Below, in pieces: positions 1-64,000 of a stretch of DNA of 64,000 nucleotides (position 1 is the stretch's first letter; each line of letters opens with the position of its first letter). The stretch lies in IMG/VR virus record IMGVR_UViG_3300037400_003033, positions 747 through 64,746 of that record. One strand, 5' to 3'. The DNA is from a virus. Its lineage: Duplodnaviria; Caudoviricetes. Below the pieces are notes generated by a model. That model was given only the letters and a program-made list of their open reading frames with translations, did not search any database and was not told where the DNA came from. A program made the translations under genes and the position numbers.

Positions 1-82
1 TTATCTCACGTTCCTAGAAAGAATAAAGGAGATTCTTATGAAGTATACAGTATTCTAACTTAAAATTAGTTAGGAGAAAAAT

Positions 83-850
83 ATGAGTAGAAGCTTTAAG
101 AAAAAACCTTATCATTCTATTTGCAAATCTAGAGGCGATAAATGGTGTCGCCAACAGTATCATAAAGAACGCAGACAGAAAGATAGGAGATTGTGTAAAG
201 AAATGGAAGGTCGTATTGATAAAGAACTTCTTTACAATGATCGTTGCTTTCTTTGCACAAAAGATGGTGTTCAGCCTGAAGAAAAGTTTATCAACGAAAA
301 CATTGATTATTCTTTGAGATTCGCTGATAAATGGGGTTGGTCATCAGATGGAGGAAATTACTATTGGGGCGGCAAAGATGAATACCGCAGAGATTTTGAA
401 AGACAAATCTTTGGCTTAGATTATAAGTATGGTATTAAGCGTCAGTCCCTTTGGGAAAAATACAAGGATTACGTTGATTTGGTTTATAATGAAGATAAGC
501 CACTTTATACAGTAGTTCTTAAAAGAGTAGTTATAGAAAAAGTAAATTGGGGTTTTTACATGCCTTGGAGTTCTGAATTTGCAGGTAAACGCAAAGAAGA
601 AAAGAAGTATATAACTACTGAGATTTATCCTCCAAAATATAAGCCTGAAGAAGGTTGGGAGATAATTCATTGGTGGAAACGAAAAAATTATCTTCTTAGT
701 CTTTCTAATTGGGATTTGTTTGGGTTTTTGTTTAGAAGTAGAATTATTCCGCTTAATTTCAAAAACGAAAAACAATTGGTTGATTGGTTCAGAGAAAACG
801 AAGAAACAATCATTGAAAAATGGATGAGAGCTTTCTTGTTGAGAAAGTAA
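83..850 (+). CDS. Hypothetical phage protein (255 aa, basic N-terminus)
   Basis: ORF with AGGAG RBS; no recognised motif. Confidence 0.8.
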   Translation: MSRSFKKKPYHSICKSRGDKWCRQQYHKERRQKDRRLCKEMEGRIDKELLYNDRCFLCTKDGVQPEEKFINENIDYSLRFADKWGWSSDGGNYYWGGKDEYRRDFERQIFGLDYKYGIKRQSLWEKYKDYVDLVYNEDKPLYTVVLKRVVIEKVNWGFYMPWSSEFAGKRKEEKKYITTEIYPPKYKPEEGWEIIHWWKRKNYLLSLSNWDLFGFLFRSRIIPLNFKNEKQLVDWFRENEETIIEKWMRAFLLRK

Positions 851-852
851 TC

Positions 853-881
853 TTGACAAAAAATAATTTGTGTTTTATAAT
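853..881 (+). promoter_or_regulatory. Sigma70-type promoter for leader 1 / tRNA cluster 1
   Basis: TTGACA (853-858), 17 nt, TATAAT (876-881). Confidence 0.9.
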
Positions 882-913
882 ATAGTCACAAGTTAAATTA
901 AAAGGAAAACAAA

Positions 914-1012
914 ATGAAAAATTCTTGGAATAATTACAGTGCAGATTCTCTCATTATTGCGACACTTAATAGTGGCGTATCGTATGAACCTGCCTATGAT
1001 CCAAGAACGTGA
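914..1012 (+). CDS. Leader peptide 1 (32 aa, MKNSWNNYSADSLIIATLNSGVSYEPAYDPRT)
   Basis: AAGGA RBS, ATG 914, TGA 1010-1012; between promoter and terminator ahead of tRNA cluster; not in ORF track. Confidence 0.8.
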   Translation: MKNSWNNYSADSLIIATLNSGVSYEPAYDPRT

Positions 1013-1066
1013 CGGAAGCTGAGTTTATTATATAAAGGCTTCTGACGCAAATCAGAAGCCTTTTTT
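1013..1066 (+). terminator. Attenuator 1: intrinsic terminator with overlapping antiterminator
   Basis: AAAGGCTTCTGA-cgcaaa-TCAGAAGCCTTT plus T run (1034-1066); CGGAAGCT (1013-1020) can pair with GGCTTCTG (1037-1044). Confidence 0.8.
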
Positions 1067-1071
1067 ATTTT

Positions 1072-1154
1072 CGGTTCGTGGTGAAATTGGCAGCACACGC
1101 TAGACTTAGGATCTAGTGCCGCGAGGCGTGAGAGTTCGAGTCTCTCCGAGCCGA
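1072..1154 (+). tRNA. tRNA-Leu(TAG)
   Basis: Cloverleaf, CTAGA-CTTAGGA-TCTAG anticodon arm, long variable arm, GTTCGAGTC T-loop. Confidence 0.95.
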
Positions 1155-1163
1155 CTAACATTT

Positions 1164-1236
1164 GGGATATTGGTAAAATGGTGCATACGCCTGACTGTCA
1201 CTCAGGAGAGCGCGGGTTCAATTCTCGCATATCCCG
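1164..1236 (+). tRNA. tRNA-Asp(GTC)
   Basis: GGGATAT/ATATCCC acceptor; CCTGA-CTGTCAC-TCAGG. Confidence 0.95.
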
Positions 1237-1244
1237 CTACTTAT

Positions 1245-1329
1245 TGGTAGGTGTGCCGAATGGCTGAAGGCAGCGGACTGTAAATCCGTGACATCAGAAA
1301 CGTTGGGGGTTCGAGTCCCTCCCTGCCAA
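1245..1329 (+). tRNA. tRNA-Tyr(GTA)
   Basis: TGGTAGG/CCTGCCA acceptor; GCGGA-CTGTAAA-TCCGT; long variable arm. Confidence 0.95.
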
Positions 1330-1338
1330 CTAAAATTT

Positions 1339-1409
1339 GGGTTAGTAGTAAAATGGTTATACAGCGGACTGTTAATCCGTAGACGCAGGTTCAATTCCTG
1401 CCTAGCCCG
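1339..1409 (+). tRNA. tRNA-Asn(GTT)
   Basis: GGGTTAG/CTAGCCC; GCGGA-CTGTTAA-TCCGT. Confidence 0.95.
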
Positions 1410-1415
1410 CTTTAT

Positions 1416-1488
1416 CTGTGTGTGGGAGAGCGGTTAATCCACTTGTTTTGGGAACAAGGCTTCGTAGGTTCGAGTCCTACCATACAGA
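1416..1488 (+). tRNA. tRNA-Pro(TGG)
   Basis: CTGTGTG/CATACAG; CTTGT-TTTGGGA-ACAAG. Confidence 0.92.
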
Positions 1489-1593
1489 CTACCCCCGAGT
1501 TGGGCGGGATTAGGTATACAATACCCAACGACAATTACTCTTTGCAAAGAGAGTGCGGTCTTTCACATTCTACCTAATGAATGTGAGCATTTT

Positions 1594-1681
1594 GGAGTAT
1601 TGAGTTAGCGGCTATACGGGCGGTCTTGAAAACCGTTGACATGCGATGAGCGTGGCGCAAGTTCGAGTCTTGCATACTCCG
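1594..1681 (+). tRNA. tRNA-Ser(TGA)
   Basis: GGAGTAT/ATACTCC; GCGGT-CTTGAAA-ACCGT; long variable arm. Confidence 0.95.
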
Positions 1682-1813
1682 CTAAGATTAAAGCGCCTTT
1701 GATGGGATTCTCTAATTAGCCCATCAATTAAAACTAAATGGCAACGCGCTAGTTAGATGTATAAGTTGAGCATTTGGTAAGCAAAGGTTCTGCAAGGTCG
1801 CCTTTGGTTTTTT

Positions 1814-1887
1814 GGGACGGTAGTTCAATTGGCTAGAATACGTGATTTGTAATCATGAGGTTGGGGGTTCGATTCCCTCGCCTTCCG
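1814..1887 (+). tRNA. Atypical tRNA: TGT (Thr) anticodon on a tRNA-Ala-like body, imperfect acceptor stem
   Basis: 5' part identical to the tRNA at 1984 except anticodon TGT vs TGC; acceptor GGGACGG/GCCTTCC with G3-U70 and two mismatches. Confidence 0.65.
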
Positions 1888-1983
1888 AAAAAATGACTCC
1901 CCGTTTCTTGCGCAGAAACTTGAATGAGTAAAAATCGAAAGGTTTAACCGAACTTTATTCTAGGTAAAGATGTAGGTAATTTT

Positions 1984-2057
1984 GGGACGGTAGTTCAATT
2001 GGCTAGAATACGTGATTTGCAATCATGAGGTTGGGAGTTCGATGCTCCCCCGCTCCA
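1984..2057 (+). tRNA. tRNA-Ala(TGC)
   Basis: CGTGA-TTTGCAA-TCATG; G3-U70 pair; A73. Confidence 0.9.
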
Positions 2058-2063
2058 CTAAAT

Positions 2064-2219
2064 CCAAGCGTAACAGTTTGGGGCGTTTGGTTAATGAAGT
2101 ATGTTAGATCTTTTCGGGCAAACTGAACCGATACGTTTACACTCGGCAGTAATAACATCGAGGAGTGCAAACGGAACAAAACTAACTAGTCGTATGACGT
2201 CTGCGACGATAAACCCGAA
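2064..2219 (+). ncRNA. Putative structured ncRNA, unknown class
   Basis: Helices CCAAGCG/CGTTTGG, TTCGGG/CCCGAA enclosing CGTTTACACTC/GAGTGCAAACG. Confidence 0.45.
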
Positions 2220-2231
2220 CACCTTTTTTAT

Positions 2232-2302
2232 GGGCCGTAGATGGCGAGGTGCCATGTCTCTTTTGCAAGGAGAATTAGCGGGTTCGACTCCCAACGTGTC
2301 CA
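2232..2302 (+). tRNA. Atypical tRNA-Ala(TGC)-like element
   Basis: TCTCT-TTTGCAA-GGAGA; GTTCGACTC T-loop; bulged acceptor with G3-U70 and A73; D arm ATGGC/GCCAT. Confidence 0.55.
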
Positions 2303-2347
2303 CTAAACTAACATCTTAAAAAAGTTAATATTATTGAGGATTTTAAT

Positions 2348-2719
2348 ATGTTAGATAAAAAACAAGCAGAGAAAATAAGTCAATGGACAAACCATCAGCA
2401 AGTGCTGATGAAGTATGGACAATTTGCAAAATCTTCTTTAACAAAAGAAGAAGTTAAGACTCTTCGCCCTGAAAGAGACGAAAAGTTTATTAACAGTGTT
2501 ATCCTTACACCTTGTGTTATTTGTATGACACCTAATGAAACAGAAGACAGATTCTATCCAGAATTTTGGCTTCAAGTAAAAGGATGGTACGGACAAGACA
2601 AATCTTGGGTATGTTTTTCTCCTAATGGAAAGGAAGAGATAAAAACATTTTTGAAGATTGCTAAAAAACATCTTTCTTCTGCTACAATTAAAGAGGAAGT
2701 AAATTACTTCCCTTACTAA
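2348..2719 (+). CDS. Hypothetical protein with C-terminal YFPY tag (putative head-packaged)
   Basis: GAGGA RBS; ends IKEEVNYFPY; AAGTTAA motif upstream. Confidence 0.85.
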   Translation: MLDKKQAEKISQWTNHQQVLMKYGQFAKSSLTKEEVKTLRPERDEKFINSVILTPCVICMTPNETEDRFYPEFWLQVKGWYGQDKSWVCFSPNGKEEIKTFLKIAKKHLSSATIKEEVNYFPY

Positions 2720-2724
2720 TTTTT

Positions 2725-2808
2725 GGAAGTGTGGCTGAATTGGCAAAAGCACCAACCTGCTAAGTTGGGTACCTTCGGGTAATGCACGGTCGGAACGTGT
2801 CACTTCCG
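2725..2808 (+). tRNA. tRNA-Ser(GCT), non-canonical T-loop
   Basis: GGAAGTG/CACTTCC; CCAAC-CTGCTAA-GTTGG; T-loop GTCGGAA. Confidence 0.88.
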
Positions 2809-2812
2809 TATA

Positions 2813-2872
2813 GGCAAAAAGAGTTCCTATTTAAAGAGAAATTGGGTTATTTCACAGTAATACTCTTCGCCA
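2813..2872 (+). ncRNA. Small RNA motif copy A (GGCAAAA..GTTCCTAT..TCGCCA)
   Basis: Shares ends and a covarying helix with copy at 4782-4843. Confidence 0.5.
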
Positions 2873-2877
2873 ATTAT

Positions 2878-2950
2878 GCGTTATTAGTGTTAGCGGCTAG
2901 CACGGCTGCCCTCCAAGCAGCAAGCCTCAGTTCGAATCTGTGATAGCGCT
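2878..2950 (+). tRNA. tRNA-Gly(TCC)
   Basis: GCGTTAT/ATAGCGC; GCTGC-CCTCCAA-GCAGC; U73. Confidence 0.92.
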
Positions 2951-3056
2951 CTAAGTGGTACTCTTAGAAATAAGAGCATTGGGAAAGCTTCTAAGGTGCA
3001 GAGCCTTAGCGGAACGGTTAAGACAATATGTGGGGATTCATAGACCGTTCGTTGAT

Positions 3057-3130
3057 GGGAGTGTGGCTACAATGGTACAGCAGCGGTCTCCAAAACCGCC
3101 ATTCTGCACGTTCGAATCGTGCCGCTCTCG
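3057..3130 (+). tRNA. tRNA-Trp(CCA)
   Basis: GGGAGTG/CGCTCTC; GCGGT-CTCCAAA-ACCGC. Confidence 0.93.
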
Positions 3131-3134
3131 TAGA

Positions 3135-3163
3135 TTGACAAAATTTTACTTTCGTGGTAAAAT
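3135..3163 (+). promoter_or_regulatory. Sigma70-type promoter, extended -10
   Basis: TTGACA-17-TAAAAT with TG at -15/-14. Confidence 0.85.
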
Positions 3164-3206
3164 TAAGCCATAAGGAAAACAAGTATTCCTTTAACCAAAA
3201 ATACTT

Positions 3207-3460
3207 GCGGTTGTAAGACCTAAGAAACCCTTTGCTTGTTTGGGTGGTGAGAAACAGGTCGCGCCCTAGCGTAGCAGGCGTTATGTGTAATCGTAAACAC
3301 TTCGGAGGAATTGGTTGTCCCAACGTTAGTATAAGCGGCTGGTTACCGTAAAACCATTATTTTATAAAACAATTCAGCTTCTAGTGGCTAACGCACAAAT
3401 CTCTGTTAGCGTTCCTACTTTAACGATAGGTAGGCAAGACCTTCGGCAAATTACAATTCG
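3207..3460 (+). ncRNA. Putative large multibranch ncRNA, unknown class
   Basis: Closing TTGTAA/TTACAA helix and at least six internal hairpins; no ORF with RBS; directly after a promoter. Confidence 0.55.
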
Positions 3461-3481
3461 GTAAAGTTGCCAAACTTTTAT

Positions 3482-3569
3482 GGGTTAGTCAGTTAATATG
3501 GACTAAGCTCCGCCAATGAAAACCTACAATGGACGGGCGGGAATGTGGGTTCAAGCCCCATCTAATCCA
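3482..3569 (+). ncRNA. tRNA-like RNA with Ala-type acceptor and no canonical anticodon loop
   Basis: GGGTTAG/CTAATCC (G3-U70), A73, T arm GTGGG-TTCAAGC-CCCAT, CCGCC/GGCGG stem around a 21-nt loop. Confidence 0.65.
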
Positions 3570-3639
3570 TCTTATTACACTAAAAAATGTATAGTAGGAG
3601 GATACTATACTTGGCAGGTTAGAAATAATCTGCCATCAT

Positions 3640-3712
3640 GGTTCTTAGGACAAAAAGGTTGAGTCGCCACCCTTTCAAGGTGGAGGAGTGGGTTCGATCC
3701 CCGCAAGAACTA
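3640..3712 (+). tRNA. tRNA-Glu(TTC)
   Basis: GGTTCTT/AAGAACT; CCACC-CTTTCAA-GGTGG. Confidence 0.9.
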
Positions 3713-3936
3713 TCGGGAGAAAATCCAATAAGTCGCTCGGAGTAATCGACGAAAATTACGCGCGTTAAAGTAGTTGATGAATTATACGAGAGTGCTACCC
3801 TGATTAAAGGTAGTGGTGGAAGTTGTCGGCGGATAACGTTCATGCCACCTAAATAAAGGCTTACGCAAACCCTTAAGGGATAAGCCAGAAAATGATAAAG
3901 GTATACTGTAAGTTTCACCACACAGGACTTTCCCTT
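3713..3936 (+). ncRNA. Putative structured ncRNA, unknown class
   Basis: Hairpins GTCG/CGAC, CTACC/GGTAG, GGTGG/CCACC, GGCTTA/TAAGCC. Confidence 0.45.
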
Positions 3937-4012
3937 CGAGGTGTATCCCCTCACTCTGATAAGGTGTTGAAAGGGTAGTTGGTTCAGGCAGGTTCAACTC
4001 CTGCGACCTCGA
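3937..4012 (+). tRNA. Atypical tRNA-Ile(GAT)-like element lacking a D arm
   Basis: CGAGGTG/GACCTCG acceptor, CACT-CTGATAA-GGTG, T arm GCAGG-TTCAACT-CCTGC, CTA trailer. Confidence 0.55.
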
Positions 4013-4046
4013 CTAAACCCATTAAGCGATTGGGTAAACACATCGC

Positions 4047-4075
4047 TTGACAAATTTCATTCTTTATGATAAGAT
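4047..4075 (+). promoter_or_regulatory. Sigma70-type promoter
   Basis: TTGACA-17-TAAGAT with extended TG. Confidence 0.75.
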
Positions 4076-4098
4076 AATTACATAAAGAATTTATTCGT

Positions 4099-4175
4099 TT
4101 CGGGTTGGAGCACTGGTTGTGGCTCACCAGCCTCATAAGCTGGACATCGGGACTGTTCGATTCGGTCACCCGAGA
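4099..4175 (+). tRNA. tRNA-Met/Ile2 (CAT)
   Basis: TTCGGGT/ACCCGAG; CCAGC-CTCATAA-GCTGG; lacks the three G-C anticodon-stem pairs of initiators. Confidence 0.85.
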
Positions 4176-4227
4176 CCTTGCTAGATAACTTAGTAAAGAA
4201 GTATTGCGGGGATAGGCTCCCGACGAG

Positions 4228-4298
4228 AAGGAAATGGTGTAAGAGTAACACAGTAGCCTGGGGGGCTAACGTTTCGGATTTACGACCCGATTTCCGAG
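4228..4298 (+). tRNA. Degenerate tRNA-Pro(GGG)-like element
   Basis: D arm GTGT/ACAC, TAGC-CTGGGGG-GCTA, non-canonical T-loop TTTACGA, 5-bp acceptor. Confidence 0.45.
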
Positions 4299-4323
4299 GG
4301 CTAGTTGATTAAGTTATCGAACT

Positions 4324-4500
4324 TGCTACACGAAGAAAGTGTTGTCTGACTTTTATTGGACAATCGGTCACCGTCTTTTATCAGACCCTGATGGTAGCAT
4401 TTTACGACAACCTGAATAGGCGGTGAATTGTGGTTGTCATTGTCTAGAAATGGCGGTTGAAGACCTTAAAAGAGAAGTGGCTTTGCCACTTCTTATCGCC
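4324..4500 (+). ncRNA. Putative structured ncRNA, unknown class
   Basis: TGCTAC/GTAGCA, GACAAC/GTTGTC, AGAAGTGGC/GCCACTTCT helices. Confidence 0.4.
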
Positions 4501-4533
4501 CGCTTACAAGTTAATTTTATAGGAGAAAAGAAT

Positions 4534-4638
4534 ATGTTTACAACAGTATTTACCAAGACAGTTAAAACTACTCATAAACAGCACACAGTCTTTATGTGTA
4601 AACATATTGCTGAGTCTTCAGGAGAAAATATCAAGTGA
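4534..4638 (+). CDS. Leader peptide 2 (34 aa, MFTTVFTKTVKTTHKQHTVFMCKHIAESSGENIK)
   Basis: AGGAG RBS then ATG 4534 (track ORF 4423-4638 is over-extended); followed by terminator and tRNA cluster 2. Confidence 0.85.
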   Translation: MFTTVFTKTVKTTHKQHTVFMCKHIAESSGENIK

Positions 4639-4667
4639 CGATGTAGAAAAAACTTGTATTTTGTTTT

Positions 4668-4699
4668 GAAGGCTTAGTAGAAATACTAAGCCTTTTTTT
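4668..4699 (+). terminator. Attenuator 2 terminator (antiterminator partner at 4608-4619)
   Basis: AAGGCTTAGTA-gaaa-TACTAAGCCTT plus T run; TGCTGAGTCTTC pairs 12 bp with GAAGGCTTAGTA. Confidence 0.85.
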
Positions 4700-4706
4700 A
4701 TTTTAT

Positions 4707-4777
4707 CCGCAGGTTGCATAATGGTAGTGCTTTGGACTGAAGATCCAAAAGTTGGGGTTCGATTCCCTGTCTGCGGG
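4707..4777 (+). tRNA. tRNA-Phe(GAA)
   Basis: CCGCAGG/TCTGCGG; TTGGA-CTGAAGA-TCCAA. Confidence 0.9.
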
Positions 4778-4781
4778 CTAT

Positions 4782-4843
4782 GGCAAAAGGTGTTCCTATG
4801 CTGATGAAGCAATACACTGTTAATGTATCTATACACCTCGCCA
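4782..4843 (+). ncRNA. Small RNA motif copy B
   Basis: Related to 2813-2872; has ATACA-CTGTTAA-TGTAT hairpin with an anticodon-like loop. Confidence 0.5.
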
Positions 4844-4848
4844 AATTT

Positions 4849-4919
4849 GCTGAGTGGTAGGACGGCTCCTATTCCCCCTCATAAAGGGAAGAAACTTTGG
4901 TCGGCACAAAGATTCAGTA
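4849..4919 (+). tRNA. Atypical tRNA (CAT anticodon; Met or Ile2), non-canonical T-loop
   Basis: GCTGAGT/ATTCAGT; loop CTCATAA; T arm CTTTG-GTCGGCA-CAAAG. Confidence 0.6.
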
Positions 4920-4922
4920 TAC

Positions 4923-4996
4923 GGGCTCATAGCTCAATTGGATAGAGCAACGCCCTTTTAAGGCGTGGGTTCCCAGTTCAATCCTGGGTGGGCTCA
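4923..4996 (+). tRNA. tRNA-Lys(TTT)
   Basis: Canonical cloverleaf; ACGCC-CTTTTAA-GGCGT. Confidence 0.95.
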
Positions 4997-5003
4997 TTTG
5001 CAT

Positions 5004-5075
5004 TTCTCCGTGGTGTAATCGGTAGCACAAGGCACTCTGGATGCCTTGGTTTGGGTTCGAGTCCTAGCGGAGGAA
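5004..5075 (+). tRNA. tRNA-Gln(CTG)
   Basis: AGGCA-CTCTGGA-TGCCT. Confidence 0.93.
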
Positions 5076-5078
5076 TAT

Positions 5079-5151
5079 GTGAGTATGGTATAATGGATAG
5101 TGCCTTTGGCTACGAACCAAATGAACGGGAGTTCGATTCTCTCTACTCACG
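5079..5151 (+). tRNA. tRNA-Arg(ACG)
   Basis: GTGAGTA/TACTCAC; TTTGG-CTACGAA-CCAAA. Confidence 0.93.
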
Positions 5152-5157
5152 CAATTT

Positions 5158-5229
5158 CGTTCTCTAACTCAATGGTAGAGTGCCGCCCTTACAAGACGGA
5201 GGTTGTAGGTTCAAGTCCTACGGGAACGA
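5158..5229 (+). tRNA. tRNA-Val(TAC)
   Basis: CGTTCTC/GGGAACG; loop CTTACAA. Confidence 0.93.
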
Positions 5230-5231
5230 CT

Positions 5232-5304
5232 GTATCCATAGTGTTAGCGGTTAGCACAAAAGATTGTGGATCTTTTAGGATGGGTTCGAATCCCATTGGA
5301 CACA
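5232..5304 (+). tRNA. tRNA-His(GTG), no encoded G-1:C73
   Basis: AAAGA-TTGTGGA-TCTTT; base -1 is T, base 73 is A. Confidence 0.9.
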
Positions 5305-5308
5305 CTAT

Positions 5309-5380
5309 CGGCTATTAGCTCAACGGTAGAGCAGCACACTCTTAATGTGAATGTTGTAGGTTCAAATCCTATATAGCTGA
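5309..5380 (+). tRNA. tRNA-Lys(CTT)
   Basis: CGGCTAT/ATAGCTG; loop CTCTTAA. Confidence 0.92.
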
Positions 5381-5390
5381 CTTATTTTAT

Positions 5391-5463
5391 GCCGTCATAG
5401 CTCAATTGGTAGAGCACCTGACTTGTAATCAGGGGGTTGTAGGTTCGAGACCTATTGGCGGCT
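5391..5463 (+). tRNA. tRNA-Thr(TGT)
   Basis: GCCGTCA/TGGCGGC; CCTGA-CTTGTAA-TCAGG. Confidence 0.95.
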
Positions 5464-5466
5464 CAA

Positions 5467-5537
5467 TGCTCGCGACATTGCTGGGTAGTGGCTGGTCTGC
5501 AAAACCAAGAGGCACGGTTCGATTCCGTGGCGGGCTT
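5467..5537 (+). tRNA. tRNA-Cys(GCA)
   Basis: loop CTGCAAA; T arm CACGG-TTCGATT-CCGTG. Confidence 0.85.
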
Positions 5538-5541
5538 TCTC

Positions 5542-5570
5542 TTGACTTTTTAATCCTTTCTTGATATAAT
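5542..5570 (+). promoter_or_regulatory. Sigma70-type promoter
   Basis: TTGACT-17-TATAAT. Confidence 0.8.
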
Positions 5571-5601
5571 ATAATAAATCTTAACATTCAGGGGTAAAAT
5601 T

Positions 5602-6042
5602 ATGAGTAATGCTTATAACGATTGGAAAAAGGATATGGAATCATATACCAAGTTTTTCAAAAGGGGCGATAAAGCATTTAAGGGTATTTGCTATAAAGAT
5701 GATTATTGCACTGACGGAATGAATTACGAATTCTGTGATTTGTTGGTAAAGGATGTTGTTGTTCACAAACAGATTACACATACTGAAAAACTTCCACCAC
5801 TTGAAGAAGAAAAATTAGCAAATTTTGAAGACACTTTCAAAGTTCTTATTGTTCAAGTTGGAACCTCTTCAAGAAATCCTGATGGAACCTATGACGAGCA
5901 TTATGAAAAAACTCTTTATGTTTTCCATAACGATTGGTTAATGTCAGACGGAAAAGATTTGTTTGTTGTTGACGAACACTACATTAAAGAGTGGACTGAA
6001 ATCACTGAGCAGGAGTATGTTAAGATAAATAAAGGAGATTAA
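5602..6042 (+). CDS. Hypothetical protein
   Basis: 146-aa ORF after promoter. Confidence 0.8.
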   Translation: MSNAYNDWKKDMESYTKFFKRGDKAFKGICYKDDYCTDGMNYEFCDLLVKDVVVHKQITHTEKLPPLEEEKLANFEDTFKVLIVQVGTSSRNPDGTYDEHYEKTLYVFHNDWLMSDGKDLFVVDEHYIKEWTEITEQEYVKINKGD

Positions 6043-6408
6043 ATGTCAGACGAACAAAAAAAGTATGTTCAAGACTTCACAAGTGGAGACGATGAAAAGA
6101 CGGGACTCGAAAAAAGAGTTATGAATTGTGAGGGTTTATCAACAGACGATAAACTTAAAATTATAAGAGCAATTGAAAAAAGTGGAGATTCTATTTTTGG
6201 TGTACCACCAGTATATAGTGAACCATTTAAACCAATTACTCAACAACCTTGGTGGGGCGGTTTACAAGTAACAACTAACGGTAATCATGTTGATCCTAAT
6301 CAGCCAGTTCTTTATAGAACTAGTGATGAAGATTTGTTTAGTACTACTGCAAATAATATATATATGCAACAAGACAAAAGTTGCAACGAAAATGGTGATA
6401 CAGACTAA
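6043..6408 (+). CDS. Hypothetical protein
   Basis: AGGAG RBS, abuts upstream gene. Confidence 0.8.
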   Translation: MSDEQKKYVQDFTSGDDEKTGLEKRVMNCEGLSTDDKLKIIRAIEKSGDSIFGVPPVYSEPFKPITQQPWWGGLQVTTNGNHVDPNQPVLYRTSDEDLFSTTANNIYMQQDKSCNENGDTD

Positions 6409-7043
6409 TGCTTTACTGTGAAAAATATATAAATAAAAAAATTGTTGCGAGACAAATTGTTTGTTGGCTCGCAACTGTTGTTTTGTTCTTAGGAACTTTC
6501 CTTGCGGGACATATAACCACAATAAAAAAAATTGGACAAGCATCTTTTACAGATTCTAAAACAATTGAAATTCCTATTGATTGGGAAAACCCTTATAAAG
6601 ATTTAGTAAGAGATGAAATTGCATATTACATAATAGAAGTTAACAAGCCAATGAAAGGCGATAATAATCTTGCGGTGGCGATTCTATTACACGAGAATCC
6701 AAAGCAAAACCCTTACGCTGTTAACGTAAATGCAAATGGAACAACTGATAATGGAATGTTCCAACTTAATTCTGCTTATCAACTTTACTTTGCTGGCTTA
6801 TACTGGCCTTTTGATAAGTATGATTCAAATATGAGTTTTGATTGGAGTAATTGGCAACACAACACTTGGGTTGCACTTCACTTAATCAACGACCTTTATA
6901 AAGATTTTGATGGCGATGTTGAAAAAGTAATTGCTGCTTATAACGCAGGGCCCGCGCCAGTCATAGCGGGCGATATTCCAAAGTCTACGATTGATTATCG
7001 AGATAGAATTTTAGCGATTTATACATTATTATGTAATTCATAA
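6408..7043 (+). CDS. Lytic transglycosylase (SLT domain) with N-terminal membrane anchor
   Basis: LHENP catalytic Glu, GMFQLNS, AAYNAGP motifs; N-terminal hydrophobic helix. Confidence 0.9.
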   Translation: MLYCEKYINKKIVARQIVCWLATVVLFLGTFLAGHITTIKKIGQASFTDSKTIEIPIDWENPYKDLVRDEIAYYIIEVNKPMKGDNNLAVAILLHENPKQNPYAVNVNANGTTDNGMFQLNSAYQLYFAGLYWPFDKYDSNMSFDWSNWQHNTWVALHLINDLYKDFDGDVEKVIAAYNAGPAPVIAGDIPKSTIDYRDRILAIYTLLCNS

Positions 7044-7047
7044 AAAG

Positions 7048-7079
7048 AGCCTGGCTAAATGCCAGGCTTTACTTTTTTT
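7048..7079 (+). terminator. Intrinsic terminator overlapping next promoter (TTTACT 7068, TATAAT 7091)
   Basis: AGCCTGGC-taaat-GCCAGGCT plus T run. Confidence 0.8.
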
Positions 7080-7114
7080 GGTTTTCGTGGTATAATTTTT
7101 CTAGTGAGGAAAAT

Positions 7115-7408
7115 ATGAGAAAAGAAATTGTTTACTTTAATGGCGGTTGGTACGCTATGCTGTTTGGCTATATAACTCAAAGACTTTTAGGAGATTTTGT
7201 TCAGAATCCAATTCTTAATTTTCTACTTGTTGCTGCAGTATTTATAGCATTTTATTTTGTTGGAATAAAAGTTTGTGAAAAGATTTGGAAAGAACCGAAA
7301 CAGAAAAAAGAATTGCTTGATTGTGATGAGTGTCCAAAGAAATATACTTGTAGTAAAAGCAATCCAAGTCGCGAAGAATGTAAAGGAAGATTTGATAAAG
7401 AGGAGTAA
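7115..7408 (+). CDS. Small membrane protein with C-terminal Cys cluster
   Basis: Two hydrophobic segments; CDECPKKYTC. Confidence 0.75.
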   Translation: MRKEIVYFNGGWYAMLFGYITQRLLGDFVQNPILNFLLVAAVFIAFYFVGIKVCEKIWKEPKQKKELLDCDECPKKYTCSKSNPSREECKGRFDKEE

Positions 7409-7411
7409 ACT

Positions 7412-7738
7412 ATGAATAAAGCAGAAGTTTTAGAGTTCTTGGAACAGCAGCACTGGCAGGACGGCGACGGCAATGACTTTTCAGGTGAAGGAGCCATTAA
7501 ATCTATTTGGGGATACACAAAAGACAAATGTATTTCAATTCACAAAGTTCATTACACAATTGATCCTATCTTTAATTTTCCTTGCGGCGATACAGAGGCT
7601 TGCCTCACTTTGATTATACCAAAAATTGAAGCAATGGTAGATATGGATTCCATTAATTACGAAGAATACACTTGGATTGGTTCTCAAGATCTTTCTCACG
7701 GTTCTAAGAACTTAAAAGAACTTATGGAGGCAGCATAA
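7412..7738 (+). CDS. Hypothetical protein
   Basis: GAGGAG RBS. Confidence 0.8.
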   Translation: MNKAEVLEFLEQQHWQDGDGNDFSGEGAIKSIWGYTKDKCISIHKVHYTIDPIFNFPCGDTEACLTLIIPKIEAMVDMDSINYEEYTWIGSQDLSHGSKNLKELMEAA

Positions 7739-8037
7739 TGACAATTGGTGCAGAATTGAGAGCCATTAGGGATGGTGCAGTAGAAGATACCAAACAGGAA
7801 ATAAAAGATTGGTTTGATGAGCACATGGATGAACTAAAGGGCGCGGCTCTTGGTGGAGCTGATTGCATTGTATATAACGACGAAGAAACTTTCAAATTCT
7901 TTGAAAAATTGTTTAATGAAAATGAAATTATATTATCTGATTTCTGTTCTGAACAATCAATTGAAGTTGAGTTTAGTTGGACAGAACAAGAAATAGTAAT
8001 TTCTTGGAATGAAATGTTTACGGAGGAACCAAAATGA
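7738..8037 (+). CDS. Hypothetical acidic protein
   Basis: TAATG coupling, GGAGG RBS. Confidence 0.8.
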   Translation: MTIGAELRAIRDGAVEDTKQEIKDWFDEHMDELKGAALGGADCIVYNDEETFKFFEKLFNENEIILSDFCSEQSIEVEFSWTEQEIVISWNEMFTEEPK

Positions 8038-8393
8038 TTGGAAGAGAAGCATTCAAAAAAATTGTAGAACTTTATAAAAAGTTCGATAAGAAAACCGACG
8101 ATTTTAATACCAAGTTAGAAAATCTGCTTAATACAGATTTTGAATCAGATAAGCCAATCTATGATGGTTCTTGTTGGTTATATTGGCCTATTGACGGTGT
8201 AAGACAGATGCTTAAAGAAGTTCTCATAGATTGCGGCGAAACAGAAGAAGGAGCATCTTGGTGGTTGTGGGAAAATGACTTTACATTCCCAACAGAAATT
8301 GGTCTTAATGGAGAAGAATTTGAAATCAACTCTATTGATGACGCTTACGATTACTTTGTAAAGTTGAATGAACTTAAAGAGAAGGAGAAATAA
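8034..8393 (+). CDS. Hypothetical protein
   Basis: ATGA overlap, GGAGG RBS. Confidence 0.8.
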   Translation: MIGREAFKKIVELYKKFDKKTDDFNTKLENLLNTDFESDKPIYDGSCWLYWPIDGVRQMLKEVLIDCGETEEGASWWLWENDFTFPTEIGLNGEEFEINSIDDAYDYFVKLNELKEKEK

Positions 8394-9247
8394 TGCCTAA
8401 TCATGTTCAAAATGTTTTAACGTTCAGTTCAAGAGAAAGTCTTGAAAAAGTTATGAACGCTTTAAAGCCAGGCTGGACAGAAGAAGACGGATTTAGGTTT
8501 GAATGGATTGTTCCATTTCCAAAGACCAAAGAAGAATGTCCACAAGAATACATTTGTGAAGATCCAGCTGCGGCTCATATACAAGCAGATACTGAAAGAC
8601 CTTGGCTAAATTGGTATGAATTTCAGTGTAACGAGTGGGGAACAAAATGGAACGCTTACGAAGTATCATTTGAAGGTAATGAGCTTTGGTTTCAGACTGC
8701 TTGGTCTCCACCAATTCCAGTTCTTGAAAAACTCGTAAATAAATTGCCTAAAGGGACTGGCATTGAATATAAATGTTCAGAAGAGCAAGGTCCATTATAT
8801 TGTGCTGAAGGCTATATCACAGATCAAAGTTTTGATTTAAATGAATTTGATGAATACTCAGATGAAGCTTACCAAATGGCTAACGACCTTTGGGGTGAGT
8901 ATTGGTATCAAGAAGAAGAAACTGGCGAATGGTTTACAGAAGATAGTCCAGGGGCATTTCTTGATGGAGATGGACAATGGCGCTTCTATAATATAGAAGA
9001 CGAAGATGCTTTTAATAAAGAAAAAGCACTTAGATTCCATCAATTATATGGTAAACCATTTGATGATATGATTGTCGAATGTGCAGAAAGTACAAACATT
9101 AAATTCTTGGAAGAAACTTTCGGGTTTGTTCGTATTTCAGAAAATGAATATAAATTTAATATTGATAACTATGTTAATTCTTTCGATGAGGCAGAGCACG
9201 TTCAGAATTTTAGCCAAGAGTCACTTGACAAAGAAGAAATAGCATGA
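8393..9247 (+). CDS. DUF1281/YubB-like ferredoxin-fold protein
   Basis: MPNHVQN start, WGTKWNA and FQTAWSPP motifs. Confidence 0.75.
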   Translation: MPNHVQNVLTFSSRESLEKVMNALKPGWTEEDGFRFEWIVPFPKTKEECPQEYICEDPAAAHIQADTERPWLNWYEFQCNEWGTKWNAYEVSFEGNELWFQTAWSPPIPVLEKLVNKLPKGTGIEYKCSEEQGPLYCAEGYITDQSFDLNEFDEYSDEAYQMANDLWGEYWYQEEETGEWFTEDSPGAFLDGDGQWRFYNIEDEDAFNKEKALRFHQLYGKPFDDMIVECAESTNIKFLEETFGFVRISENEYKFNIDNYVNSFDEAEHVQNFSQESLDKEEIA

Positions 9248-9277
9248 TATAATTTTTTTATTAAAAAGGAGAATTAG

Positions 9278-9733
9278 ATGCTTACAAACGAAAAACTTGA
9301 AGAAATTGGCAAAGAATATTTGTCTGCTATTGGAGATATTCCAGCAGAAATCCTTGTAAAAGCAGAAGGAAAAGTTCAGTTGGATAATGGTACTGAATTT
9401 GAAGTTAATGGAGTTTTATTTTCTGTAGGAAAATTTCCTTACTCACCATATCCACACTTAGCAGTACATCTTTCTCAGGGGGCACATGAAAGAGGCTGTG
9501 TAATTTTCTCAAAAGCAGAACACTATGGAGAAGCTTTTGATGAATACAATTTGAAAGGTGTTAAAGCAAATGCGCCTACAGTTTTTGATCTTGCTGATTT
9601 TGAAAAGTTTAAGAAAGATTTAAAAATTACAAATGAGGTTGTTAAAGAGCCTTATCTCGATCAGCTTAAAAAAATGGAAGATGATTTGTCAGAGTACAAG
9701 AAATTCTTGAAAGATGCAAAGATTGTAGAGTAA
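9278..9733 (+). CDS. Hypothetical protein
   Basis: Promoter TTGACA 9225-TATAAT 9248; AGGAG RBS. Confidence 0.8.
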   Translation: MLTNEKLEEIGKEYLSAIGDIPAEILVKAEGKVQLDNGTEFEVNGVLFSVGKFPYSPYPHLAVHLSQGAHERGCVIFSKAEHYGEAFDEYNLKGVKANAPTVFDLADFEKFKKDLKITNEVVKEPYLDQLKKMEDDLSEYKKFLKDAKIVE

Positions 9734-9735
9734 TA

Positions 9736-9760
9736 AAAAGGCGCTTCGGCGCCTTTTGTT
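9736..9760 (+). terminator. Intrinsic terminator
   Basis: AAAAGGCGC-TTCG-GCGCCTTTT. Confidence 0.85.
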
Positions 9761-9776
9761 GTTTATGGAGAAAAAG

Positions 9777-10466
9777 ATGAATTTGGATAAATTTTACTTA
9801 ACAAGTGATAGCCACTTGTTTCATAAAAATATAATTAAATATTGCAATAGACCTTACGAGTTTACTTGGGAGGCTGTTAAGCAGATGAACGAGGATATTC
9901 TTTCTCAGTTCGATAAATTGCCTGCAGGCTCAACAATTATAAACCTTGGTGATATTGCTCTTAATGGTTCTTTAACTTTCGATACACTCAAGGCTTGTAT
10001 CGACAGAATGAAGAAGAATGGCAAGAAACTTTGGATTGTCCTCGGAAATCACGATAGAGAGATGCATCTTAGAGTAAAGGATTTTAAGGGAAAATATAAC
10101 AGCCCATATGAGTTGTTTACTGCTCTTGGCTTTGATAGAGTTTTCCCATACCCAATACTTTTGGAGGATAAATTCTTGATGAGCCATGAGCCAGTATATT
10201 TGGCTCCAGGAAGTAATCTCATTAATATTTATGGTCATACTCATGACATTGATATTTCAGAGGATTATTTCTGCCACGAATGCGAGAACTTTGCTATGAT
10301 GGAAAGAGTAAAAGCCGAAGGAATTACCGAGCAGACAAATCTCGATATTGATACCGAAGCAATCTCTGATCCTACAAAGACAGTTGATTTAAAGAATTAT
10401 TTCAACGCTTGCTGGGATAAGCATCATGATATTCTTAAATTAACAGATGTGTTTACAAAATTTTAA
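9777..10466 (+). CDS. Calcineurin-like metallophosphoesterase
   Basis: SDSHLFH, LGD, GNHD, SHEP, GHTH motifs; start moved to ATG 9777 behind GGAG. Confidence 0.9.
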   Translation: MNLDKFYLTSDSHLFHKNIIKYCNRPYEFTWEAVKQMNEDILSQFDKLPAGSTIINLGDIALNGSLTFDTLKACIDRMKKNGKKLWIVLGNHDREMHLRVKDFKGKYNSPYELFTALGFDRVFPYPILLEDKFLMSHEPVYLAPGSNLINIYGHTHDIDISEDYFCHECENFAMMERVKAEGITEQTNLDIDTEAISDPTKTVDLKNYFNACWDKHHDILKLTDVFTKF

Positions 10467-10499
10467 TTTCGTGATATAATTTTTGTAGTGAGGTAAACT

Positions 10500-10988
10500 A
10501 TGATTGAAAAACTTTTGGAAGAAATTAAAAATCTTACAGAAACAAGAAGAAAAGAGTATAGAAATGCATCTGCTCGATTGCGTTTTTATTGGTTTAAATA
10601 TAAAAACGTAGAAAATGTGGAATGGTACAAGGCATCATTCGCTTTGATGATTTGTTTGTTTATAAGTGAATCAATTGCACTTTTTATGAAGCCAAGCGCA
10701 GTAGATCCATTTGCTTATATGGTCTTAGCACTTTGTTTTATAAGAATTGGTTATTCACTTATTTATAATGCAAAATATAAATACTTTATTCGCGATAGTA
10801 AAAAGCAATACGAATTGGCACTTTATCGTCTTAAAAATACTTTGTATTTACAGCAGAGAGCAATTCAAGGTTCTTTAGTTGAAGATGCTGCTGGAAACAA
10901 TGAAAACAACAAAGAATTCATTGATGGACTTTATGACGGTATTAAATCACAGTATGAAGATGAATTAGGAACTAGGTTTTTAAGTTAA
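10500..10988 (+). CDS. Two-helix membrane protein
   Basis: Promoter TTTACA 10452-TATAAT 10475; two hydrophobic segments. Confidence 0.8.
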   Translation: MIEKLLEEIKNLTETRRKEYRNASARLRFYWFKYKNVENVEWYKASFALMICLFISESIALFMKPSAVDPFAYMVLALCFIRIGYSLIYNAKYKYFIRDSKKQYELALYRLKNTLYLQQRAIQGSLVEDAAGNNENNKEFIDGLYDGIKSQYEDELGTRFLS

Positions 10989-10992
10989 TATT

Positions 10993-12012
10993 ATGAAATT
11001 TAAGAATAAACATATTTCAAAATCTTCAGAAATAAAGCCAATAGAACCCGTAATCATTAATATCTTAGCGATTGCGGGTATTTTGTCTAATACAGCAGGC
11101 TTAATATTGTCTATGGTTTTTGCTAGTAATCATGGAAATACTTTACCAACTGCATTGTGTTTATGCTTTCAACTGATTGTTTGGTGTTTTAGAAAGAAAT
11201 TACCATATTCTGTTACTGCAATATTGCTTACTGCGGGTTGTACAAATGTTTTATTTCCATTGATTTTATTGGCAGATAAGAAAGGACTTAGCGGCTCTTT
11301 CGTTTTCTATCTTTTTATTGCTCCAGTTGCTTATGGAGTTTCTTTGAATAAAAAGAAATGGTTATTCGTACCATTTTTAACGCTATTAGAATATTTGGCT
11401 ATTTTTACTTATATAGATTGTCATGTATTTAATCCAGGAGACAGAAACATTGTTCTTTATAACACAAGTTTTTCTGTTGGTTATTCATTCGTATTCTTTT
11501 TTACTTACTTTTTTGCAAACATTAGTTTTACTTATAATGAGAAATTACTAAAGTTAACATACCACGATGAATTAACACAGTTATATAATAGAAGAAAGTT
11601 AGATAATGATTTAAAAAATAAGCATTTTAGATTTATTGCTATGATAGACATAGATAATTTCCACGAGTGTAATAATGAACACGGTCATCAGTTTGGAGAT
11701 TTGTGTTTAAAGAAACTTGCAGATATTTGTTTGTTTGTTAGCAGTGATGAATTTAAAGTTTACAGATATGGCGGTGAAGAGTTCATAATTCTTTCAAGAC
11801 TTGGCACTCAAGAAACCATAACTAAAATTAAGAACATTCAAAATTTATACTATCAAGCACTTGGAATTACTGTAAGTGTTGGTGTAGCACAGAATGCTGA
11901 TTATCTTACTTATAAGCAAGTAGTTAAACAAGCAGATGAAAATATGTTCTTTGTTAAGCAGCACGGTAAAAATGGTATTAGTTTAGATGGTACTAATTTA
12001 GTAAAAAGTTAA
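10993..12012 (+). CDS. Membrane-bound diguanylate cyclase (GGDEF domain)
   Basis: About six N-terminal TM helices; DELTQLYNRR, MIDIDNF, GHQFGD, RYGGEEF, TVSVG, ADENM. Confidence 0.92.
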   Translation: MKFKNKHISKSSEIKPIEPVIINILAIAGILSNTAGLILSMVFASNHGNTLPTALCLCFQLIVWCFRKKLPYSVTAILLTAGCTNVLFPLILLADKKGLSGSFVFYLFIAPVAYGVSLNKKKWLFVPFLTLLEYLAIFTYIDCHVFNPGDRNIVLYNTSFSVGYSFVFFFTYFFANISFTYNEKLLKLTYHDELTQLYNRRKLDNDLKNKHFRFIAMIDIDNFHECNNEHGHQFGDLCLKKLADICLFVSSDEFKVYRYGGEEFIILSRLGTQETITKIKNIQNLYYQALGITVSVGVAQNADYLTYKQVVKQADENMFFVKQHGKNGISLDGTNLVKS

Positions 12013-12016
12013 TTAT

Positions 12017-12601
12017 ATGGATTTCGAAGATGTAATTTTCACAGAAGATTTAAGAATTAGTAGCGGCGAAACAGCACTTGATAATTTGTTTACAAGAACA
12101 ATGACAGAAGTGTTTTCGCCAATGTTCTTAAAGAAAATAAATAGATATTATAACAGAACTTTAGTATTCAAAGATTTTAAGCAAAACAGTAATGTAATGT
12201 GTTACACTCAAGGCGAAAAGGTCTATATAAATAGACCTTTATTTGCTTCAGTTCCAAAAGAAAAATCTATGAATTACATAATGCATGAAATGTTTCATGT
12301 ATTAAATAACACTGGCAAGTTTCCAGAGCTTGCTGTATTAAATAAAAAATTACTAACAATAGTTGCAAATTCCGTTGAGAAAGAAAACATAGCAGAATTT
12401 TTAACGGGAAAAAAACAAAATCTTCATTCAGATTGGCGCGGTGAAGTTATCAATTACTTATGTAATAATTCTATCAATTGGGATCTAGCATTAGGTACAA
12501 CAAAAGAAGCCTACCGAGAAACACTAGAAGAAAGTGGTTTGTTTAATATGAAATCTGCTTGGTGGCAAAAGAGATTCCCATTGACAAAAAAAGAAGAATA
12601 G
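12017..12601 (+). CDS. Putative HExxH zinc metallopeptidase
   Basis: YIMHEMFHVL; MDFEDVIFTE N-terminus. Confidence 0.65.
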   Translation: MDFEDVIFTEDLRISSGETALDNLFTRTMTEVFSPMFLKKINRYYNRTLVFKDFKQNSNVMCYTQGEKVYINRPLFASVPKEKSMNYIMHEMFHVLNNTGKFPELAVLNKKLLTIVANSVEKENIAEFLTGKKQNLHSDWRGEVINYLCNNSINWDLALGTTKEAYRETLEESGLFNMKSAWWQKRFPLTKKEE

Positions 12602-12615
12602 TGTATAATTAAAGT

Positions 12616-13053
12616 ATGAAAGATGATAACTTATACTATTTGCAATTAACAGTTTATCAATACGATAAAAACAAAACGAAAATGGATTACTCAATTATTC
12701 CTGTAACATTCACGGATTACGACAAAGATGGTCTTCCAATGTCTTTGAAATCGGGAGTATCTGATGAAGTAATAAATATAGAAAACATGCTTTTCTCAGA
12801 TAGTTTTTTAGATAAAGATTATTGTAAAGAAGAATATGATGACGCTTTGCAGTTTCTTGGTGAAGTTCATGATAAGAAAAAAGAAGGAAAAGCGGTTAAA
12901 ACATCTATCCTTGTTTATAATCCTTGGGGATTAGGAGCAGAGGAAGAAGAAGTTATGAAAAGATGGTTAAAACATTTTTTCAAAAAACGATGGTTTTATA
13001 AATTCAAATATTTGAAGTTCTTGAAGAAGAAAGAAAGTTTGAAACAATTTTAA
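12616..13053 (+). CDS. Hypothetical protein
   Basis: Promoter TTGACA 12581-TATAAT 12604. Confidence 0.75.
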   Translation: MKDDNLYYLQLTVYQYDKNKTKMDYSIIPVTFTDYDKDGLPMSLKSGVSDEVINIENMLFSDSFLDKDYCKEEYDDALQFLGEVHDKKKEGKAVKTSILVYNPWGLGAEEEEVMKRWLKHFFKKRWFYKFKYLKFLKKKESLKQF

Positions 13054-13056
13054 TTA

Positions 13057-13083
13057 AGAGACTGGGTAATACCCAGTCTTTTT
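13057..13083 (+). terminator. Intrinsic terminator
   Basis: AGACTGGGT-aat-ACCCAGTCT plus T run. Confidence 0.85.
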
Positions 13084-13142
13084 AGTTTACAAAAAATTAA
13101 ATATATGTTATAATTATTTCAGAAAGAAATAAAGGAGAAACT

Positions 13143-13799
13143 ATGGAAGAAAAAGAAGTAAAAGACTCTTGCGGAGAAGGACAGATTTTAGATTTATCAG
13201 CACTTGGCGCTCCAAGCGAACCAAAGAATTATTTGGTAAGAAATCATTACTACTTCAACGAAGAGATCAATCCTGATACAACAAGAGCTTTGATTATAAA
13301 TCTGCATGAAGTAGCACTTACAATTGCAGGTGCTTGTATTGAAACAGGTAATAAACCTGCAGACATCGAACTTCATATCAATTCAAATGGTGGAAGTCTT
13401 TCAGACGCACTTCAGATTGTTCAGGTAATCAAAGATATTCAGAGCGGAAAGGCTTGTCAGATTGGCGACGCTTTGGTTCCTATCAAAGTAAATACACATA
13501 TTGAAGGTGAAGCCGATTCAGGTGCTTCCCTTATCGCTTGTGTTGGAAATTACAGAACTTGTTCTAAGTATGCTATGAGTCTTATTCACCCAATGAGAGC
13601 AATAGATACAATGCCTAAGACTCAGGAAGAGCAGGAAGTTGCTATTGCAAATAACAAAAATTGGAATAGCATTTACAAAGGTGTTTATCTTGAGCATTCT
13701 AAACTTACAGAAGAACAGCTTGATACAATGTTCAAAACAGAAACTTATTACACACCTGAGCAGCTTGTTGAATTCGGTCTTATCGACGAGGTAGTTTAA
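13143..13799 (+). CDS. ClpP-like protease subunit
   Basis: HINSNGGS, ADSGAS (Ser), LIHP (His), EFGLIDEV terminus; promoter TTTACA 13086-TATAAT 13109. Confidence 0.85.
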   Translation: MEEKEVKDSCGEGQILDLSALGAPSEPKNYLVRNHYYFNEEINPDTTRALIINLHEVALTIAGACIETGNKPADIELHINSNGGSLSDALQIVQVIKDIQSGKACQIGDALVPIKVNTHIEGEADSGASLIACVGNYRTCSKYAMSLIHPMRAIDTMPKTQEEQEVAIANNKNWNSIYKGVYLEHSKLTEEQLDTMFKTETYYTPEQLVEFGLIDEVV

Positions 13800-14239
13800 T
13801 GGGAAAGAAGAAAGAAGTATTTGTTGATGCTTTCGGTGATGCTGGACAGCCAGCAAAAAAGAAGAAACTGAAGAAAGATGGTTTTTTTAAAAAGCTCAAA
13901 GCAAAAATTGATGAGCTTTTTGATTCAGAAAATTTAACATTCAATGGAAAAGTTTTAATGTTGCTTATCTATGGAATGGTTTCTTCAATCGGTTTGATTG
14001 CTATGGCATCAATGGGCGACGTTATTGTTAAACTTATTTGGGCGTTCGCAAGATTTACAGCAGACTGCCCAACATTCGGTCCACTTTATGGAATTTGTTG
14101 GTTTACATTTGTTGTAAGTTTCTTGTCATTTCTTGCTTTGATGATTCTTAACGAAGCAGCTACTTTTATAAAGGCAGATAACGACGATGATATGCCAGAA
14201 CTTTTAACAAGTATTTTTGAAATAGTAGAGGAGAACTAA
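13799..14239 (+). CDS. Membrane protein
   Basis: Two hydrophobic helices; TAATG coupling. Confidence 0.8.
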   Translation: MGKKKEVFVDAFGDAGQPAKKKKLKKDGFFKKLKAKIDELFDSENLTFNGKVLMLLIYGMVSSIGLIAMASMGDVIVKLIWAFARFTADCPTFGPLYGICWFTFVVSFLSFLALMILNEAATFIKADNDDDMPELLTSIFEIVEEN

Positions 14240-14241
14240 TT

Positions 14242-14769
14242 ATGAAGGTTTATGTTAGTGGAAAAATGACAGGTCTTTCAGAAGAAAAAATTTGGGATAA
14301 TTTTAGAAAAGTTGAAACTTTTCTTGCTAAGCATGGACATTACGGTCATGAAAAAATTGAATCTGTCATGAACCCAGCTGTTACATATGCGATGCAGAAG
14401 TTCAATGCTTTCTCGTATGAAGATTGGCTGCACGTAGACTTCGCAATGCTTGATGCTTGTGATGCAGTTGCTCTTCTTCCAAACTGGAAAGATTCAATGG
14501 GAGCAAAGCGCGAAATTGCTTATGCTTACAAACACGGTAAAGAAGTTTGTTATCCAAACTTCATTCCTGCAAATGGTCGTCCTTTGTTTAAGTTTGACGG
14601 TGAAAAGTATAACAACTTTTATAAAGACGAAGAGCTTACAAAGAAGGTTGCCCTTGAAGTTGAAAAGTACGATACACGCAAGGCACTTGATAATCTCTTA
14701 GATGAATTCTGCGAGAGAAAGGCAAAAGAAACTTTGGAGGAAGAGATTGGACAAATACGAGCTCGCTGA
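14242..14769 (+). CDS. DUF4406 / nucleoside 2-deoxyribosyltransferase-like protein
   Basis: KVYVSGKMTG, NPA, MLDACDAVALLPNWKDSMGAKRE. Confidence 0.8.
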   Translation: MKVYVSGKMTGLSEEKIWDNFRKVETFLAKHGHYGHEKIESVMNPAVTYAMQKFNAFSYEDWLHVDFAMLDACDAVALLPNWKDSMGAKREIAYAYKHGKEVCYPNFIPANGRPLFKFDGEKYNNFYKDEELTKKVALEVEKYDTRKALDNLLDEFCERKAKETLEEEIGQIRAR

Positions 14770-15061
14770 GATACTCACAGCCGCTGCAGATGGAATTAAG
14801 GGTTGGTCAAAAGTAAAGGAAGCAGAATCCAAACTTGACGGACTCAGAAGAATATGTTATAATTTTTGTAAAGCGACAGTAATGGACGCTAACGAAATTC
14901 CTTCGTTGTCTTTACACGAACTTGGTGTTAGCAGCCCAATTGACGCTATAATTATGAAAATTAATAAATTTAATAATTCATCAAATAACAGTTATTTAAA
15001 ACGAGAAGCAGATGAACTTTACAGACAATTAACTTCAGAAGAACCGCCAAAGGAGGACTAA
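14747..15061 (+). CDS. Hypothetical protein
   Basis: Probable TTG start at 14747 after GGAGG (track start 14702). Confidence 0.65.
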   Translation: MDKYELAEILTAAADGIKGWSKVKEAESKLDGLRRICYNFCKATVMDANEIPSLSLHELGVSSPIDAIIMKINKFNNSSNNSYLKREADELYRQLTSEEPPKED

Positions 15062-15286
15062 ATGGCAGAATTCTCATTTGAAATCAAAGAAAAACTTGGA
15101 ACAATTTCTACGAGTGGCAAATACTCGAAAGAATTAAATATTATTTCATATAATGGCGCGGAGCCAAAGTATGATTTAAGAAACTGGACTACCGAAGAAG
15201 ATGGTTCAAAAAAAATGCAGAAAGGTTTGACTCTTACAAAAGAAGAAGTTTTGAAACTCAAAGAACTTCTTGCTACAATCAACTAA
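15062..15286 (+). CDS. PC4/YdbC-family ssDNA-binding protein
   Basis: KELNIISYNGAEPKYDLRNW..KMQKGLTLT. Confidence 0.9.
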   Translation: MAEFSFEIKEKLGTISTSGKYSKELNIISYNGAEPKYDLRNWTTEEDGSKKMQKGLTLTKEEVLKLKELLATIN

Positions 15287-15295
15287 GGAGGCAAT

Positions 15296-15490
15296 ATGTT
15301 TTTTCCATTGATAATAACAATTAACTCACTTGCTTTACTTCTTTGTTTATTTTGCGCAATTACAACAACAAGTGTTGGTGTTTTTATTATGGAAGTAATT
15401 TTTATTGTTCTTAACGCTTATTGTATTGTTGTAAATGTTAGAGCTTATAGGAGAAATAAAAAGTGTTCGGAAGAGAAAAACCAAAACTGA
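15296..15490 (+). CDS. Small membrane protein
   Basis: AGGAGG RBS; two TM helices, basic tail. Confidence 0.7.
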   Translation: MFFPLIITINSLALLLCLFCAITTTSVGVFIMEVIFIVLNAYCIVVNVRAYRRNKKCSEEKNQN

Positions 15491-15675
15491 TAAAATTTTA
15501 TGGCTTTGAAAGCCCTGACGGAAGTGGAATACTTTATGGTTCCACCGACCCAAAAGAAGCAGCAGAACTTGCCCACGGAATGAAGATGTGGAAAGATGTT
15601 GTTACGGGTGAAGCCAAGAACATTTATGGTGTCCCAGAGGGTGCCAAGAAGCATAAGAAAAAGAAGAAGAAATAA
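15463..15675 (+). CDS. Small basic protein
   Basis: ORF with poly-Lys tail; start uncertain. Confidence 0.55.
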   Translation: MFGREKPKLIKFYGFESPDGSGILYGSTDPKEAAELAHGMKMWKDVVTGEAKNIYGVPEGAKKHKKKKKK

Positions 15676-15756
15676 TTTACAAAATTTTATTTTCGTGATA
15701 TAATAAAACTGTAAGGAAGGAAGACCTTACAGTTTTTAATTTTTAGGAGTATAACT

Positions 15757-18024
15757 ATGAACTTACCAGCTTGTAAAGCAGAAATGGACAAATTCTCTAA
15801 AGGTTTGCTTTATCAGATTGTTCCTAACAAATCATTTAGCAATGTTTGCTACACTTACCGCATTTCTAACAGACTTGCTGGTAGTGTTTATCGTATTGCT
15901 TTGAATGATCAGCTTCCTGAAGAGTTACAGGAATGGTTGAAGACTATCGAGTTCGCTCATATTAAGTTGCAGCATTATGCAAAGCATCAGAGTTTGGACT
16001 TTAAGTTTTCAGCTCCAAAAATCAGAGCGGTTTATGAGAAACTTAAACCGTTGTTTGATGATCCAGTTCAGGATGTTGATAATATGTACGACATCTTTGA
16101 AGATTATATCTTCAAAATGTTGCGCGATTGGGAATGTCTTACAAAGTATTTCACAGAGGAAGAAGTAAGATATTTGGATACTCTTTATCCAGAAGAGTGT
16201 ATAATTGATGGAAAGCCAGTTTATCACATGCTTCCACAAGACGTTGGATATCCACCAGGATTAACAGCAAACGAGTATTTGCTTTTGATTTTGCAGAACC
16301 CTGAAGAGTGGTTTATGAATCAGGCTCAGGCACAAGCCCAGGCTAATCAGAGAAATAGACAACAGAACAATGGTACTCAGGGTGGTTGTAATACAAATCA
16401 GAGCAGTTCTTCAAGTGGTGGTCAGCCAGACGAATCTGATATGAACCACAATAAAGAAGAGAAGGACAAGCCTAAGAAGAACAACCAGCAGCAGAATGGT
16501 CAGAACGGACAAAACGGTCAGAGTGGTCAGAATGGACAGCAGAATCAGCAACAGCAGAACCAAAATCAGAATGGTTCTCAGAATGGACAGCAGAATCAGC
16601 AGCAGGGTATGGGAACTGATCAACAGAACCAGGACGCTGCAGCAAATACTCAGACACAGGATTGGAAAGATGCAAAAAATCAGAATGAAAATAGCGGCTC
16701 TCAGAATAAAGGTGGCTCTTCTTCTAACAACAAAGATGGAGATACTGAAGATAGAGATTCACAAAGTGCTGGCTCCTCAGGTGGACAGAGTAAATCTGAC
16801 GATAAATCTGAAAGCGGATCAGACGGAGTAGGCGGAGGTTCTTCAGATGAAGAAAAAGGCAGTGAAGACAAAGAATCCTCTAACGGGGGAAGTTCATCTA
16901 AAGACGGAAATGACTCCGACGACAGAAACGGAGATTCTAGTTCTAGCGGCGGAAGCTCTGATAGAGGAGACTCAACCGAAGATGAACAGAACTCAAATGC
17001 AGGCGGAAGTGAAGAAGATGGTGAGAAGTCTGAAGATGACGGATCCACAGCTTCTAACGACGCATCTTCTGAAGGTTCTGATGAATCTAGTGGAAGCGGA
17101 GAAGATTTATCAGGAGACGGAAATGAATCCGAAGACGATTCTAACAGTGAATCAGAGGCTGAAGGCGATAATGCAGATCAGTCAGGCGAAGGAGGAGATA
17201 GCCAGGATTCAGAAGATGGAATGGCTGGAGAAGAAGCTGATGGAGATGTAGAAGAACCACATCAGCCAACAAAAGAAGAACTTGAAGAAATGATTAAGAA
17301 CTTTGTTCAGAAACTTGTTACAGACTATCAGAAAATGATGGAAACAAAGGCTGAACAGTCTGCAGCACAGAACCAGGAAATTGCAGGCTACTCTCGTGGT
17401 GGTGGCGGTGGACAGGGCACAGTTCTCGCAGATGGTTGTTCTAACTGGGTTGATTTTGAAGGACTTGAAAAAGAAGTAAAGGAACTTTTGATTAACCGCA
17501 GTATCACAACTTCTAAGAGAGATCTTCTTTACAACTATAACCGTGGACGCGGTTGTGGTGATGTTCTTACTCCACGTTATCGTGAAGAAACACGCTATGA
17601 AGATGTTCCAATGACAGTAATTCTTGATGTTTCAGGTTCTATTTCTGAAAAGAATATTTTGGGATTCTGTAATATCTTTAAGAATGTTTCAAAAATGGTT
17701 GATAAGAAATGTACAATTGTTTTGTGGGATACAGAACTTCGTGCAATCTTTGATTCTAGAGATGAAATTAAAGCAGTTTCAGGTGGTGGAACAGATATTG
17801 GAGCAGGTATTAACTATGTTAAGAAACAGATGCAGCCATCTGATATTGGAAACCTTTTCGTAGTATCAGACTGTTGTGATAATCTTGAAGAGTGGAACCT
17901 TGAAGGATTTGATACATCTTACCTTGTATGTTGGAGTGGTATGAATGCCATTGAACAGTATGCAGGTAATAAGTTCAACGAGTTCTGTGGACAGTTCGAA
18001 AAGATTTTGGTTAAGAACGATTAG
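15757..18024 (+). CDS. DUF2201-like metallopeptidase/vWA protein with long Q/N and S/D/E/G low-complexity linker
   Basis: EFAHIKLQH; C-terminal MIDAS DVSGS, GGGTD, VSDC; promoter TTTACA 15676-TATAAT 15699. Confidence 0.85.
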   Translation: MNLPACKAEMDKFSKGLLYQIVPNKSFSNVCYTYRISNRLAGSVYRIALNDQLPEELQEWLKTIEFAHIKLQHYAKHQSLDFKFSAPKIRAVYEKLKPLFDDPVQDVDNMYDIFEDYIFKMLRDWECLTKYFTEEEVRYLDTLYPEECIIDGKPVYHMLPQDVGYPPGLTANEYLLLILQNPEEWFMNQAQAQAQANQRNRQQNNGTQGGCNTNQSSSSSGGQPDESDMNHNKEEKDKPKKNNQQQNGQNGQNGQSGQNGQQNQQQQNQNQNGSQNGQQNQQQGMGTDQQNQDAAANTQTQDWKDAKNQNENSGSQNKGGSSSNNKDGDTEDRDSQSAGSSGGQSKSDDKSESGSDGVGGGSSDEEKGSEDKESSNGGSSSKDGNDSDDRNGDSSSSGGSSDRGDSTEDEQNSNAGGSEEDGEKSEDDGSTASNDASSEGSDESSGSGEDLSGDGNESEDDSNSESEAEGDNADQSGEGGDSQDSEDGMAGEEADGDVEEPHQPTKEELEEMIKNFVQKLVTDYQKMMETKAEQSAAQNQEIAGYSRGGGGGQGTVLADGCSNWVDFEGLEKEVKELLINRSITTSKRDLLYNYNRGRGCGDVLTPRYREETRYEDVPMTVILDVSGSISEKNILGFCNIFKNVSKMVDKKCTIVLWDTELRAIFDSRDEIKAVSGGGTDIGAGINYVKKQMQPSDIGNLFVVSDCCDNLEEWNLEGFDTSYLVCWSGMNAIEQYAGNKFNEFCGQFEKILVKND

Positions 18025-18119
18025 TATAATGAGAGCAGGGACACACCTGCTCTCTATAATTTACAAAAAAGCGAGTTTATGATATAATAAATTAAGATTT
18101 AGTTAAACGGAGAAAAAAA

Positions 18120-20204
18120 ATGGAATCAACATTTAATATGGCTGCTACCGCAGAAGCATTTCAGATTTTGAGTAGCAATTTGTATTCAAATCCAAAATTA
18201 GCAATTATTCGTGAGTTAAGTACAAACGCTTATGACTCACATCGTGATGCGGGCAAGGATGACGAGCCTTTTTATCTGCATCTTCCAACAGAGAGTGAAC
18301 AGTTCTTCTGTATCAGAGATTTTGGAACTGGTATCCCTGAAGATTTGATTTATAACATTTATGTTAATTACTTCACATCTACAAAATCAGACAGAGAAGA
18401 TCAGACTGGTTATTTTGGACTTGGTTCAAAGACTCCATTTTCTCTTGTTGATAAATATTTTGTAACTTCTTACAGTGAAGGCAAGAAGATTACTTACAAG
18501 ATGGAAAAGAAAAACGGTTTACCTACCGTTGAAAAAATAAATGAAGAGCCTATTGGTAATGAGCCAACGGGACTTGAAATTAGATTTGATTTGAAAAATC
18601 TTCCAGGCTGGGAATACAGAGAATGGGATCGTGAAGCACGCGAATTCTTTAAGGGAACTTCATTCCTCCCTGATATAAATACACTTAATGAAGACCCAAG
18701 TTTTGATTGGGAAGCATTCGCAAAAGATAGAGAGTTCTATTCTATGGACTCTATCAAAATTGGTTCTTGTGGTTATAGCCCGAAGATTACTGTTAATGTA
18801 GCAGGCGTAAATTTTAAAGTTGATATTGATGACTTGAAAGCACGCGGTGACGAAATCAAGAGTTGGTTCCGTTCTGCGGGTGTTGAGGAAATCAATATTA
18901 TGTCGGGCAAATCAGATGTATCTCTTACACCTTCTCGTGAAGTTTTACACTATGACGACAAGACAGTTGAATTTATCTGTAATGGTGTAAAGAAAGTTAT
19001 CGGTGAATACTATGATAAAATCAATCAGAACTTCGATAACTACCATTTTACAGATGCAGTTAAACTTCGCGCAAATCAGTCTTATGATACTGATTTGAAC
19101 GCAAAGATCGAAAACAAGATTAAAGATCTTTTCTTCAGCAAGTCTTTGATTATAAGACGTGGTGGAAGAGGAGCACATCTTGATGTTTCATCACCAGTAT
19201 CATACAACACTGGTTGGCGCGGAACCCCTGACAAATACATCTTCGTAGACTTCAATGGAATTAAGTCTACAGTTAAGCAGGGCGTAGTAGATAACTTCTT
19301 ATCACTTCAGACATTTGATGATAAGGGAAAACTTACTTCTACTTCATTTGCAAATGTTGTTAAGTCTTTTGACCCAGACCACGATTACGTTGTTTTGTTC
19401 CCTAAGGATTACAAGAATGCCGACAATATGAAGGCTTGTAAGGAGTTCTTGGGTGATGACGTAAAGTGCGTTAAGTGGGCAGACTACTGCGATGCAAAGA
19501 AAGAAGCAAGTGGTAGAAAACTTGGTTTCAAAACTCAACAGACTATGACATTTAGACGTGTTAATGGTCAGAACCAGGGAACAACTTATGGTTATTACAG
19601 AAGTGGTACACCTGATTTGGCTGCAGATGAAATCGGTGTTCTTATCGAAGAAACACTTGCAGGAAGAGCATCTGATTATATCAGAATTCTTAATGACCTT
19701 GATATTGATTACAATGTTGTTGTAAGACCTTGTAAGGATACAGTATTCAAGAAGTACAAGGATAAGGGTTTTCAAACTCTTAAAGAATATGTTGATGATG
19801 TTGTTAAAGCAAACATCGACAAAATCAAAGTAGAACTTGAGAACTGTAGAAAGAAAGAAGCAGTTGCTGCAGTAACTAAGGGTTATTATGACGAGAAGTT
19901 TGCAGAAGTAATCAATGATCCAGCTTACGATGAACTTGAAGCAGATGAGAACTTCAAGTTGTTAAGAGAGTTGTACACAAAAGAAGTATTCGATGCAGAA
20001 TATCACAGATCATTCACTATGTGTGGAGTTGATGATGTTCCAGAATATAAGATTGACTTTTCTGCTTATCCGATGTATAATTTATGTAAACAAACAATAA
20101 GTTATGACGCGGAGAATTACAGACTTCTTTTCGACTATATGAAACTTTGTCGAAAAGACCCTTCATTTCAAACTCAAAAAAAAATTGAAGAAGCAGCCGC
20201 TTAA
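18120..20204 (+). CDS. rIIA-like protein with N-terminal GHKL (HSP90-like) ATPase domain
   Basis: LYSNPKLAIIRELSTNAYDSH, IRDFGTGI, STK, GYFGLGSKTPFS; promoter TTTACA 18060-TATAAT 18083. Confidence 0.85.
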   Translation: MESTFNMAATAEAFQILSSNLYSNPKLAIIRELSTNAYDSHRDAGKDDEPFYLHLPTESEQFFCIRDFGTGIPEDLIYNIYVNYFTSTKSDREDQTGYFGLGSKTPFSLVDKYFVTSYSEGKKITYKMEKKNGLPTVEKINEEPIGNEPTGLEIRFDLKNLPGWEYREWDREAREFFKGTSFLPDINTLNEDPSFDWEAFAKDREFYSMDSIKIGSCGYSPKITVNVAGVNFKVDIDDLKARGDEIKSWFRSAGVEEINIMSGKSDVSLTPSREVLHYDDKTVEFICNGVKKVIGEYYDKINQNFDNYHFTDAVKLRANQSYDTDLNAKIENKIKDLFFSKSLIIRRGGRGAHLDVSSPVSYNTGWRGTPDKYIFVDFNGIKSTVKQGVVDNFLSLQTFDDKGKLTSTSFANVVKSFDPDHDYVVLFPKDYKNADNMKACKEFLGDDVKCVKWADYCDAKKEASGRKLGFKTQQTMTFRRVNGQNQGTTYGYYRSGTPDLAADEIGVLIEETLAGRASDYIRILNDLDIDYNVVVRPCKDTVFKKYKDKGFQTLKEYVDDVVKANIDKIKVELENCRKKEAVAAVTKGYYDEKFAEVINDPAYDELEADENFKLLRELYTKEVFDAEYHRSFTMCGVDDVPEYKIDFSAYPMYNLCKQTISYDAENYRLLFDYMKLCRKDPSFQTQKKIEEAAA

Positions 20205-20303
20205 TTAAAACCAGCCTTCGGGCTGGTCATTATGATTTACAAAATTTTGAATTCGTGTTAAAATATTAACATAAAGAAAAACAAATAAGGAAGGAAGAAA
20301 ATT

Positions 20304-21800
20304 ATGAGTATTTCACAAAACATTTATGACTACATCGAGTTGTCAAAAATCACAAAGCAGCCGATCTTGCTGATTTCTAACCCAGGTTATGGTAAAACAA
20401 CATCTATTACCAATTGGGCAAAAGAAAAAGGCTATCACTATGAACAGTTGATTGGTTCACGCTTTAGTCCTGATGATATTATGGGTTATCAGGTAAATGA
20501 GCCAGGAGCTCCAACACTTATTCAGAAGGATCCAATTTGGTTCCAGCGTATTATCAGCGCAGAGAACGACGGAACACCAACAGTTCTTTTCTGTGATGAG
20601 ATTTCAACTTGTTCTGAACAGGTTCAGGGTTCTTTGCTTTCGCTTATCTTCGACCGCAGAATTGGTAATGGTAAGGAATTGCCAGAAGATTGTATCATTA
20701 TTGCAGCTGCTAACTATTCAGAAAACTTGCCAAGTTTTATGAATATTATGGCACCAACAATCAACCGTTTCTGTATTGTAAACCTCCTTTGGGGATACAA
20801 CAACGCTGAAGTTATTAAAGAGTGTCTTGTACATCAGACACCAAAAACAAGAGCAGTTTCAGAAGTTGACGAAGACGAAATTGAAAAAGAATATAACGAG
20901 ATGATTAACGATCTTATCGTTAAGTATTCTCGCGTTGATAGTTCTCTTGGTTATATCGACCTTCAGAACCACGATATTGCAAATATTTATAAGAGAAAGG
21001 GAAATGTTTATAACATCCTTTCTTGGCGTTCAATTACTTACTTGAAAGAGTTCGTAAAGGCTTTGGCTAAACTTGGTATTGATGACCCAGTTGTTATCAA
21101 GAATGTCTGCGCAGGTATGATTGGACTTGGTTCAAACAACTTCAAGACAGAAGACCAGGTTGAAGCATTTATCAACTTGGTTGCTGACCACGTTAAGCAG
21201 ATTGTTGAAGCCAACGTTAATGACGGTATGGATACAGCAATCGATCCAAACGCTAAACTTTCTGATATTATCAACGAGTATGTTGCAAGACTTGAGTCTT
21301 CAAACACACTTGGTTCTACAAAGTATGAAAATGCTTTGATTGATAAGATTTCTCAGAAGTATGGTGATTGGACAGAAACCTACAGAAGATTGGAAAAGGC
21401 TGTTGAAGCAGCAAAGAAGAGCGGCAACAAGGTAGTACCTGAAGCAACTGAATTCATTAACGATATGGATTCTATCGCACTTCTTATCAATAAGGTTTCT
21501 CAGCAGAACGCCGAAACAATCGCCGATATTCACCAGTCTTGCTCAGGCATGTATAACAACTTACTTGGAACAGACAACAAGTTCTCTAAAGAAATTTATG
21601 GAACTTTGGCACCACAGGTTATCAAATCTGTAATTCTTGGAAAAGACAAGAATGGCGACGTATGTCGTGTAGGTGTGTTTGGTGAAGGTAAGAAATCTTA
21701 TGTTGTAATTCCAGGCAGCACTAAGGTTTTCAAGGCTACACTTTCAAGACTTATTCGTGAAGACAACTTCGAAAAGTTGACTCTCGACAAGATCTTGTAA
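20304..21800 (+). CDS. MoxR-like AAA+ ATPase
   Basis: Walker A SNPGYGKTT, Walker B LFCDE, AAANY, NRF; promoter TTTACA 20236-TAAAAT 20259. Confidence 0.88.
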   Translation: MSISQNIYDYIELSKITKQPILLISNPGYGKTTSITNWAKEKGYHYEQLIGSRFSPDDIMGYQVNEPGAPTLIQKDPIWFQRIISAENDGTPTVLFCDEISTCSEQVQGSLLSLIFDRRIGNGKELPEDCIIIAAANYSENLPSFMNIMAPTINRFCIVNLLWGYNNAEVIKECLVHQTPKTRAVSEVDEDEIEKEYNEMINDLIVKYSRVDSSLGYIDLQNHDIANIYKRKGNVYNILSWRSITYLKEFVKALAKLGIDDPVVIKNVCAGMIGLGSNNFKTEDQVEAFINLVADHVKQIVEANVNDGMDTAIDPNAKLSDIINEYVARLESSNTLGSTKYENALIDKISQKYGDWTETYRRLEKAVEAAKKSGNKVVPEATEFINDMDSIALLINKVSQQNAETIADIHQSCSGMYNNLLGTDNKFSKEIYGTLAPQVIKSVILGKDKNGDVCRVGVFGEGKKSYVVIPGSTKVFKATLSRLIREDNFEKLTLDKIL

Positions 21801-21806
21801 TTAAGG

Positions 21807-21835
21807 GAGGGGCTAGTGATAGCCCCTCTTTTTTT
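21807..21835 (+). terminator. Intrinsic terminator
   Basis: GAGGGGCTA-gtga-TAGCCCCTC plus T7. Confidence 0.9.
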
Positions 21836-21838
21836 GAG

Positions 21839-22375
21839 GTGTATATGATTGATAATGTAAATTTTGAAAAAGACATTTGGTGTAGCGGTGAAGATTGCGA
21901 CATACAAAATGCAATAGTGAGAGATTTCTTTGAAAAACTTTGGGACACTTCAATGCAAGGTCAGAATACAGATACCCAAATAATTCTAGATATATTAGAA
22001 AGCTATTGCGACGGAGATAAAGAAGTTCTTAATGAATTTTTCTACGATGTTGTTAGCGACGGTGAAGTAACTGACAGAGATCTTGAAAAGTGTTATGAAG
22101 ATGTTTACTGTGAATGGAAGATTGGAACTTGCACAGAAGACGGTGTAGCAAAAGAAATCATGTTCATAATGAATACAAGTGAAAGCCCTTATTTTAGTTG
22201 GGATGAAAATCTTGATAATTTTGACTTTATCTTTATCGATCCATCTAAGCCACGCAACTTAGACAGCACTACAATCAATTGGATTGAAAAAGAAGTAAAC
22301 GGCTTAACACTTGGTTCAGGTGGAACAGTACAGATAAATGATGTGCTTGATATTTTGAAAAAAGCAAGAGGTTAG
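21839..22375 (+). CDS. Hypothetical acidic protein
   Basis: GAGGT RBS; start may be ATG 21845. Confidence 0.75.
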   Translation: MYMIDNVNFEKDIWCSGEDCDIQNAIVRDFFEKLWDTSMQGQNTDTQIILDILESYCDGDKEVLNEFFYDVVSDGEVTDRDLEKCYEDVYCEWKIGTCTEDGVAKEIMFIMNTSESPYFSWDENLDNFDFIFIDPSKPRNLDSTTINWIEKEVNGLTLGSGGTVQINDVLDILKKARG

Positions 22376-22376
22376 A

Positions 22377-22637
22377 ATGACAGTTGATGAACTTAAACAG
22401 AAATTAGTAGATAATGATTGTGAAGATACAATAGTATTTGAAAACCCTGACTACGCAGACGCGTTTGTTGGAGTCACTATGGAAGATATTGCAGTTTACG
22501 ATTTTGATAAAATGGTTGAATGTCTTATGAAACAAGACAACATTCCTTACGAAGAAGCTGCTGAGTTCATCGACTACAACACCATTGGTGCCTATTTTGG
22601 AGAGAAGACACCAATCATTATTAGGAAACTTTTATGA
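22377..22637 (+). CDS. Small phage protein of unknown function
   Basis: GAGGT RBS. Confidence 0.8.
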   Translation: MTVDELKQKLVDNDCEDTIVFENPDYADAFVGVTMEDIAVYDFDKMVECLMKQDNIPYEEAAEFIDYNTIGAYFGEKTPIIIRKLL

Positions 22638-23158
22638 GAACAGATCTATGTGTATCATTTCAATTTGTAAGACGCTTAGAAATCTATCTCTGTTATAACG
22701 AAAATTTAAACAGAGTTATTGCTTGCACAGAAAAAGATTTTGAAGTTGATTCTTTTAATGAAGAATCTAAAATAAGTGATTATAAACCTTTCTATGTTAT
22801 CAACATGGGCGGTTTTGAAAAAGAATTAAATGAAATGTTTCATGGTACTGTAACTGTTGGTGAGCCTTGGGTTGAAAGTTTTTATAACTCTAAAGAATTT
22901 AGAGCATCAGAATTTAAGTTGCTTTTGATTTTTGCGAAAGATGCTTTTGATAATGAGTTGTTAACTTGGAATACTATAAAAGACAAAACTAAAGGTCATG
23001 ACTTTTATAATCTTGTAGACCCAAAGGATTTTGATTTACTAATTAAAATAACTCAGTTTGAAACAACTCACGAAGGTGAAGAAGTTTTTACTGATAAACA
23101 AATAGCGTACGACACAAAAGAAGGAAAGGTTATATTTGATAGTTTTGGAGGAGTTTGA
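22634..23158 (+). CDS. Hypothetical protein
   Basis: ATGA overlap. Confidence 0.75.
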   Translation: MRTDLCVSFQFVRRLEIYLCYNENLNRVIACTEKDFEVDSFNEESKISDYKPFYVINMGGFEKELNEMFHGTVTVGEPWVESFYNSKEFRASEFKLLLIFAKDAFDNELLTWNTIKDKTKGHDFYNLVDPKDFDLLIKITQFETTHEGEEVFTDKQIAYDTKEGKVIFDSFGGV

Positions 23159-23688
23159 TGGCAACAACATTGGATGACTTTGATAGATATGATTCACTTT
23201 ATTATACTCACTCAGAAGAAGAACCAGCTACCTCCTACTTGATTTTTAATTGTGGAACATATTATGTTTATAAAAAAGATGAGGAATATTATCTCCTATC
23301 TGAAGAGCAAATGACTTGCGAAACATTTGGGGATAAAACTTGGCTTGATGATTATGAGTTCATTCAACCATTAGAATTATTCTTTAGAACGAGAGAAGAA
23401 AATGTAACGAGATTGTTTCCCGAATTTAATTTTGATAATTTTAAGAAACACTCTAGGTATAGATTAGAAACTGCTAAACTTTTAATAAGCAAACTTAATT
23501 ATACTGTTATTAGCAGCATTATTAAGGATTATGTTAGAAAACTATTATGCTTAGATGATATATTTGTTGAGTTTGATACAGAGCCAGCGCATCTTTCAAT
23601 TATGCAAGTAGTCAGACACGACGTGCGTAAGTTTGTATATGACATAAAACGCGAAGCGGTGACAACAGATGCATTCGAGGTGTGTTAG
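23155..23688 (+). CDS. Hypothetical protein
   Basis: GGAGGAG RBS; ATGA overlap. Confidence 0.75.
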   Translation: MMATTLDDFDRYDSLYYTHSEEEPATSYLIFNCGTYYVYKKDEEYYLLSEEQMTCETFGDKTWLDDYEFIQPLELFFRTREENVTRLFPEFNFDNFKKHSRYRLETAKLLISKLNYTVISSIIKDYVRKLLCLDDIFVEFDTEPAHLSIMQVVRHDVRKFVYDIKREAVTTDAFEVC

Positions 23689-23753
23689 TGGATTTTGTAA
23701 TTTGTGTTATTATAGGAATTATCATTGGTGTACTCATACCAGTGAAAAAATAA
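23688..23753 (+). CDS. 21-aa hydrophobic microprotein (MDFVICVIIGIIIGVLIPVKK)
   Basis: GAGGTG RBS, GTG start overlapping upstream stop; not in track. Confidence 0.55.
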   Translation: MDFVICVIIGIIIGVLIPVKK

Positions 23754-23772
23754 ATTCATAGTTTTACTTCCA

Positions 23773-23799
23773 GCGGGTAGGCGGGTGCCTACCCGTTTT
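23773..23799 (+). terminator. Intrinsic terminator
   Basis: GCGGGTAGGC-gggt-GCCTACCCGT plus T run. Confidence 0.8.
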
Positions 23800-23833
23800 G
23801 CGTTGTTTGAACCATTACACCTAAGTTAAATGT

Positions 23834-24292
23834 ATGAACTTAGACGAACTATTAGATGAAAAAGAAGCTGAGGTTTTAGACGAGGCTATACATATAAAAG
23901 CATCAGATTATGAAAGACATTGGGTTGAAATGTCAAAAGAAGAGGCCGCTGCTTACAACAAGGAACACGGAACTCATATTCATGGATATTGGGAATATCC
24001 TCACAGAGTAGCTGCGGGCTTAAAGTTCGGAGATAATAGAATTTCACATCACAAGAATAAAGACAAACACGATAACAGAAAAGAAAACGTAGTTGCTCTA
24101 AGTAGAGCAGAACACTGCCGCGTAGAACCAAATGCAAGAAAGCATTTTAAATGTTCTGTACCAGGTTGCGGTAATGAACATTATGCTCACAAACTATGTT
24201 TCAAACATTATATGCAGAAATACAGAAAACACGATTTCGGAAATTATAACAAGGATAAGAATAAATCCAAGGATGAACGTAAGGATAAATAG
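23834..24292 (+). CDS. HNH-motif protein with C-terminal zinc finger
   Basis: SHHKNKDKHDNRKENV..EH; CSVPGC..HKLCFKHY. Confidence 0.75.
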   Translation: MNLDELLDEKEAEVLDEAIHIKASDYERHWVEMSKEEAAAYNKEHGTHIHGYWEYPHRVAAGLKFGDNRISHHKNKDKHDNRKENVVALSRAEHCRVEPNARKHFKCSVPGCGNEHYAHKLCFKHYMQKYRKHDFGNYNKDKNKSKDERKDK

Positions 24293-24352
24293 TTTACAAA
24301 AAATCATTTTCGTGGTATAATTTCCTAAGAAGTAAAAAGAAGGAAGGAAATT

Positions 24353-25351
24353 ATGAATCCAGATGATTTTAGAGATGCGCTACAGAACTTTGCATGGAAT
24401 AATGCTTACAGTCTTTCTAGCAATTGGTATGATAGCGATGACTGTTATAGTACAGTAAGTAGACATTACAATTATAACCCTTATGATCTTCTTAGACCAT
24501 CACGCGACATTCAGTTTATACCTGCAAAATTTAGTCTTAAAGTAAGAGTTAATCCAACTTGTGAAAATGAAACTTTCTATTTTGAAAGACCTAACTGCGA
24601 TAACAAAGTAGACGTAGAAAAAATAAATCCTAAACTTATGAACGAAAACGGTAAGGAGATTTCCTACGCAGCTTCATTCTCAGAGGCTGAACATAATGTA
24701 ATGTATAACGATACAGAAATAGATAATAAAAAAGATATTTACAATATCGAAGAAATTACTATTGGCATTTGGGATTATACTTTAGATATTTCTTTTGAAG
24801 AATATAAAAAGATTAGAGAAGACACAGAGGTTGCTACTAATTATTTTTTGAAAGCAAAAAAACAGTTTGAAAAAAACTTCAAATCTGTATTGTGTGAGAA
24901 ACTTCTTAAAGAGAAAAAAATTGCTCCAAAAATTTTCAAAGATTATATTAACAAAGCAATCAGCGATATTGAAGTAAACGTTAGTATTGAATTACAGTCA
25001 GACAGTTTCTATAAGAACGAACATGATAGTAATCACAAGATTGGTGTTTGGGATTTATATGGAAAGCAGGAATATACAGAACTTGTAGATCCATTTGCTG
25101 AAATAGACAAATACACAGAAAATGTTAATATTGCTGAAAAATTATCAACAGAAATATTCTACCTTATTGAAGAAATGGGTGACAAGTACAAAGATAATGT
25201 TGAAGATTATCACGAATGTATTAGAAGCCTTTTGATGGAATTGGGCAGACATGATGTTGCTAAAATTTATGGTGAGCGCGTTGACGAGGCTTTTAGGGAC
25301 AGACAAATGGAAAAGCTTCGCACAATGAGACAGCGCGAAGCTGCAGAGTAG
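24353..25351 (+). CDS. Hypothetical protein
   Basis: Promoter TTTACA 24293-TATAAT 24316; 332-aa ORF. Confidence 0.8.
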   Translation: MNPDDFRDALQNFAWNNAYSLSSNWYDSDDCYSTVSRHYNYNPYDLLRPSRDIQFIPAKFSLKVRVNPTCENETFYFERPNCDNKVDVEKINPKLMNENGKEISYAASFSEAEHNVMYNDTEIDNKKDIYNIEEITIGIWDYTLDISFEEYKKIREDTEVATNYFLKAKKQFEKNFKSVLCEKLLKEKKIAPKIFKDYINKAISDIEVNVSIELQSDSFYKNEHDSNHKIGVWDLYGKQEYTELVDPFAEIDKYTENVNIAEKLSTEIFYLIEEMGDKYKDNVEDYHECIRSLLMELGRHDVAKIYGERVDEAFRDRQMEKLRTMRQREAAE

Positions 25352-25360
25352 GAGGTGTTT

Positions 25361-25960
25361 ATGACTCTTTATGATTTTATGCAGCACCAAGACCATGTAA
25401 GCGAAGACACTAGTGATACTATATATGATTGCATCGTAACCGTTGAATGGGATTGGGCTGATGCTTATGATGTTAAACCTGGCGATTTTTATGCCGAGTT
25501 TGTTAAAACAATTTACAAATGTGTTGAATTTGAAAAAGTAAACGCAGGTGGTGTTTGGATTGTAAATTGGAGTGGCTTTGTAGAAACTTATTCAGACATC
25601 TTCAGAAGATTCTATGAAGAATATGGTTTTGAAATGCCCGAAGAAGATGATTTCGTTTATGACACAATTCAGTATATTCATTATTGGATTAGTGGACAGA
25701 TAAATCTCAGTATGGCAACTTGGCTTATTAGAGAACTTCAAAATGTTGGAGCTGATAAAAAAGTTGATCCAGTCCTTAGAGCAACAACAAGCCTTGTCAA
25801 GGCTGTGGGTGAACTTCTTAACGAAGACCCAGATTCTCAAGAAAAAGTAAGAGAGGCAGTTGGTACATTAGCGGAAGAACTTACTAAAGCAGGCAAGACA
25901 GAACTTGCCGAATACTGTTTGGCTCAAACAAACATGTGCGCCACTTTCGTACCAATGTAA
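25361..25960 (+). CDS. Hypothetical protein
   Basis: AGGAGGT RBS before ATG 25361. Confidence 0.8.
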   Translation: MTLYDFMQHQDHVSEDTSDTIYDCIVTVEWDWADAYDVKPGDFYAEFVKTIYKCVEFEKVNAGGVWIVNWSGFVETYSDIFRRFYEEYGFEMPEEDDFVYDTIQYIHYWISGQINLSMATWLIRELQNVGADKKVDPVLRATTSLVKAVGELLNEDPDSQEKVREAVGTLAEELTKAGKTELAEYCLAQTNMCATFVPM

Positions 25961-25965
25961 TAAAC

Positions 25966-26367
25966 ATGATAAGCATAACAGTTCCTTGGAATGAAGATGA
26001 AAAGGTAGAAGTAGAAGTAACTATAAAAAGCAAAGAGCTTGCAGAAGCTCTTTGCACTAGTTCAGGCGACTCTTTTACTGATGAAAGTTTTACAGACCCA
26101 TTAGCAAACTTAACAGACGAAGAAATTTGTATTTATACACGCGATTATGGTAATCCTGGCGGACTTGGCATTTATATATTAATAGAAAGAGCAGTAGCAG
26201 ATCAACTTGAACCTTTATGGGAAACTTTAGGAATTGAAGGTTATCAGAGCGTAAGAGAATCTGTATTTGATATGATGGAAGAAGGTTGGTTCCCACTCTT
26301 TAATGTAAAAATAGGAAACGAAAAATACACATTCTCATTTAGACATAGGCTGTTAAAACACCTATAA
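25966..26367 (+). CDS. Hypothetical protein
   Basis: Probable start 25966 (track 25936). Confidence 0.7.
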   Translation: MISITVPWNEDEKVEVEVTIKSKELAEALCTSSGDSFTDESFTDPLANLTDEEICIYTRDYGNPGGLGIYILIERAVADQLEPLWETLGIEGYQSVRESVFDMMEEGWFPLFNVKIGNEKYTFSFRHRLLKHL

Positions 26368-26416
26368 TTTACAAAAAATCATTTTCATGGTATAATTTTC
26401 TCAAGAGGTAAAACTT

Positions 26417-27004
26417 ATGACAGACAAAGAAGTTTTTATGCATTTGGCTGAAGTTATGGATTTCAATGCTCTGCCAGATGAAGAAAAATATTTAATTTGC
26501 GATTATCTACATTATAATCTTACTTATTGCATGGATTTTGAAGATAGAGATAAAGAAAAGAGAGAAAAAAAATATAATTATCATTGGAATGGTTTTGAAG
26601 ATTCTAGATATAGCGGTGAAGTTTCTGGACCTTGGGGATTTGAAGCAACTGGTGTTGCACCAGACCTTCAAAAATTTGCCTTCCACACTGGATATTCGAA
26701 TATATTTGATCAATCTACAGTGAAAATTTTGGAAGTAAAACAAGGCTATGGAATACTTCTTGAAGAAGATTTAGTTCTTAATGATAATTTTTTTAAATTT
26801 AAGTTTTGGGACTGTAACGAAGAAACCATAGATTTTAGCGAACTTGGAAATTTTGAATGTGAAATTGGCTCTGATCGTCTTATGTTTTTACAAAATAAAG
26901 CAACAGTTTTAAGAGCAACAATTGAAAAACTTCAAGAAGAATTAAAAACAGTTGAAGATGATATAAACCACTTTACTGTAGAAACTTTTGCGGAGGCAGT
27001 ATGA
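26417..27004 (+). CDS. Hypothetical protein with C-terminal coiled coil
   Basis: Promoter TTTACA 26368-TATAAT 26391; GAGGT RBS. Confidence 0.8.
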   Translation: MTDKEVFMHLAEVMDFNALPDEEKYLICDYLHYNLTYCMDFEDRDKEKREKKYNYHWNGFEDSRYSGEVSGPWGFEATGVAPDLQKFAFHTGYSNIFDQSTVKILEVKQGYGILLEEDLVLNDNFFKFKFWDCNEETIDFSELGNFECEIGSDRLMFLQNKATVLRATIEKLQEELKTVEDDINHFTVETFAEAV

Positions 27005-27273
27005 AACTCAGAAAGGAATTAAATGACAAATTAGTTGAAGCCATAGAGAAACCAAATGGCTCTTATTATAAAGGTCGTATGACTCTTGAAGAGCGTAAAG
27101 AAATCGAAACTCGTGGCTTTGAAATTAAATCTATGTCCATCTATATGGATGGCAGCGGAGAAGATTGGATTAGGTACAAAGGTAGAACCTACGCGATTCA
27201 CGCCGCAAGGAATTGGGAAAAACTTGAAAAGGACGGTGTTAACTATGGTGGAAAGAGTTCAAGATGTTCTTGA
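27001..27273 (+). CDS. Hypothetical protein
   Basis: GGAGG RBS; ATGA overlap. Confidence 0.7.
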   Translation: MKLRKELNDKLVEAIEKPNGSYYKGRMTLEERKEIETRGFEIKSMSIYMDGSGEDWIRYKGRTYAIHAARNWEKLEKDGVNYGGKSSRCS

Positions 27274-27772
27274 TAAACTAGCAAGAACTAATGATTATAA
27301 AGCACTTGATATAACTGAAATTGGTTTACTCACTCGCTTTCTTCATGACAGTGCAGTGGAGAAAAGGAAGGGGGTAGAAGAGCACGAAGATTATCATGAC
27401 TATGACGACTATTTAGTTGGTGATGAACAAATGCAAATCGAAAGTACTTTAATAAAAGAAGATAATCTTCATGATTATTATAACGAAGTAGTTATAAATT
27501 ATAATCATAATATATTTACTTTTTGCTTTTGGGAATCGCATAGCATACCCCGTAATTTTGATTTTAACACACTTATTGATTTTAAGTGGAAAGTTGAAAT
27601 AAATAATACAAACACATTAATTTTTAATATGATTAAAGAACTTGATGAAGTTAATGAACAAATATCAGCTCTCTTAAAGAGAAGGGCTGAATTAACAGAT
27701 AACATTAACGGTTATAGTAATTCACTAAACAATATATTTGTTGATTCATTTTCGGAGGAAAAGAATGGCTGA
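27245..27772 (+). CDS. Hypothetical protein with C-terminal coiled coil
   Basis: Probable start 27245 (track 27086); architecture like 26417-27004. Confidence 0.7.
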   Translation: MVERVQDVLDKLARTNDYKALDITEIGLLTRFLHDSAVEKRKGVEEHEDYHDYDDYLVGDEQMQIESTLIKEDNLHDYYNEVVINYNHNIFTFCFWESHSIPRNFDFNTLIDFKWKVEINNTNTLIFNMIKELDEVNEQISALLKRRAELTDNINGYSNSLNNIFVDSFSEEKNG

Positions 27773-28112
27773 AGTAACATCATTTAGTGATGAACCTGAA
27801 GAACTCACTTGGGAAGAAGTTGAAAATTCTTTTGACACTTGGATAGACGACATAGATCCCGATATTAAGGAAGGTCCAGGAGCAACTGGCTATTCTTATA
27901 GTCAAATGCTTAGGGCTTTCAAAGCAGGTTATAAACTTATGAAGTATGGCGCTGCTATTTGGAAAGACGAAGATGAAGAAAAAGAGCCTAACGATGAAGA
28001 TAGCAAGTTTACAGAAGTAATGTCCAGTCCAGATCTTGAAACAACCATTGAAAGTCTTAAACAGTTACTCCGCCTTGGTGGTGGTGGGAACTTCCTTTCA
28101 GGGCTCAATTAA
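27765..28112 (+). CDS. Hypothetical acidic protein
   Basis: GGAGG RBS before ATG 27765. Confidence 0.75.
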   Translation: MAEVTSFSDEPEELTWEEVENSFDTWIDDIDPDIKEGPGATGYSYSQMLRAFKAGYKLMKYGAAIWKDEDEEKEPNDEDSKFTEVMSSPDLETTIESLKQLLRLGGGGNFLSGLN

Positions 28113-28168
28113 GTCACCAAGATTTACAAAAATTTAAAAATATGGTATAATATTATCAGAAGGAAAAA

Positions 28169-29491
28169 ATGATAACAGAAGAAATTTCCGAAATGCTCGG
28201 ATATGATTACAGCACTTTAAATGATTACTCAAATAATTGGAAACCAGTCGATGAACTCGCCTGGTTAAATCAGTTTCAAGACAGACGTTTTATTCGTGAA
28301 ATAAAAGACGAAGAACGCGAGTATTTTGATAGGGGTTGGCATGAACTAAGAGAAGCCAAACCTGACCTGCAAATCTCTTATAGAGATTTTGTTGATAACA
28401 AGATTGAAGTTGATGGGCAGCGAAGAAAGTTATTTAAATACATCAATGATAAGGAATTATCAGAGCTTGTTGGAAAGTATAAACTACCAAAGACAAAACT
28501 GTATTTGGTTATTTCCACAAACTTTGATGATTTCCTAATGTGTTCAACAAAGAACCCTTGGACTGCTTGTACTGATTTAACAAATGGTGATTTCAGATTT
28601 ACAACAGTCGGCAATATTTTTACTAAAGGTAGGTTTATTGCTTATGTAACAGATTTGGAAAAGAAAGAATTTAAAGGACTTGAAAGTTATAAAATGTTCT
28701 ATCGCTGCTTTGGTTTTGTAAACAAAGACGGTGAAATGGTTGGAAACATTTGGTATCCAATTAAAACTTATATGGCTTTTCAAGACGAACATTTTAAATG
28801 TGTAAGAGATGTAAAGAATAAAGATGCCAAGTATGGATTTGACAAAGTTTACAACAAAGCAGATTTCTTTGTTTATCCTTATTTGGATTATTCAATTCTT
28901 GATACAGATACAGATAAGTATTACTTCTCAGATGATTATCTGAGATTCCACCCGATTGTTCAGTACAGCAATGGAGATGTGGTTGCTTATTCTGATAAAA
29001 TAAAATTCGAAGGCGATTGCCTATTTAATATGCTTTGGAGAAATTGTGATGTATGTGGAACTGTTAGAGGCAATATTCAAACTGTTGGCGATCACAATTA
29101 TTGTCCTGATTGTTATGACAAAGCACAAATAGAATGTAGTAATTGTGGAAAAGAAACTTTATTAAAAGAAGCACATTTCACAGAAGACAATACCTGGATA
29201 TGTACCGATTGTATTGAAAAACTTTATGGAAGAAAAGATGTTAAAACTTGTTCTTGTGGAACTCTCATAAGAATGAAGAAAAAAGACCATTGTAAATATT
29301 GTCGTTCTGAAAAGACAGATGCCTTTAAGAATGATGAGTTTGGTTATTTCAAAAATGGAAATTATAATAACCTTTATACTTATTGGCGGCACGCATATGT
29401 TCCCGATAGTAGAGGTAATTGCATACCGCCGCATCTTAGATATGATGATGACGTATTCTCAGAAACAGAAAAATATTTATGGCATGATTAG
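28169..29491 (+). CDS. Hypothetical protein with tandem CxxC zinc ribbons
   Basis: CDVC, CPDC, CSNC, CTDC, CSC, CKYC; promoter TTTACA 28123-TATAAT 28146. Confidence 0.8.
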   Translation: MITEEISEMLGYDYSTLNDYSNNWKPVDELAWLNQFQDRRFIREIKDEEREYFDRGWHELREAKPDLQISYRDFVDNKIEVDGQRRKLFKYINDKELSELVGKYKLPKTKLYLVISTNFDDFLMCSTKNPWTACTDLTNGDFRFTTVGNIFTKGRFIAYVTDLEKKEFKGLESYKMFYRCFGFVNKDGEMVGNIWYPIKTYMAFQDEHFKCVRDVKNKDAKYGFDKVYNKADFFVYPYLDYSILDTDTDKYYFSDDYLRFHPIVQYSNGDVVAYSDKIKFEGDCLFNMLWRNCDVCGTVRGNIQTVGDHNYCPDCYDKAQIECSNCGKETLLKEAHFTEDNTWICTDCIEKLYGRKDVKTCSCGTLIRMKKKDHCKYCRSEKTDAFKNDEFGYFKNGNYNNLYTYWRHAYVPDSRGNCIPPHLRYDDDVFSETEKYLWHD

Positions 29492-29500
29492 GAGGAAATT

Positions 29501-29851
29501 ATGGATAAGTTTTATTTGGTAAAGTCTAATCCAAACTGGGCAGATGAAATTGATTTTGAAGGATTTGATCTTTTTAGCGAAGATGAATATCAGAACGAAT
29601 TGGCAAAATTTAAAAAACTTTCAGACGACGGTAGATCTTGCAGTGGCTATTGTGGCTCAAACGAAGAATATGAAGTTAGTGCAAGCCAAGTATTAGGAGA
29701 TCTTGAAAGAGCCAAAGTAATTGATATTGATGAACACGCTTTTCTTTTTGAAAACTTTGGAAGTCATTATGGTACAACTCATTATAGTTGGTGGGACGAC
29801 TTAGATTACGACGAAGATGAAGATTATGATGAGGACGAAGACGAGGAATAA
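29501..29851 (+). CDS. Hypothetical acidic protein
   Basis: AGGAGG RBS; D/E tail. Confidence 0.8.
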   Translation: MDKFYLVKSNPNWADEIDFEGFDLFSEDEYQNELAKFKKLSDDGRSCSGYCGSNEEYEVSASQVLGDLERAKVIDIDEHAFLFENFGSHYGTTHYSWWDDLDYDEDEDYDEDEDEE

Positions 29852-29867
29852 TTATTAAGGAGTTCTT

Positions 29868-30377
29868 ATGGGTGCAAGAAATATGAAAGCAATAAACAGA
29901 TTTCTACCAAAAGGTAAAAGAGAATTCTCCACATTTGATGAACACATTAACTATTTAACTAAACAGATAGATGATAACGAAGAATGTATCAAAGAATGTA
30001 ATGAAGAAATTAAAGAATGGCTAAAGGAAATCGAAGAAGTAAAAGCAGCAAAGAAAGCAGCTGAAGAAAACCCATTAGAGCATGTACCAACAATTTGGCT
30101 TGGTGGTTGGGCAGATACAGATGCAAAGAAGCAAGAAGTTTATGAATGGTGTCAGGCACACGAAATAAAATATCACCCTGAAGTGATTGGAAACTTCTAT
30201 GAAGAAAACCGTAAAATGCCTAATCATAAAAAACCTAATTATGATTTCATAACAGCGTCTTCTAGCACTTCTAGTATTAGATATGTAAGATGTGTTGATT
30301 GTTATGAAAAGTGGATAATGGCTGGTAAGCCATCACTTAAAGACCCAGATGCTTTTGAAAGATATTTAAAAAATTAA
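29868..30377 (+). CDS. Hypothetical protein with N-terminal coiled coil
   Basis: AAGGAG RBS. Confidence 0.8.
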   Translation: MGARNMKAINRFLPKGKREFSTFDEHINYLTKQIDDNEECIKECNEEIKEWLKEIEEVKAAKKAAEENPLEHVPTIWLGGWADTDAKKQEVYEWCQAHEIKYHPEVIGNFYEENRKMPNHKKPNYDFITASSSTSSIRYVRCVDCYEKWIMAGKPSLKDPDAFERYLKN

Positions 30378-30385
30378 AAATAATG

Positions 30386-30414
30386 AAGCCCTGCTTTTAG
30401 CAGGGCTTTTTTTT
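30386..30414 (+). terminator. Intrinsic terminator at the +/- strand convergence
   Basis: AAGCCCTGCT-ttt-AGCAGGGCTT plus T run. Confidence 0.9.
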
Positions 30415-30491
30415 GTGCGTTGCGTTGTTGGAAACATTACAGCACTTCTCCGACAAACTCTCGCTTTTAAAAAAAAAGGAGGTTCTTCGAT

Positions 30492-30905
30492 TTAGTTTCT
30501 CATCGCATTAGCGTTCCAATCGCCAATTGTATAAGGTTTTTCTCTTCTCAATGTTGAATCATCTTCTTTATAGCCGTCAGAAACTCCAGTAGTGTTGTAC
30601 TTAGGTCCTTCGCCATCAGATCTTGCACCGCCATTATAAACCATTTTACTTGAATCAGTTGTGTTTCCGATAGCAGTAGCAGTTCTACCATTAAGGATTG
30701 GAGTAACTCCTGGGTCTTTATCTTGACGATATTTTGAAGCGTCTACATTACTTCTGTAAATATAAGCATTTTCGCCATTGCCAGTTTGTTTAAGAACGTC
30801 GTCTGAAACTTGCTGAAGACTACCATTTACACGAGTAAATGTGTGATTATATTCGAAACTGTCTGATGCATCAACTACGCCATTATTATTTAAAGTCTTT
30901 GCCAT
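30492..30905 (-). CDS. Hypothetical protein, likely virion-associated
   Basis: AGGAG RBS; G/N/D/T-rich; last gene of late block. Confidence 0.75.
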   Translation of the reverse strand: MAKTLNNNGVVDASDSFEYNHTFTRVNGSLQQVSDDVLKQTGNGENAYIYRSNVDASKYRQDKDPGVTPILNGRTATAIGNTTDSSKMVYNGGARSDGEGPKYNTTGVSDGYKEDDSTLRREKPYTIGDWNANAMRN

Positions 30906-30950
30906 TATTTTCTCCTATAAATAATTTAATAGGGCCGAAGCCCTATTTTA

Positions 30951-32072
30951 TTATTTTCCTGTTAAAGCTTCTTTAACACCTTTTCCAATAAGTCTAAACT
31001 CTTCGTCAGCACCTTTGTAAGTGTCTTTAACACCAGATATAAAAGCTTTACCTTTTTTAACACCTTTCTTGATGAATCCGCCTAAATTTTCTTCTGTATA
31101 GCGACGTCTTTGTTCTGCATCTGACCAGCCCTTAAGGTGAGCATCGATATCTGCTTTTGTACCTTTCCAGTCAGTAGCCTTAAATTTTTCTCCAGATATA
31201 ACACTGTTTATAAAGCTCTTGTTGTTTTCTCCAATATCTCCCAAAGCAGAGAAACCATCTTTTGCTCTTCCAGCTTTAAATGCTTCAATTGCTTTAGAAA
31301 TCTTAGCGATAGCTCCGCCATCTGGGTTATCATTTGCAATAACTGTTGTTCCTACTGCACCGAGTAAGATTACTCCAGAAATTAATGTAAATACAAGATT
31401 CTTAAGTCCTCTTGCACCTTTTCCAAGAGTTTTCAACTCTTTAGAATACTGTTTACAAATCTGTTTATATTCTCTTTTTGCAGAAGCGTCTCCGCCCTTA
31501 TATCTTGTTTCACATTTAAAGAGTTTATTAGAGGCTTCTTTAAGCGCAGATGCTGATTTCTTAGAAAGTGCAGCTTCCTGCTTCATTCCTTTCTTAAAAT
31601 ATTTAGCAGCTTCTTTTTCTGCTCTCTTAGAAAGTTTAGCAAGATATTTAGATGCAGAATTGTTCTTGATGTCTTCACAAAGAACCATTTCTTCTTCTGT
31701 AAGAAGTGATATTCCGTAGTTATCTCTAGAATAACGAATTGCTGATTCTCTTAAAGAATTTCCTTTCTTGCATTCACAAGGTTTCTTACCACAGTCTGGG
31801 CATTTGTCATCGTCTTCTTCATCGTCGTCATCAGAATCGTCCTCGTCGTCTTCATCGTCATCTTCGTCGTCGTCTTCTGTATCTGCAGATGCTTCACCAC
31901 CAGTGCAACCAGTCTTGCTTGTTCTTACTGAAGCCTGAGCCTCTTCGTCGTCCTCATCTTCGTCATCATCAGAATCTTCTTCATCTTCGTCCTGATCTTC
32001 TGCTCTTTCTTCATCCTGATCCTTTGCTTTTTCAGCTTCAAGCATCATTTTAACATAATTTTTAAAATCCAT
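30951..32072 (-). CDS. Putative internal head / scaffold-like protein
   Basis: MDFKNYVKMMLE start, poly-D/E tract, CPDCGKKPCEC, LRE/LTE/LCE motifs, hydrophobic helix. Confidence 0.6.
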   Translation of the reverse strand: MDFKNYVKMMLEAEKAKDQDEERAEDQDEDEEDSDDDEDEDDEEAQASVRTSKTGCTGGEASADTEDDDEDDDEDDEDDSDDDDEEDDDKCPDCGKKPCECKKGNSLRESAIRYSRDNYGISLLTEEEMVLCEDIKNNSASKYLAKLSKRAEKEAAKYFKKGMKQEAALSKKSASALKEASNKLFKCETRYKGGDASAKREYKQICKQYSKELKTLGKGARGLKNLVFTLISGVILLGAVGTTVIANDNPDGGAIAKISKAIEAFKAGRAKDGFSALGDIGENNKSFINSVISGEKFKATDWKGTKADIDAHLKGWSDAEQRRRYTEENLGGFIKKGVKKGKAFISGVKDTYKGADEEFRLIGKGVKEALTGK

Positions 32073-32182
32073 TTGTATCTCCTTTCGAGTTGTCGGATTA
32101 GACTTAATTGCTTCTCTAATATAAAGGCGAAAGGCCGCTTAAATATTAAATTACGCAAAGGGCGCACTCCACACCTATATAA

Positions 32183-33016
32183 TTAACTTATTTTAGTCTT
32201 AGGTAAAGCATATTGATTTCTTGCTACTATTTTTCTATAATCGTTTGGAAGGTTTGCTAATGCGTTGTCCATTACATTACACTTACATGTCCAAGAGATG
32301 TAATCATTCATTATCAAGCCAGTAGGATAAACATTGTTTACTTGATAGAGTTTGTATTTATCTGTTAGGATAATATCACCTTCAAGGATTACATCTCCAC
32401 AGTTCTGATAAACTCTATCCAGCACTTCTATTTTTTCTTTTCTGTTTGGGTAGAGTTTTACATTAACAGCATTTATGTTTTTTGCCTCTTCCATATCACC
32501 TTCATAACTTAATTCAAGGACAGAAGATTTTTTATTGGCGTCATTTATAAATGCTGCTATTGATTTATACTTTGTTAAATCTAAATCAAGTAAATTTACA
32601 AAGTTTTTGCTTGTTAAACAAAATCTATTATTTTCTGTTTTAAGATGTAGTATTTCTTCAGTGGTATTTTTTACTATTAATGTTCCCGCTTTCTTATCCT
32701 TTAAATCTCTAATTGCACAAACCATTCTAGCAAAATTAAATTCAAAGTTCATTGTGTCTTCTGTCTGTACAAAATTATTAAGGTTTATATTATTAGTCCA
32801 CTCGTTTGTATTATACAATGCTCTCTGTTCAAAATGTGGTAAATAAATTCTCCCATTAATTGCTTCATTATAGATTTCAGACTTTTCAGTTTTCTCTCTA
32901 TCAAGCATAAAGATATAACACTTTCTTCCCTGAAGTTCAACAGCAGCGTCGTGCTGCTTTGACTCGTACTCTAACTGAGAAGAAGACTGAAATGCATCTA
33001 CATAATTAAAAGCCAT
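32183..33016 (-). CDS. Neck / head-closure protein (T4 gp14-like)
   Basis: N-terminal E..GRKCYIF..D...IYNE pattern; adjacent to gp13-like gene. Confidence 0.55.
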   Translation of the reverse strand: MAFNYVDAFQSSSQLEYESKQHDAAVELQGRKCYIFMLDREKTEKSEIYNEAINGRIYLPHFEQRALYNTNEWTNNINLNNFVQTEDTMNFEFNFARMVCAIRDLKDKKAGTLIVKNTTEEILHLKTENNRFCLTSKNFVNLLDLDLTKYKSIAAFINDANKKSSVLELSYEGDMEEAKNINAVNVKLYPNRKEKIEVLDRVYQNCGDVILEGDIILTDKYKLYQVNNVYPTGLIMNDYISWTCKCNVMDNALANLPNDYRKIVARNQYALPKTKIS

Positions 33017-33025
33017 TTTTACTCC

Positions 33026-35488
33026 TTAACCGAAGAAGAACCCTAATGGCTCTTGTTCTTTTTTCATATTTTCCAAGGCTTCTTGACAAGCGGCTTTACC
33101 ACGCTCATACATAGAATCACCATTAAGAGTTACTGGAAGACCACCGCTTGAAAGTTGTGAACCATACTGTCCTCTTACTTCACCTTGAGCCATTCTTATT
33201 TTTCCATAAACGTATTGAATAATGTATGGGTCTCTAAGTGCTTTAATTGGGTCTATTGGAGCCTTGTAGCAAATTGTTACTGTAAGATATTTTGTTATAT
33301 TGTTTGGAAGAATAAACAATCTATTATTATAAACTCTCCAAGATGGTTGAATACCTAAAGCCATTTCCATAGAGTCTATACTCATAAGAGAAATATAATA
33401 ATCTGTTACAAATCCTCTTCCGTAGAAGTTGTTAAATCCGCCACCGCTTCCCATCATTGCATTTAAGAATGAAAGTGAAACTATATCTTCCATATCATTG
33501 TCGAAAGCACCAGTATAAAATCCAATAGGGAATAATGGCTTGAAAAGAATGTCTGTTATGTCGTGCCAATCACCTATAACCTGTGGAATTAAATAACCTT
33601 CTTCTGGGTTTCCTTCAAGCTGAACTTTATAAGTATTCTCTTCATCGTTTCTATACTTCTTATAAAGATTGATTGCTTCATCGAGATATAATCTTATCTG
33701 ACTATCTTTTATTTCTATAGGAATTAAATCATTTGAAGAATACTCTTTTACTTTTTCGATAAATTCTTCATAGTTCTGCTTAAGCGTATCTTTCTCTGGG
33801 TTTGTTCCTTGAGCAGATTTTGTCTTTCCGAATAATATATCTGCGGCATCACCTGCAACAATTACATAAGCACTGTCGCCTTTTGTTTCAGAAACCAAAA
33901 CCAATCTGCCAAGTTTGTCTTTGTAAACACTAGCAATTCCTTCTGGATATTTACTCTTTATAAAAGCAACTACTTCGTCGATAGTCATATTCTCTGGGAA
34001 TACTATATCTGTTGCTCCTTGATCAGTTGAGATTTTTAAACCTTTGCCTTCGAGTTCTATTTCCTCATCGTCTGTGAATTCTTTTTCACCAACAAGAATT
34101 GCTGCAGTTGCTTTTTCATCACCATAAATAGAACCTTCATTTACTGTGAAGTAAAGACTTTTTAACCAAGCTTCTGTATCACCGTCTGATTCAAAGTAAG
34201 CTCTGATAAACAAATCGTCTTTACCAGTAAATACGAATTCTTTTATATAATCTGCGAATGTGTATGAGTCATTTGACTTTTGAAATGTTCCGTCAGAACT
34301 TCTCCAATCGCCAGAACTATAATAGTAGAATAAACCATCATAGTTAAGAACGAGAGAGATATTATCAGAACATTCTGCTACTAAATCTGTTAAAGATTCT
34401 TTAAATATATTTTTTCCTGAATAGTGGAAATCTATATAAGGAATTGAAGTATCATATTTTGTAAGTTGTGTTGTTGCTGGAGTAAAGTTTTCCTTATGCT
34501 GCAATTTTGATTTAACTATTACTTCTTCATAACAATATTCTTTTTCATCATTTCCAAGTGTTAAAATTGTTTTTGAGGCAACTCTCTTAATTGGTGATAT
34601 AAGAACTGCTTTAAGTAATTCACCATTTAAGAAGATATACATCACGGAACTGTCAATGTCTACTTCTATATTATCTAATGAGATTGCATTATTATTCCAA
34701 GGAATAGTAGTCATTTTTTCTTCTTCACCTTCTTTATAAACAAATTTTAATTTAGAAAGTGTAATTCCATTTTCTTCTGCTTTTACATGAGATATTTTTA
34801 GACTACCAGTTTCCCAAAGCAAAGAAGATATTTCATATTCTCTTGCTGGTATTGTTCCATAAGTAACTGAAGATACTTCCAAGAAGTCCATTAAGTTGTT
34901 GCTTTCTGCTCCGTCAAATATAGTAATATTTTTTCCAGGGATTGTGCTTCTTACTGCAACTATTTCATTTGTTGTTTGATCTGGGTCTATTTCTGCTTTA
35001 TATTTAGAAGGGTCTAGTTCGAAATTTATTTTATTTTTTAATGCGCTAAAAGTTGTTTCTTTCTTTAATGTAAATACGGCAGTTCTTTGTATTTCACCAT
35101 CTACTTGTATACAGAATGAATAATCGCCAGCTGGTAAAACCTCCCAAGTTCCTTTTTTTCTTAAATAAGCTGTTGTATGAGATTCTGCTTCTGATGCTGC
35201 TAACCAGAAACTTAAATGAATGTTGTCTTGTAGAGATTCAAGATTAGCACCATCAAAACTTAATTTTTTGTTTAATTTAGCATAAGCACCAAACTTGCCA
35301 TCAGCACAAAAAGAAATACCATCAATTGTATCTGGTGATTTATTAACTAAAGCATATTCTGCTTTATCTTCCTCACCAGACCAATATAATAGTAAATCTT
35401 TTTGATATTCTCTTAATGATATTTTTTGATCTTCGTAAAAGAATTTATCTATATCTGAATCTTTTTTGTAAATGTAGTTCTCAACCAT
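33026..35488 (-). CDS. Neck / head-tail adaptor (T4 gp13-like C-terminus) with large N-terminal extension
   Basis: IEIKDSQI..YLDEAI and IRMAQGEVRGQY..LNGDSMYERGK motifs. Confidence 0.65.
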   Translation of the reverse strand: MVENYIYKKDSDIDKFFYEDQKISLREYQKDLLLYWSGEEDKAEYALVNKSPDTIDGISFCADGKFGAYAKLNKKLSFDGANLESLQDNIHLSFWLAASEAESHTTAYLRKKGTWEVLPAGDYSFCIQVDGEIQRTAVFTLKKETTFSALKNKINFELDPSKYKAEIDPDQTTNEIVAVRSTIPGKNITIFDGAESNNLMDFLEVSSVTYGTIPAREYEISSLLWETGSLKISHVKAEENGITLSKLKFVYKEGEEEKMTTIPWNNNAISLDNIEVDIDSSVMYIFLNGELLKAVLISPIKRVASKTILTLGNDEKEYCYEEVIVKSKLQHKENFTPATTQLTKYDTSIPYIDFHYSGKNIFKESLTDLVAECSDNISLVLNYDGLFYYYSSGDWRSSDGTFQKSNDSYTFADYIKEFVFTGKDDLFIRAYFESDGDTEAWLKSLYFTVNEGSIYGDEKATAAILVGEKEFTDDEEIELEGKGLKISTDQGATDIVFPENMTIDEVVAFIKSKYPEGIASVYKDKLGRLVLVSETKGDSAYVIVAGDAADILFGKTKSAQGTNPEKDTLKQNYEEFIEKVKEYSSNDLIPIEIKDSQIRLYLDEAINLYKKYRNDEENTYKVQLEGNPEEGYLIPQVIGDWHDITDILFKPLFPIGFYTGAFDNDMEDIVSLSFLNAMMGSGGGFNNFYGRGFVTDYYISLMSIDSMEMALGIQPSWRVYNNRLFILPNNITKYLTVTICYKAPIDPIKALRDPYIIQYVYGKIRMAQGEVRGQYGSQLSSGGLPVTLNGDSMYERGKAACQEALENMKKEQEPLGFFFG

Positions 35489-35492
35489 ACAT

Positions 35493-35600
35493 TTAACTTT
35501 TGTGTTTATCTTTACTCCAATACTTCTTATCTAAGATATGTAATGTGGTAATAAGACAAATACTTAAGATTGCACCTATTATAACACCAATTGGATCCAT
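35493..35600 (-). CDS. 35-aa single-TM microprotein (MDPIGVIIGAILSICLITTLHILDKKYWSKDKHKS)
   Basis: GAGAGG RBS, TAATG coupling to upstream gene; not in track. Confidence 0.6.
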   Translation of the reverse strand: MDPIGVIIGAILSICLITTLHILDKKYWSKDKHKS

Positions 35601-35923
35601 TATATTACTATCCTCTCAATTCCTTCAAAATAAGCATCATGTTTTTGGTCGTAAATCTTGCCAAAAACAATTTCTTGGGCTAAACAACCTTTCTTATAAG
35701 CGTTTGGTTCTATTTCGTCTTCTGTTTCAAAGTCTACTCCAAACCAACCTGGCACTATAGTTTCTGCGTTAGCAATCTTTCCAACTACAGAATTATACAT
35801 AGAAGAATAAACTTCTATACTTCCAAGTTCTTTTATTGACAGCTTCGCCGCTTCTGCTATTTGCTTATTCTTTTTCTTGTCTGTTAGTTCCGATGATGGA
35901 CTATTATAAATAATTTTTAACAT
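35600..35923 (-). CDS. Hypothetical protein
   Basis: GGAG RBS; 107-aa ORF. Confidence 0.7.
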   Translation of the reverse strand: MLKIIYNSPSSELTDKKKNKQIAEAAKLSIKELGSIEVYSSMYNSVVGKIANAETIVPGWFGVDFETEDEIEPNAYKKGCLAQEIVFGKIYDQKHDAYFEGIERIVI

Positions 35924-35975
35924 CCTAACTCCAATTTTTTCTCCCTTTTTGAAAAAAGGGAGTTTCTTCGATTAA

Positions 35976-36875
35976 TTATAAATTAATATCCTTTTTTGTC
36001 AAACGTAGATAGTTCATAATAGTTTCCGCTATCTCCCTGATTTCCTTTTGGGCATGTTCGTCAACTCTAAGGTGTAAGAACTTTTTCCAATCTTCTAAAG
36101 TACCAGTTACAACAATTGTAGATGCTGCACAGTTTGGCAATATCTGTCTTGCATCTTCTGGCTTTGCACCATTATCAATTGCCTTGAAATAAGCATCTTC
36201 TATTGTCTGAAGAATATCATCGTCAAAAGCCTCACACTTAATAAATCTAATGGAATGATTAAACTTATTACCGCTGTAATTACAATATCTCTGGCTTTCC
36301 TGAGAGAACGACAAAGAACGATGTCTTACAATCTGATGAGTAAAAGAACGACTTCCTACAATTTCAAAAGTATAGGCTTTATGTTTTGTTAAATCACCAC
36401 ACATTTTTTCTGCTTCTGTACCATAAAATACCACATCTGTGGGTAGACGAATTGCTTCATTTCTGCTAAAAATATAAGGATAATCTTTTGCCAAGAAAGC
36501 ACTAATTATCTCTCTATCTTCTTTAAAATCGTCTGACTCTTCTTTTGTAAGCTCATACCAAGCTCTTATGTTTCCAGAAATATAAACATATTTCCCTTCT
36601 TTGCTACTTGTAATATTAAAATATCTACTTTTATCACTGCGAGCAAAAAGATGCTGCCAAAACTTTAGCCAATATTCTTCTGTAACTGCAAACATTTTTC
36701 TTTCGTGTTCAAGTACAGAAGTATGTCCTCTATTTACAATTCCTTTAATAAATCTTTCATAAGATTCATCAGAAATCTTGTCTTGTGATTTGTAGCACAC
36801 TCTACCAGCATATTCAATCTTTCTCCCTGGCTCTGCCAAGTCAATTAATTTTACATTATTCTTTACATATTCCAT
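35976..36875 (-). CDS. thyX: FAD-dependent thymidylate synthase
   Basis: GRVCY, GHTSVLEH, RSFTHQIVRHRSLSFSQESQRY, ARQILPN, FLHLR. Confidence 0.95.
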   Translation of the reverse strand: MEYVKNNVKLIDLAEPGRKIEYAGRVCYKSQDKISDESYERFIKGIVNRGHTSVLEHERKMFAVTEEYWLKFWQHLFARSDKSRYFNITSSKEGKYVYISGNIRAWYELTKEESDDFKEDREIISAFLAKDYPYIFSRNEAIRLPTDVVFYGTEAEKMCGDLTKHKAYTFEIVGSRSFTHQIVRHRSLSFSQESQRYCNYSGNKFNHSIRFIKCEAFDDDILQTIEDAYFKAIDNGAKPEDARQILPNCAASTIVVTGTLEDWKKFLHLRVDEHAQKEIREIAETIMNYLRLTKKDINL

Positions 36876-38240
36876 TTATTTTTTCTCCGTTTTTTTGCAG
36901 AAATCAAAAAATTTAATTTCGTCTTTTTTGCATTCATTTCTTCCAATACACTCATCTCTAAGTTTTGAAACTTTTTTTGCGAAATTCTTTAAAATTGTTG
37001 CCTCTTCTCTATTTGCTTCATCAAGTACAAAACTATAAAACAAGCCACCCTGCTCAAAACAACAATTGCCGCCTTGTTTTACTAAGCTGTTTAATGTTCC
37101 AGATATTGCAAAGACAAAATCAGCAGGCACTATTAATGCATCATCATTCATTTTTTCTTTCAAGAATGTAAGAATTCTTATTGCTTCATCAAAAAAATTA
37201 TAATTTCTTGCTAAATAATATTTTGCTTCACCAGAACCGTCGTTTACTTCATATATTGTAACTCCATTACAAGGTCTTGAAAAAGTATCGTGTATTACTC
37301 CTTTATAATCTCCTATTCCAAGAGTAAAAGTTCCATAATCATCACAAACCTGAATTCCTCTACAATAAGTATCAAATAATCTTTCTGCTTCTCCGTTTCT
37401 TTCTTTAAAAAACCTGTTTATTATTGTTGGGTTTACATCTGTGCATTTTAATTTTGTTTCTTCTTCTGTACACAAAGAAGTTGTCCAATAATCATCAAAT
37501 CTAGCAGCTGATATTGCTTCTCTTATAAAAGAATCTTTTTCTACATATTCTGTTCTTTGTCTTTCTTGATATAATAACGCTATAGAAATTTCATCTGGCT
37601 TAGCTTCTCTTAAAATTTTTAAATCGTTTATTAATATTTCTTTATTCTTTTCTAAAGAAATTTCAGACCAATAAGATATTAAATCTACAGCTGTATACAT
37701 TCCTAATTCATTTGCATATTTCATTAATTCTATTGTGTTTTTTACTGGTGGTAACCTGTTTTGATTTTTTAAAATTTCTTCATCGAATGTTTGTATACAA
37801 AATGTTAATAATTTAAAATTATATTTTGCTAACATTTCTAGCCATTCTTTTGATATATATGCAGTATGTAATTCTATTTGCTTTGGGATATTTTTCCACT
37901 CTTTTGGAAGAAGTTTTAAAAATTTTTCAAATTCTTCAACACTTAAATAATTAGGAGTTCCACCCCCAAACGCTATTAATGAAAATCTTCTACCTTTTAT
38001 TACATTTTTATATTTTTCAAACTGCTTTGGTAAATAATTAAAATAATAATCATTCACTTCTTCTTTTGTTGCTTTTGTTGTTCCTCTATAAACACAAAAT
38101 TTGCAGCTCTTACCGTTTACGCCATGACAAAATGGATTATGAACATAACCCATTGTTAATGCTTTTTTTGATTTCTCCCAAAATTTTTCCACTTCCTCAA
38201 AAGGAATAAATTTTTCTGGATCGTATTTCATATAAGCCAT
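36876..38240 (-). CDS. HemN/HemW-like radical SAM protein (atypical Cx7Cx2C)
   Basis: YVHNPFCHGVNGKSCKFC, FGGGTP, IQTFD..L..QNR, AVDLI. Confidence 0.75.
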   Translation of the reverse strand: MAYMKYDPEKFIPFEEVEKFWEKSKKALTMGYVHNPFCHGVNGKSCKFCVYRGTTKATKEEVNDYYFNYLPKQFEKYKNVIKGRRFSLIAFGGGTPNYLSVEEFEKFLKLLPKEWKNIPKQIELHTAYISKEWLEMLAKYNFKLLTFCIQTFDEEILKNQNRLPPVKNTIELMKYANELGMYTAVDLISYWSEISLEKNKEILINDLKILREAKPDEISIALLYQERQRTEYVEKDSFIREAISAARFDDYWTTSLCTEEETKLKCTDVNPTIINRFFKERNGEAERLFDTYCRGIQVCDDYGTFTLGIGDYKGVIHDTFSRPCNGVTIYEVNDGSGEAKYYLARNYNFFDEAIRILTFLKEKMNDDALIVPADFVFAISGTLNSLVKQGGNCCFEQGGLFYSFVLDEANREEATILKNFAKKVSKLRDECIGRNECKKDEIKFFDFCKKTEKK

Positions 38241-38242
38241 TT

Positions 38243-38500
38243 TTATATCTCCTCAAATAAATTTTCAAATTCTTCCATTGTATAGACTTCAAACCTACCA
38301 TCTTCAAAAGCAATATAATTATTTTCTTCTATTGGCTTTGAAGAACAATTGTTTAGAATGTCTGGTTTTGGTGATTTTGTTGTACTTAAAGTCCATATGA
38401 TTTTATCAGCGCCACCGACAAAATCTTCAAGCTCTTCTTTGTTCTTTCCAGTCCAAAGAAGTGCTTCAAAAGTTTTTTTGCTTCTATAAGTTTTTATCAT
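38243..38500 (-). CDS. Small phage protein of unknown function
   Basis: Minus-strand promoter TTGACA 38535-TATAAT 38512; YRSKK..EALLWTGKN. Confidence 0.75.
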   Translation of the reverse strand: MIKTYRSKKTFEALLWTGKNKEELEDFVGGADKIIWTLSTTKSPKPDILNNCSSKPIEENNYIAFEDGRFEVYTMEEFENLFEEI

Positions 38501-38517
38501 ACTTAAATTATAATGTT

Positions 38518-39900
38518 TTACTTAATTTTTGTCAAGTCAGAGTCAAGAATTGAAATATCGTCATAACCCTCTTTCTTATACAAAGTAACTCTTTGTTTTG
38601 AGTGCTTAAATAAATATTTATTCCCAGCATCTATAAAATCATAAAAAATACCTTCTTTCTTTTCTTTTGTAATTCTCAGTACACGACCAATTTTCTGAAT
38701 AGTTTGAGTTTGTGCTTTGCCACCACTTGCCATTATGAGAACTTTCATGTTTGAAATAGAAATACCTTCATTAAGAATTGAAGAACCTATAAGAACTGGT
38801 ATTTCTCCATTATTAAATTGTTTGATTATTTCAAGTCGTTTGTTAAGAGGATCATCACCTTTGAGATATACCGCCCCAGGAATTGTTTCTTCAAGTTCTT
38901 GACCATGTTCAAGAATTCTTGTAAGGATACAAATATAACCACCTTCTCTATGCTTCTCTACAATGTTTCTAATTACATTATTTCTTGTTTTATTATGAAC
39001 AATTCCCAAATCATTTGCAGAAGGGTAATCAAAAGTTTCTGGGCAATCAACCTTTACTAAATTAATTTTTGCTTTTGCCATTACTCCGTTATCAGAAAGT
39101 TCTTTTGATTTAATTTGAATTCCAATACTTCCAAATTGCTGTCTAATTCTTGCGAAGTCTAGTAGATTACCATTTGAAGGGGAAGCAGAAAATCCATATT
39201 TTAATGGACAACCAAATGAGGCATAAAATTCCTGAAATGTTTTTGAAGAATGTTTATGAACTTCATCTGCTAATACCATTTGAAATCTTGTTAAATCTAA
39301 TTTTTTTACAGATTGAATTGTAGACACCATACAGTATCCTTGTCTTACACCATTACCAGAGCAGAAACCACAATCAATTCCTTTATCTCTAAAGTCTTGT
39401 GCAAGCTGAGCACCGAGTGTTGCTCTATCTGTTAATATTAATGTTGGAAGATTTGTAAGTTTTAGCCAAGCAGCCATAATCGAAGATTTACCAGCAGAAG
39501 TTGGAGCACATACAATCATCTTATTTGTTTTAAGTAATGCTCTCAGTGCCCTTACCTGATGTTCAACATAATCAAAGTTTGGTAAGAAAGATTTTAATTC
39601 TTCATCTGTCCACTCTTTGTCCTGAAAATCAAAATGAGTTCTTTTATCGTCGAAATGTTCTATTGTTATATTATTATTTTTACAGAAAAGGATTACTTCT
39701 TTTGCAAGTCCTGCAAAACCGACAAGTCTTCCTTTAATATTTTTCATTAAAGGAACGTGCTTAAGTTTTTTAATATCATATCCTGCTCTTGAAAAACAAG
39801 CAGAATTATCATCGTAAGTTTGAAATTTTTCTATTCTTTTTAGTTCTTTGTCATCACCACTTATCTGAATAGTGGCATCAGTTAATAAAAGCTGTATCAT
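38518..39900 (-). CDS. SF2 DNA helicase, UvsW-like
   Basis: APTSAGKS, LADEVH, GFSASP, QKIGRVLR; start moved to ATG 39900. Confidence 0.9.
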   Translation of the reverse strand: MIQLLLTDATIQISGDDKELKRIEKFQTYDDNSACFSRAGYDIKKLKHVPLMKNIKGRLVGFAGLAKEVILFCKNNNITIEHFDDKRTHFDFQDKEWTDEELKSFLPNFDYVEHQVRALRALLKTNKMIVCAPTSAGKSSIMAAWLKLTNLPTLILTDRATLGAQLAQDFRDKGIDCGFCSGNGVRQGYCMVSTIQSVKKLDLTRFQMVLADEVHKHSSKTFQEFYASFGCPLKYGFSASPSNGNLLDFARIRQQFGSIGIQIKSKELSDNGVMAKAKINLVKVDCPETFDYPSANDLGIVHNKTRNNVIRNIVEKHREGGYICILTRILEHGQELEETIPGAVYLKGDDPLNKRLEIIKQFNNGEIPVLIGSSILNEGISISNMKVLIMASGGKAQTQTIQKIGRVLRITKEKKEGIFYDFIDAGNKYLFKHSKQRVTLYKKEGYDDISILDSDLTKIK

Positions 39901-39936
39901 AACAAATATGATACAGCTTTTATTTTTATTTGTCAA
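39887..39936 (-). promoter_or_regulatory. Sigma70-type promoter with 14-bp inverted repeat covering -10 and the helicase ATG
   Basis: TTGACA 39936-39931, 17 nt, TATCAT 39913-39908; AAAAGCTGTATCAT-7-ATGATACAGCTTTT. Confidence 0.7.
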
Positions 39937-39942
39937 GAAACA

Positions 39943-42876
39943 TTATTTTACTTCTGTAACAGTTCCAGTGTTCTTGTCGAGTGTCATAGTAACATTGATT
40001 TCCTCAATTGTTCCTGTTGGAATTACTACAACGTCTACAAAAATTTGATCCTGCTGTGAAGTTTCAGTAGTGTTGTTTGTTTCATCTGCTATTACTTTGT
40101 AGTAAGAAAGTCCACCACCTGCCTTGAATGATTCAAGAATTGCAGTTACATTACCGTTAATCTTAGCAACGTAGTCGCTAGTATTTGGCATGAAGATGTA
40201 TCCCTTCAAAGCAACTTTAATCTTCTTCTTGATATCTACAATCATTCTCTGAGTGTGAATCTTTGTAAGAACTGAATTAATTCTCTGCAAAGTCTTCTCA
40301 CCGTAAGCAACGATTGAACCGTCCTTGAACTTAACAAATGGATTGATTCTGTTGTATTCAACATACAACTCATCTCTATCTGTTTCGTTTGGATACTGCT
40401 CGATATCAATAGCAGAAATCTGTCCGTTAGTTTCACCTGCTGGTGCGTACCAAGAACCTGCTGTCTTATCAACAGTTACATATTTAGCTGCCATAATTAC
40501 AGATGGCATTACCCAAATATATTTTCCTTTTGAAGAAGTTGTATCAAGAACTTTGCACCATGGCCAGTAAGTAGCAGCCATTGTTGAAGTCAAAGCAGTT
40601 GCTCTACCATAGCCTCTACCGTTGTGCCAATCAATTACAGCTTTCTTAGAAAGTCCAACTGGTGGGTCAACGATTGTTACTGCATCTCCTCTATCTTCAC
40701 AAAGATTAATCAAAGCAGTCTGAACTGTTTCTGATATATCATCTGGAGCGATGATTACATGGAAGTCATACAAATCTTTGTTAGCAAGCAATGAAACTTT
40801 TGGAGCCATTACTTCTTCGAAAAGTTCTGCACCGCCGTCAACTGGAATACCGTCTGTACCTACCATATAATCATAGTAAGCATAAGAACTTTCGTCAATA
40901 TCTGAAGATTTCTGTACGCTATCTGCATCAACTGGTGCACCAAGTGTGAATGAACCAGCTTTGAACTGAACGTTTTCATCTTCATAATCGTTTTTGATTA
41001 CTTTAACGTTTACATAAGCAGAACCACCATTTTCTGGTGCTTCATTCATAATTGTATCGAAACGATTGTCAACGTCAGCATAGTTGATAGAAACATCTTC
41101 GAATGTTTCCTTAACTGCGCCACCAACCTTTACAACGATATCTCTCTTCTTTGGATATGTTCCGTCTGGATTAGCAATTGGAGAAGTAGATTCGTACTGC
41201 TCGATTGTAATCAAACCTGCTGTTCCAGTACCACATTCTTTAGAAGTATAAATTGTCATATCTTTTGCGATTGCAGGAACTGCATCGTGTCCAACTACTG
41301 GGTCGTCAAAACCTGTAGAAGTGTAATTTGCTGCATCTTTCTGAATGTCCAAAAGATTCATATAAACTTCTGGAAGGTTTTCCATTCCGATATCTGCTGC
41401 TGTGATATTAGAAAGAACTGGAGTGTCAACACTACCAGTAGAAATAAATCTAATCTTCTTAGAATTAGTATCTCTAGTAATTTCAACATCAATATAGTTC
41501 TGTCCATCAATTGAACCAATTACTTTTGAGTTTGTTTCAAACAAGAATTTTCCAAAAGTACCTTCAGCAACTTCAATTTTAGAACCATCACCAGTTTCAT
41601 TTGTGAAGAATACGATAGAATTTGTAGACTCTTCATATTTTACATCGAAACCATCAAGTACAGAATCAGAGTTAATAATCTTTGTTGTTTCAGACTGGTT
41701 AGAATCGTCGAATACTTTAATAGAGTAATCTGCGAAGTTATTGTTTGTAACAAAGTTCTTAAGATTAGAAATAACTGCGTCTGTTTCTTCATCTACGATG
41801 TAGTTTGAAGACAAGAACAAGTTCTTGTTATTGATAACGTTATTTTCACTGTCTACGATAGACATATTTTCTGGAACTTTATATCCTTTAATTTCAATGA
41901 ATGAACCAGCAACTTTATCAAGATTTACAAATACCAATTTTGGTGCTGCGCCTTCTACTTCCTGTAAGAATACACCTACGTTGTAGTAAGAACAAACTTC
42001 ATTAAGTTTACTTGCTAAATCTTCATAAGTATTTCCTTCTGGAAGGTTAATTGTAAGTTCATATTCTGTTCCGTTCTTATTAAGAATGAACTTCTTTTCA
42101 CCTACAATGTTTGTTGGTGCTGTTGTGCTGAATGCTTCACCATCACCATTGTTAGAATTAGAAAGCTGCAAAACTGCAAGTGCATTTGTACCAGAAGCGA
42201 TTGCTTTTCTTACTGCTTCTACGAAAATTTCTTTTGTATTTGAAGTTGTAAGTTTTACAAAAACATCACCAGTCTGTTTCATTTCTCCATTCTGTTTGTA
42301 ATTAACAGCGAATGAGAAAAGACCTGCTGCAATATTTCCATTAATAAGTGCTTCCCAAGTTCCAGATGTTCCATCTTCAGAGTTCTGATTGATAATCTGT
42401 GAAAGAATAGAACTCTGTGGAAGTTTTCCACTTGCTGGAGATCTTACGAAGAATACTTTTGACTCACCGTTTGAGTTTGTGAGTTTTGTTGTGTAAATTT
42501 TTCCGTTGTAATAACCGTTTGTTCCAATAAGAACATCTGTTCCTTTTGAGAACTGAACATAACCCTTAGCTGCTTCAATAGCATTTTTAACAACTATATT
42601 CGAAGGTGTTGCTGTTGCATCTGCTACACGAGTAAAGAGAACTTTACCACCTGCAGAAAGTACATTTTTTACAGCCATACCAGAATATCTGTCGCTAAAA
42701 GGTTCACCAAAGGCAGCCTTGAATTCGTTCCAAGAAGTAATTTCTGTAGGAACGCCGATTTCACCCTTTGAAGCATAACCAACTATTGCAACTGTTGTGC
42801 CAGTTGTAGTTTTTGGGTTTTCAAACTGGGTTCTATCATTAATGTTATAATAAATACCAGGGCCTCTATTTGCCAT
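39943..42876 (-). CDS. Tail sheath protein (T4 gp18-like)
   Basis: PGIYYNIND..AIVGYASKG start; WYAPAG, INPF, YGEKTL, QRMIVDIKK in C-terminal domain. Confidence 0.95.
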   Translation of the reverse strand: MANRGPGIYYNINDRTQFENPKTTTGTTVAIVGYASKGEIGVPTEITSWNEFKAAFGEPFSDRYSGMAVKNVLSAGGKVLFTRVADATATPSNIVVKNAIEAAKGYVQFSKGTDVLIGTNGYYNGKIYTTKLTNSNGESKVFFVRSPASGKLPQSSILSQIINQNSEDGTSGTWEALINGNIAAGLFSFAVNYKQNGEMKQTGDVFVKLTTSNTKEIFVEAVRKAIASGTNALAVLQLSNSNNGDGEAFSTTAPTNIVGEKKFILNKNGTEYELTINLPEGNTYEDLASKLNEVCSYYNVGVFLQEVEGAAPKLVFVNLDKVAGSFIEIKGYKVPENMSIVDSENNVINNKNLFLSSNYIVDEETDAVISNLKNFVTNNNFADYSIKVFDDSNQSETTKIINSDSVLDGFDVKYEESTNSIVFFTNETGDGSKIEVAEGTFGKFLFETNSKVIGSIDGQNYIDVEITRDTNSKKIRFISTGSVDTPVLSNITAADIGMENLPEVYMNLLDIQKDAANYTSTGFDDPVVGHDAVPAIAKDMTIYTSKECGTGTAGLITIEQYESTSPIANPDGTYPKKRDIVVKVGGAVKETFEDVSINYADVDNRFDTIMNEAPENGGSAYVNVKVIKNDYEDENVQFKAGSFTLGAPVDADSVQKSSDIDESSYAYYDYMVGTDGIPVDGGAELFEEVMAPKVSLLANKDLYDFHVIIAPDDISETVQTALINLCEDRGDAVTIVDPPVGLSKKAVIDWHNGRGYGRATALTSTMAATYWPWCKVLDTTSSKGKYIWVMPSVIMAAKYVTVDKTAGSWYAPAGETNGQISAIDIEQYPNETDRDELYVEYNRINPFVKFKDGSIVAYGEKTLQRINSVLTKIHTQRMIVDIKKKIKVALKGYIFMPNTSDYVAKINGNVTAILESFKAGGGLSYYKVIADETNNTTETSQQDQIFVDVVVIPTGTIEEINVTMTLDKNTGTVTEVK

Positions 42877-42950
42877 ATTTTCTCCTTTTCTGACTTACTT
42901 ACTGTCATTAATATTATCTTATTGTTGTAAAGATAAAAGTAAGGTAAAAT

Positions 42951-43355
42951 ATGGAAAATAAAAAATTTATAGAAAAATTAAGCAATATTTTTATTGATGA
43001 AAATTATTCTTATACAAAGACAAATTTTATAAATCAACATTTTAATGTTATCATAACTTGTCCAGAGCACGGGGATTTTTTGGTTGAGCCAGCAAATGCT
43101 TTATACCATCATTCTGGATGTCCACTCTGTAAGAATAAAAAAATTTCTAAAAATAAAACTTCAACCACAGAGAAGTTTATAAAGAAAGCAATGAATGTTC
43201 ATGGTGATGAATATGATTATAGTTTGGTGGAGTATGTTGATAACAAGACAAAAGTAAAAATTATTTGCAAAGAGCATGGAGTTTTTGAACAAACACCAAA
43301 CAATCATTTAAGAGGTTGTGGATGCCCGACTTGCGCTTTAGAAAGAAGCTTCTAA
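42951..43355 (+). CDS. Homing-endonuclease-type zinc-ribbon repeat protein without nuclease domain
   Basis: Two repeats ITCPEHGDF..CPLC / ICKEHGVF..CPTC, YDYSLVEY. Confidence 0.7.
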   Translation: MENKKFIEKLSNIFIDENYSYTKTNFINQHFNVIITCPEHGDFLVEPANALYHHSGCPLCKNKKISKNKTSTTEKFIKKAMNVHGDEYDYSLVEYVDNKTKVKIICKEHGVFEQTPNNHLRGCGCPTCALERSF

Positions 43356-43493
43356 AATTCCATTTCTAACAAGATTTGAAATCTGTTCTACTAAATCTGT
43401 ATCTGGATTAGTAATTGTTATAGACTCATAAGCAGGAATTCTTCTTCCGTTTGTTAATGTTACTACTTTATTTGTTTTGTTTGTTACTTTCAT
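43338..43493 (-). CDS. 51-aa protein between tail-completion and sheath genes
   Basis: GGAG RBS; MKVTNKTNKVVTLTNGRRIPAYESITI..; not in track. Confidence 0.65.
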   Translation of the reverse strand: MKVTNKTNKVVTLTNGRRIPAYESITITNPDTDLVEQISNLVRNGILEASF

Positions 43494-43502
43494 CTTTTCT
43501 CC

Positions 43503-44105
43503 TTAATATTTTTCCAAAGCGTAAATATGTGAATTTATAGAGCCTATAAACTTATCATTAACTCCGATAGGGTAGTCAAAATAAGCTCTTGCTATTTCTA
43601 TTGTTCCAGTTCTTGTTGTTATTTTATCCTTATCTGTTTCAATTTCAACCGAAGATTCATTCTCAAAATCTTTAGCCTCCATTGTTACCCACTGTCCATT
43701 TAATTTTGTGGCGTATGGTCTATTAAAGGGCATACCCATAACAATCTGCATTTGGAGTAAATCACCTTGACTTTCTTTAATAGCGTTAATTGTTACTTTG
43801 TATTGAAGTTTGGCAATTACTGGTGCTCTAAAGCGATAAGTTTTATCAATCAATAATTCTTTATAACCACCTAACTGCTCTTCTGGGTTTATTTCTATTC
43901 CAGACAAATAAAAGGAAATAAGTGGACCTGGCTTCTGACCATTTTCTGTATTTTGAGAATAACGTGCGAATGCGACTGGCGGAGTAGCGTAAATAATTTG
44001 AACCGCATCGTTACCTTCCCCCATATTATAATCATGAGTTATTGTTTCTAATGCTTTCTTTACAGTTAAGGCATACTCCTCAAATGTTTCAAACTTGTCT
44101 TCCAT
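43503..44105 (-). CDS. Tail completion / sheath terminator (T4 gp15-like)
   Basis: VQIIYATP, PLISFYLSGIE, PVIAKLQYKVTI; position before sheath. Confidence 0.55.
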   Translation of the reverse strand: MEDKFETFEEYALTVKKALETITHDYNMGEGNDAVQIIYATPPVAFARYSQNTENGQKPGPLISFYLSGIEINPEEQLGGYKELLIDKTYRFRAPVIAKLQYKVTINAIKESQGDLLQMQIVMGMPFNRPYATKLNGQWVTMEAKDFENESSVEIETDKDKITTRTGTIEIARAYFDYPIGVNDKFIGSINSHIYALEKY

Positions 44106-44671
44106 TAATTTCCTTCTGTTATATATTTTTGTGCTTGCGCCTGAAAAGCACTAGCAATTGTTTTTGCTGTTGCTAAATCATAAAACGCTTTAATTCTTTG
44201 ATAAGCCTCGTTTCCTGGAGTTGGTGTACTTGAAGGTATCATACCAGTTTTCTTTATGATTTCTTGACAAAGAACTTGCTTTATTTCATAAGAAGTTTGT
44301 TTATCTCTTGGAAGATTTTTAAAATCTTCAACTGCTTGTTTCCAATCTTCTTTATTAATGTTTTCAAAAACATCTTTTAAGTCTTCAGCATATTTTTTTC
44401 TTGCTTGCTCCATTTTGTTCATTTGTTCTTTTACGATTGGAGCATTCTTTTCTTTTTTAAAAATTCCTGGAAAACTTTCTCTTGCATTTCCTAATGTATT
44501 CTTAAAAGAATTAGCAACAGATACACCGCCCTTAAATAACATTGCAGTTACCCAAGCAGACAAAAGTCCAGCAGAACCAATTCCTAATATTTTTCCTATA
44601 ACACTAAAAAGTCCTTCTTCAAGAACTTCATTTGCCTCTTTTTCTTCGTAATATTCTTTGAAAGTTTTCAT
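44105..44671 (-). CDS. Putative head-packaged protein with hydrophobic helix
   Basis: MKTFKEYYEE..VLEE then GLFSVIGKILGIGSAGLLSAW. Confidence 0.6.
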   Translation of the reverse strand: MKTFKEYYEEKEANEVLEEGLFSVIGKILGIGSAGLLSAWVTAMLFKGGVSVANSFKNTLGNARESFPGIFKKEKNAPIVKEQMNKMEQARKKYAEDLKDVFENINKEDWKQAVEDFKNLPRDKQTSYEIKQVLCQEIIKKTGMIPSSTPTPGNEAYQRIKAFYDLATAKTIASAFQAQAQKYITEGN

Positions 44672-44681
44672 TTTTACCTCG

Positions 44682-45080
44682 TTATAACAAATCTCTCAAA
44701 CCTTTGTTTTTATTCTTTGATAAAATTCTAGCTGCAGAAGTTGAGAATCCACCATATACATATGCTCTCCATTCTGGGGCATCTTCATCTTCTCCAAATC
44801 TCTTTGTTGCTATTCTAGATAATTTATCATAAAGTTTTTGAGAGTCTTCAGATTTTAAATATTTTTTTATTTCACTTCTTGAAGCATAAGCGTTAAATCT
44901 ATGGCTTATTTTATTTTGAATTTGAGAAACTAATCTTTCATTTCCTGGAGTTGCTCCACCAGAGTAATCCCAATATGTTTTACCTTTTTCTATATAAGAA
45001 CCCCTTTTGTTTCCTTTATAGTCTGGTTTATGAGTATAGTTTCTTTTTTCAAGTAATAAACCAATATCTTCAAATTTCAT
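44682..45080 (-). CDS. Putative head-packaged protein
   Basis: MKFEDIGLLLE N-terminus. Confidence 0.6.
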   Translation of the reverse strand: MKFEDIGLLLEKRNYTHKPDYKGNKRGSYIEKGKTYWDYSGGATPGNERLVSQIQNKISHRFNAYASRSEIKKYLKSEDSQKLYDKLSRIATKRFGEDEDAPEWRAYVYGGFSTSAARILSKNKNKGLRDLL

Positions 45081-45541
45081 TACATCTGTCCTAAAGCTTC
45101 TTGAGTGCTTACAGAAGGCTCGCTTTCTGTAGCGTCATTGCCTTCTACTTCTCCCCTATTCTCTGTTTCAGTAGAAGCTTCTTTTGGGGCTTCTTGACCA
45201 CCAAACAAATCATCTAATTCTTTTTTATAATTTTCTAAAGCGGTAAAAGCAGCCTTCTTTAATTCTTTGATAAGTTCTGGTTTTATTTCTTCTGGAATTT
45301 TATTTTCTCTTGGGGAACCAATCATACCGCTATCGCAAACTTTTTCACAACATCCGTAAACACCAAAGCGGCTTGCTTCTCCATTAACTATTCCAAGAAT
45401 AGAACCCTGAAGTCTTTCTAAGAAATAAGAAGTTCCAAATTGCTGATTTCCTATTCTGCTTTTAAGTGCTTTTACAGCAAAAATCTTTTTTAATTGATCG
45501 GAAGCGTTTGTATTACTACCAAGTATTTCATCCAAAGTCAT
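45080..45541 (-). CDS. Hypothetical protein
   Basis: TAATG coupling. Confidence 0.75.
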   Translation of the reverse strand: MTLDEILGSNTNASDQLKKIFAVKALKSRIGNQQFGTSYFLERLQGSILGIVNGEASRFGVYGCCEKVCDSGMIGSPRENKIPEEIKPELIKELKKAAFTALENYKKELDDLFGGQEAPKEASTETENRGEVEGNDATESEPSVSTQEALGQM

Positions 45542-45843
45542 TAGTTTGCCTCCTGCACTGAACCAAATAGTTCTTCTAATTCTTTTTTTGTGTTTTCATA
45601 ATCTTTATAAACTTTTTCTTTAAGTTCTGAAAACAACTGTGTTTTTTCTTCATCTTGTAAACTTCCATTCTCTAAAATGTTTTGAATTATATTTGTAATT
45701 TGATAATCTACACTTAAACCACTTACTTGTCTTTTTATTGAAGATATTATTGTTTTCTTCAATAACAAAGAATTTATTCCTTTATTTGAATTACCTTCAA
45801 GTGATTGTTTAATAACTTCTATACTAAGCATTGTTTTCCTCAA
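45541..45843 (-). CDS. Hypothetical protein
   Basis: GAGG RBS; AAGTTAA upstream. Confidence 0.75.
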   Translation of the reverse strand: MRKTMLSIEVIKQSLEGNSNKGINSLLLKKTIISSIKRQVSGLSVDYQITNIIQNILENGSLQDEEKTQLFSELKEKVYKDYENTKKELEELFGSVQEAN

Positions 45844-45870
45844 AATTAACTTTGTTTTTTTAATTAACCA

Positions 45871-46926
45871 TTAACCTATATTAAAAAATTTATAAGTACC
45901 TCTAGTATAATCGCCAATACCAGAACCGTTTCCAGTAATATTCAAACAATTACTTTCTACTTTGGCGTCAGCAGTATTTACTCTTGTGTCGTCCCAGCTT
46001 CCATCATATCTAACTGATGGAAGCCAATCAGTATTCCAATACGTCATAGCACAAATACATCTATGCCAAGCACCATATTCATGATAACCATTTTGGCTTA
46101 TGAATGGGCCGCTCACATAGTGCTGAGTTCTTTGTTCGTAAACAGGGATTAATGTTATTTTAGCAACCCATCTAACAACAGTTTTCCAAAATCCACCCAA
46201 AAAATCACTAATCCAAGATCTATGTGATTCTTCATGTCCACGGTCTTCTTCTCTATTAAATAGAAAATATTGTCCAGAATGATATTCTACGCTACAATGT
46301 GCGGTTTCGGCACTTGGATTTAAAAAAACATTAAAATCATTTATATTGCTATAACCAGTTGTTTTAACATCTCCAGAACCTTCTTCTTCATGATTAAAGC
46401 ACTGACTTATCCATGATGTATGCCATTCTTGGTCACCATTAGAAACAAAAGAACAGCCAGCTTCTCCATCTACATGTAAAGATCTGTTATTAACAGGATA
46501 CCAATCTGCGCCGCCGAAATTTCCAGAAATTCCTGTACTATTTTTTGATTTACCTCTAAGAAAAACTCTTACTCCAGCACTTACTCCTAAAAAACGATAT
46601 TTGATACCATTATCACCGTCAGTAGTATCTATAACTAATCCTTTCCTATGAGAAACTGGACGATAAAAATTCGTATCATCTTTTGCAAAATATAACGATT
46701 TACTTCCCATCACAACATCGTTTGTTTTAGGGTCTGTCTGATATTCATTTGTTTGTGTTGCCCTATTATATGTTTTTGGAATACAAGCGTTTTTATAACT
46801 ATTATGATTAAGTGTTAAACTTCCAATATCTGAATAATATGCTACAAATGGAGCTCTGTTTAATAACTCCAAGGCGCCAACCTCTGTATTATTTTCATCT
46901 TTTAATCTTAATATTTTATTTGCCAT
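45871..46926 (-). CDS. Hypothetical protein, possibly virion surface/fibre-related
   Basis: G/N/W-rich 351-aa ORF; AAGATAA-4-ATG start. Confidence 0.7.
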   Translation of the reverse strand: MANKILRLKDENNTEVGALELLNRAPFVAYYSDIGSLTLNHNSYKNACIPKTYNRATQTNEYQTDPKTNDVVMGSKSLYFAKDDTNFYRPVSHRKGLVIDTTDGDNGIKYRFLGVSAGVRVFLRGKSKNSTGISGNFGGADWYPVNNRSLHVDGEAGCSFVSNGDQEWHTSWISQCFNHEEEGSGDVKTTGYSNINDFNVFLNPSAETAHCSVEYHSGQYFLFNREEDRGHEESHRSWISDFLGGFWKTVVRWVAKITLIPVYEQRTQHYVSGPFISQNGYHEYGAWHRCICAMTYWNTDWLPSVRYDGSWDDTRVNTADAKVESNCLNITGNGSGIGDYTRGTYKFFNIG

Positions 46927-46961
46927 ATATTTATCTTAAAATAAAAAAAAGTTTTGTCAAT

Positions 46962-46989
46962 AAAAAAGGCTCGCTTAAAGCGAGCCTTT
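46962..46989 (-). terminator. Intrinsic terminator
   Basis: AAAGGCTCGC-ttaaa-GCGAGCCTTT with T run on - strand. Confidence 0.8.
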
Positions 46990-47007
46990 CGTTATTATTT
47001 CTTATTA

Positions 47008-48090
47008 TTAGAACATAAGAAGTTCTACACATTCTTTAACTGTTCCAACGTCTGTTGTTCCAGTTTCTTTAGAAGTATCCAAAGCATCTTTCAGAGCATT
47101 GATTTTTGAAACAAGTTTTTCATCTGTAATTTTATCAAGTGCTTTATCAAGTGCTGACTTAAGAGCATCGATATCTTTATCGTCTGTAGAAAGAGAAGCG
47201 TCTGTTTCTTCTGCACCACTTTCTTCGTCTTCTGTGATAAGATCTCTTGTTTCAGAAAGCTCTTCGCTTTCTGCGATTACATCGTTAATTCTTTCAACGA
47301 TTTCTTTTCTTGATTCCTGAAGAGTTTTATTTCCAATAACTGCAAGTCCAACAAACTCTTTAAGTTTTGTGTCTTTAACAGCCAAGAAAGCAGGGTTTTC
47401 AGAAAGAAGATCTTCCATAACTGTGTAATCACCATCCATCATATCTTCAACTGCTTCCAAGAAAGTCTTTTTGAACTCTGGGTCTTTCAAGAGTTTCTCT
47501 GCTTTTGCGTTAGCGTTTGTGATGATTGTTCTGTCTTCATCTTCGTTAATGATAGATACTCTTACAGGGTCTACCCAGTTAAAGTATTTAATTGATGAAC
47601 TTGGTGATTCTGAAATAAGTGCTTCATAGTTCTTGAAGAATGGCATATTTGCTACGTCCTGGATTTCTTCATTAATACCATCAAGTTCCACATAATTGAT
47701 TACATCACTATTTTTTCCTGCAAGAGCATTTACAACACTTTCAGAGAGTTCTGTATTCTGCTCGTCAGATTCATCTTCGAAGGCTTCTGCTAAAGCTGCT
47801 GTGTCGTAAGCGTCAGCGCTGAAATATTCCCTAGCGGCGTTAGCAAATGAGTTCTCCTCTTCTACAATTTCGATTGGGTCGAAAGATTCTAATGTAAGAA
47901 CTTTTCCGTCGAAATTATAATCTGCTGTATAAAGTGCTCCTGTCTGGGTATCAGCCATAAGAACTTTGTCAGAATATGTCTCAAGAAGAACAGCATTTGC
48001 TGATTCATTTATAAGACTTCTACAAAGTTTTTCTAAATTCTTATTGGAAAAAAGTATATAATTACTAAGTTTGCTTTTTGTAAGTTCCAT
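47008..48090 (-). CDS. Acidic prohead core / scaffold-like protein
   Basis: Many L/I-x-E motifs (LINE, LLE, LISE, LSE, ITE); near portal. Confidence 0.5.
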   Translation of the reverse strand: MELTKSKLSNYILFSNKNLEKLCRSLINESANAVLLETYSDKVLMADTQTGALYTADYNFDGKVLTLESFDPIEIVEEENSFANAAREYFSADAYDTAALAEAFEDESDEQNTELSESVVNALAGKNSDVINYVELDGINEEIQDVANMPFFKNYEALISESPSSSIKYFNWVDPVRVSIINEDEDRTIITNANAKAEKLLKDPEFKKTFLEAVEDMMDGDYTVMEDLLSENPAFLAVKDTKLKEFVGLAVIGNKTLQESRKEIVERINDVIAESEELSETRDLITEDEESGAEETDASLSTDDKDIDALKSALDKALDKITDEKLVSKINALKDALDTSKETGTTDVGTVKECVELLMF

Positions 48091-48153
48091 TGTTTTCTCC
48101 TAATATAACTTAACTTTGTTGACAAAAAAAAAGATTAAAGGTATAATCACGAT

Positions 48154-48402
48154 ATGACTGTAGAAATAAACGAAGAGCAAATACCAGAACAACAATTAAA
48201 GATTTTAACGCAAACTGCGATAAGTATTTTAAAAAAGACTAAGCAACAGTATGCTTATGTTTATTCAAGAGTAGCAAACGGGCTATATGTTGGATATTTT
48301 TATTTAGACCAAGATGTTTTTAAAAATTGTTTCTTTTTTACTGATGATATAGTTAGGAATTACATGAACATTCTTCAGGCATCACCTTCGAAAGGGCTTT
48401 AA
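48154..48402 (+). CDS. Hypothetical protein
   Basis: Promoter TTGACA 48119-TATAAT 48142, ATG near predicted start site. Confidence 0.65.
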   Translation: MTVEINEEQIPEQQLKILTQTAISILKKTKQQYAYVYSRVANGLYVGYFYLDQDVFKNCFFFTDDIVRNYMNILQASPSKGL

Positions 48403-48805
48403 TTAAATCTATACTCTTTCTTTTAATAACGTTAAAATTTCCTTTTGCTATATCAATTTTATTAATTTTAAAAGGTTTTCTGTATTCCTCTTTTATTGAT
48501 AGATTTTCTACCATAATTTCAGAGTTATTTATTTCCAGAACTTTTAAAACGTCTCCTCTCTCTAATTCTTTATAAATTTCAAGCATTGGAGAGTTATCTT
48601 TTTGCAGTAATGATTTTATTTCTTGAGAAGTTGCCAATGGTGTTGTCATTACTGTTTCATTTATTACTATATTATTTTCTTTAAGATGGTCGCTAGCTGG
48701 ATACAAAGTTGAAATAGTTTCAATTATATCTTGCTCACTAATTGCTGGAACCATCTCAGTTTCGAGTCTTTTTAAAATACTATTTATCGTGTTTCTGCTG
48801 TCCAA
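48353..48805 (-). CDS. Hypothetical protein
   Basis: 150-aa ORF directly after portal. Confidence 0.7.
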   Translation of the reverse strand: MDSRNTINSILKRLETEMVPAISEQDIIETISTLYPASDHLKENNIVINETVMTTPLATSQEIKSLLQKDNSPMLEIYKELERGDVLKVLEINNSEIMVENLSIKEEYRKPFKINKIDIAKGNFNVIKRKSIDLIKALSKVMPEECSCNS

Positions 48806-48811
48806 TTTTTA

Positions 48812-50812
48812 TTACTCTTCCTCTTCACTTAACAATCTTTCTTCTGTGATTAGTTCTTCACCCTTTCTAGTTTTAACTTTTTTATAAACTGAAAATGAAT
48901 CATTAGCAAAAGAAAGACCACCAAGTTCATTTTCATAATAAAGAGCCATTCCAGAATCATTAACTGCTTCAACTTCTTCTTTAATTAATAATTCTTTAAC
49001 TTTATTTATAAACTCATTATTTGAAAGCCCTTCCTCAACTTCTTCTTTTATAAGATTTGCCTCTTTTTCTTTTTGGTATTCTTCGTAGGCTTTCATTAAT
49101 TTAGAATAATCTTCCTTATGCTCAATAAGAATGTCTTTACCGAATGCTTTTACCATTACTTTTGGAGATAACTCTTCTGTTTGAACTGACATCATAGGTG
49201 CTGGAGCTGCTCCCATATCTGTTGGAGGCATTCCGCCTGCTCCCATATCTGCTGGAGGCATTCCGCCACCCATTCCCATTCCACCCATCATATCTCCGCC
49301 CATTCCACCTTGTTGAGCAGCAAGTGAAGCCATTTCGATATCTTTTTGAAGATTGATATCTGCAATTTCCTTCTTTGACATTTTCATTACATATTTAAGA
49401 ATAAAATCTTTAGGGAATAAATTAGTTCCAAGCATTGCAGAAATAAGAGAAATCTTTTGATTAAGATATTCAATATCCATAATCTCTTTAACGTTTGAAG
49501 GTGGTGTTAATTCAATTCTGAAATTCTTTAAATCTGCTTTTTTCTTTTTCTTAAAGAAAAGTTCAACTGCAGCAATTTTTGTAAGACCTTCTTCTATATA
49601 ATACTGAATACGTTCAATAAATCTAGCGAACTTAACATCCTGCATAGCAAGAGAGCCCTTTTGACCGCCCATTGCATTTCCATCAGAAGTAAATCCTAAG
49701 AACTCAGGTGGGATATTAAGTGTCCAAAGAAGCTCATCTCTAAACATTCTAATATCATCAATATTATTAAGACCCTGGCCAGGTTGTAATGTTGTAACTT
49801 CTGTACCTGCCTGCCCTTCTCTTGTAGGAATAAAGATATCCTGAGTAACTGAAAGAGCAGCCGCAGTTTTGTTAATATTTCCTTTATCATCCATTATTTG
49901 ATTTGAACGATAATTATTCTTTATTTTCTGTACATATCTATTTGCTTCATTAGTTGAAAGATTACCGCAGTCAATTTTAAATACTCTTCTTTCTGGTACA
50001 CGAGCCAAACGATAAATCATTACTGCGTCTTCAAGCATTGTATAACGTCTATAAGTTCTTACACCTGGGTCTAACAAAGAAAGTCCATAAGGTGCAAATT
50101 TTTTATTTGAAATCTTAAAATGAACTATCTGCCAAGGCTGAAGTTTATAAACAACTTCGTGATTCTTTTCGTCTTTTTCCATTACATTAGAATAGTCTGT
50201 ATCATCAAAAGCATCAGTTCTATAAGTGTAAAAAGCAAGTCTACCGTTCTTTTCTACACGATTTACTTTATCTGTTTTTAAGTATCTTATTCTAGCAACT
50301 TGTGTTGGATGTTCATAACTATCAGGAATAATCTCATAGAAGTTATCACCAAGTTTACAGGTTTCAATAAATATAGACCAAAGTTCTTTATTAAGGTTTA
50401 ATCTTACATGGAACAAATCGTCAAGTATATTTTTTATATCTTCATCGTTTGAATAAACCTTTACAGTATTACCTTCAACGTTTTTTTGTGTTCCATCATC
50501 TGCAATTGTTTGAAGACCTCTAGACAAGAATGGACAAGCAGCCATTTCTTCGTATGTATCATAATAAGCAGCTCTATTCTCTGGCGAAAGTCTATTATTT
50601 AATGTATTATTTTGAGAACCAAAAGCATCACCAAAACTATTAATACCACCGTCATAACCAAAGTTATTAAGGTTACTTGAGAGTTCTTTTTCTTCTTTTT
50701 TTGTAACTTCCGTTTTAGTTGTTTCTGGAAGTTCATTTATCGCATCTATTTTTTGCTGTATCTGTTGTGAATGTCTTAAATCTATAAATTGTTCTTTTCC
50801 GTTTTTAATCAC
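48812..50812 (-). CDS. Portal protein (T4 gp20-like)
   Basis: PYGLSLL, LEDAVMIYRLARVPERRVFKIDCGNL, DIFIPTREG..GTEVTTL, IDDIRMFRDEL. Confidence 0.95.
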   Translation of the reverse strand: MIKNGKEQFIDLRHSQQIQQKIDAINELPETTKTEVTKKEEKELSSNLNNFGYDGGINSFGDAFGSQNNTLNNRLSPENRAAYYDTYEEMAACPFLSRGLQTIADDGTQKNVEGNTVKVYSNDEDIKNILDDLFHVRLNLNKELWSIFIETCKLGDNFYEIIPDSYEHPTQVARIRYLKTDKVNRVEKNGRLAFYTYRTDAFDDTDYSNVMEKDEKNHEVVYKLQPWQIVHFKISNKKFAPYGLSLLDPGVRTYRRYTMLEDAVMIYRLARVPERRVFKIDCGNLSTNEANRYVQKIKNNYRSNQIMDDKGNINKTAAALSVTQDIFIPTREGQAGTEVTTLQPGQGLNNIDDIRMFRDELLWTLNIPPEFLGFTSDGNAMGGQKGSLAMQDVKFARFIERIQYYIEEGLTKIAAVELFFKKKKKADLKNFRIELTPPSNVKEIMDIEYLNQKISLISAMLGTNLFPKDFILKYVMKMSKKEIADINLQKDIEMASLAAQQGGMGGDMMGGMGMGGGMPPADMGAGGMPPTDMGAAPAPMMSVQTEELSPKVMVKAFGKDILIEHKEDYSKLMKAYEEYQKEKEANLIKEEVEEGLSNNEFINKVKELLIKEEVEAVNDSGMALYYENELGGLSFANDSFSVYKKVKTRKGEELITEERLLSEEEE

Positions 50813-50893
50813 TTCGAAACCTCGATCATCTTTTCTTTAATTAACTTGACAAAAAAACTACTTAGGTGTAAACTCTTGGCAAAGGAGAATAAG

Positions 50894-51073
50894 ATGGGTT
50901 ATAATTTTAATCTTGAACAAAATGAAGCAGAACTTTTAATGAATGCTTTACAAAACCAAACAAACGGCATACTTATGAAGATACAATCTCAGTTCGCAGA
51001 ACAAACCAAGCAGCCAGAAAAAGAAGAGGATGAGTTATTAGTGGAGGATAGCGATGGCACTAAAGGAAATTAA
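50894..51073 (+). CDS. 59-aa hypothetical protein
   Basis: Promoter TTGACA 50846-TAAACT 50869; AAGGAG RBS before ATG 50894. Confidence 0.7.
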   Translation: MGYNFNLEQNEAELLMNALQNQTNGILMKIQSQFAEQTKQPEKEEDELLVEDSDGTKGN

Positions 51074-51773
51074 TGTTAGTAAAGGGTTTGAGAATTATTC
51101 CCAAAGAAACAATGAGGTTTTGCCAAGTGTTGCTTGTGGGCCAACAAATATGGTTCAGGCGTTAGAATACTCTGGTTGGGAACTTGATAAAAATAAGCTT
51201 CCAGAACTAAGTCAGCCAGAAGACAAACTTATGAAATTTACAAGAACAAATGAAACAGTTCTTAAATATTACGAAACAAAATATAAAAACATGTATAAAA
51301 ACTGGGTTGAAGAAAGCAAAAGATTAAAAGCAGATGGACAAGAAATTTGGCAAGTAGACTGTCCAAAAGCGAATGCCCCTAACGAAGTTCATGACGTAAT
51401 GAATTTTGCTACAAATGTTTTTCTTGGTTATACACAGAAAGATATAGAAGAGGGCCATTTTGCAACTTGGTTAACAAATTTTGATGAAGATTATTTAGTT
51501 GAAATGCTAAAAAGAGGTTTACCAGTTGTTACTTCTGTAAGATTTAAAGATTTTGGACACTATATCACAATTGTTGGTGCACAGTACAAAAAAGATTTAG
51601 ATAAGAACAATATTGAAAATTATATTATTGACAACACATACGGAAGATTTGATTTTAAACGCGAAGTTTATGAAAAAACAAGTGGTAATGATAACCTATT
51701 ACCAAGAAAAGAATTACTCGCAAGAGTAAGACCAGTTATGCATTGTTTCAGGAAAGGAGCAATAGTGCTATAA
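51054..51773 (+). CDS. Peptidase C39-like protein
   Basis: YSQRNN..ACGPT (Cys), GHYITIVG (His), IIDNTYG. Confidence 0.8.
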   Translation: MALKEINVSKGFENYSQRNNEVLPSVACGPTNMVQALEYSGWELDKNKLPELSQPEDKLMKFTRTNETVLKYYETKYKNMYKNWVEESKRLKADGQEIWQVDCPKANAPNEVHDVMNFATNVFLGYTQKDIEEGHFATWLTNFDEDYLVEMLKRGLPVVTSVRFKDFGHYITIVGAQYKKDLDKNNIENYIIDNTYGRFDFKREVYEKTSGNDNLLPRKELLARVRPVMHCFRKGAIVL

Positions 51774-51774
51774 T

Positions 51775-51803
51775 AAAAAGCCCTGCAAAAGCAGGGCTTT
51801 TTT
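51775..51803. terminator. Bidirectional terminator
   Basis: AAAAAGCCCTGC-aaaa-GCAGGGCTTTTTT between convergent genes. Confidence 0.9.
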
Positions 51804-51804
51804 A

Positions 51805-52749
51805 TTAATAAGGGAAATAATCTTCTTTTATTTGCTCTTCACCAGTTTTAAGATATCTTCTTAAACCTTCATAATCTGGGTTGTTATAATCTGCTGTAAA
51901 ATAGCCAGTATAATCTTGATACTTTTCTGGGTCTTTTGGCTTTACACAAACAGCCTGTGCTGGTTTAGCAGAAGCATTAAAGTTTGCTGTTGAACCTTGA
52001 TAAAGTGTACCATTAATTAAAACAACTGGGTTTTTATAGTAATTATTTCCAGCACCACGCCAGATAATCTTAATTTGTCCTTCTGGTTTTACCCCAGAAG
52101 AAGCTAATTTCTTTACATAAGAAGACAAAGAAGTTGCACCTTCCATTGGTGGTTTATCGGTAAAAGTGTTAATCTTGTAGATAGCGTTTCTTCCAGCTCT
52201 TTCATCATGTGAAAGTGTTTTAGCATTTACGATTTCTTTACCTTCTTCTTTTGCTTTCTGAATTTTTTCAGACTTATATGCTTGACGAGTCATTCTTCTA
52301 TATGTTTCAAAAGAACCATCGTCGTCTTCCAAATCGTTCTTGTAAACATCTTCTGATACGCCTAAAGATTTTACCAAAGCAGTCAAATCCTTTACGAGTT
52401 CTGCTTTAACCTGTTCTCCACTTTCCACTTTTGATTTTTCACCTGGCTTTGGAACTGGACCAACTTCATTAGGCTCAAAAGTAATTCCAGGGGCACTCTT
52501 ATTATAGTTTCCCAAGAAATCATCAGTAATTTCTTGCCACTGTCTCCAAACATCTGCTGGGAGCTTACTCTTTTGTTTTGCCAAAGAAGTATTCAAAAGC
52601 CCCAAGAATCTCTGGAACTTTGCTTTATCATTTTTTCTTATAGCAGTAATCACTAAATTTGCATAAACAGATATGTTCTTTTTAGGATCTGCTTCTATAT
52701 CAGATTTTAAATCTTCAAGAATTAAATCAATATCCATTTTAGTCTCCAA
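51805..52749 (-). CDS. Putative head-packaged protein with YFPY tag
   Basis: LILE near N-terminus; ends QIKEDYFPY. Confidence 0.7.
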   Translation of the reverse strand: METKMDIDLILEDLKSDIEADPKKNISVYANLVITAIRKNDKAKFQRFLGLLNTSLAKQKSKLPADVWRQWQEITDDFLGNYNKSAPGITFEPNEVGPVPKPGEKSKVESGEQVKAELVKDLTALVKSLGVSEDVYKNDLEDDDGSFETYRRMTRQAYKSEKIQKAKEEGKEIVNAKTLSHDERAGRNAIYKINTFTDKPPMEGATSLSSYVKKLASSGVKPEGQIKIIWRGAGNNYYKNPVVLINGTLYQGSTANFNASAKPAQAVCVKPKDPEKYQDYTGYFTADYNNPDYEGLRRYLKTGEEQIKEDYFPY

Positions 52750-52755
52750 TATAAA

Positions 52756-54684
52756 TTAACTTATAAGCCATTGCCATATATTATAGGCGTCGTCTGCGAA
52801 TCCTTCTGGCATTCCTTGCTCTTCAGTAAATCTTTCTATAGCTGCTTCTTTTTTCTCCTCATAATCCTCATCATAATCAGAATTACCATTACTAACAGTT
52901 ACTTCTCTACCTTCCTCGTCAACAAAAGCAACTTTCTTATTAGCCTCATCGCCTTTCGGCATCTTTTGCTTAATCTTTTGAAGATTATAAAGTAAGATAG
53001 CCATTGCCATTATATCGTCATCGTGAGAACCTTCTGTGTGGTCTGGTCTTCCACCTGCCCATACCCAAGTTTTCATTTGGTCAACAAGACGTTGTGAATG
53101 TGGGTGAAACAACGGCCAGTAGTCGTCTTCCGCCATATAGTCAATAAAACAGTCGGTAATCATTTCACGAGATTTAACTGTTGTCATCCATCCAGTCCAA
53201 ACTTGTGTTTTATCATGTTTATTAATCTTCTTCATTTTGTACATATTTTCATAATTATAATTATAGTACAAATCGTTAAAGACTGCTTCACCAATAGAGT
53301 TACATTCTACATAAATATAAGCGTTGTTGTAATATTTTCCCAAATCATTTACAAGTTTGGCACCCTCTTTTGTGGATATTCTTCCAAGATATTCTGCTAC
53401 CTGCTCTCCTAAATCCAAATCCAGAACTTGTATAGATGTGGAGTCGTCTGCCGTTCCTTTCGCAACGTCCATACCAATACCATATCTATGACCTTTCTCT
53501 GGCAATGTCCAAAACCATAATCCTTTCCAGTGTCTTGCACCAAGATCTCCTTCTTTTATAGGATTTAAAACTCTTTCCTGAACCTTTTCCAAAACTGTTT
53601 TTGAGAACACAGAGTTTCCCATTACAACGAAGTCTTGCAAAATTTCCTGACGATATTTTACTTCTCCAGAAGTTTTAAACTGGTAAGCAAGCCAAGGATT
53701 TTCTTTTGGCTTTTCCGCAATTGGTCTAAAGAACTCTTCTGCTTCTTTTTTTACGGCAGGGTTATTCCAATAATCTCTGTCCTCGAAATATTTTAGTTTG
53801 TCATTGTATCCTTTATGTGGTGTAATTGTTGGGTAGTCAGGACACATCCACCATTGAACATCATAAAGAACGGCTTCTGTCATTGGGTCATATCCGCCAC
53901 AATTCTTTAATTCTTGTACCTGTTCATAGTACAATTGTCCTTCACCAGTTGTTCCGTTAGGCGTACTAACTATAAATATAGGCGCACCTGTTTTGGCAGC
54001 AGATGGTACAACTGAAGAAACAATACCTTCAGCAATACCCTTTGTTTGATAGAAACCAAACTCATCAAGTAAAAGTATAGTAGGTGAAGTACCACGCCCT
54101 GCTGATTTAGACCTTGCAAATGTATCTATTTTTGATTTATTACTAAACTTACATCCTTTCTGATTATTAATAATATCTTTTACACCAGTCCAAAATGGAA
54201 TATTTTTAAAATTGTCTTTTATCTTTTCATAAACGTCTGTTGAAGATTTACCGTCTTTAGATATTACAACACCCCACTGAGAATCGAAGAATACAATTCT
54301 CCAAAAGAAAATTAAAGCCATAAGTGTTGAAAGACCAGTCTGACGAGATTTTGTCAAAACAACCTTTTTATGGAAAATAAAATCTTTAAGAATTTCTTTT
54401 TGGTAGTAATATAAATTACTTCCTGGAAGTTCACCAACACCAGGAAGTGTAAAAGAACAATATTTAGAAATAAAATAATATGGTGATTTTTGACACAAGT
54501 ATGTTTCAATACCTACGTCTATTAATTCTTTGGTTTTATCGTAATAGACTGTCTCAACAAACTGATTCTTTGCATGTTTAAGACAGTCATTAAATGTGAC
54601 ATAAGTATTTTTGTCTTTTTTTATTTCATAGTCTTTTATCTTTTTTAAAACAGACTCTTTAAATTTTCTTTCTTTCTCTGTCAT
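52756..54684 (-). CDS. terL: Terminase large subunit (T4 gp17-like)
   Basis: KSRQTGLST, LLLDEFGF, VSTPNG, GMDVAKG, VECNSIG, HDDDIMAM. Confidence 0.95.
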   Translation of the reverse strand: MTEKERKFKESVLKKIKDYEIKKDKNTYVTFNDCLKHAKNQFVETVYYDKTKELIDVGIETYLCQKSPYYFISKYCSFTLPGVGELPGSNLYYYQKEILKDFIFHKKVVLTKSRQTGLSTLMALIFFWRIVFFDSQWGVVISKDGKSSTDVYEKIKDNFKNIPFWTGVKDIINNQKGCKFSNKSKIDTFARSKSAGRGTSPTILLLDEFGFYQTKGIAEGIVSSVVPSAAKTGAPIFIVSTPNGTTGEGQLYYEQVQELKNCGGYDPMTEAVLYDVQWWMCPDYPTITPHKGYNDKLKYFEDRDYWNNPAVKKEAEEFFRPIAEKPKENPWLAYQFKTSGEVKYRQEILQDFVVMGNSVFSKTVLEKVQERVLNPIKEGDLGARHWKGLWFWTLPEKGHRYGIGMDVAKGTADDSTSIQVLDLDLGEQVAEYLGRISTKEGAKLVNDLGKYYNNAYIYVECNSIGEAVFNDLYYNYNYENMYKMKKINKHDKTQVWTGWMTTVKSREMITDCFIDYMAEDDYWPLFHPHSQRLVDQMKTWVWAGGRPDHTEGSHDDDIMAMAILLYNLQKIKQKMPKGDEANKKVAFVDEEGREVTVSNGNSDYDEDYEEKKEAAIERFTEEQGMPEGFADDAYNIWQWLIS

Positions 54685-54692
54685 AATGCCTC

Positions 54693-56615
54693 TTAGTATG
54701 GGAAATAATTTACTCCTTCATACATATTTTCTCTATACTCTTTATTTACTCTGTTTTGGATAATATCGCTTTGAAATTTTTGACGCCACAATCTGTTATA
54801 AGCGCTCATTATTTTCCAAGCAATATCTTTATATTCTTCTTTGTTATACTCGCTATATTCTTCTCTTTCTTCATTATATTCAAAAGCCGTGTTTGGTAGC
54901 CAGCGAACATTCTTTCTATTAAAAGGGTACCCTTTTTCAATAATAAATTCTGTTTCATTACCAACACGATCTCCGATGATTAATCTAACAGTTCTTCCAG
55001 CCATTCCATTATAACCATTTCCTTTAAGTCTTAATTGCTCAGGACTTTCTTCTGGGATTTGGAAGCCTCTAATATTTTTTGATTTCATTTCTGCAGCAAA
55101 TTGCTTTTGAACAGCTGCATGAATTTCATTAAGTTTCTCACCTGTTTTTTTATTTTCAAGGTAATCTTTAACTCTATCTTTACGATAATAAACAGTTTGG
55201 TTTGGGTTGCCTCTATAAACACCAGATGCTTTTAAAGGCATAGTTTTTTCTTCTACCCCTTTAATTGCTTGGAATAATTCATCAAGCAAAGTATCTCCAA
55301 CTTTGTTTTCAACCTTTCCTTCAGAATTGTGTGCTTTCTTAGAATATTTTACTTGATAATAATGCTCTGGGTCTCCTTCAAGATAATATCTTTTTGCACC
55401 TGCTTTCTTTTCATATATATGTTTCTCTATTTTACCATCTCTCACATAAGAGCTTAAGCCACTTTCATAATTTTCTGGATATTCTTTATCTGTTGCTTTC
55501 TTTGAGATAGATTTGTAAACTTTCTTTCCTTTAATTTTTTCAAGAAGTTCATTATAATATTTTTCACTTAGTTGATTTTTTAATCTTCCTAATGCTGCGT
55601 TTAAAGTTTTAGAATCTATTTCTTGTGGCTTTCCAAAAGTTGTTTCACCTTTCTTTGTATATCCTCTTTCACCTTCGTGTGGGTCAACTGCAGGTGTGGC
55701 TTTGTAATCAGCCATTGTCTTACCTTTCATTTTACCAACTGGAATAGGAATTTTCTTCAAAAGTTCTGTAGGAATTTTTGACAAATCTCCGCCAGTAACC
55801 TCATCGCCATTTTCGTCATTTTGATCCAAGAACCAAACTGTGATGTAGTCGTCTTTTCCATCATCAGTTGTTTCCCACTCAAAGGCCAACTGATAAGATT
55901 TACCAGTCTTCATATTTCTGATAATATAAAGTGGCGCTCGTTTAGAATATTTATTATAATAATATTCATCACATCTAGTACACCATTCAGTCGGCGTTTC
56001 TTCACCATTTTTAATATAGAAAGAAGCTGCTTTAGCGCCGTCGAATGAGGTTGGTGACATTAGTTTCCAAGTACCGTCGTCATAAAGATTTTTTACGTCC
56101 TGTATTTCACCAGAGCCTTTTGATTTTTTTCCGTGATTTCTTTGCTCTCTCTGAATGTCTTTCTCTAATTCATGTAATGTATCAATGCTTGTGAAATTCC
56201 AGCTACTTCTTTCCATCAATGATTGGAAGGCAGTCATTTCTTTTACCCAAGGTTTTTTATAAGATTTAAGAACTTCATAAAAACCATCAGTGTTTACAAC
56301 GTCGGCAAGAAGGCTGCTATTTGGACTACAGTCTTCGCCATCGTCATCATCATCATTACTATAGCAGTCAGTTTTTGATAATAATAGCTGAACACCATAA
56401 GTTGTCTCTTTAACGCCTAGCTGTTGGCATCTTTCAAAAAAATATCTTAAAATAGACTTTAAAGCGTTTGGGCATTTTTGTGCTGCGATTTTGAATGAAT
56501 TATTTATTTTTACACCAACTTGATTTGCTTTAATTGCTGAGATTGTTTCATCGGCATTTGAAAAATTATATCCTTCTGTAAGAAGTCTTACATATTTATA
56601 TTTAATGTTATCCAT
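54693..56615 (-). CDS. Putative head-packaged protein, EWCT-domain paralog A, YFPY tag
   Basis: LLTE N-terminal motif; TEWCTRCDEYYY..YSK.APLYIIRN; ends MYEGVNYFPY. Confidence 0.75.
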   Translation of the reverse strand: MDNIKYKYVRLLTEGYNFSNADETISAIKANQVGVKINNSFKIAAQKCPNALKSILRYFFERCQQLGVKETTYGVQLLLSKTDCYSNDDDDDGEDCSPNSSLLADVVNTDGFYEVLKSYKKPWVKEMTAFQSLMERSSWNFTSIDTLHELEKDIQREQRNHGKKSKGSGEIQDVKNLYDDGTWKLMSPTSFDGAKAASFYIKNGEETPTEWCTRCDEYYYNKYSKRAPLYIIRNMKTGKSYQLAFEWETTDDGKDDYITVWFLDQNDENGDEVTGGDLSKIPTELLKKIPIPVGKMKGKTMADYKATPAVDPHEGERGYTKKGETTFGKPQEIDSKTLNAALGRLKNQLSEKYYNELLEKIKGKKVYKSISKKATDKEYPENYESGLSSYVRDGKIEKHIYEKKAGAKRYYLEGDPEHYYQVKYSKKAHNSEGKVENKVGDTLLDELFQAIKGVEEKTMPLKASGVYRGNPNQTVYYRKDRVKDYLENKKTGEKLNEIHAAVQKQFAAEMKSKNIRGFQIPEESPEQLRLKGNGYNGMAGRTVRLIIGDRVGNETEFIIEKGYPFNRKNVRWLPNTAFEYNEEREEYSEYNKEEYKDIAWKIMSAYNRLWRQKFQSDIIQNRVNKEYRENMYEGVNYFPY

Positions 56616-56631
56616 ATAATTAACTTAAAAT

Positions 56632-56657
56632 AAAAAAGCCCGTCGTTTTGACGGGCT
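56632..56657 (-). terminator. Intrinsic terminator
   Basis: AGCCCGTC-aaaac-GACGGGCT plus T6 on - strand. Confidence 0.85.
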
Positions 56658-56675
56658 GTAATTAATCAATTTTAA

Positions 56676-57803
56676 TTAGTATGGGAAGTAGTTAACATCT
56701 TCTTTTACAAGTTTTTTAATCTTTGCTTTGTTAATAGCTGATCTTACTAAATTTGACAGCTTACCCTCGGTTTCCAGAGCTTTTTTTGCCTGATTATAAG
56801 CCTCTTCTCCGTATTTTTCTTTAATATGATTACACTCTGCGTTGAAATTTGCAACTATATCTGGACCAGCTTTTACATCGGCGTTTATTGCTGCGTCTAA
56901 TGATTTTGCTGCAAATTTTAATTCTTTATAAGCGCCAGCAAATGCTTTACCATCTGCTGCTTTCTCTGCTCCATACGCTTTTGCTTTTGAACCATATTCT
57001 TTACCATACTTTGTGGCAGTGTCTTTAAATTCAATTCCTTTCTTGTGAAGTTCTTGAGCAAATTCATTAGTTCTATCTTCAGCTCTGCTGTAGTTGTATT
57101 CTTTTCCAGCCTTATCCATTTCGCTTTGTGCTGCTTCTCTTTTAACGTTTTTTACGCCACCAACAACACCAGGAGCGGCTGCAAGAGCAGCTGTTGCACC
57201 TAAAGCAATTGCGCCTCTCTTAAGATGCTTCTTTAATTTATCTGCTGAGAAAGCTTCTTCAAGTGTTTCCTCAAATATTTTTGTCAGTTTTTCTTCTGTC
57301 ATTTTTGTTTCTCCAATACTATTAACTTCTTCAAAAAGATTTACAAAATAGTCGTCTACTATGCTATCTTCAAAAATAACACCCTGGTTTTCCAAAGCAT
57401 TTTCCAAAGCCTCGCGAACAACACCAGCCTTTACAATATGGCCGAATTTCTTGTTCCAAGCATCACAATAAGCCTGAGCTGCGCTTCCTCTTGTTTGATG
57501 TTTAGCTGCCTGTGCTGCTAATGCTGCTCTTTTTGCTTTTTCTTCTTCAGCATCTTTTACTCTCTGGAGTGCTACTTCTCTTTTCTGAGCATTATCTGGA
57601 TCGTGTGCAATTTTATAAGCAGCGTTCTTAGAAAGGCTACCCATCCCTGCTTTGTTAAGTCTAGTAGAAATCTGTCTTTCTGTGATTTTACCAGCTACAT
57701 ACAAGTCTGCAAGCTCTTTTTTAAGTGCTTCCCAATCTTCTTCTAGCAATTGCTCTCTTTTAAATCCTTCTGCTAAAAGTTCTGCCATTATGTCGTAATT
57801 CAT
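56676..57803 (-). CDS. Putative head-packaged helical protein with hydrophobic segment, YFPY tag
   Basis: LLAE, LLEE, TLEE motifs; GAIALGATAALAAAPGVVGG; ends VKEDVNYFPY. Confidence 0.7.
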   Translation of the reverse strand: MNYDIMAELLAEGFKREQLLEEDWEALKKELADLYVAGKITERQISTRLNKAGMGSLSKNAAYKIAHDPDNAQKREVALQRVKDAEEEKAKRAALAAQAAKHQTRGSAAQAYCDAWNKKFGHIVKAGVVREALENALENQGVIFEDSIVDDYFVNLFEEVNSIGETKMTEEKLTKIFEETLEEAFSADKLKKHLKRGAIALGATAALAAAPGVVGGVKNVKREAAQSEMDKAGKEYNYSRAEDRTNEFAQELHKKGIEFKDTATKYGKEYGSKAKAYGAEKAADGKAFAGAYKELKFAAKSLDAAINADVKAGPDIVANFNAECNHIKEKYGEEAYNQAKKALETEGKLSNLVRSAINKAKIKKLVKEDVNYFPY

Positions 57804-57813
57804 TTATTTCTCC

Positions 57814-59046
57814 TTAATTGTTGCTTTCTTCGCCTAAAACGTTTCTTCTAATTCTTTCTTTTTTTCCACCATTATTGGTGTAATATCCATATCTTTCTTT
57901 CTTTTCTCTTTTTTGTTCTATTTGATCATTAATTTTTCTACTGTTTTTATAGAAAGCATCTCTTTTAGCATGAACTAATTTAAAAATACCTTCTTCAATT
58001 TTGCGAAGAGTTTCTGGGCTAATACTTGTACCAGAAGAATTAAAGTCACCATGAGGTCTATATCCGCCTAAACTTGTTCTTGCGTCTACTTTGCTTTCCC
58101 ATCTCTTACCATTTGTATCAATAACAGCAAAACTAACATACTGTGGATCTATCCATTCTCCACTACCAACTGTGTCTGGTTTAGCATCCCATTTTTCATC
58201 ATGCACTAATTCTACCTTTGCTACGTTATCTTTACCAGCATAAAGTCTATTAACAGCACTAATAACTGGCTCAACAACTCTAGCAAAATGCATAGAAACC
58301 ATATCGTTTTTGATGCCACTATGTCTCTCACTTGCTTTTCTTTTCTTTAAGGATTTTTGTGTTACTTCTTTTTTAAAATAATCGCCGTTTTTGTCAATTC
58401 TTCCAGTACCGTTTTGTAAATCCTTTTCATGAATTCTCATGTTTCTATAATATGTTTCTGGGTCAAAAGCTTCACCAAGCATTTGCTTAAAACGGTTTGT
58501 TACATGGTCTTCAAAACCTGGGCGATGTTTGCTTGGAATATTTCCATTATACTTTTTGCTAACTTTGGAATATCTTTCCTCTGCTCTGTTAAGCATTTCT
58601 TTATCATATCTTTTGTAATTTGCATGATATGATTTAGCATGTAATTCAAACCATTTATAAACAAAAGATCCAATTGGGTCTTTTGCTGGTGTATTTCCAC
58701 CATTATCATAAATTTCTATTTTATATCTTGAATTATAATCATCTCCACCTTTATTGTTTGTTTTCTCAGTGTTATAATAAACATTACCTTCTGCGTAATT
58801 GTCTGTATAGAAATTCTTAATAATATCACCGTCGTATTTTTGGCCTGCAAATTTTTTAGTAAGAACTCTACACAAAGTTTGTGTCTGATGATTTGATATA
58901 TCTTCAAGGCCGCCGTACAATTTTTTTGCTCTTGCCTTCTTTTTAGCAATTGCGTCTGGCTGGCTTGTTTTCAATTTACGATATTCATCGTGTGAAATTG
59001 TAATATTATTTTCAAGTAATAATCTTAAAGTGCTTTCTGTAATCAT
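57814..59046 (-). CDS. Putative head-packaged basic protein
   Basis: MITESTLRLLLE N-terminus; no YFPY tag. Confidence 0.65.
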   Translation of the reverse strand: MITESTLRLLLENNITISHDEYRKLKTSQPDAIAKKKARAKKLYGGLEDISNHQTQTLCRVLTKKFAGQKYDGDIIKNFYTDNYAEGNVYYNTEKTNNKGGDDYNSRYKIEIYDNGGNTPAKDPIGSFVYKWFELHAKSYHANYKRYDKEMLNRAEERYSKVSKKYNGNIPSKHRPGFEDHVTNRFKQMLGEAFDPETYYRNMRIHEKDLQNGTGRIDKNGDYFKKEVTQKSLKKRKASERHSGIKNDMVSMHFARVVEPVISAVNRLYAGKDNVAKVELVHDEKWDAKPDTVGSGEWIDPQYVSFAVIDTNGKRWESKVDARTSLGGYRPHGDFNSSGTSISPETLRKIEEGIFKLVHAKRDAFYKNSRKINDQIEQKREKKERYGYYTNNGGKKERIRRNVLGEESNN

Positions 59047-59054
59047 ACTTTACC

Positions 59055-60998
59055 CTATCCTTTAATTAACTTTCTAAATCTGTTTACAATATTTACAGAT
59101 TCATACATATTCTTTTTATAGTTTCCCTCAGCTCTGTTTTGAACAATTTCACCCTTGAACTGTTTTCTCCAAGTGTTAAATATGTATTGAGCAACATCGA
59201 AACATATATCTTTCATTTTTTGTGGAACTTCAGTACTGTCTTGTAAGTCAAACCAACATTCCATATCTTCTTTTCTTAATGGAACTTTTTTAAACTGGGT
59301 ATAAAGTGTTCCAACAAAATCATCTTTGTTTTTATAAACTCTAATGCACCAATTAGTTCCAGGGGCATGACTATCTCCACCGTAGAATCCACCCATTCCA
59401 TTTATTCTTCTATCAAGCTCTTTAGCTCTTTTTGTACGTGCTCTGTATCTAAAAGAACCAATTTCCATATTTTGAAACTCATACTGTGGGAAAGCGGCTT
59501 TTAATTTTCCTACTGCATATTCTTTCATTTGAGCATTAAATATTTTTTCTTTTTTTGCAGACTCGTCATATTTTTGATTTGCCGCTCTTATAGCACTTTT
59601 AGATGCATATACCGTTCTTTCAGGTTGTGCTTTTGCTCTTTCTGAAACAGGATTTGACAATTTTGCAAAGTCTTTTGTAGGAATACTATATCCCATTTCA
59701 TAAAAGCCAACATACTGCAAAATTGTTCTGGTATAGCCCATTGCTGTTGCTTCATTTACGCTTGGTTTAATTCCAGCCTTTTTAGAAGCAACAAGTTCTA
59801 CATATTCATCTGGATTACCCAAAAAGTAATATCTTACCTTTCTTGCTTTTGGAAAATATTTATTTTCTACCTTTATTCCGTTTTCTACATAATTAGTTAA
59901 TGCGTCTTCTTTTTTATCTCCTTTAAAAGAACCATGTATGGAAGTAACTCTAACTATATCTCTATCACTAAATCTTTCAGTGTAATTTGGGTTTCTGTCG
60001 CCTCTTTCTACGGCATGCTCATCCAATTCTTTTGCTATTCTTCTCTGATATTTTTTATCAACTATTTGCTCTTTTGACCAAGTTTCTTTATCAGCGTTGA
60101 TATATCCAGGTCTCTTAGCATCTGGGTCTGATTCATTTTTGGCTGTATTGTAATCAGCCATTGTTTTTCCTTTTGATTTACCCGCTGGAATAAGAATGTG
60201 TTTTAAAAGTTCATTAGGTATTTTTGATAAATCACCTTGTGTAATTTTGTCTCCTTTTTTATCATTTTGATCTAAAAAGTGAACTATTACTATTTCCTTA
60301 TCTGTATCCCAAGAAGTATCCCAAGTGAAAGCCATTTGATAAGATTTACCAGTCTTCATATTTCTGATAATATAAAGCGGAGCTTGCTTAGAATACCTTT
60401 TATAATAATATTCATCACATCTAGTACACCATTCAGTTGGGGTTTCTTCACCATCTTTAATATAGAAAGAAGCTGCTTTAGCCCCTTGAAAAGAACTTGG
60501 TATCATTAATTTCCAAGTGCCGTCATCATAAGTGGTTTTAACGCCGTTTAAATCACCACCACCTTTAGCGGCTTTACCATGTTTAGATTGTCCTTCCTGA
60601 ACTACTTTTTCAAAAGTATGCAAATCATTAACGGTAGCGCCAAGCCATTCTTTTTCATTCATTAAAGTTTGGAATTCTTTTAATTCCTTTACCCAAGGCT
60701 TTTTTCTAGATTTGAGAAGTTCATAAAAACCATCTGTTCTTATAATATTTTCAAGATTAGTAGGTGGAACTTTTGAAAGTAAAAGTTGAACACCATAAGT
60801 TGTATCTTTAATACCAAGTTCGTTACACTTCTTGAAAAATATTCTTAGTTTTTCACAAGCGTAGCCCCATTTAGTTTTATCCTTATATTCTGGTAATAAT
60901 TTTACACCAATCTGATTTGCTTCAAGTGCATCATATACTTCTTCGTCATTTGTAAAATTATAGCCTTCTGCTATTACAATTGCGCTCTCAAAATCCAT
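59055..60998 (-). CDS. EWCT-domain paralog B (no YFPY tag)
   Basis: Homologous to 54693-56615; ends MYESVNIVNRFRKLIKG. Confidence 0.75.
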   Translation of the reverse strand: MDFESAIVIAEGYNFTNDEEVYDALEANQIGVKLLPEYKDKTKWGYACEKLRIFFKKCNELGIKDTTYGVQLLLSKVPPTNLENIIRTDGFYELLKSRKKPWVKELKEFQTLMNEKEWLGATVNDLHTFEKVVQEGQSKHGKAAKGGGDLNGVKTTYDDGTWKLMIPSSFQGAKAASFYIKDGEETPTEWCTRCDEYYYKRYSKQAPLYIIRNMKTGKSYQMAFTWDTSWDTDKEIVIVHFLDQNDKKGDKITQGDLSKIPNELLKHILIPAGKSKGKTMADYNTAKNESDPDAKRPGYINADKETWSKEQIVDKKYQRRIAKELDEHAVERGDRNPNYTERFSDRDIVRVTSIHGSFKGDKKEDALTNYVENGIKVENKYFPKARKVRYYFLGNPDEYVELVASKKAGIKPSVNEATAMGYTRTILQYVGFYEMGYSIPTKDFAKLSNPVSERAKAQPERTVYASKSAIRAANQKYDESAKKEKIFNAQMKEYAVGKLKAAFPQYEFQNMEIGSFRYRARTKRAKELDRRINGMGGFYGGDSHAPGTNWCIRVYKNKDDFVGTLYTQFKKVPLRKEDMECWFDLQDSTEVPQKMKDICFDVAQYIFNTWRKQFKGEIVQNRAEGNYKKNMYESVNIVNRFRKLIKG

Positions 60999-61007
60999 AT
61001 TGTCCTC

Positions 61008-61829
61008 TTAGTATGGGAAATAACTTTCTTTTACTACTTTACGATTTCTCCCTGTTGGATCTAACTCAACAGGCTGCAATCTTTGAAGTGTATCACTTCC
61101 AATCTTTTCAGTTGTAAACTGTGGTGGCTCCTGGTCTGGGATATCAAAGTCAAAATCTATCTTTTCTGTTTTTCCACCAACTGTTAAAGTATTATTTGCT
61201 TCGTTATATTTAACGTCTTTACCAGCAATGTTCATTTCATAAGTGTTAGCATTCTTTACTATTGAATTAACAATCTTTGCTGTATCTTTTACACTATTAA
61301 ACAATGATTTTGTAGATAAACCAAGTCCACCAAGCATTCCTGCTATAAGTGTTGAACCAATTAAAGCTGGTTTAATCTTTTTATTAAATACTGTTTTAAA
61401 ATCTTCTTCAAGCAAGTCTTCAGTAATTACTGATGCCTGGAACTTTTCCTTAAATTTCTGTATAAATGTTTTCTGTTGCTCTGGTTTTTTAATTGTTAAA
61501 ACTTCTGCAGGAACATCAATTCCACCACCATTGTCAAAATTTACACGGCAAGAACCATCTGCTTTAAATACTAAGTCTGTAGTCTTATAATCTTGTTTTG
61601 CGTTTACTTTATCTAACAGACCTTTCTTTTTAAGATATTCAATAACTGCACTTACGCTACCTTTTGTTGCTACTCTTCTTGTACTAATATCTGCAGTTTT
61701 AGTATAATCTTCGTCTTTACCACCAGTTTTATCATAAGCAGTTCTTTGTTTTACAGCGTTAGTTACTGCCAATGCTTGTCCGTTTCCAAGCTCTATGTTC
61801 ATTTCATTTAAGATATCATTAATTGTCAT
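61008..61829 (-). CDS. Putative head-packaged two-module protein, YFPY tag
   Basis: ILNE, internal VITEDLLEED, hydrophobic helix, ends VKESYFPY. Confidence 0.7.
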   Translation of the reverse strand: MTINDILNEMNIELGNGQALAVTNAVKQRTAYDKTGGKDEDYTKTADISTRRVATKGSVSAVIEYLKKKGLLDKVNAKQDYKTTDLVFKADGSCRVNFDNGGGIDVPAEVLTIKKPEQQKTFIQKFKEKFQASVITEDLLEEDFKTVFNKKIKPALIGSTLIAGMLGGLGLSTKSLFNSVKDTAKIVNSIVKNANTYEMNIAGKDVKYNEANNTLTVGGKTEKIDFDFDIPDQEPPQFTTEKIGSDTLQRLQPVELDPTGRNRKVVKESYFPY

Positions 61830-61865
61830 GTTAACCTCTGAGATTATACAATTAACTTAAAAAAT

Positions 61866-61890
61866 AAAACCCGCTAATTAGCGGGTTTTT
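61866..61890. terminator. Intrinsic terminator
   Basis: AAAACCCGC-taatta-GCGGGTTTT. Confidence 0.85.
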
Positions 61891-61893
61891 GAA

Positions 61894-62625
61894 TTAATAG
61901 GGAAAGTAATTTTCTTTAATTGTCTTATTCTTTTGATAAATCCAAAAAGTAACTTCTCCGTCTTCACTTTCAGCTTCGTACATTTCATATTTACTTTTTG
62001 TTTTTTTATTTAGTATTTTCAAAGCCGAAAGTAAAATTTTATTTTGTTTAGCAATTGCTTTCGGATCTGTTTCTTCTTCTGGTTTTATTTTAAGAGTTAA
62101 ATAACTATATTGTTTATTCTCAGGGTCGTAAGATGCTTTAACGTTATAATATTCATTTTTATATTTTACTTTTATATTTGTTAGTCTTCTGCTAGAAATC
62201 TCTTCCTCTAAAACATCTTCTGTTATCATACTGTCATACAGTTTTTTCCATGCTGAGTAGCTGCGTCCATCATGACCGTCTATACTAAGATGATAATAAT
62301 CAGTGTTTAAAAGGTCAATAGCGGCTTTTACAATATCCGCCCCTTCTTTATCTATAAGATCTTCCAAAAAATCTTTCATTGGAGTAACCTGAAGATTTTT
62401 ATCATTTTGGTTATCATCATAGTTGTCTTCCAGTTTGTTAGAAATTGTGCTTAAATAATTTACTGTATTTTTATCCTGAACTACTTGCTGTGTTTTTGGT
62501 TTTGGCTTTACAAATTTATTCTTTAAGTTTCCTAAGCTTCCAGCTGCTGCTGGGCTAGCCAATGTACCAGCAGCAAGCATTGCTGCAACTGTTTTTTTAA
62601 ATTTACTTGTTTGTTCTGTTATCAT
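61894..62625 (-). CDS. Putative head-packaged two-module protein, YFPY tag
   Basis: MITE then signal-like helix; internal ITEDVLEEEIS; ends IKENYFPY. Confidence 0.7.
   Translation of the reverse strand: MITEQTSKFKKTVAAMLAAGTLASPAAAGSLGNLKNKFVKPKPKTQQVVQDKNTVNYLSTISNKLEDNYDDNQNDKNLQVTPMKDFLEDLIDKEGADIVKAAIDLLNTDYYHLSIDGHDGRSYSAWKKLYDSMITEDVLEEEISSRRLTNIKVKYKNEYYNVKASYDPENKQYSYLTLKIKPEEETDPKAIAKQNKILLSALKILNKKTKSKYEMYEAESEDGEVTFWIYQKNKTIKENYFPY
62193..62226 (-). repeat. 34-nt repeat encoding ITEDVLEEEIS, copy 1
   Basis: 33/34 identical to 63175-63208. Confidence 0.9.
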
Positions 62626-62626
62626 A

Positions 62627-63862
62627 TTAATTAACCTCCGACTTTTTTTTGGAAGAATACTTTATACTTCTATAAGTATTTAGCGCCTTCATTCTTCTGT
62701 TTTCTCTGTTGTTATGAATAACGGCAACATCGTAAGCTCCAATTGCAAAACCAGTAAGCCCCATCATATTTCCCGTAAGGAGAGAAATTGTTCCACCTAG
62801 CCCACCTAATAAAGTAAAAATACCAAGGTCTCTAAGAATAACTTTAATTGCTGGATCATTCATGCTGTCCTTTATTTGCCTCTTTGCCTCTTTTAAAACA
62901 GCAACCATTTGCTTTTCCAGCTCTTTTGCATCTTCTTTTGTTTCGGGTGTAACATTATCATTAAATTTTTTTAGTTCTTTAATATTCTTTAATTCTTCTT
63001 GCGCTTTTTTAAGCTGAAGAGTTGTTTTCTTAAATGCTTCTATGGCTCCAGATGATATTGCTTTACCCTCTCTTTTTTTCATAGCGGCACTCATTCTGGT
63101 AATAATTTTATTTGAATCACTTTCAAATTTATTTGCCAATTTTTCAAGTTTATCAAGTTTCTTTGTAACCTTTTTAGAAATCTCTTCCTCTAAAACGTCT
63201 TCTGTTATTCCTCTTGTAAGTGGTGCTTTATTAGCAAGAATAACTTGAAGATTTGGCAACTTCAAAGATTTAGCAAAGTTTACATTCTTCAAATCATCAT
63301 CTACGAATTTAACCTTATCATATTTCTGGCAAATGTTCTTAATTACCATACCTTTCTTTTCTGGGTCGTTTGCTCCAGGATATGCTTTAATTTCGTCATT
63401 TACTGCTGCAGAAATTTCTGACTTAAGTCTATCGCCAATAGGACTAAGTTTTCCATTATCATCTTTAACCTTTAAGAATGCTCTTAAGGCAGCATCTACA
63501 ACATCTTGCAAACCTCTGGCTGTCAAGAAAGCGATATCATAGTTTGCTTTGACATGTGCGTCAAGCAATCTCATCTGCCTAAGAAGTGGTGTTCCACCTA
63601 CGATTGATGCATATACTTTTTCTGGGTCTCTGAACTCTTCATAAGAAAACCAACCCCTATGAGTTGCTGCGTCAGGGTCTTTTGCATATTGATCTGTGGA
63701 AAGTCTAACTGGGTCTTTTCCAGGTTCTCTTTTTATAATACCAATTGCTTTTGAGTCTGCCTGTAGCAAACAATCATCTATATCAAAAAGTATACATCCT
63801 TTTTTGCCTTTTTCAAGTGGCTTTATTTCTTCTACTATATTTATTGCGTCTTGAAAATCCAT
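62627..63862 (-). CDS. HAD-superfamily phosphatase domain fused via ITEDVLEEEIS to a helical/TM module
   Basis: ILFDIDDCLL, FLTARG, KFVDDD; C-terminal hydrophobic helices. Confidence 0.75.
   Translation of the reverse strand: MDFQDAINIVEEIKPLEKGKKGCILFDIDDCLLQADSKAIGIIKREPGKDPVRLSTDQYAKDPDAATHRGWFSYEEFRDPEKVYASIVGGTPLLRQMRLLDAHVKANYDIAFLTARGLQDVVDAALRAFLKVKDDNGKLSPIGDRLKSEISAAVNDEIKAYPGANDPEKKGMVIKNICQKYDKVKFVDDDLKNVNFAKSLKLPNLQVILANKAPLTRGITEDVLEEEISKKVTKKLDKLEKLANKFESDSNKIITRMSAAMKKREGKAISSGAIEAFKKTTLQLKKAQEELKNIKELKKFNDNVTPETKEDAKELEKQMVAVLKEAKRQIKDSMNDPAIKVILRDLGIFTLLGGLGGTISLLTGNMMGLTGFAIGAYDVAVIHNNRENRRMKALNTYRSIKYSSKKKSEVN
63175..63208 (-). repeat. 34-nt repeat encoding ITEDVLEEEIS, copy 2
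   Basis: 33/34 identical to 62193-62226. Confidence 0.9.
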
Positions 63863-63888
63863 ATTATTCTCCTAATTATATAATTAAC

Positions 63889-63999
63889 TTAATATGGAAA
63901 ATAATCTTCTTTAAGGAGTTCTTCATTGTTTACAACAACTGTGTCTGCTGTATAATTTCTTTTGAGATAGTCTCCTTGACTTTCATTTTTTAAAGGTTT
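63889..63999 (-). CDS. 3' end of a truncated CDS with YFPY tag
   Basis: KPLKNESQGDYLKRNYTADTVVVNNEELLKEDYFPY-stop; runs off window; not in track. Confidence 0.75.
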   Translation of the reverse strand, partial: KPLKNESQGDYLKRNYTADTVVVNNEELLKEDYFPY

Positions 64000-64000
64000 T

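Follow-up and report, generated by a model that had tools for sequence, protein, structure and literature searches.

Why should seven proteins of one phage, with unrelated bodies, end in the same four residues? The DNA that raises this question, a stretch of 64,000 nucleotides referred to here as the window, represents 28% of the ~230 kb genome of an uncultured giant gut myophage, which was assigned to the T4 superfamily from its gp20-type portal, sheath, rIIA and large terminase subunit (TerL). A first-pass annotation had listed seven open reading frames (ORFs) ending in YFPY-stop, and a six-frame scan recovered every one of them at its position. YFPY occurs eight times in the window; seven occurrences are the last four codons before the TAA of long ORFs, while the eighth, at 42949, is in a frame interrupted by many stops and belongs to no real gene. 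The tag is always the last four residues of a protein in the window, and crude gene predictions from three genomes contained no internal copy, against 0.17 expected. Trimmed of their last 12 residues, the proteins form seven separate BLAST families (E<1e-5), which agrees with the earlier view that their bodies are unrelated.

The possibility that the pattern is due to chance, or to a DNA-level signal such as a promoter or terminator lying over gene ends, is vanishingly small. Proteome composition gives a probability of 3e-6 that any one C-terminus reads YFPY, and hence of ~8e-30, or about 1e-29, that at least seven of 82 genes do so. The TAA stop forms the start of a AAGTTAAT motif in one case, as a DNA-level signal might require, but most tags have no such motif after them. 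The tags also differ in synonymous codons (TAC/TAT, TTC/TTT, CCT/CCA/CCC), as previously noted, and in relatives the third residue varies (P/N/D/Q/G/E) while F and Y are kept; together with the probability, these observations refute a chance or DNA-level origin. Conservation at the level of the protein, as first proposed, is thus upheld, and the tag is a portable, clade-conserved C-terminal element.

Six of the tagged genes lie on the minus strand in a cluster around TerL (52756..54684, minus strand; PHROG phrog_2, E=5e-36), not far from a T4 gp20-type portal gene (48812..50812, minus strand; PF07230, E=8.5e-78; phrog_213). Directly downstream of TerL is a gene for a 310-aa protein (51805..52737) that starts MDIDLILE and ends IKEDYFPY; its ORF spans to 52749, and the likely start is the ATG at 52737, with GGAG upstream. 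Orthologues of this protein in five relatives have the C-termini NFFDY, NFNY, WFNY or LFDY. Directly upstream of TerL, a 640-aa protein (54693..56615) ends MYEGVNYFPY and belongs to a family in which 51 of 60 clusters (90% identity) end in F-x-Y. Its tail (residues 628-640) is modelled as disordered by AF2 (pLDDT<50), and a fold search with the model gave no match. A 375-aa protein (56676..57803) ends VKEDVNYFPY and contains a conserved, Ala/Gly-rich hydrophobic segment. A 36-codon ORF ending LKEDYFPY (63889..63999, minus strand) is the 3' end of a further tagged gene, and is incomplete because the contig stops there and does not circularise; full-length orthologues have 126-131 aa and end IKEDYFPY or LSESYFQY. 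The sole tagged gene of the window outside the TerL cluster (2348..2719, plus strand) encodes a 123-aa protein ending IKEEVNYFPY; it lies among tRNA genes, and Pfam and PHROG searches with its product were without a match. It has a AAGTTAAT motif 26 nt upstream, like the portal gene and other late-type genes, and this upstream motif is common to several tagged genes.

In two other members of the cluster, the tag is kept among orthologues that differ in what precedes it. A 273-aa protein (61008..61829, minus strand) starts MTINDILNE, ends VKESYFPY and contains the linker VITEDLLEED (61404-61427); its orthologue in the related genome G001 is only 154 aa long and stops shortly past the linker, with the tag retained at the end. 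Similarly, a 243-aa protein (61894..62625, minus strand) starts MITEQ, ends IKENYFPY and contains the linker MITEDVLEEE (62203-62226), while its 144-aa orthologue in a second relative, G002, has no post-linker module and again retains a terminal tag. Orthologues gain or lose entire modules after an ITEDxLEE linker, and the tag nevertheless stays at the very C-terminus. The cluster also includes untagged genes. A 411-aa protein (62627..63862, minus strand) combines a HAD/PNK-like phosphatase, GITEDVLEEE (63185-63208) and a helical, hydrophobic C-terminal module, and in both G001 and G002 its phosphatase domain forms a protein by itself (212-214 aa). A 647-aa paralogue of the 640-aa protein (59055..60998, minus strand) keeps the sequence NMYE and ends NRFRKLIKG, an ending that is also conserved among its orthologues.

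A search of the proteome and of related genomes, as suggested at the outset, recovered a looser form of the tag in five relatives: hydrophobic-x-E, followed after 0-5 residues by [Y/F/W/L]-F-x-Y at a free C-terminus. Tagged genes number 7 of 82 in the window, 9 of 90 in G001 (10 with one ending SIFNY), and 9 of 20 in G002. A 22-kb piece of a 227-kb ENA contig has 6 of 26, and a pair of more distant genomes 5-7 per 22 kb. The tag is borne by at least 19 families without BLAST similarity to one another, most of them basic ORFan proteins, and a stack of 38 tagged proteins shows F(-3) and Y(-1) throughout and the upstream Glu almost throughout. One orthologue pair is discordant, the G001 protein (145 aa) being tagged and its counterpart in the window (45080-45541) untagged. 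The tag is absent from the nearest cultured phages (~31% portal identity). The clade that carries it consists of uncultured jumbo phages that are abundant in gut and rumen.

Given that seven proteins here, and at least 19 families among relatives, share this tail, the most likely explanation is that it is an address on which cargo is loaded into the head and which is then clipped off. We consider it probable, though by no means secure, that the tail is a portable C-terminal address for prohead cargo, removed by the head protease and mirroring T4's capsid-targeting sequence (CTS) at the N-terminus. It would be a propeptide with two elements: a gp21-type cleavage site, hydrophobic-x-Glu, and, after 0-5 residues, an aromatic motif for docking, [Y/F/W/L]-F-x-Y, with the free carboxylate at its end. 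The tag would mark accessory, fast-evolving, basic proteins for entry into the assembling prohead core, where the cargo would dock on some core, shell or portal component; once activated, a head protease of the gp21 family would cut after the Glu and free the cargo within the head, and the clipped peptide of 5-10 residues would exit. An address peptide that is clipped at maturation had already been proposed, and the present evidence supports that proposal in part, namely through the portability of the tag, the hydrophobic-x-E motif, the T4-superfamily affiliation and the gp21-family protease of relatives; the virion location of the tagged proteins, their cleavage and their binding partner are what we infer from these.

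The first element, [ILVM]-x-E, precedes the tag in all seven window proteins, as the first-pass annotation had it. Of 25 tagged proteins from three genomes, 20 have a hydrophobic-x-E no more than five residues upstream of the tag, compared with 24.5% of 159 untagged proteins (Fisher p=1.5e-7, where orthologues are not independent). Overall density of the motif is not higher in tagged proteins (1.9 versus 2.1 per 100 aa in untagged). On this evidence the tag appears to be bounded by a protease-type motif (L/I-x-E), as in T4-type propeptides. Hydrophobic-x-E is nevertheless a low-information motif, and could be part of a binding epitope instead of a cut site. This would be its role if the F-x-Y C-terminus were a permanent anchor, holding the proteins to a part of the virion (portal, inner face of the capsid or an inner body) and staying on, as encapsulin cargo-loading peptides do. 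Genomic context and portability would suit such an anchor equally, and the two main classes of Glu-to-tag spacing, 1 or 3 residues, could also fit a single extended epitope; yet we think it unlikely. The full range of spacing is 0 to 5 residues and more, and a few tagged proteins (e.g. those ending QTNNYFGY and KEKTSKYFEY) have no nearby site, which suggests two separable elements. Moreover, the presence in the same proteins of ITEDxLEE linkers and of T4-like N-terminal x-x-E motifs points to processing.

The genes for protease and capsid protein were read from relatives, since the window, at 28% of the genome, holds neither. A Peptidase_S77 (gp21) homologue is present in G001 (74158-74796; PF03420, E=3.7e-17), with a second copy in G006 (339-980), and the His, Ser and Asp of its triad are invariant in an alignment with T4 gp21. 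Capsid proteins of the gp23 family in this clade share an I-E-E|A or L-T-E|A that lies some 15 residues ahead of a conserved VMFPIIRR block, such that [IL]-x-E|A sits at the T4-type propeptide boundary, and the gp22-like acidic scaffold encoded upstream of the capsid gene has 19-20 such sites in ~270 aa. The essential core proteins themselves (scaffold, capsid protein, portal and protease) carry no tag. Tagged genes are grouped with, and on the same strand as, the TerL, portal, scaffold and capsid genes. Many tagged proteins start with a T4-core-like M-x-x-N-D-I-L-x-E, and several with M-x-[ILV]-[ND]-x-[IL]-[IL]-x-E, resembling the N-termini of T4 gp21, gp22, gp67 and Alt. Their median pI is 8.9 (versus 5.7), and Pfam returned just three marginal matches for the 38 tagged proteins, one of them to DUF3854. 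This basic ORFan character is also seen among T4 internal proteins (PMC9026906).

The tail might instead serve outside the head, as a degron, in chaperone or PDZ/TPR-type docking, in membrane or tail-lumen loading, or in binding the sliding clamp as a PIP-like tail. Free aromatic C-termini are indeed bound by PDZ domains and tail-specific proteases; in addition, an Ala/Gly-rich segment of moderate hydrophobicity is present in 7 of 27 tagged proteins from three genomes, one tagged gene is placed among tRNA genes, and another, in G001, adjoins nrdD/nrdG-like genes. Head cargo is nonetheless the better match to the way tagged genes cluster with those for TerL, portal and capsid, and to the T4-core-like N-termini, protease-type sites and basic ORFan character of their products, so that a role elsewhere seems quite unlikely. 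Hydrophobic segments are also known from head proteins that are ejected, SPN3US gp47 being an example (PMC5694885). The PIP-box/beta-clamp motif (fixed Q-x-x-hydrophobic-x-x-aromatic-aromatic) was rejected, given the variable spacing, the lack of Gln and the fact that none of the 38 tagged proteins matches a replication-enzyme Pfam above the curated cut-off.

Alternatively, the tail could be the recognition or modification site of an enzyme, either a radical-SAM/SPASM maturase that cross-links its aromatic residues or a C39-like cysteine peptidase encoded beside the cluster. A SPASM-type radical-SAM gene does lie within the G001 tag cluster (33497-34768), a second radical-SAM gene is found between the portal and C39-like genes in G001 and likewise in L046, and a C39-like peptidase gene adjoins a tagged gene, on the opposite strand, in all five genomes seen. 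Against this, no CxxxCxxC radical-SAM gene is present in G002 (20.5 kb with 9 tags), in the L024 piece (6 tags in 22 kb) or in G006 (52.8 kb), and L047 (22 kb) lists none; these are all partial records, so absence of the SPASM gene from the rest of those genomes is unproven. In the window the sole candidate is a HemN-like enzyme, encoded 14 kb away amid genes of nucleotide metabolism, and in L024 and L028 the position syntenic to that of the SPASM gene is occupied by an unrelated 171-aa gene. An enzyme of this kind is distinctly improbable as the reason for the tag.

The favoured reading, a clipped head-cargo address, has its closest parallel in T4, where internal proteins IPI-III carry the CTS, and Alt, gp67, gp68, gp22 and gp21 carry short propeptides that are removed by gp21 (PMC9958956, PMC9026906). 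In both cases a short terminal peptide is common to unrelated, variable and often basic accessory proteins and adjoins a hydrophobic-x-Glu site, and this clade likewise has a gp21-family protease, gp20 portal, gp23 capsid protein and acidic gp22-like scaffold. Unlike the N-terminal CTS, to which it has no sequence similarity, the tag is C-terminal, with an invariant F-x-Y and free carboxylate, so that the predicted cleavage site precedes the putative address, the reverse of T4; it is also spread over at least 19 families. The earlier remark that no C-terminal YFPY signal has been described needs some qualification as regards processing, as C-terminal pieces are lost to the prohead protease from T4 gp21 and Alt and from the giant-phage proteases SPN3US gp245 and phiKZ gp175 (PMC9026906, PMC10052503). 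Alt undergoes processing at either terminus, which is also proposed here for proteins that combine an N-terminal x-x-E with the tag; but the lost C-terminal pieces are individual (23-64 residues) with no shared motif, and the Alt C-terminus, MPYKFVQG, is unlike the tag. A C-terminal tag shared by many proteins did not turn up in the literature searched.

C-terminal peptides that bind a shell are known from encapsulin cargo (cargo-loading peptides), the herpesvirus scaffold, the P22 and 80alpha scaffolds and the HK97 protease, and the herpesvirus tail is clipped at its maturation site by the maturation protease. These peptides address cargo or scaffold to the interior of an HK97-fold shell, for which the tag is a candidate by analogy; they are unrelated to it in sequence, and the tag, in a T4-type phage, is carried by many proteins other than the scaffold. 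A bolder version of the head-address reading, tentative and on the whole doubtful, would be a two-ended cargo code, in which the F-x-Y tail and a separate N-terminal M-x-x-N-D-I-L-x-E leader dock unrelated proteins at distinct T4-type prohead sites and are both clipped by a gp21-like protease. The tag would then be a minimal (~5-residue), transferable, encapsulin-like loading signal for HK97-fold capsids with built-in release, and ITEDxLEE protease sites would be the joints at which modules are shuffled.

To our knowledge, the choice of cargo for large phage heads is understood in detail only for the T4 N-terminal CTS; in giant phages, selection is inferred from long N-terminal propeptides. 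If the tag is a head address, the code for head loading may sit at either end of a protein, and could be as short as a C-terminal signal of four to eight residues that needs a free carboxylate and brings its own release site. It would offer a very small loading handle for foreign proteins that need a native N-terminus. The likely injected proteome of this clade would also be readable from sequence, which in the larger two records amounts to ~8-10% of genes (7/82 and 9/90), nearly all of them without an assigned function.

The tetrapeptide YFPY occurs eight times in a six-frame scan of the window, and seven of these occurrences are the final four codons of long open reading frames, exactly where the first-pass annotation had placed them: 2348-2719 on the plus strand (123 aa) and, on the minus strand, 51805-52737, 54693-56615 (640 aa), 56676-57803, 61008-61829 (273 aa), 61894-62625 (243 aa) and 63889-63999; the window contig could not be circularised, and the last of these stays partial. 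The eighth lies in a reading frame full of stops. TAA follows all seven tags and the synonymous codons vary (TAC/TAT, TTC/TTT, CCT/CCA/CCC), which upholds the earlier reading of conservation at the protein level. Equally sound were the statements that the bodies of the tagged proteins are unrelated, since they fall into seven different BLAST families once the last 12 residues are removed, and that a hydrophobic-x-E precedes every tag ([ILVM]-x-E in all seven). From proteome composition, YFPY is expected at any given C-terminus with p=3e-6, giving P ~ 8e-30 for 7 of 82 genes, and internal YFPY is found in no real gene of three related genomes, against 0.17 expected. Chance, or a signal operating at the level of DNA, is excluded as an explanation, and it is almost certain that this is a genuine and portable motif.

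The window derives from a 64.7-kb linear viral contig (bases 747-64746) estimated by CheckV to be 28% complete, implying a genome of ~230 kb. Gut-metagenome contigs of 227-230 kb carry homologues of its 640-aa protein; one of these contigs is NCBI record LR756505.1, whose accession series we take to be that of the 2020 'huge phages' survey. The phage has no close cultured relative, since the GenBank phage collection returned no match to the region in a nucleotide search or to the 640-aa protein in a protein search. It encodes a T4 gp20-type portal (48812-50812, minus strand; PF07230, E=8.5e-78), a 977-aa tail sheath, rIIA, the large terminase subunit TerL (52756-54684, minus strand), thymidylate synthase, a helicase and many tRNAs, and the closest cultured portals, from Microcystis phage Mel-JY01 and Flavobacterium Immutovirus, are ~31% identical; together with the nucleotide search, this content indicates an uncultured phage placed distantly within the T4 superfamily. 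Its rIIA gene is flanked by a 755-aa VWA-like (DUF2201) protein and a 498-aa AAA ATPase (15757-18024 and 20304-21800), reminiscent of MoxR-VWA pairs.

Six related records were compared with the window: G001 (103 kb examined, TerL 89% identical), G002 (20.5 kb examined, TerL 68% identical), the 22-kb stretches L024, L046 and L047, which are parts of ENA contigs of 227, 228 and 164 kb respectively, and the 52.8-kb IMG/VR contig G006. In relatives, which the first-pass annotation had proposed to check for YFPY-stop, looser F-x-Y ends are carried by many late-cluster proteins of all six, in the forms YFPY, YFNY, YFDY, YFQY, YFGY, YFEY, FFDY, WFNY, LFDY, VFNY and NFNY. By counts taken from crude gene sets, the tag is carried by 7 of 82 proteins in the window genome, 9 of 90 in G001 (10 if a ...SIFNY end is included), 9 of 20 in G002 and 6 of 26 in L024. 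When 38 tagged proteins are stacked at their C-termini, F(-3) and Y(-1) are invariant and an upstream Glu nearly so; with the 640-aa protein of the window, they represent 19 BLAST-unrelated families. The two nearest cultured phages have no tag-like ends in their head regions, which, with the tags on the relatives' proteins, indicates from these comparisons that the tag is specific to the clade. Two further features of the related contigs may be recorded here. TerL of L047 (11942-15049) has 1035 aa with a LAGLIDADG_3 match, and an intein or homing endonuclease probably interrupts it; and three independent IMG/VR contigs (G001, at 103322, L032 and L033) end 18-246 nt (~250 bases) past the same 721-aa gene, a common stop that may reflect either a physical end of the genome or a repeat that breaks the assembly.

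Orthologues gain and lose whole modules and retain the tag at the extreme C-terminus. The 273-aa window protein and a 154-aa protein of G001 have residues 1-142 in common, beyond which the latter ends ...ITEDVLEELTENKKVNYFNY and the former continues for 130 residues to end ...VKESYFPY; the 243-aa window protein and its 144-aa orthologue in G002 show the same pattern. The 640-aa family keeps a 300-residue N-domain with the remainder swapped, and an F-x-Y end is present in 51 of its 60 clusters, the others being truncated or belonging to a paralogue whose own conserved ending differs. Module joints consist of I-T-E-D/E-x-L-E-E linkers (61404-61427, 62203-62226 and 63185-63208), and a HAD/PNK-like phosphatase, free-standing in G001 and G002, is linker-fused to another module in the window (62627-63862). 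A 647-aa paralogue of the 640-aa protein (59055-60998) keeps the NMYE site and ends ...NRFRKLIKG, an ending conserved in its orthologues (KLITG, KLIEG), and the clade's TerL has the ending ...WLIS or ...WLLG; these endings may represent a second type of signal at the C-terminus.

The annotation had set the Glu before the tag beside the specificity of the T4 head protease gp21, and cleavage by gp21 after L/I-x-E is indeed established, as is the capsid-targeting sequence (CTS) at the N-terminus of T4 internal proteins (PMC9958956, PMC9026906). Of 25 tagged proteins in three genomes, 20 have a hydrophobic-x-E within 5 residues upstream of the tag, compared with 24.5% at the same position of 159 untagged proteins (Fisher p=1.5e-7, a value inflated by orthologues), with a spacing mostly of one residue (…KE-D-YFPY) or three (…EE-VN-YF.Y). 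Over the whole length of the tagged proteins the motif is not enriched, and only the terminal positions are special. Homologues of gp21 (Peptidase_S77) are encoded in G001 (E=3.7e-17) and G006, and their alignment to T4 gp21 and to the protease of Immutovirus shows invariant His, Ser and Asp. The capsid protein gene is absent from the window and from G001; with PF07068 it was located on IMG/VR contigs overlapping G001, and the capsid proteins of clade contigs G003 and G006 match at E=1e-57 and 8e-62. Both have I-E-E|A-P-Q or L-T-E|A-P-Q at residues 68-72, ~15 residues before a conserved VMFPIIRR block, the position at which T4 gp23 loses its propeptide. Ahead of the capsid protein in both contigs is an acidic, gp22-like protein of 268 or 271 aa with 19-20 sites of this kind. 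The protease homologues, the capsid-protein and scaffold sites, and the sites near the tags support, and do not prove, a clade protease with T4-like specificity.

Two further observations concern the portal and its neighbour. A very acidic, helical 360-aa protein adjoining the portal (47008-48090) has the conserved end ...VKECVELL[MSN][FL]; the gp22-like scaffold is a different protein, encoded ahead of the capsid protein in G003 and G006. At its C-terminus the portal extends 170 residues past the T4 model, and this extension ends close to an L-I-T-E-E motif.

Pfam and PHROG searches placed the tagged proteins in no known family (three marginal Pfam matches among 38). For the N-domain of the 640-aa protein, the ESM Atlas returned unnamed viral clusters only, with PcfJ at 26% of one cluster, and an AF2 model of the whole protein, in which the final 13 residues are disordered, had no Foldseek match in the PDB at E<=0.001. 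Tagged proteins are basic (median pI 8.9 vs 5.7 for untagged), as are T4 internal proteins (PMC9026906), and some contain a conserved Ala/Gly-rich hydrophobic segment of a kind comparable to that in the ejected SPN3US protein gp47 (PMC5694885). An N-terminal motif, M-x-[ILV]-[NDES]-x-[ILF]-[ILF]-x-E, with Glu at residue 8-9, begins 8 of 37 tagged and 13 of 276 untagged proteins; it is very like the N-termini of the T4 core proteins gp21 (MNEPQLLIE), gp22 (MLKEQLIAE), gp67 (MEGLIE) and Alt (MELITE). Its carriers include several tagged proteins, some untagged late-type proteins and the clade gp21 homologue itself (window 51805-52737, 61008-61829, 23834-24292 and 12017-12601; G006:339-980).

The tagged genes lie on the late strand around TerL and the portal, and in G006 adjoin the scaffold and capsid protein; the tag is missing from the essential head proteins, namely scaffold, capsid protein, portal and protease. 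An upstream motif, AAGTTAAT, is common to several tagged genes (one of them the 123-aa gene that stands apart among the tRNAs), to the portal and to neighbouring head-cluster genes. Motifs of this type stand 9-35 nt ahead of where several genes of the head cluster start (upstream of 2348, 52737, 56615, 61829, 59046, 63862, 50812, 48090, 46926 and 35488, and in the 12012 region), precede four of the six tagged genes that start in the window and some plus-strand genes, and are replaced upstream of rIIA by a sigma-70-like TATAAT; they are candidate late promoters. A signal unrelated to the head, such as a degron, PDZ/TPR-type docking, tail or membrane targeting, or clamp binding, fits this context less well.

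We lean, with modest confidence, towards a head-cargo mechanism. The tail would be a C-terminal propeptide made of two parts, first a protease site and then an aromatic docking motif ending in a carboxylate, that would direct accessory proteins to the prohead core and be cut off by the head protease at maturation; a rival reading assigns the same docking role to a tail that is left uncleaved. A third possibility, that the tag marks substrates of a radical-SAM/SPASM maturase, draws on a SPASM-type gene inside the G001 tag cluster (G001:33497-34768) and on another radical-SAM gene between the portal and a C39-like peptidase in G001 (16464-17330) and L046, but is weakened because no such gene lies near the tags in the window cluster, G002, G006, L024 or L047 (all partial records), and the syntenic place in L024 and L028 holds an unrelated gene. 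A third radical-SAM gene of G001 (88634-89152) is NrdG-like and adjoins a probable NrdD, and that of the window is only HemN-like (36876-38240; NCBIfam hemN, E=3e-22, far below cut-off). The C39-like cysteine peptidase (window 51054-51773, plus strand; PF13529, E=4e-7) is encoded on the opposite strand, with a tagged gene on one side and the portal on the other, at the same place in all five genomes examined; the small ORF before it has no hydrophobic (membrane) segment and was rejected as a holin, leaving a holin-endolysin pair unsupported.

With its cleavage site first and docking motif second, the proposed tail would mirror the T4 CTS, where the address precedes the cleavage site, and its removal would resemble the processing of T4 Alt, which loses pieces at both ends (PMC9026906). 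The CTS-type signals published so far, like giant-phage propeptides, lie at the N-terminus, and known C-terminal processing concerns single proteins, namely gp21, Alt and the SPN3US and phiKZ proteases (PMC9026906, PMC10052503). The annotation knew of no described C-terminal YFPY signal, and the literature likewise yielded nothing on YFPY in phages or on a C-terminal propeptide or tag common to many proteins. What is new here is a tag at the C-terminus, the counterpart of the N-terminal tags, borne by many proteins rather than by single ones.
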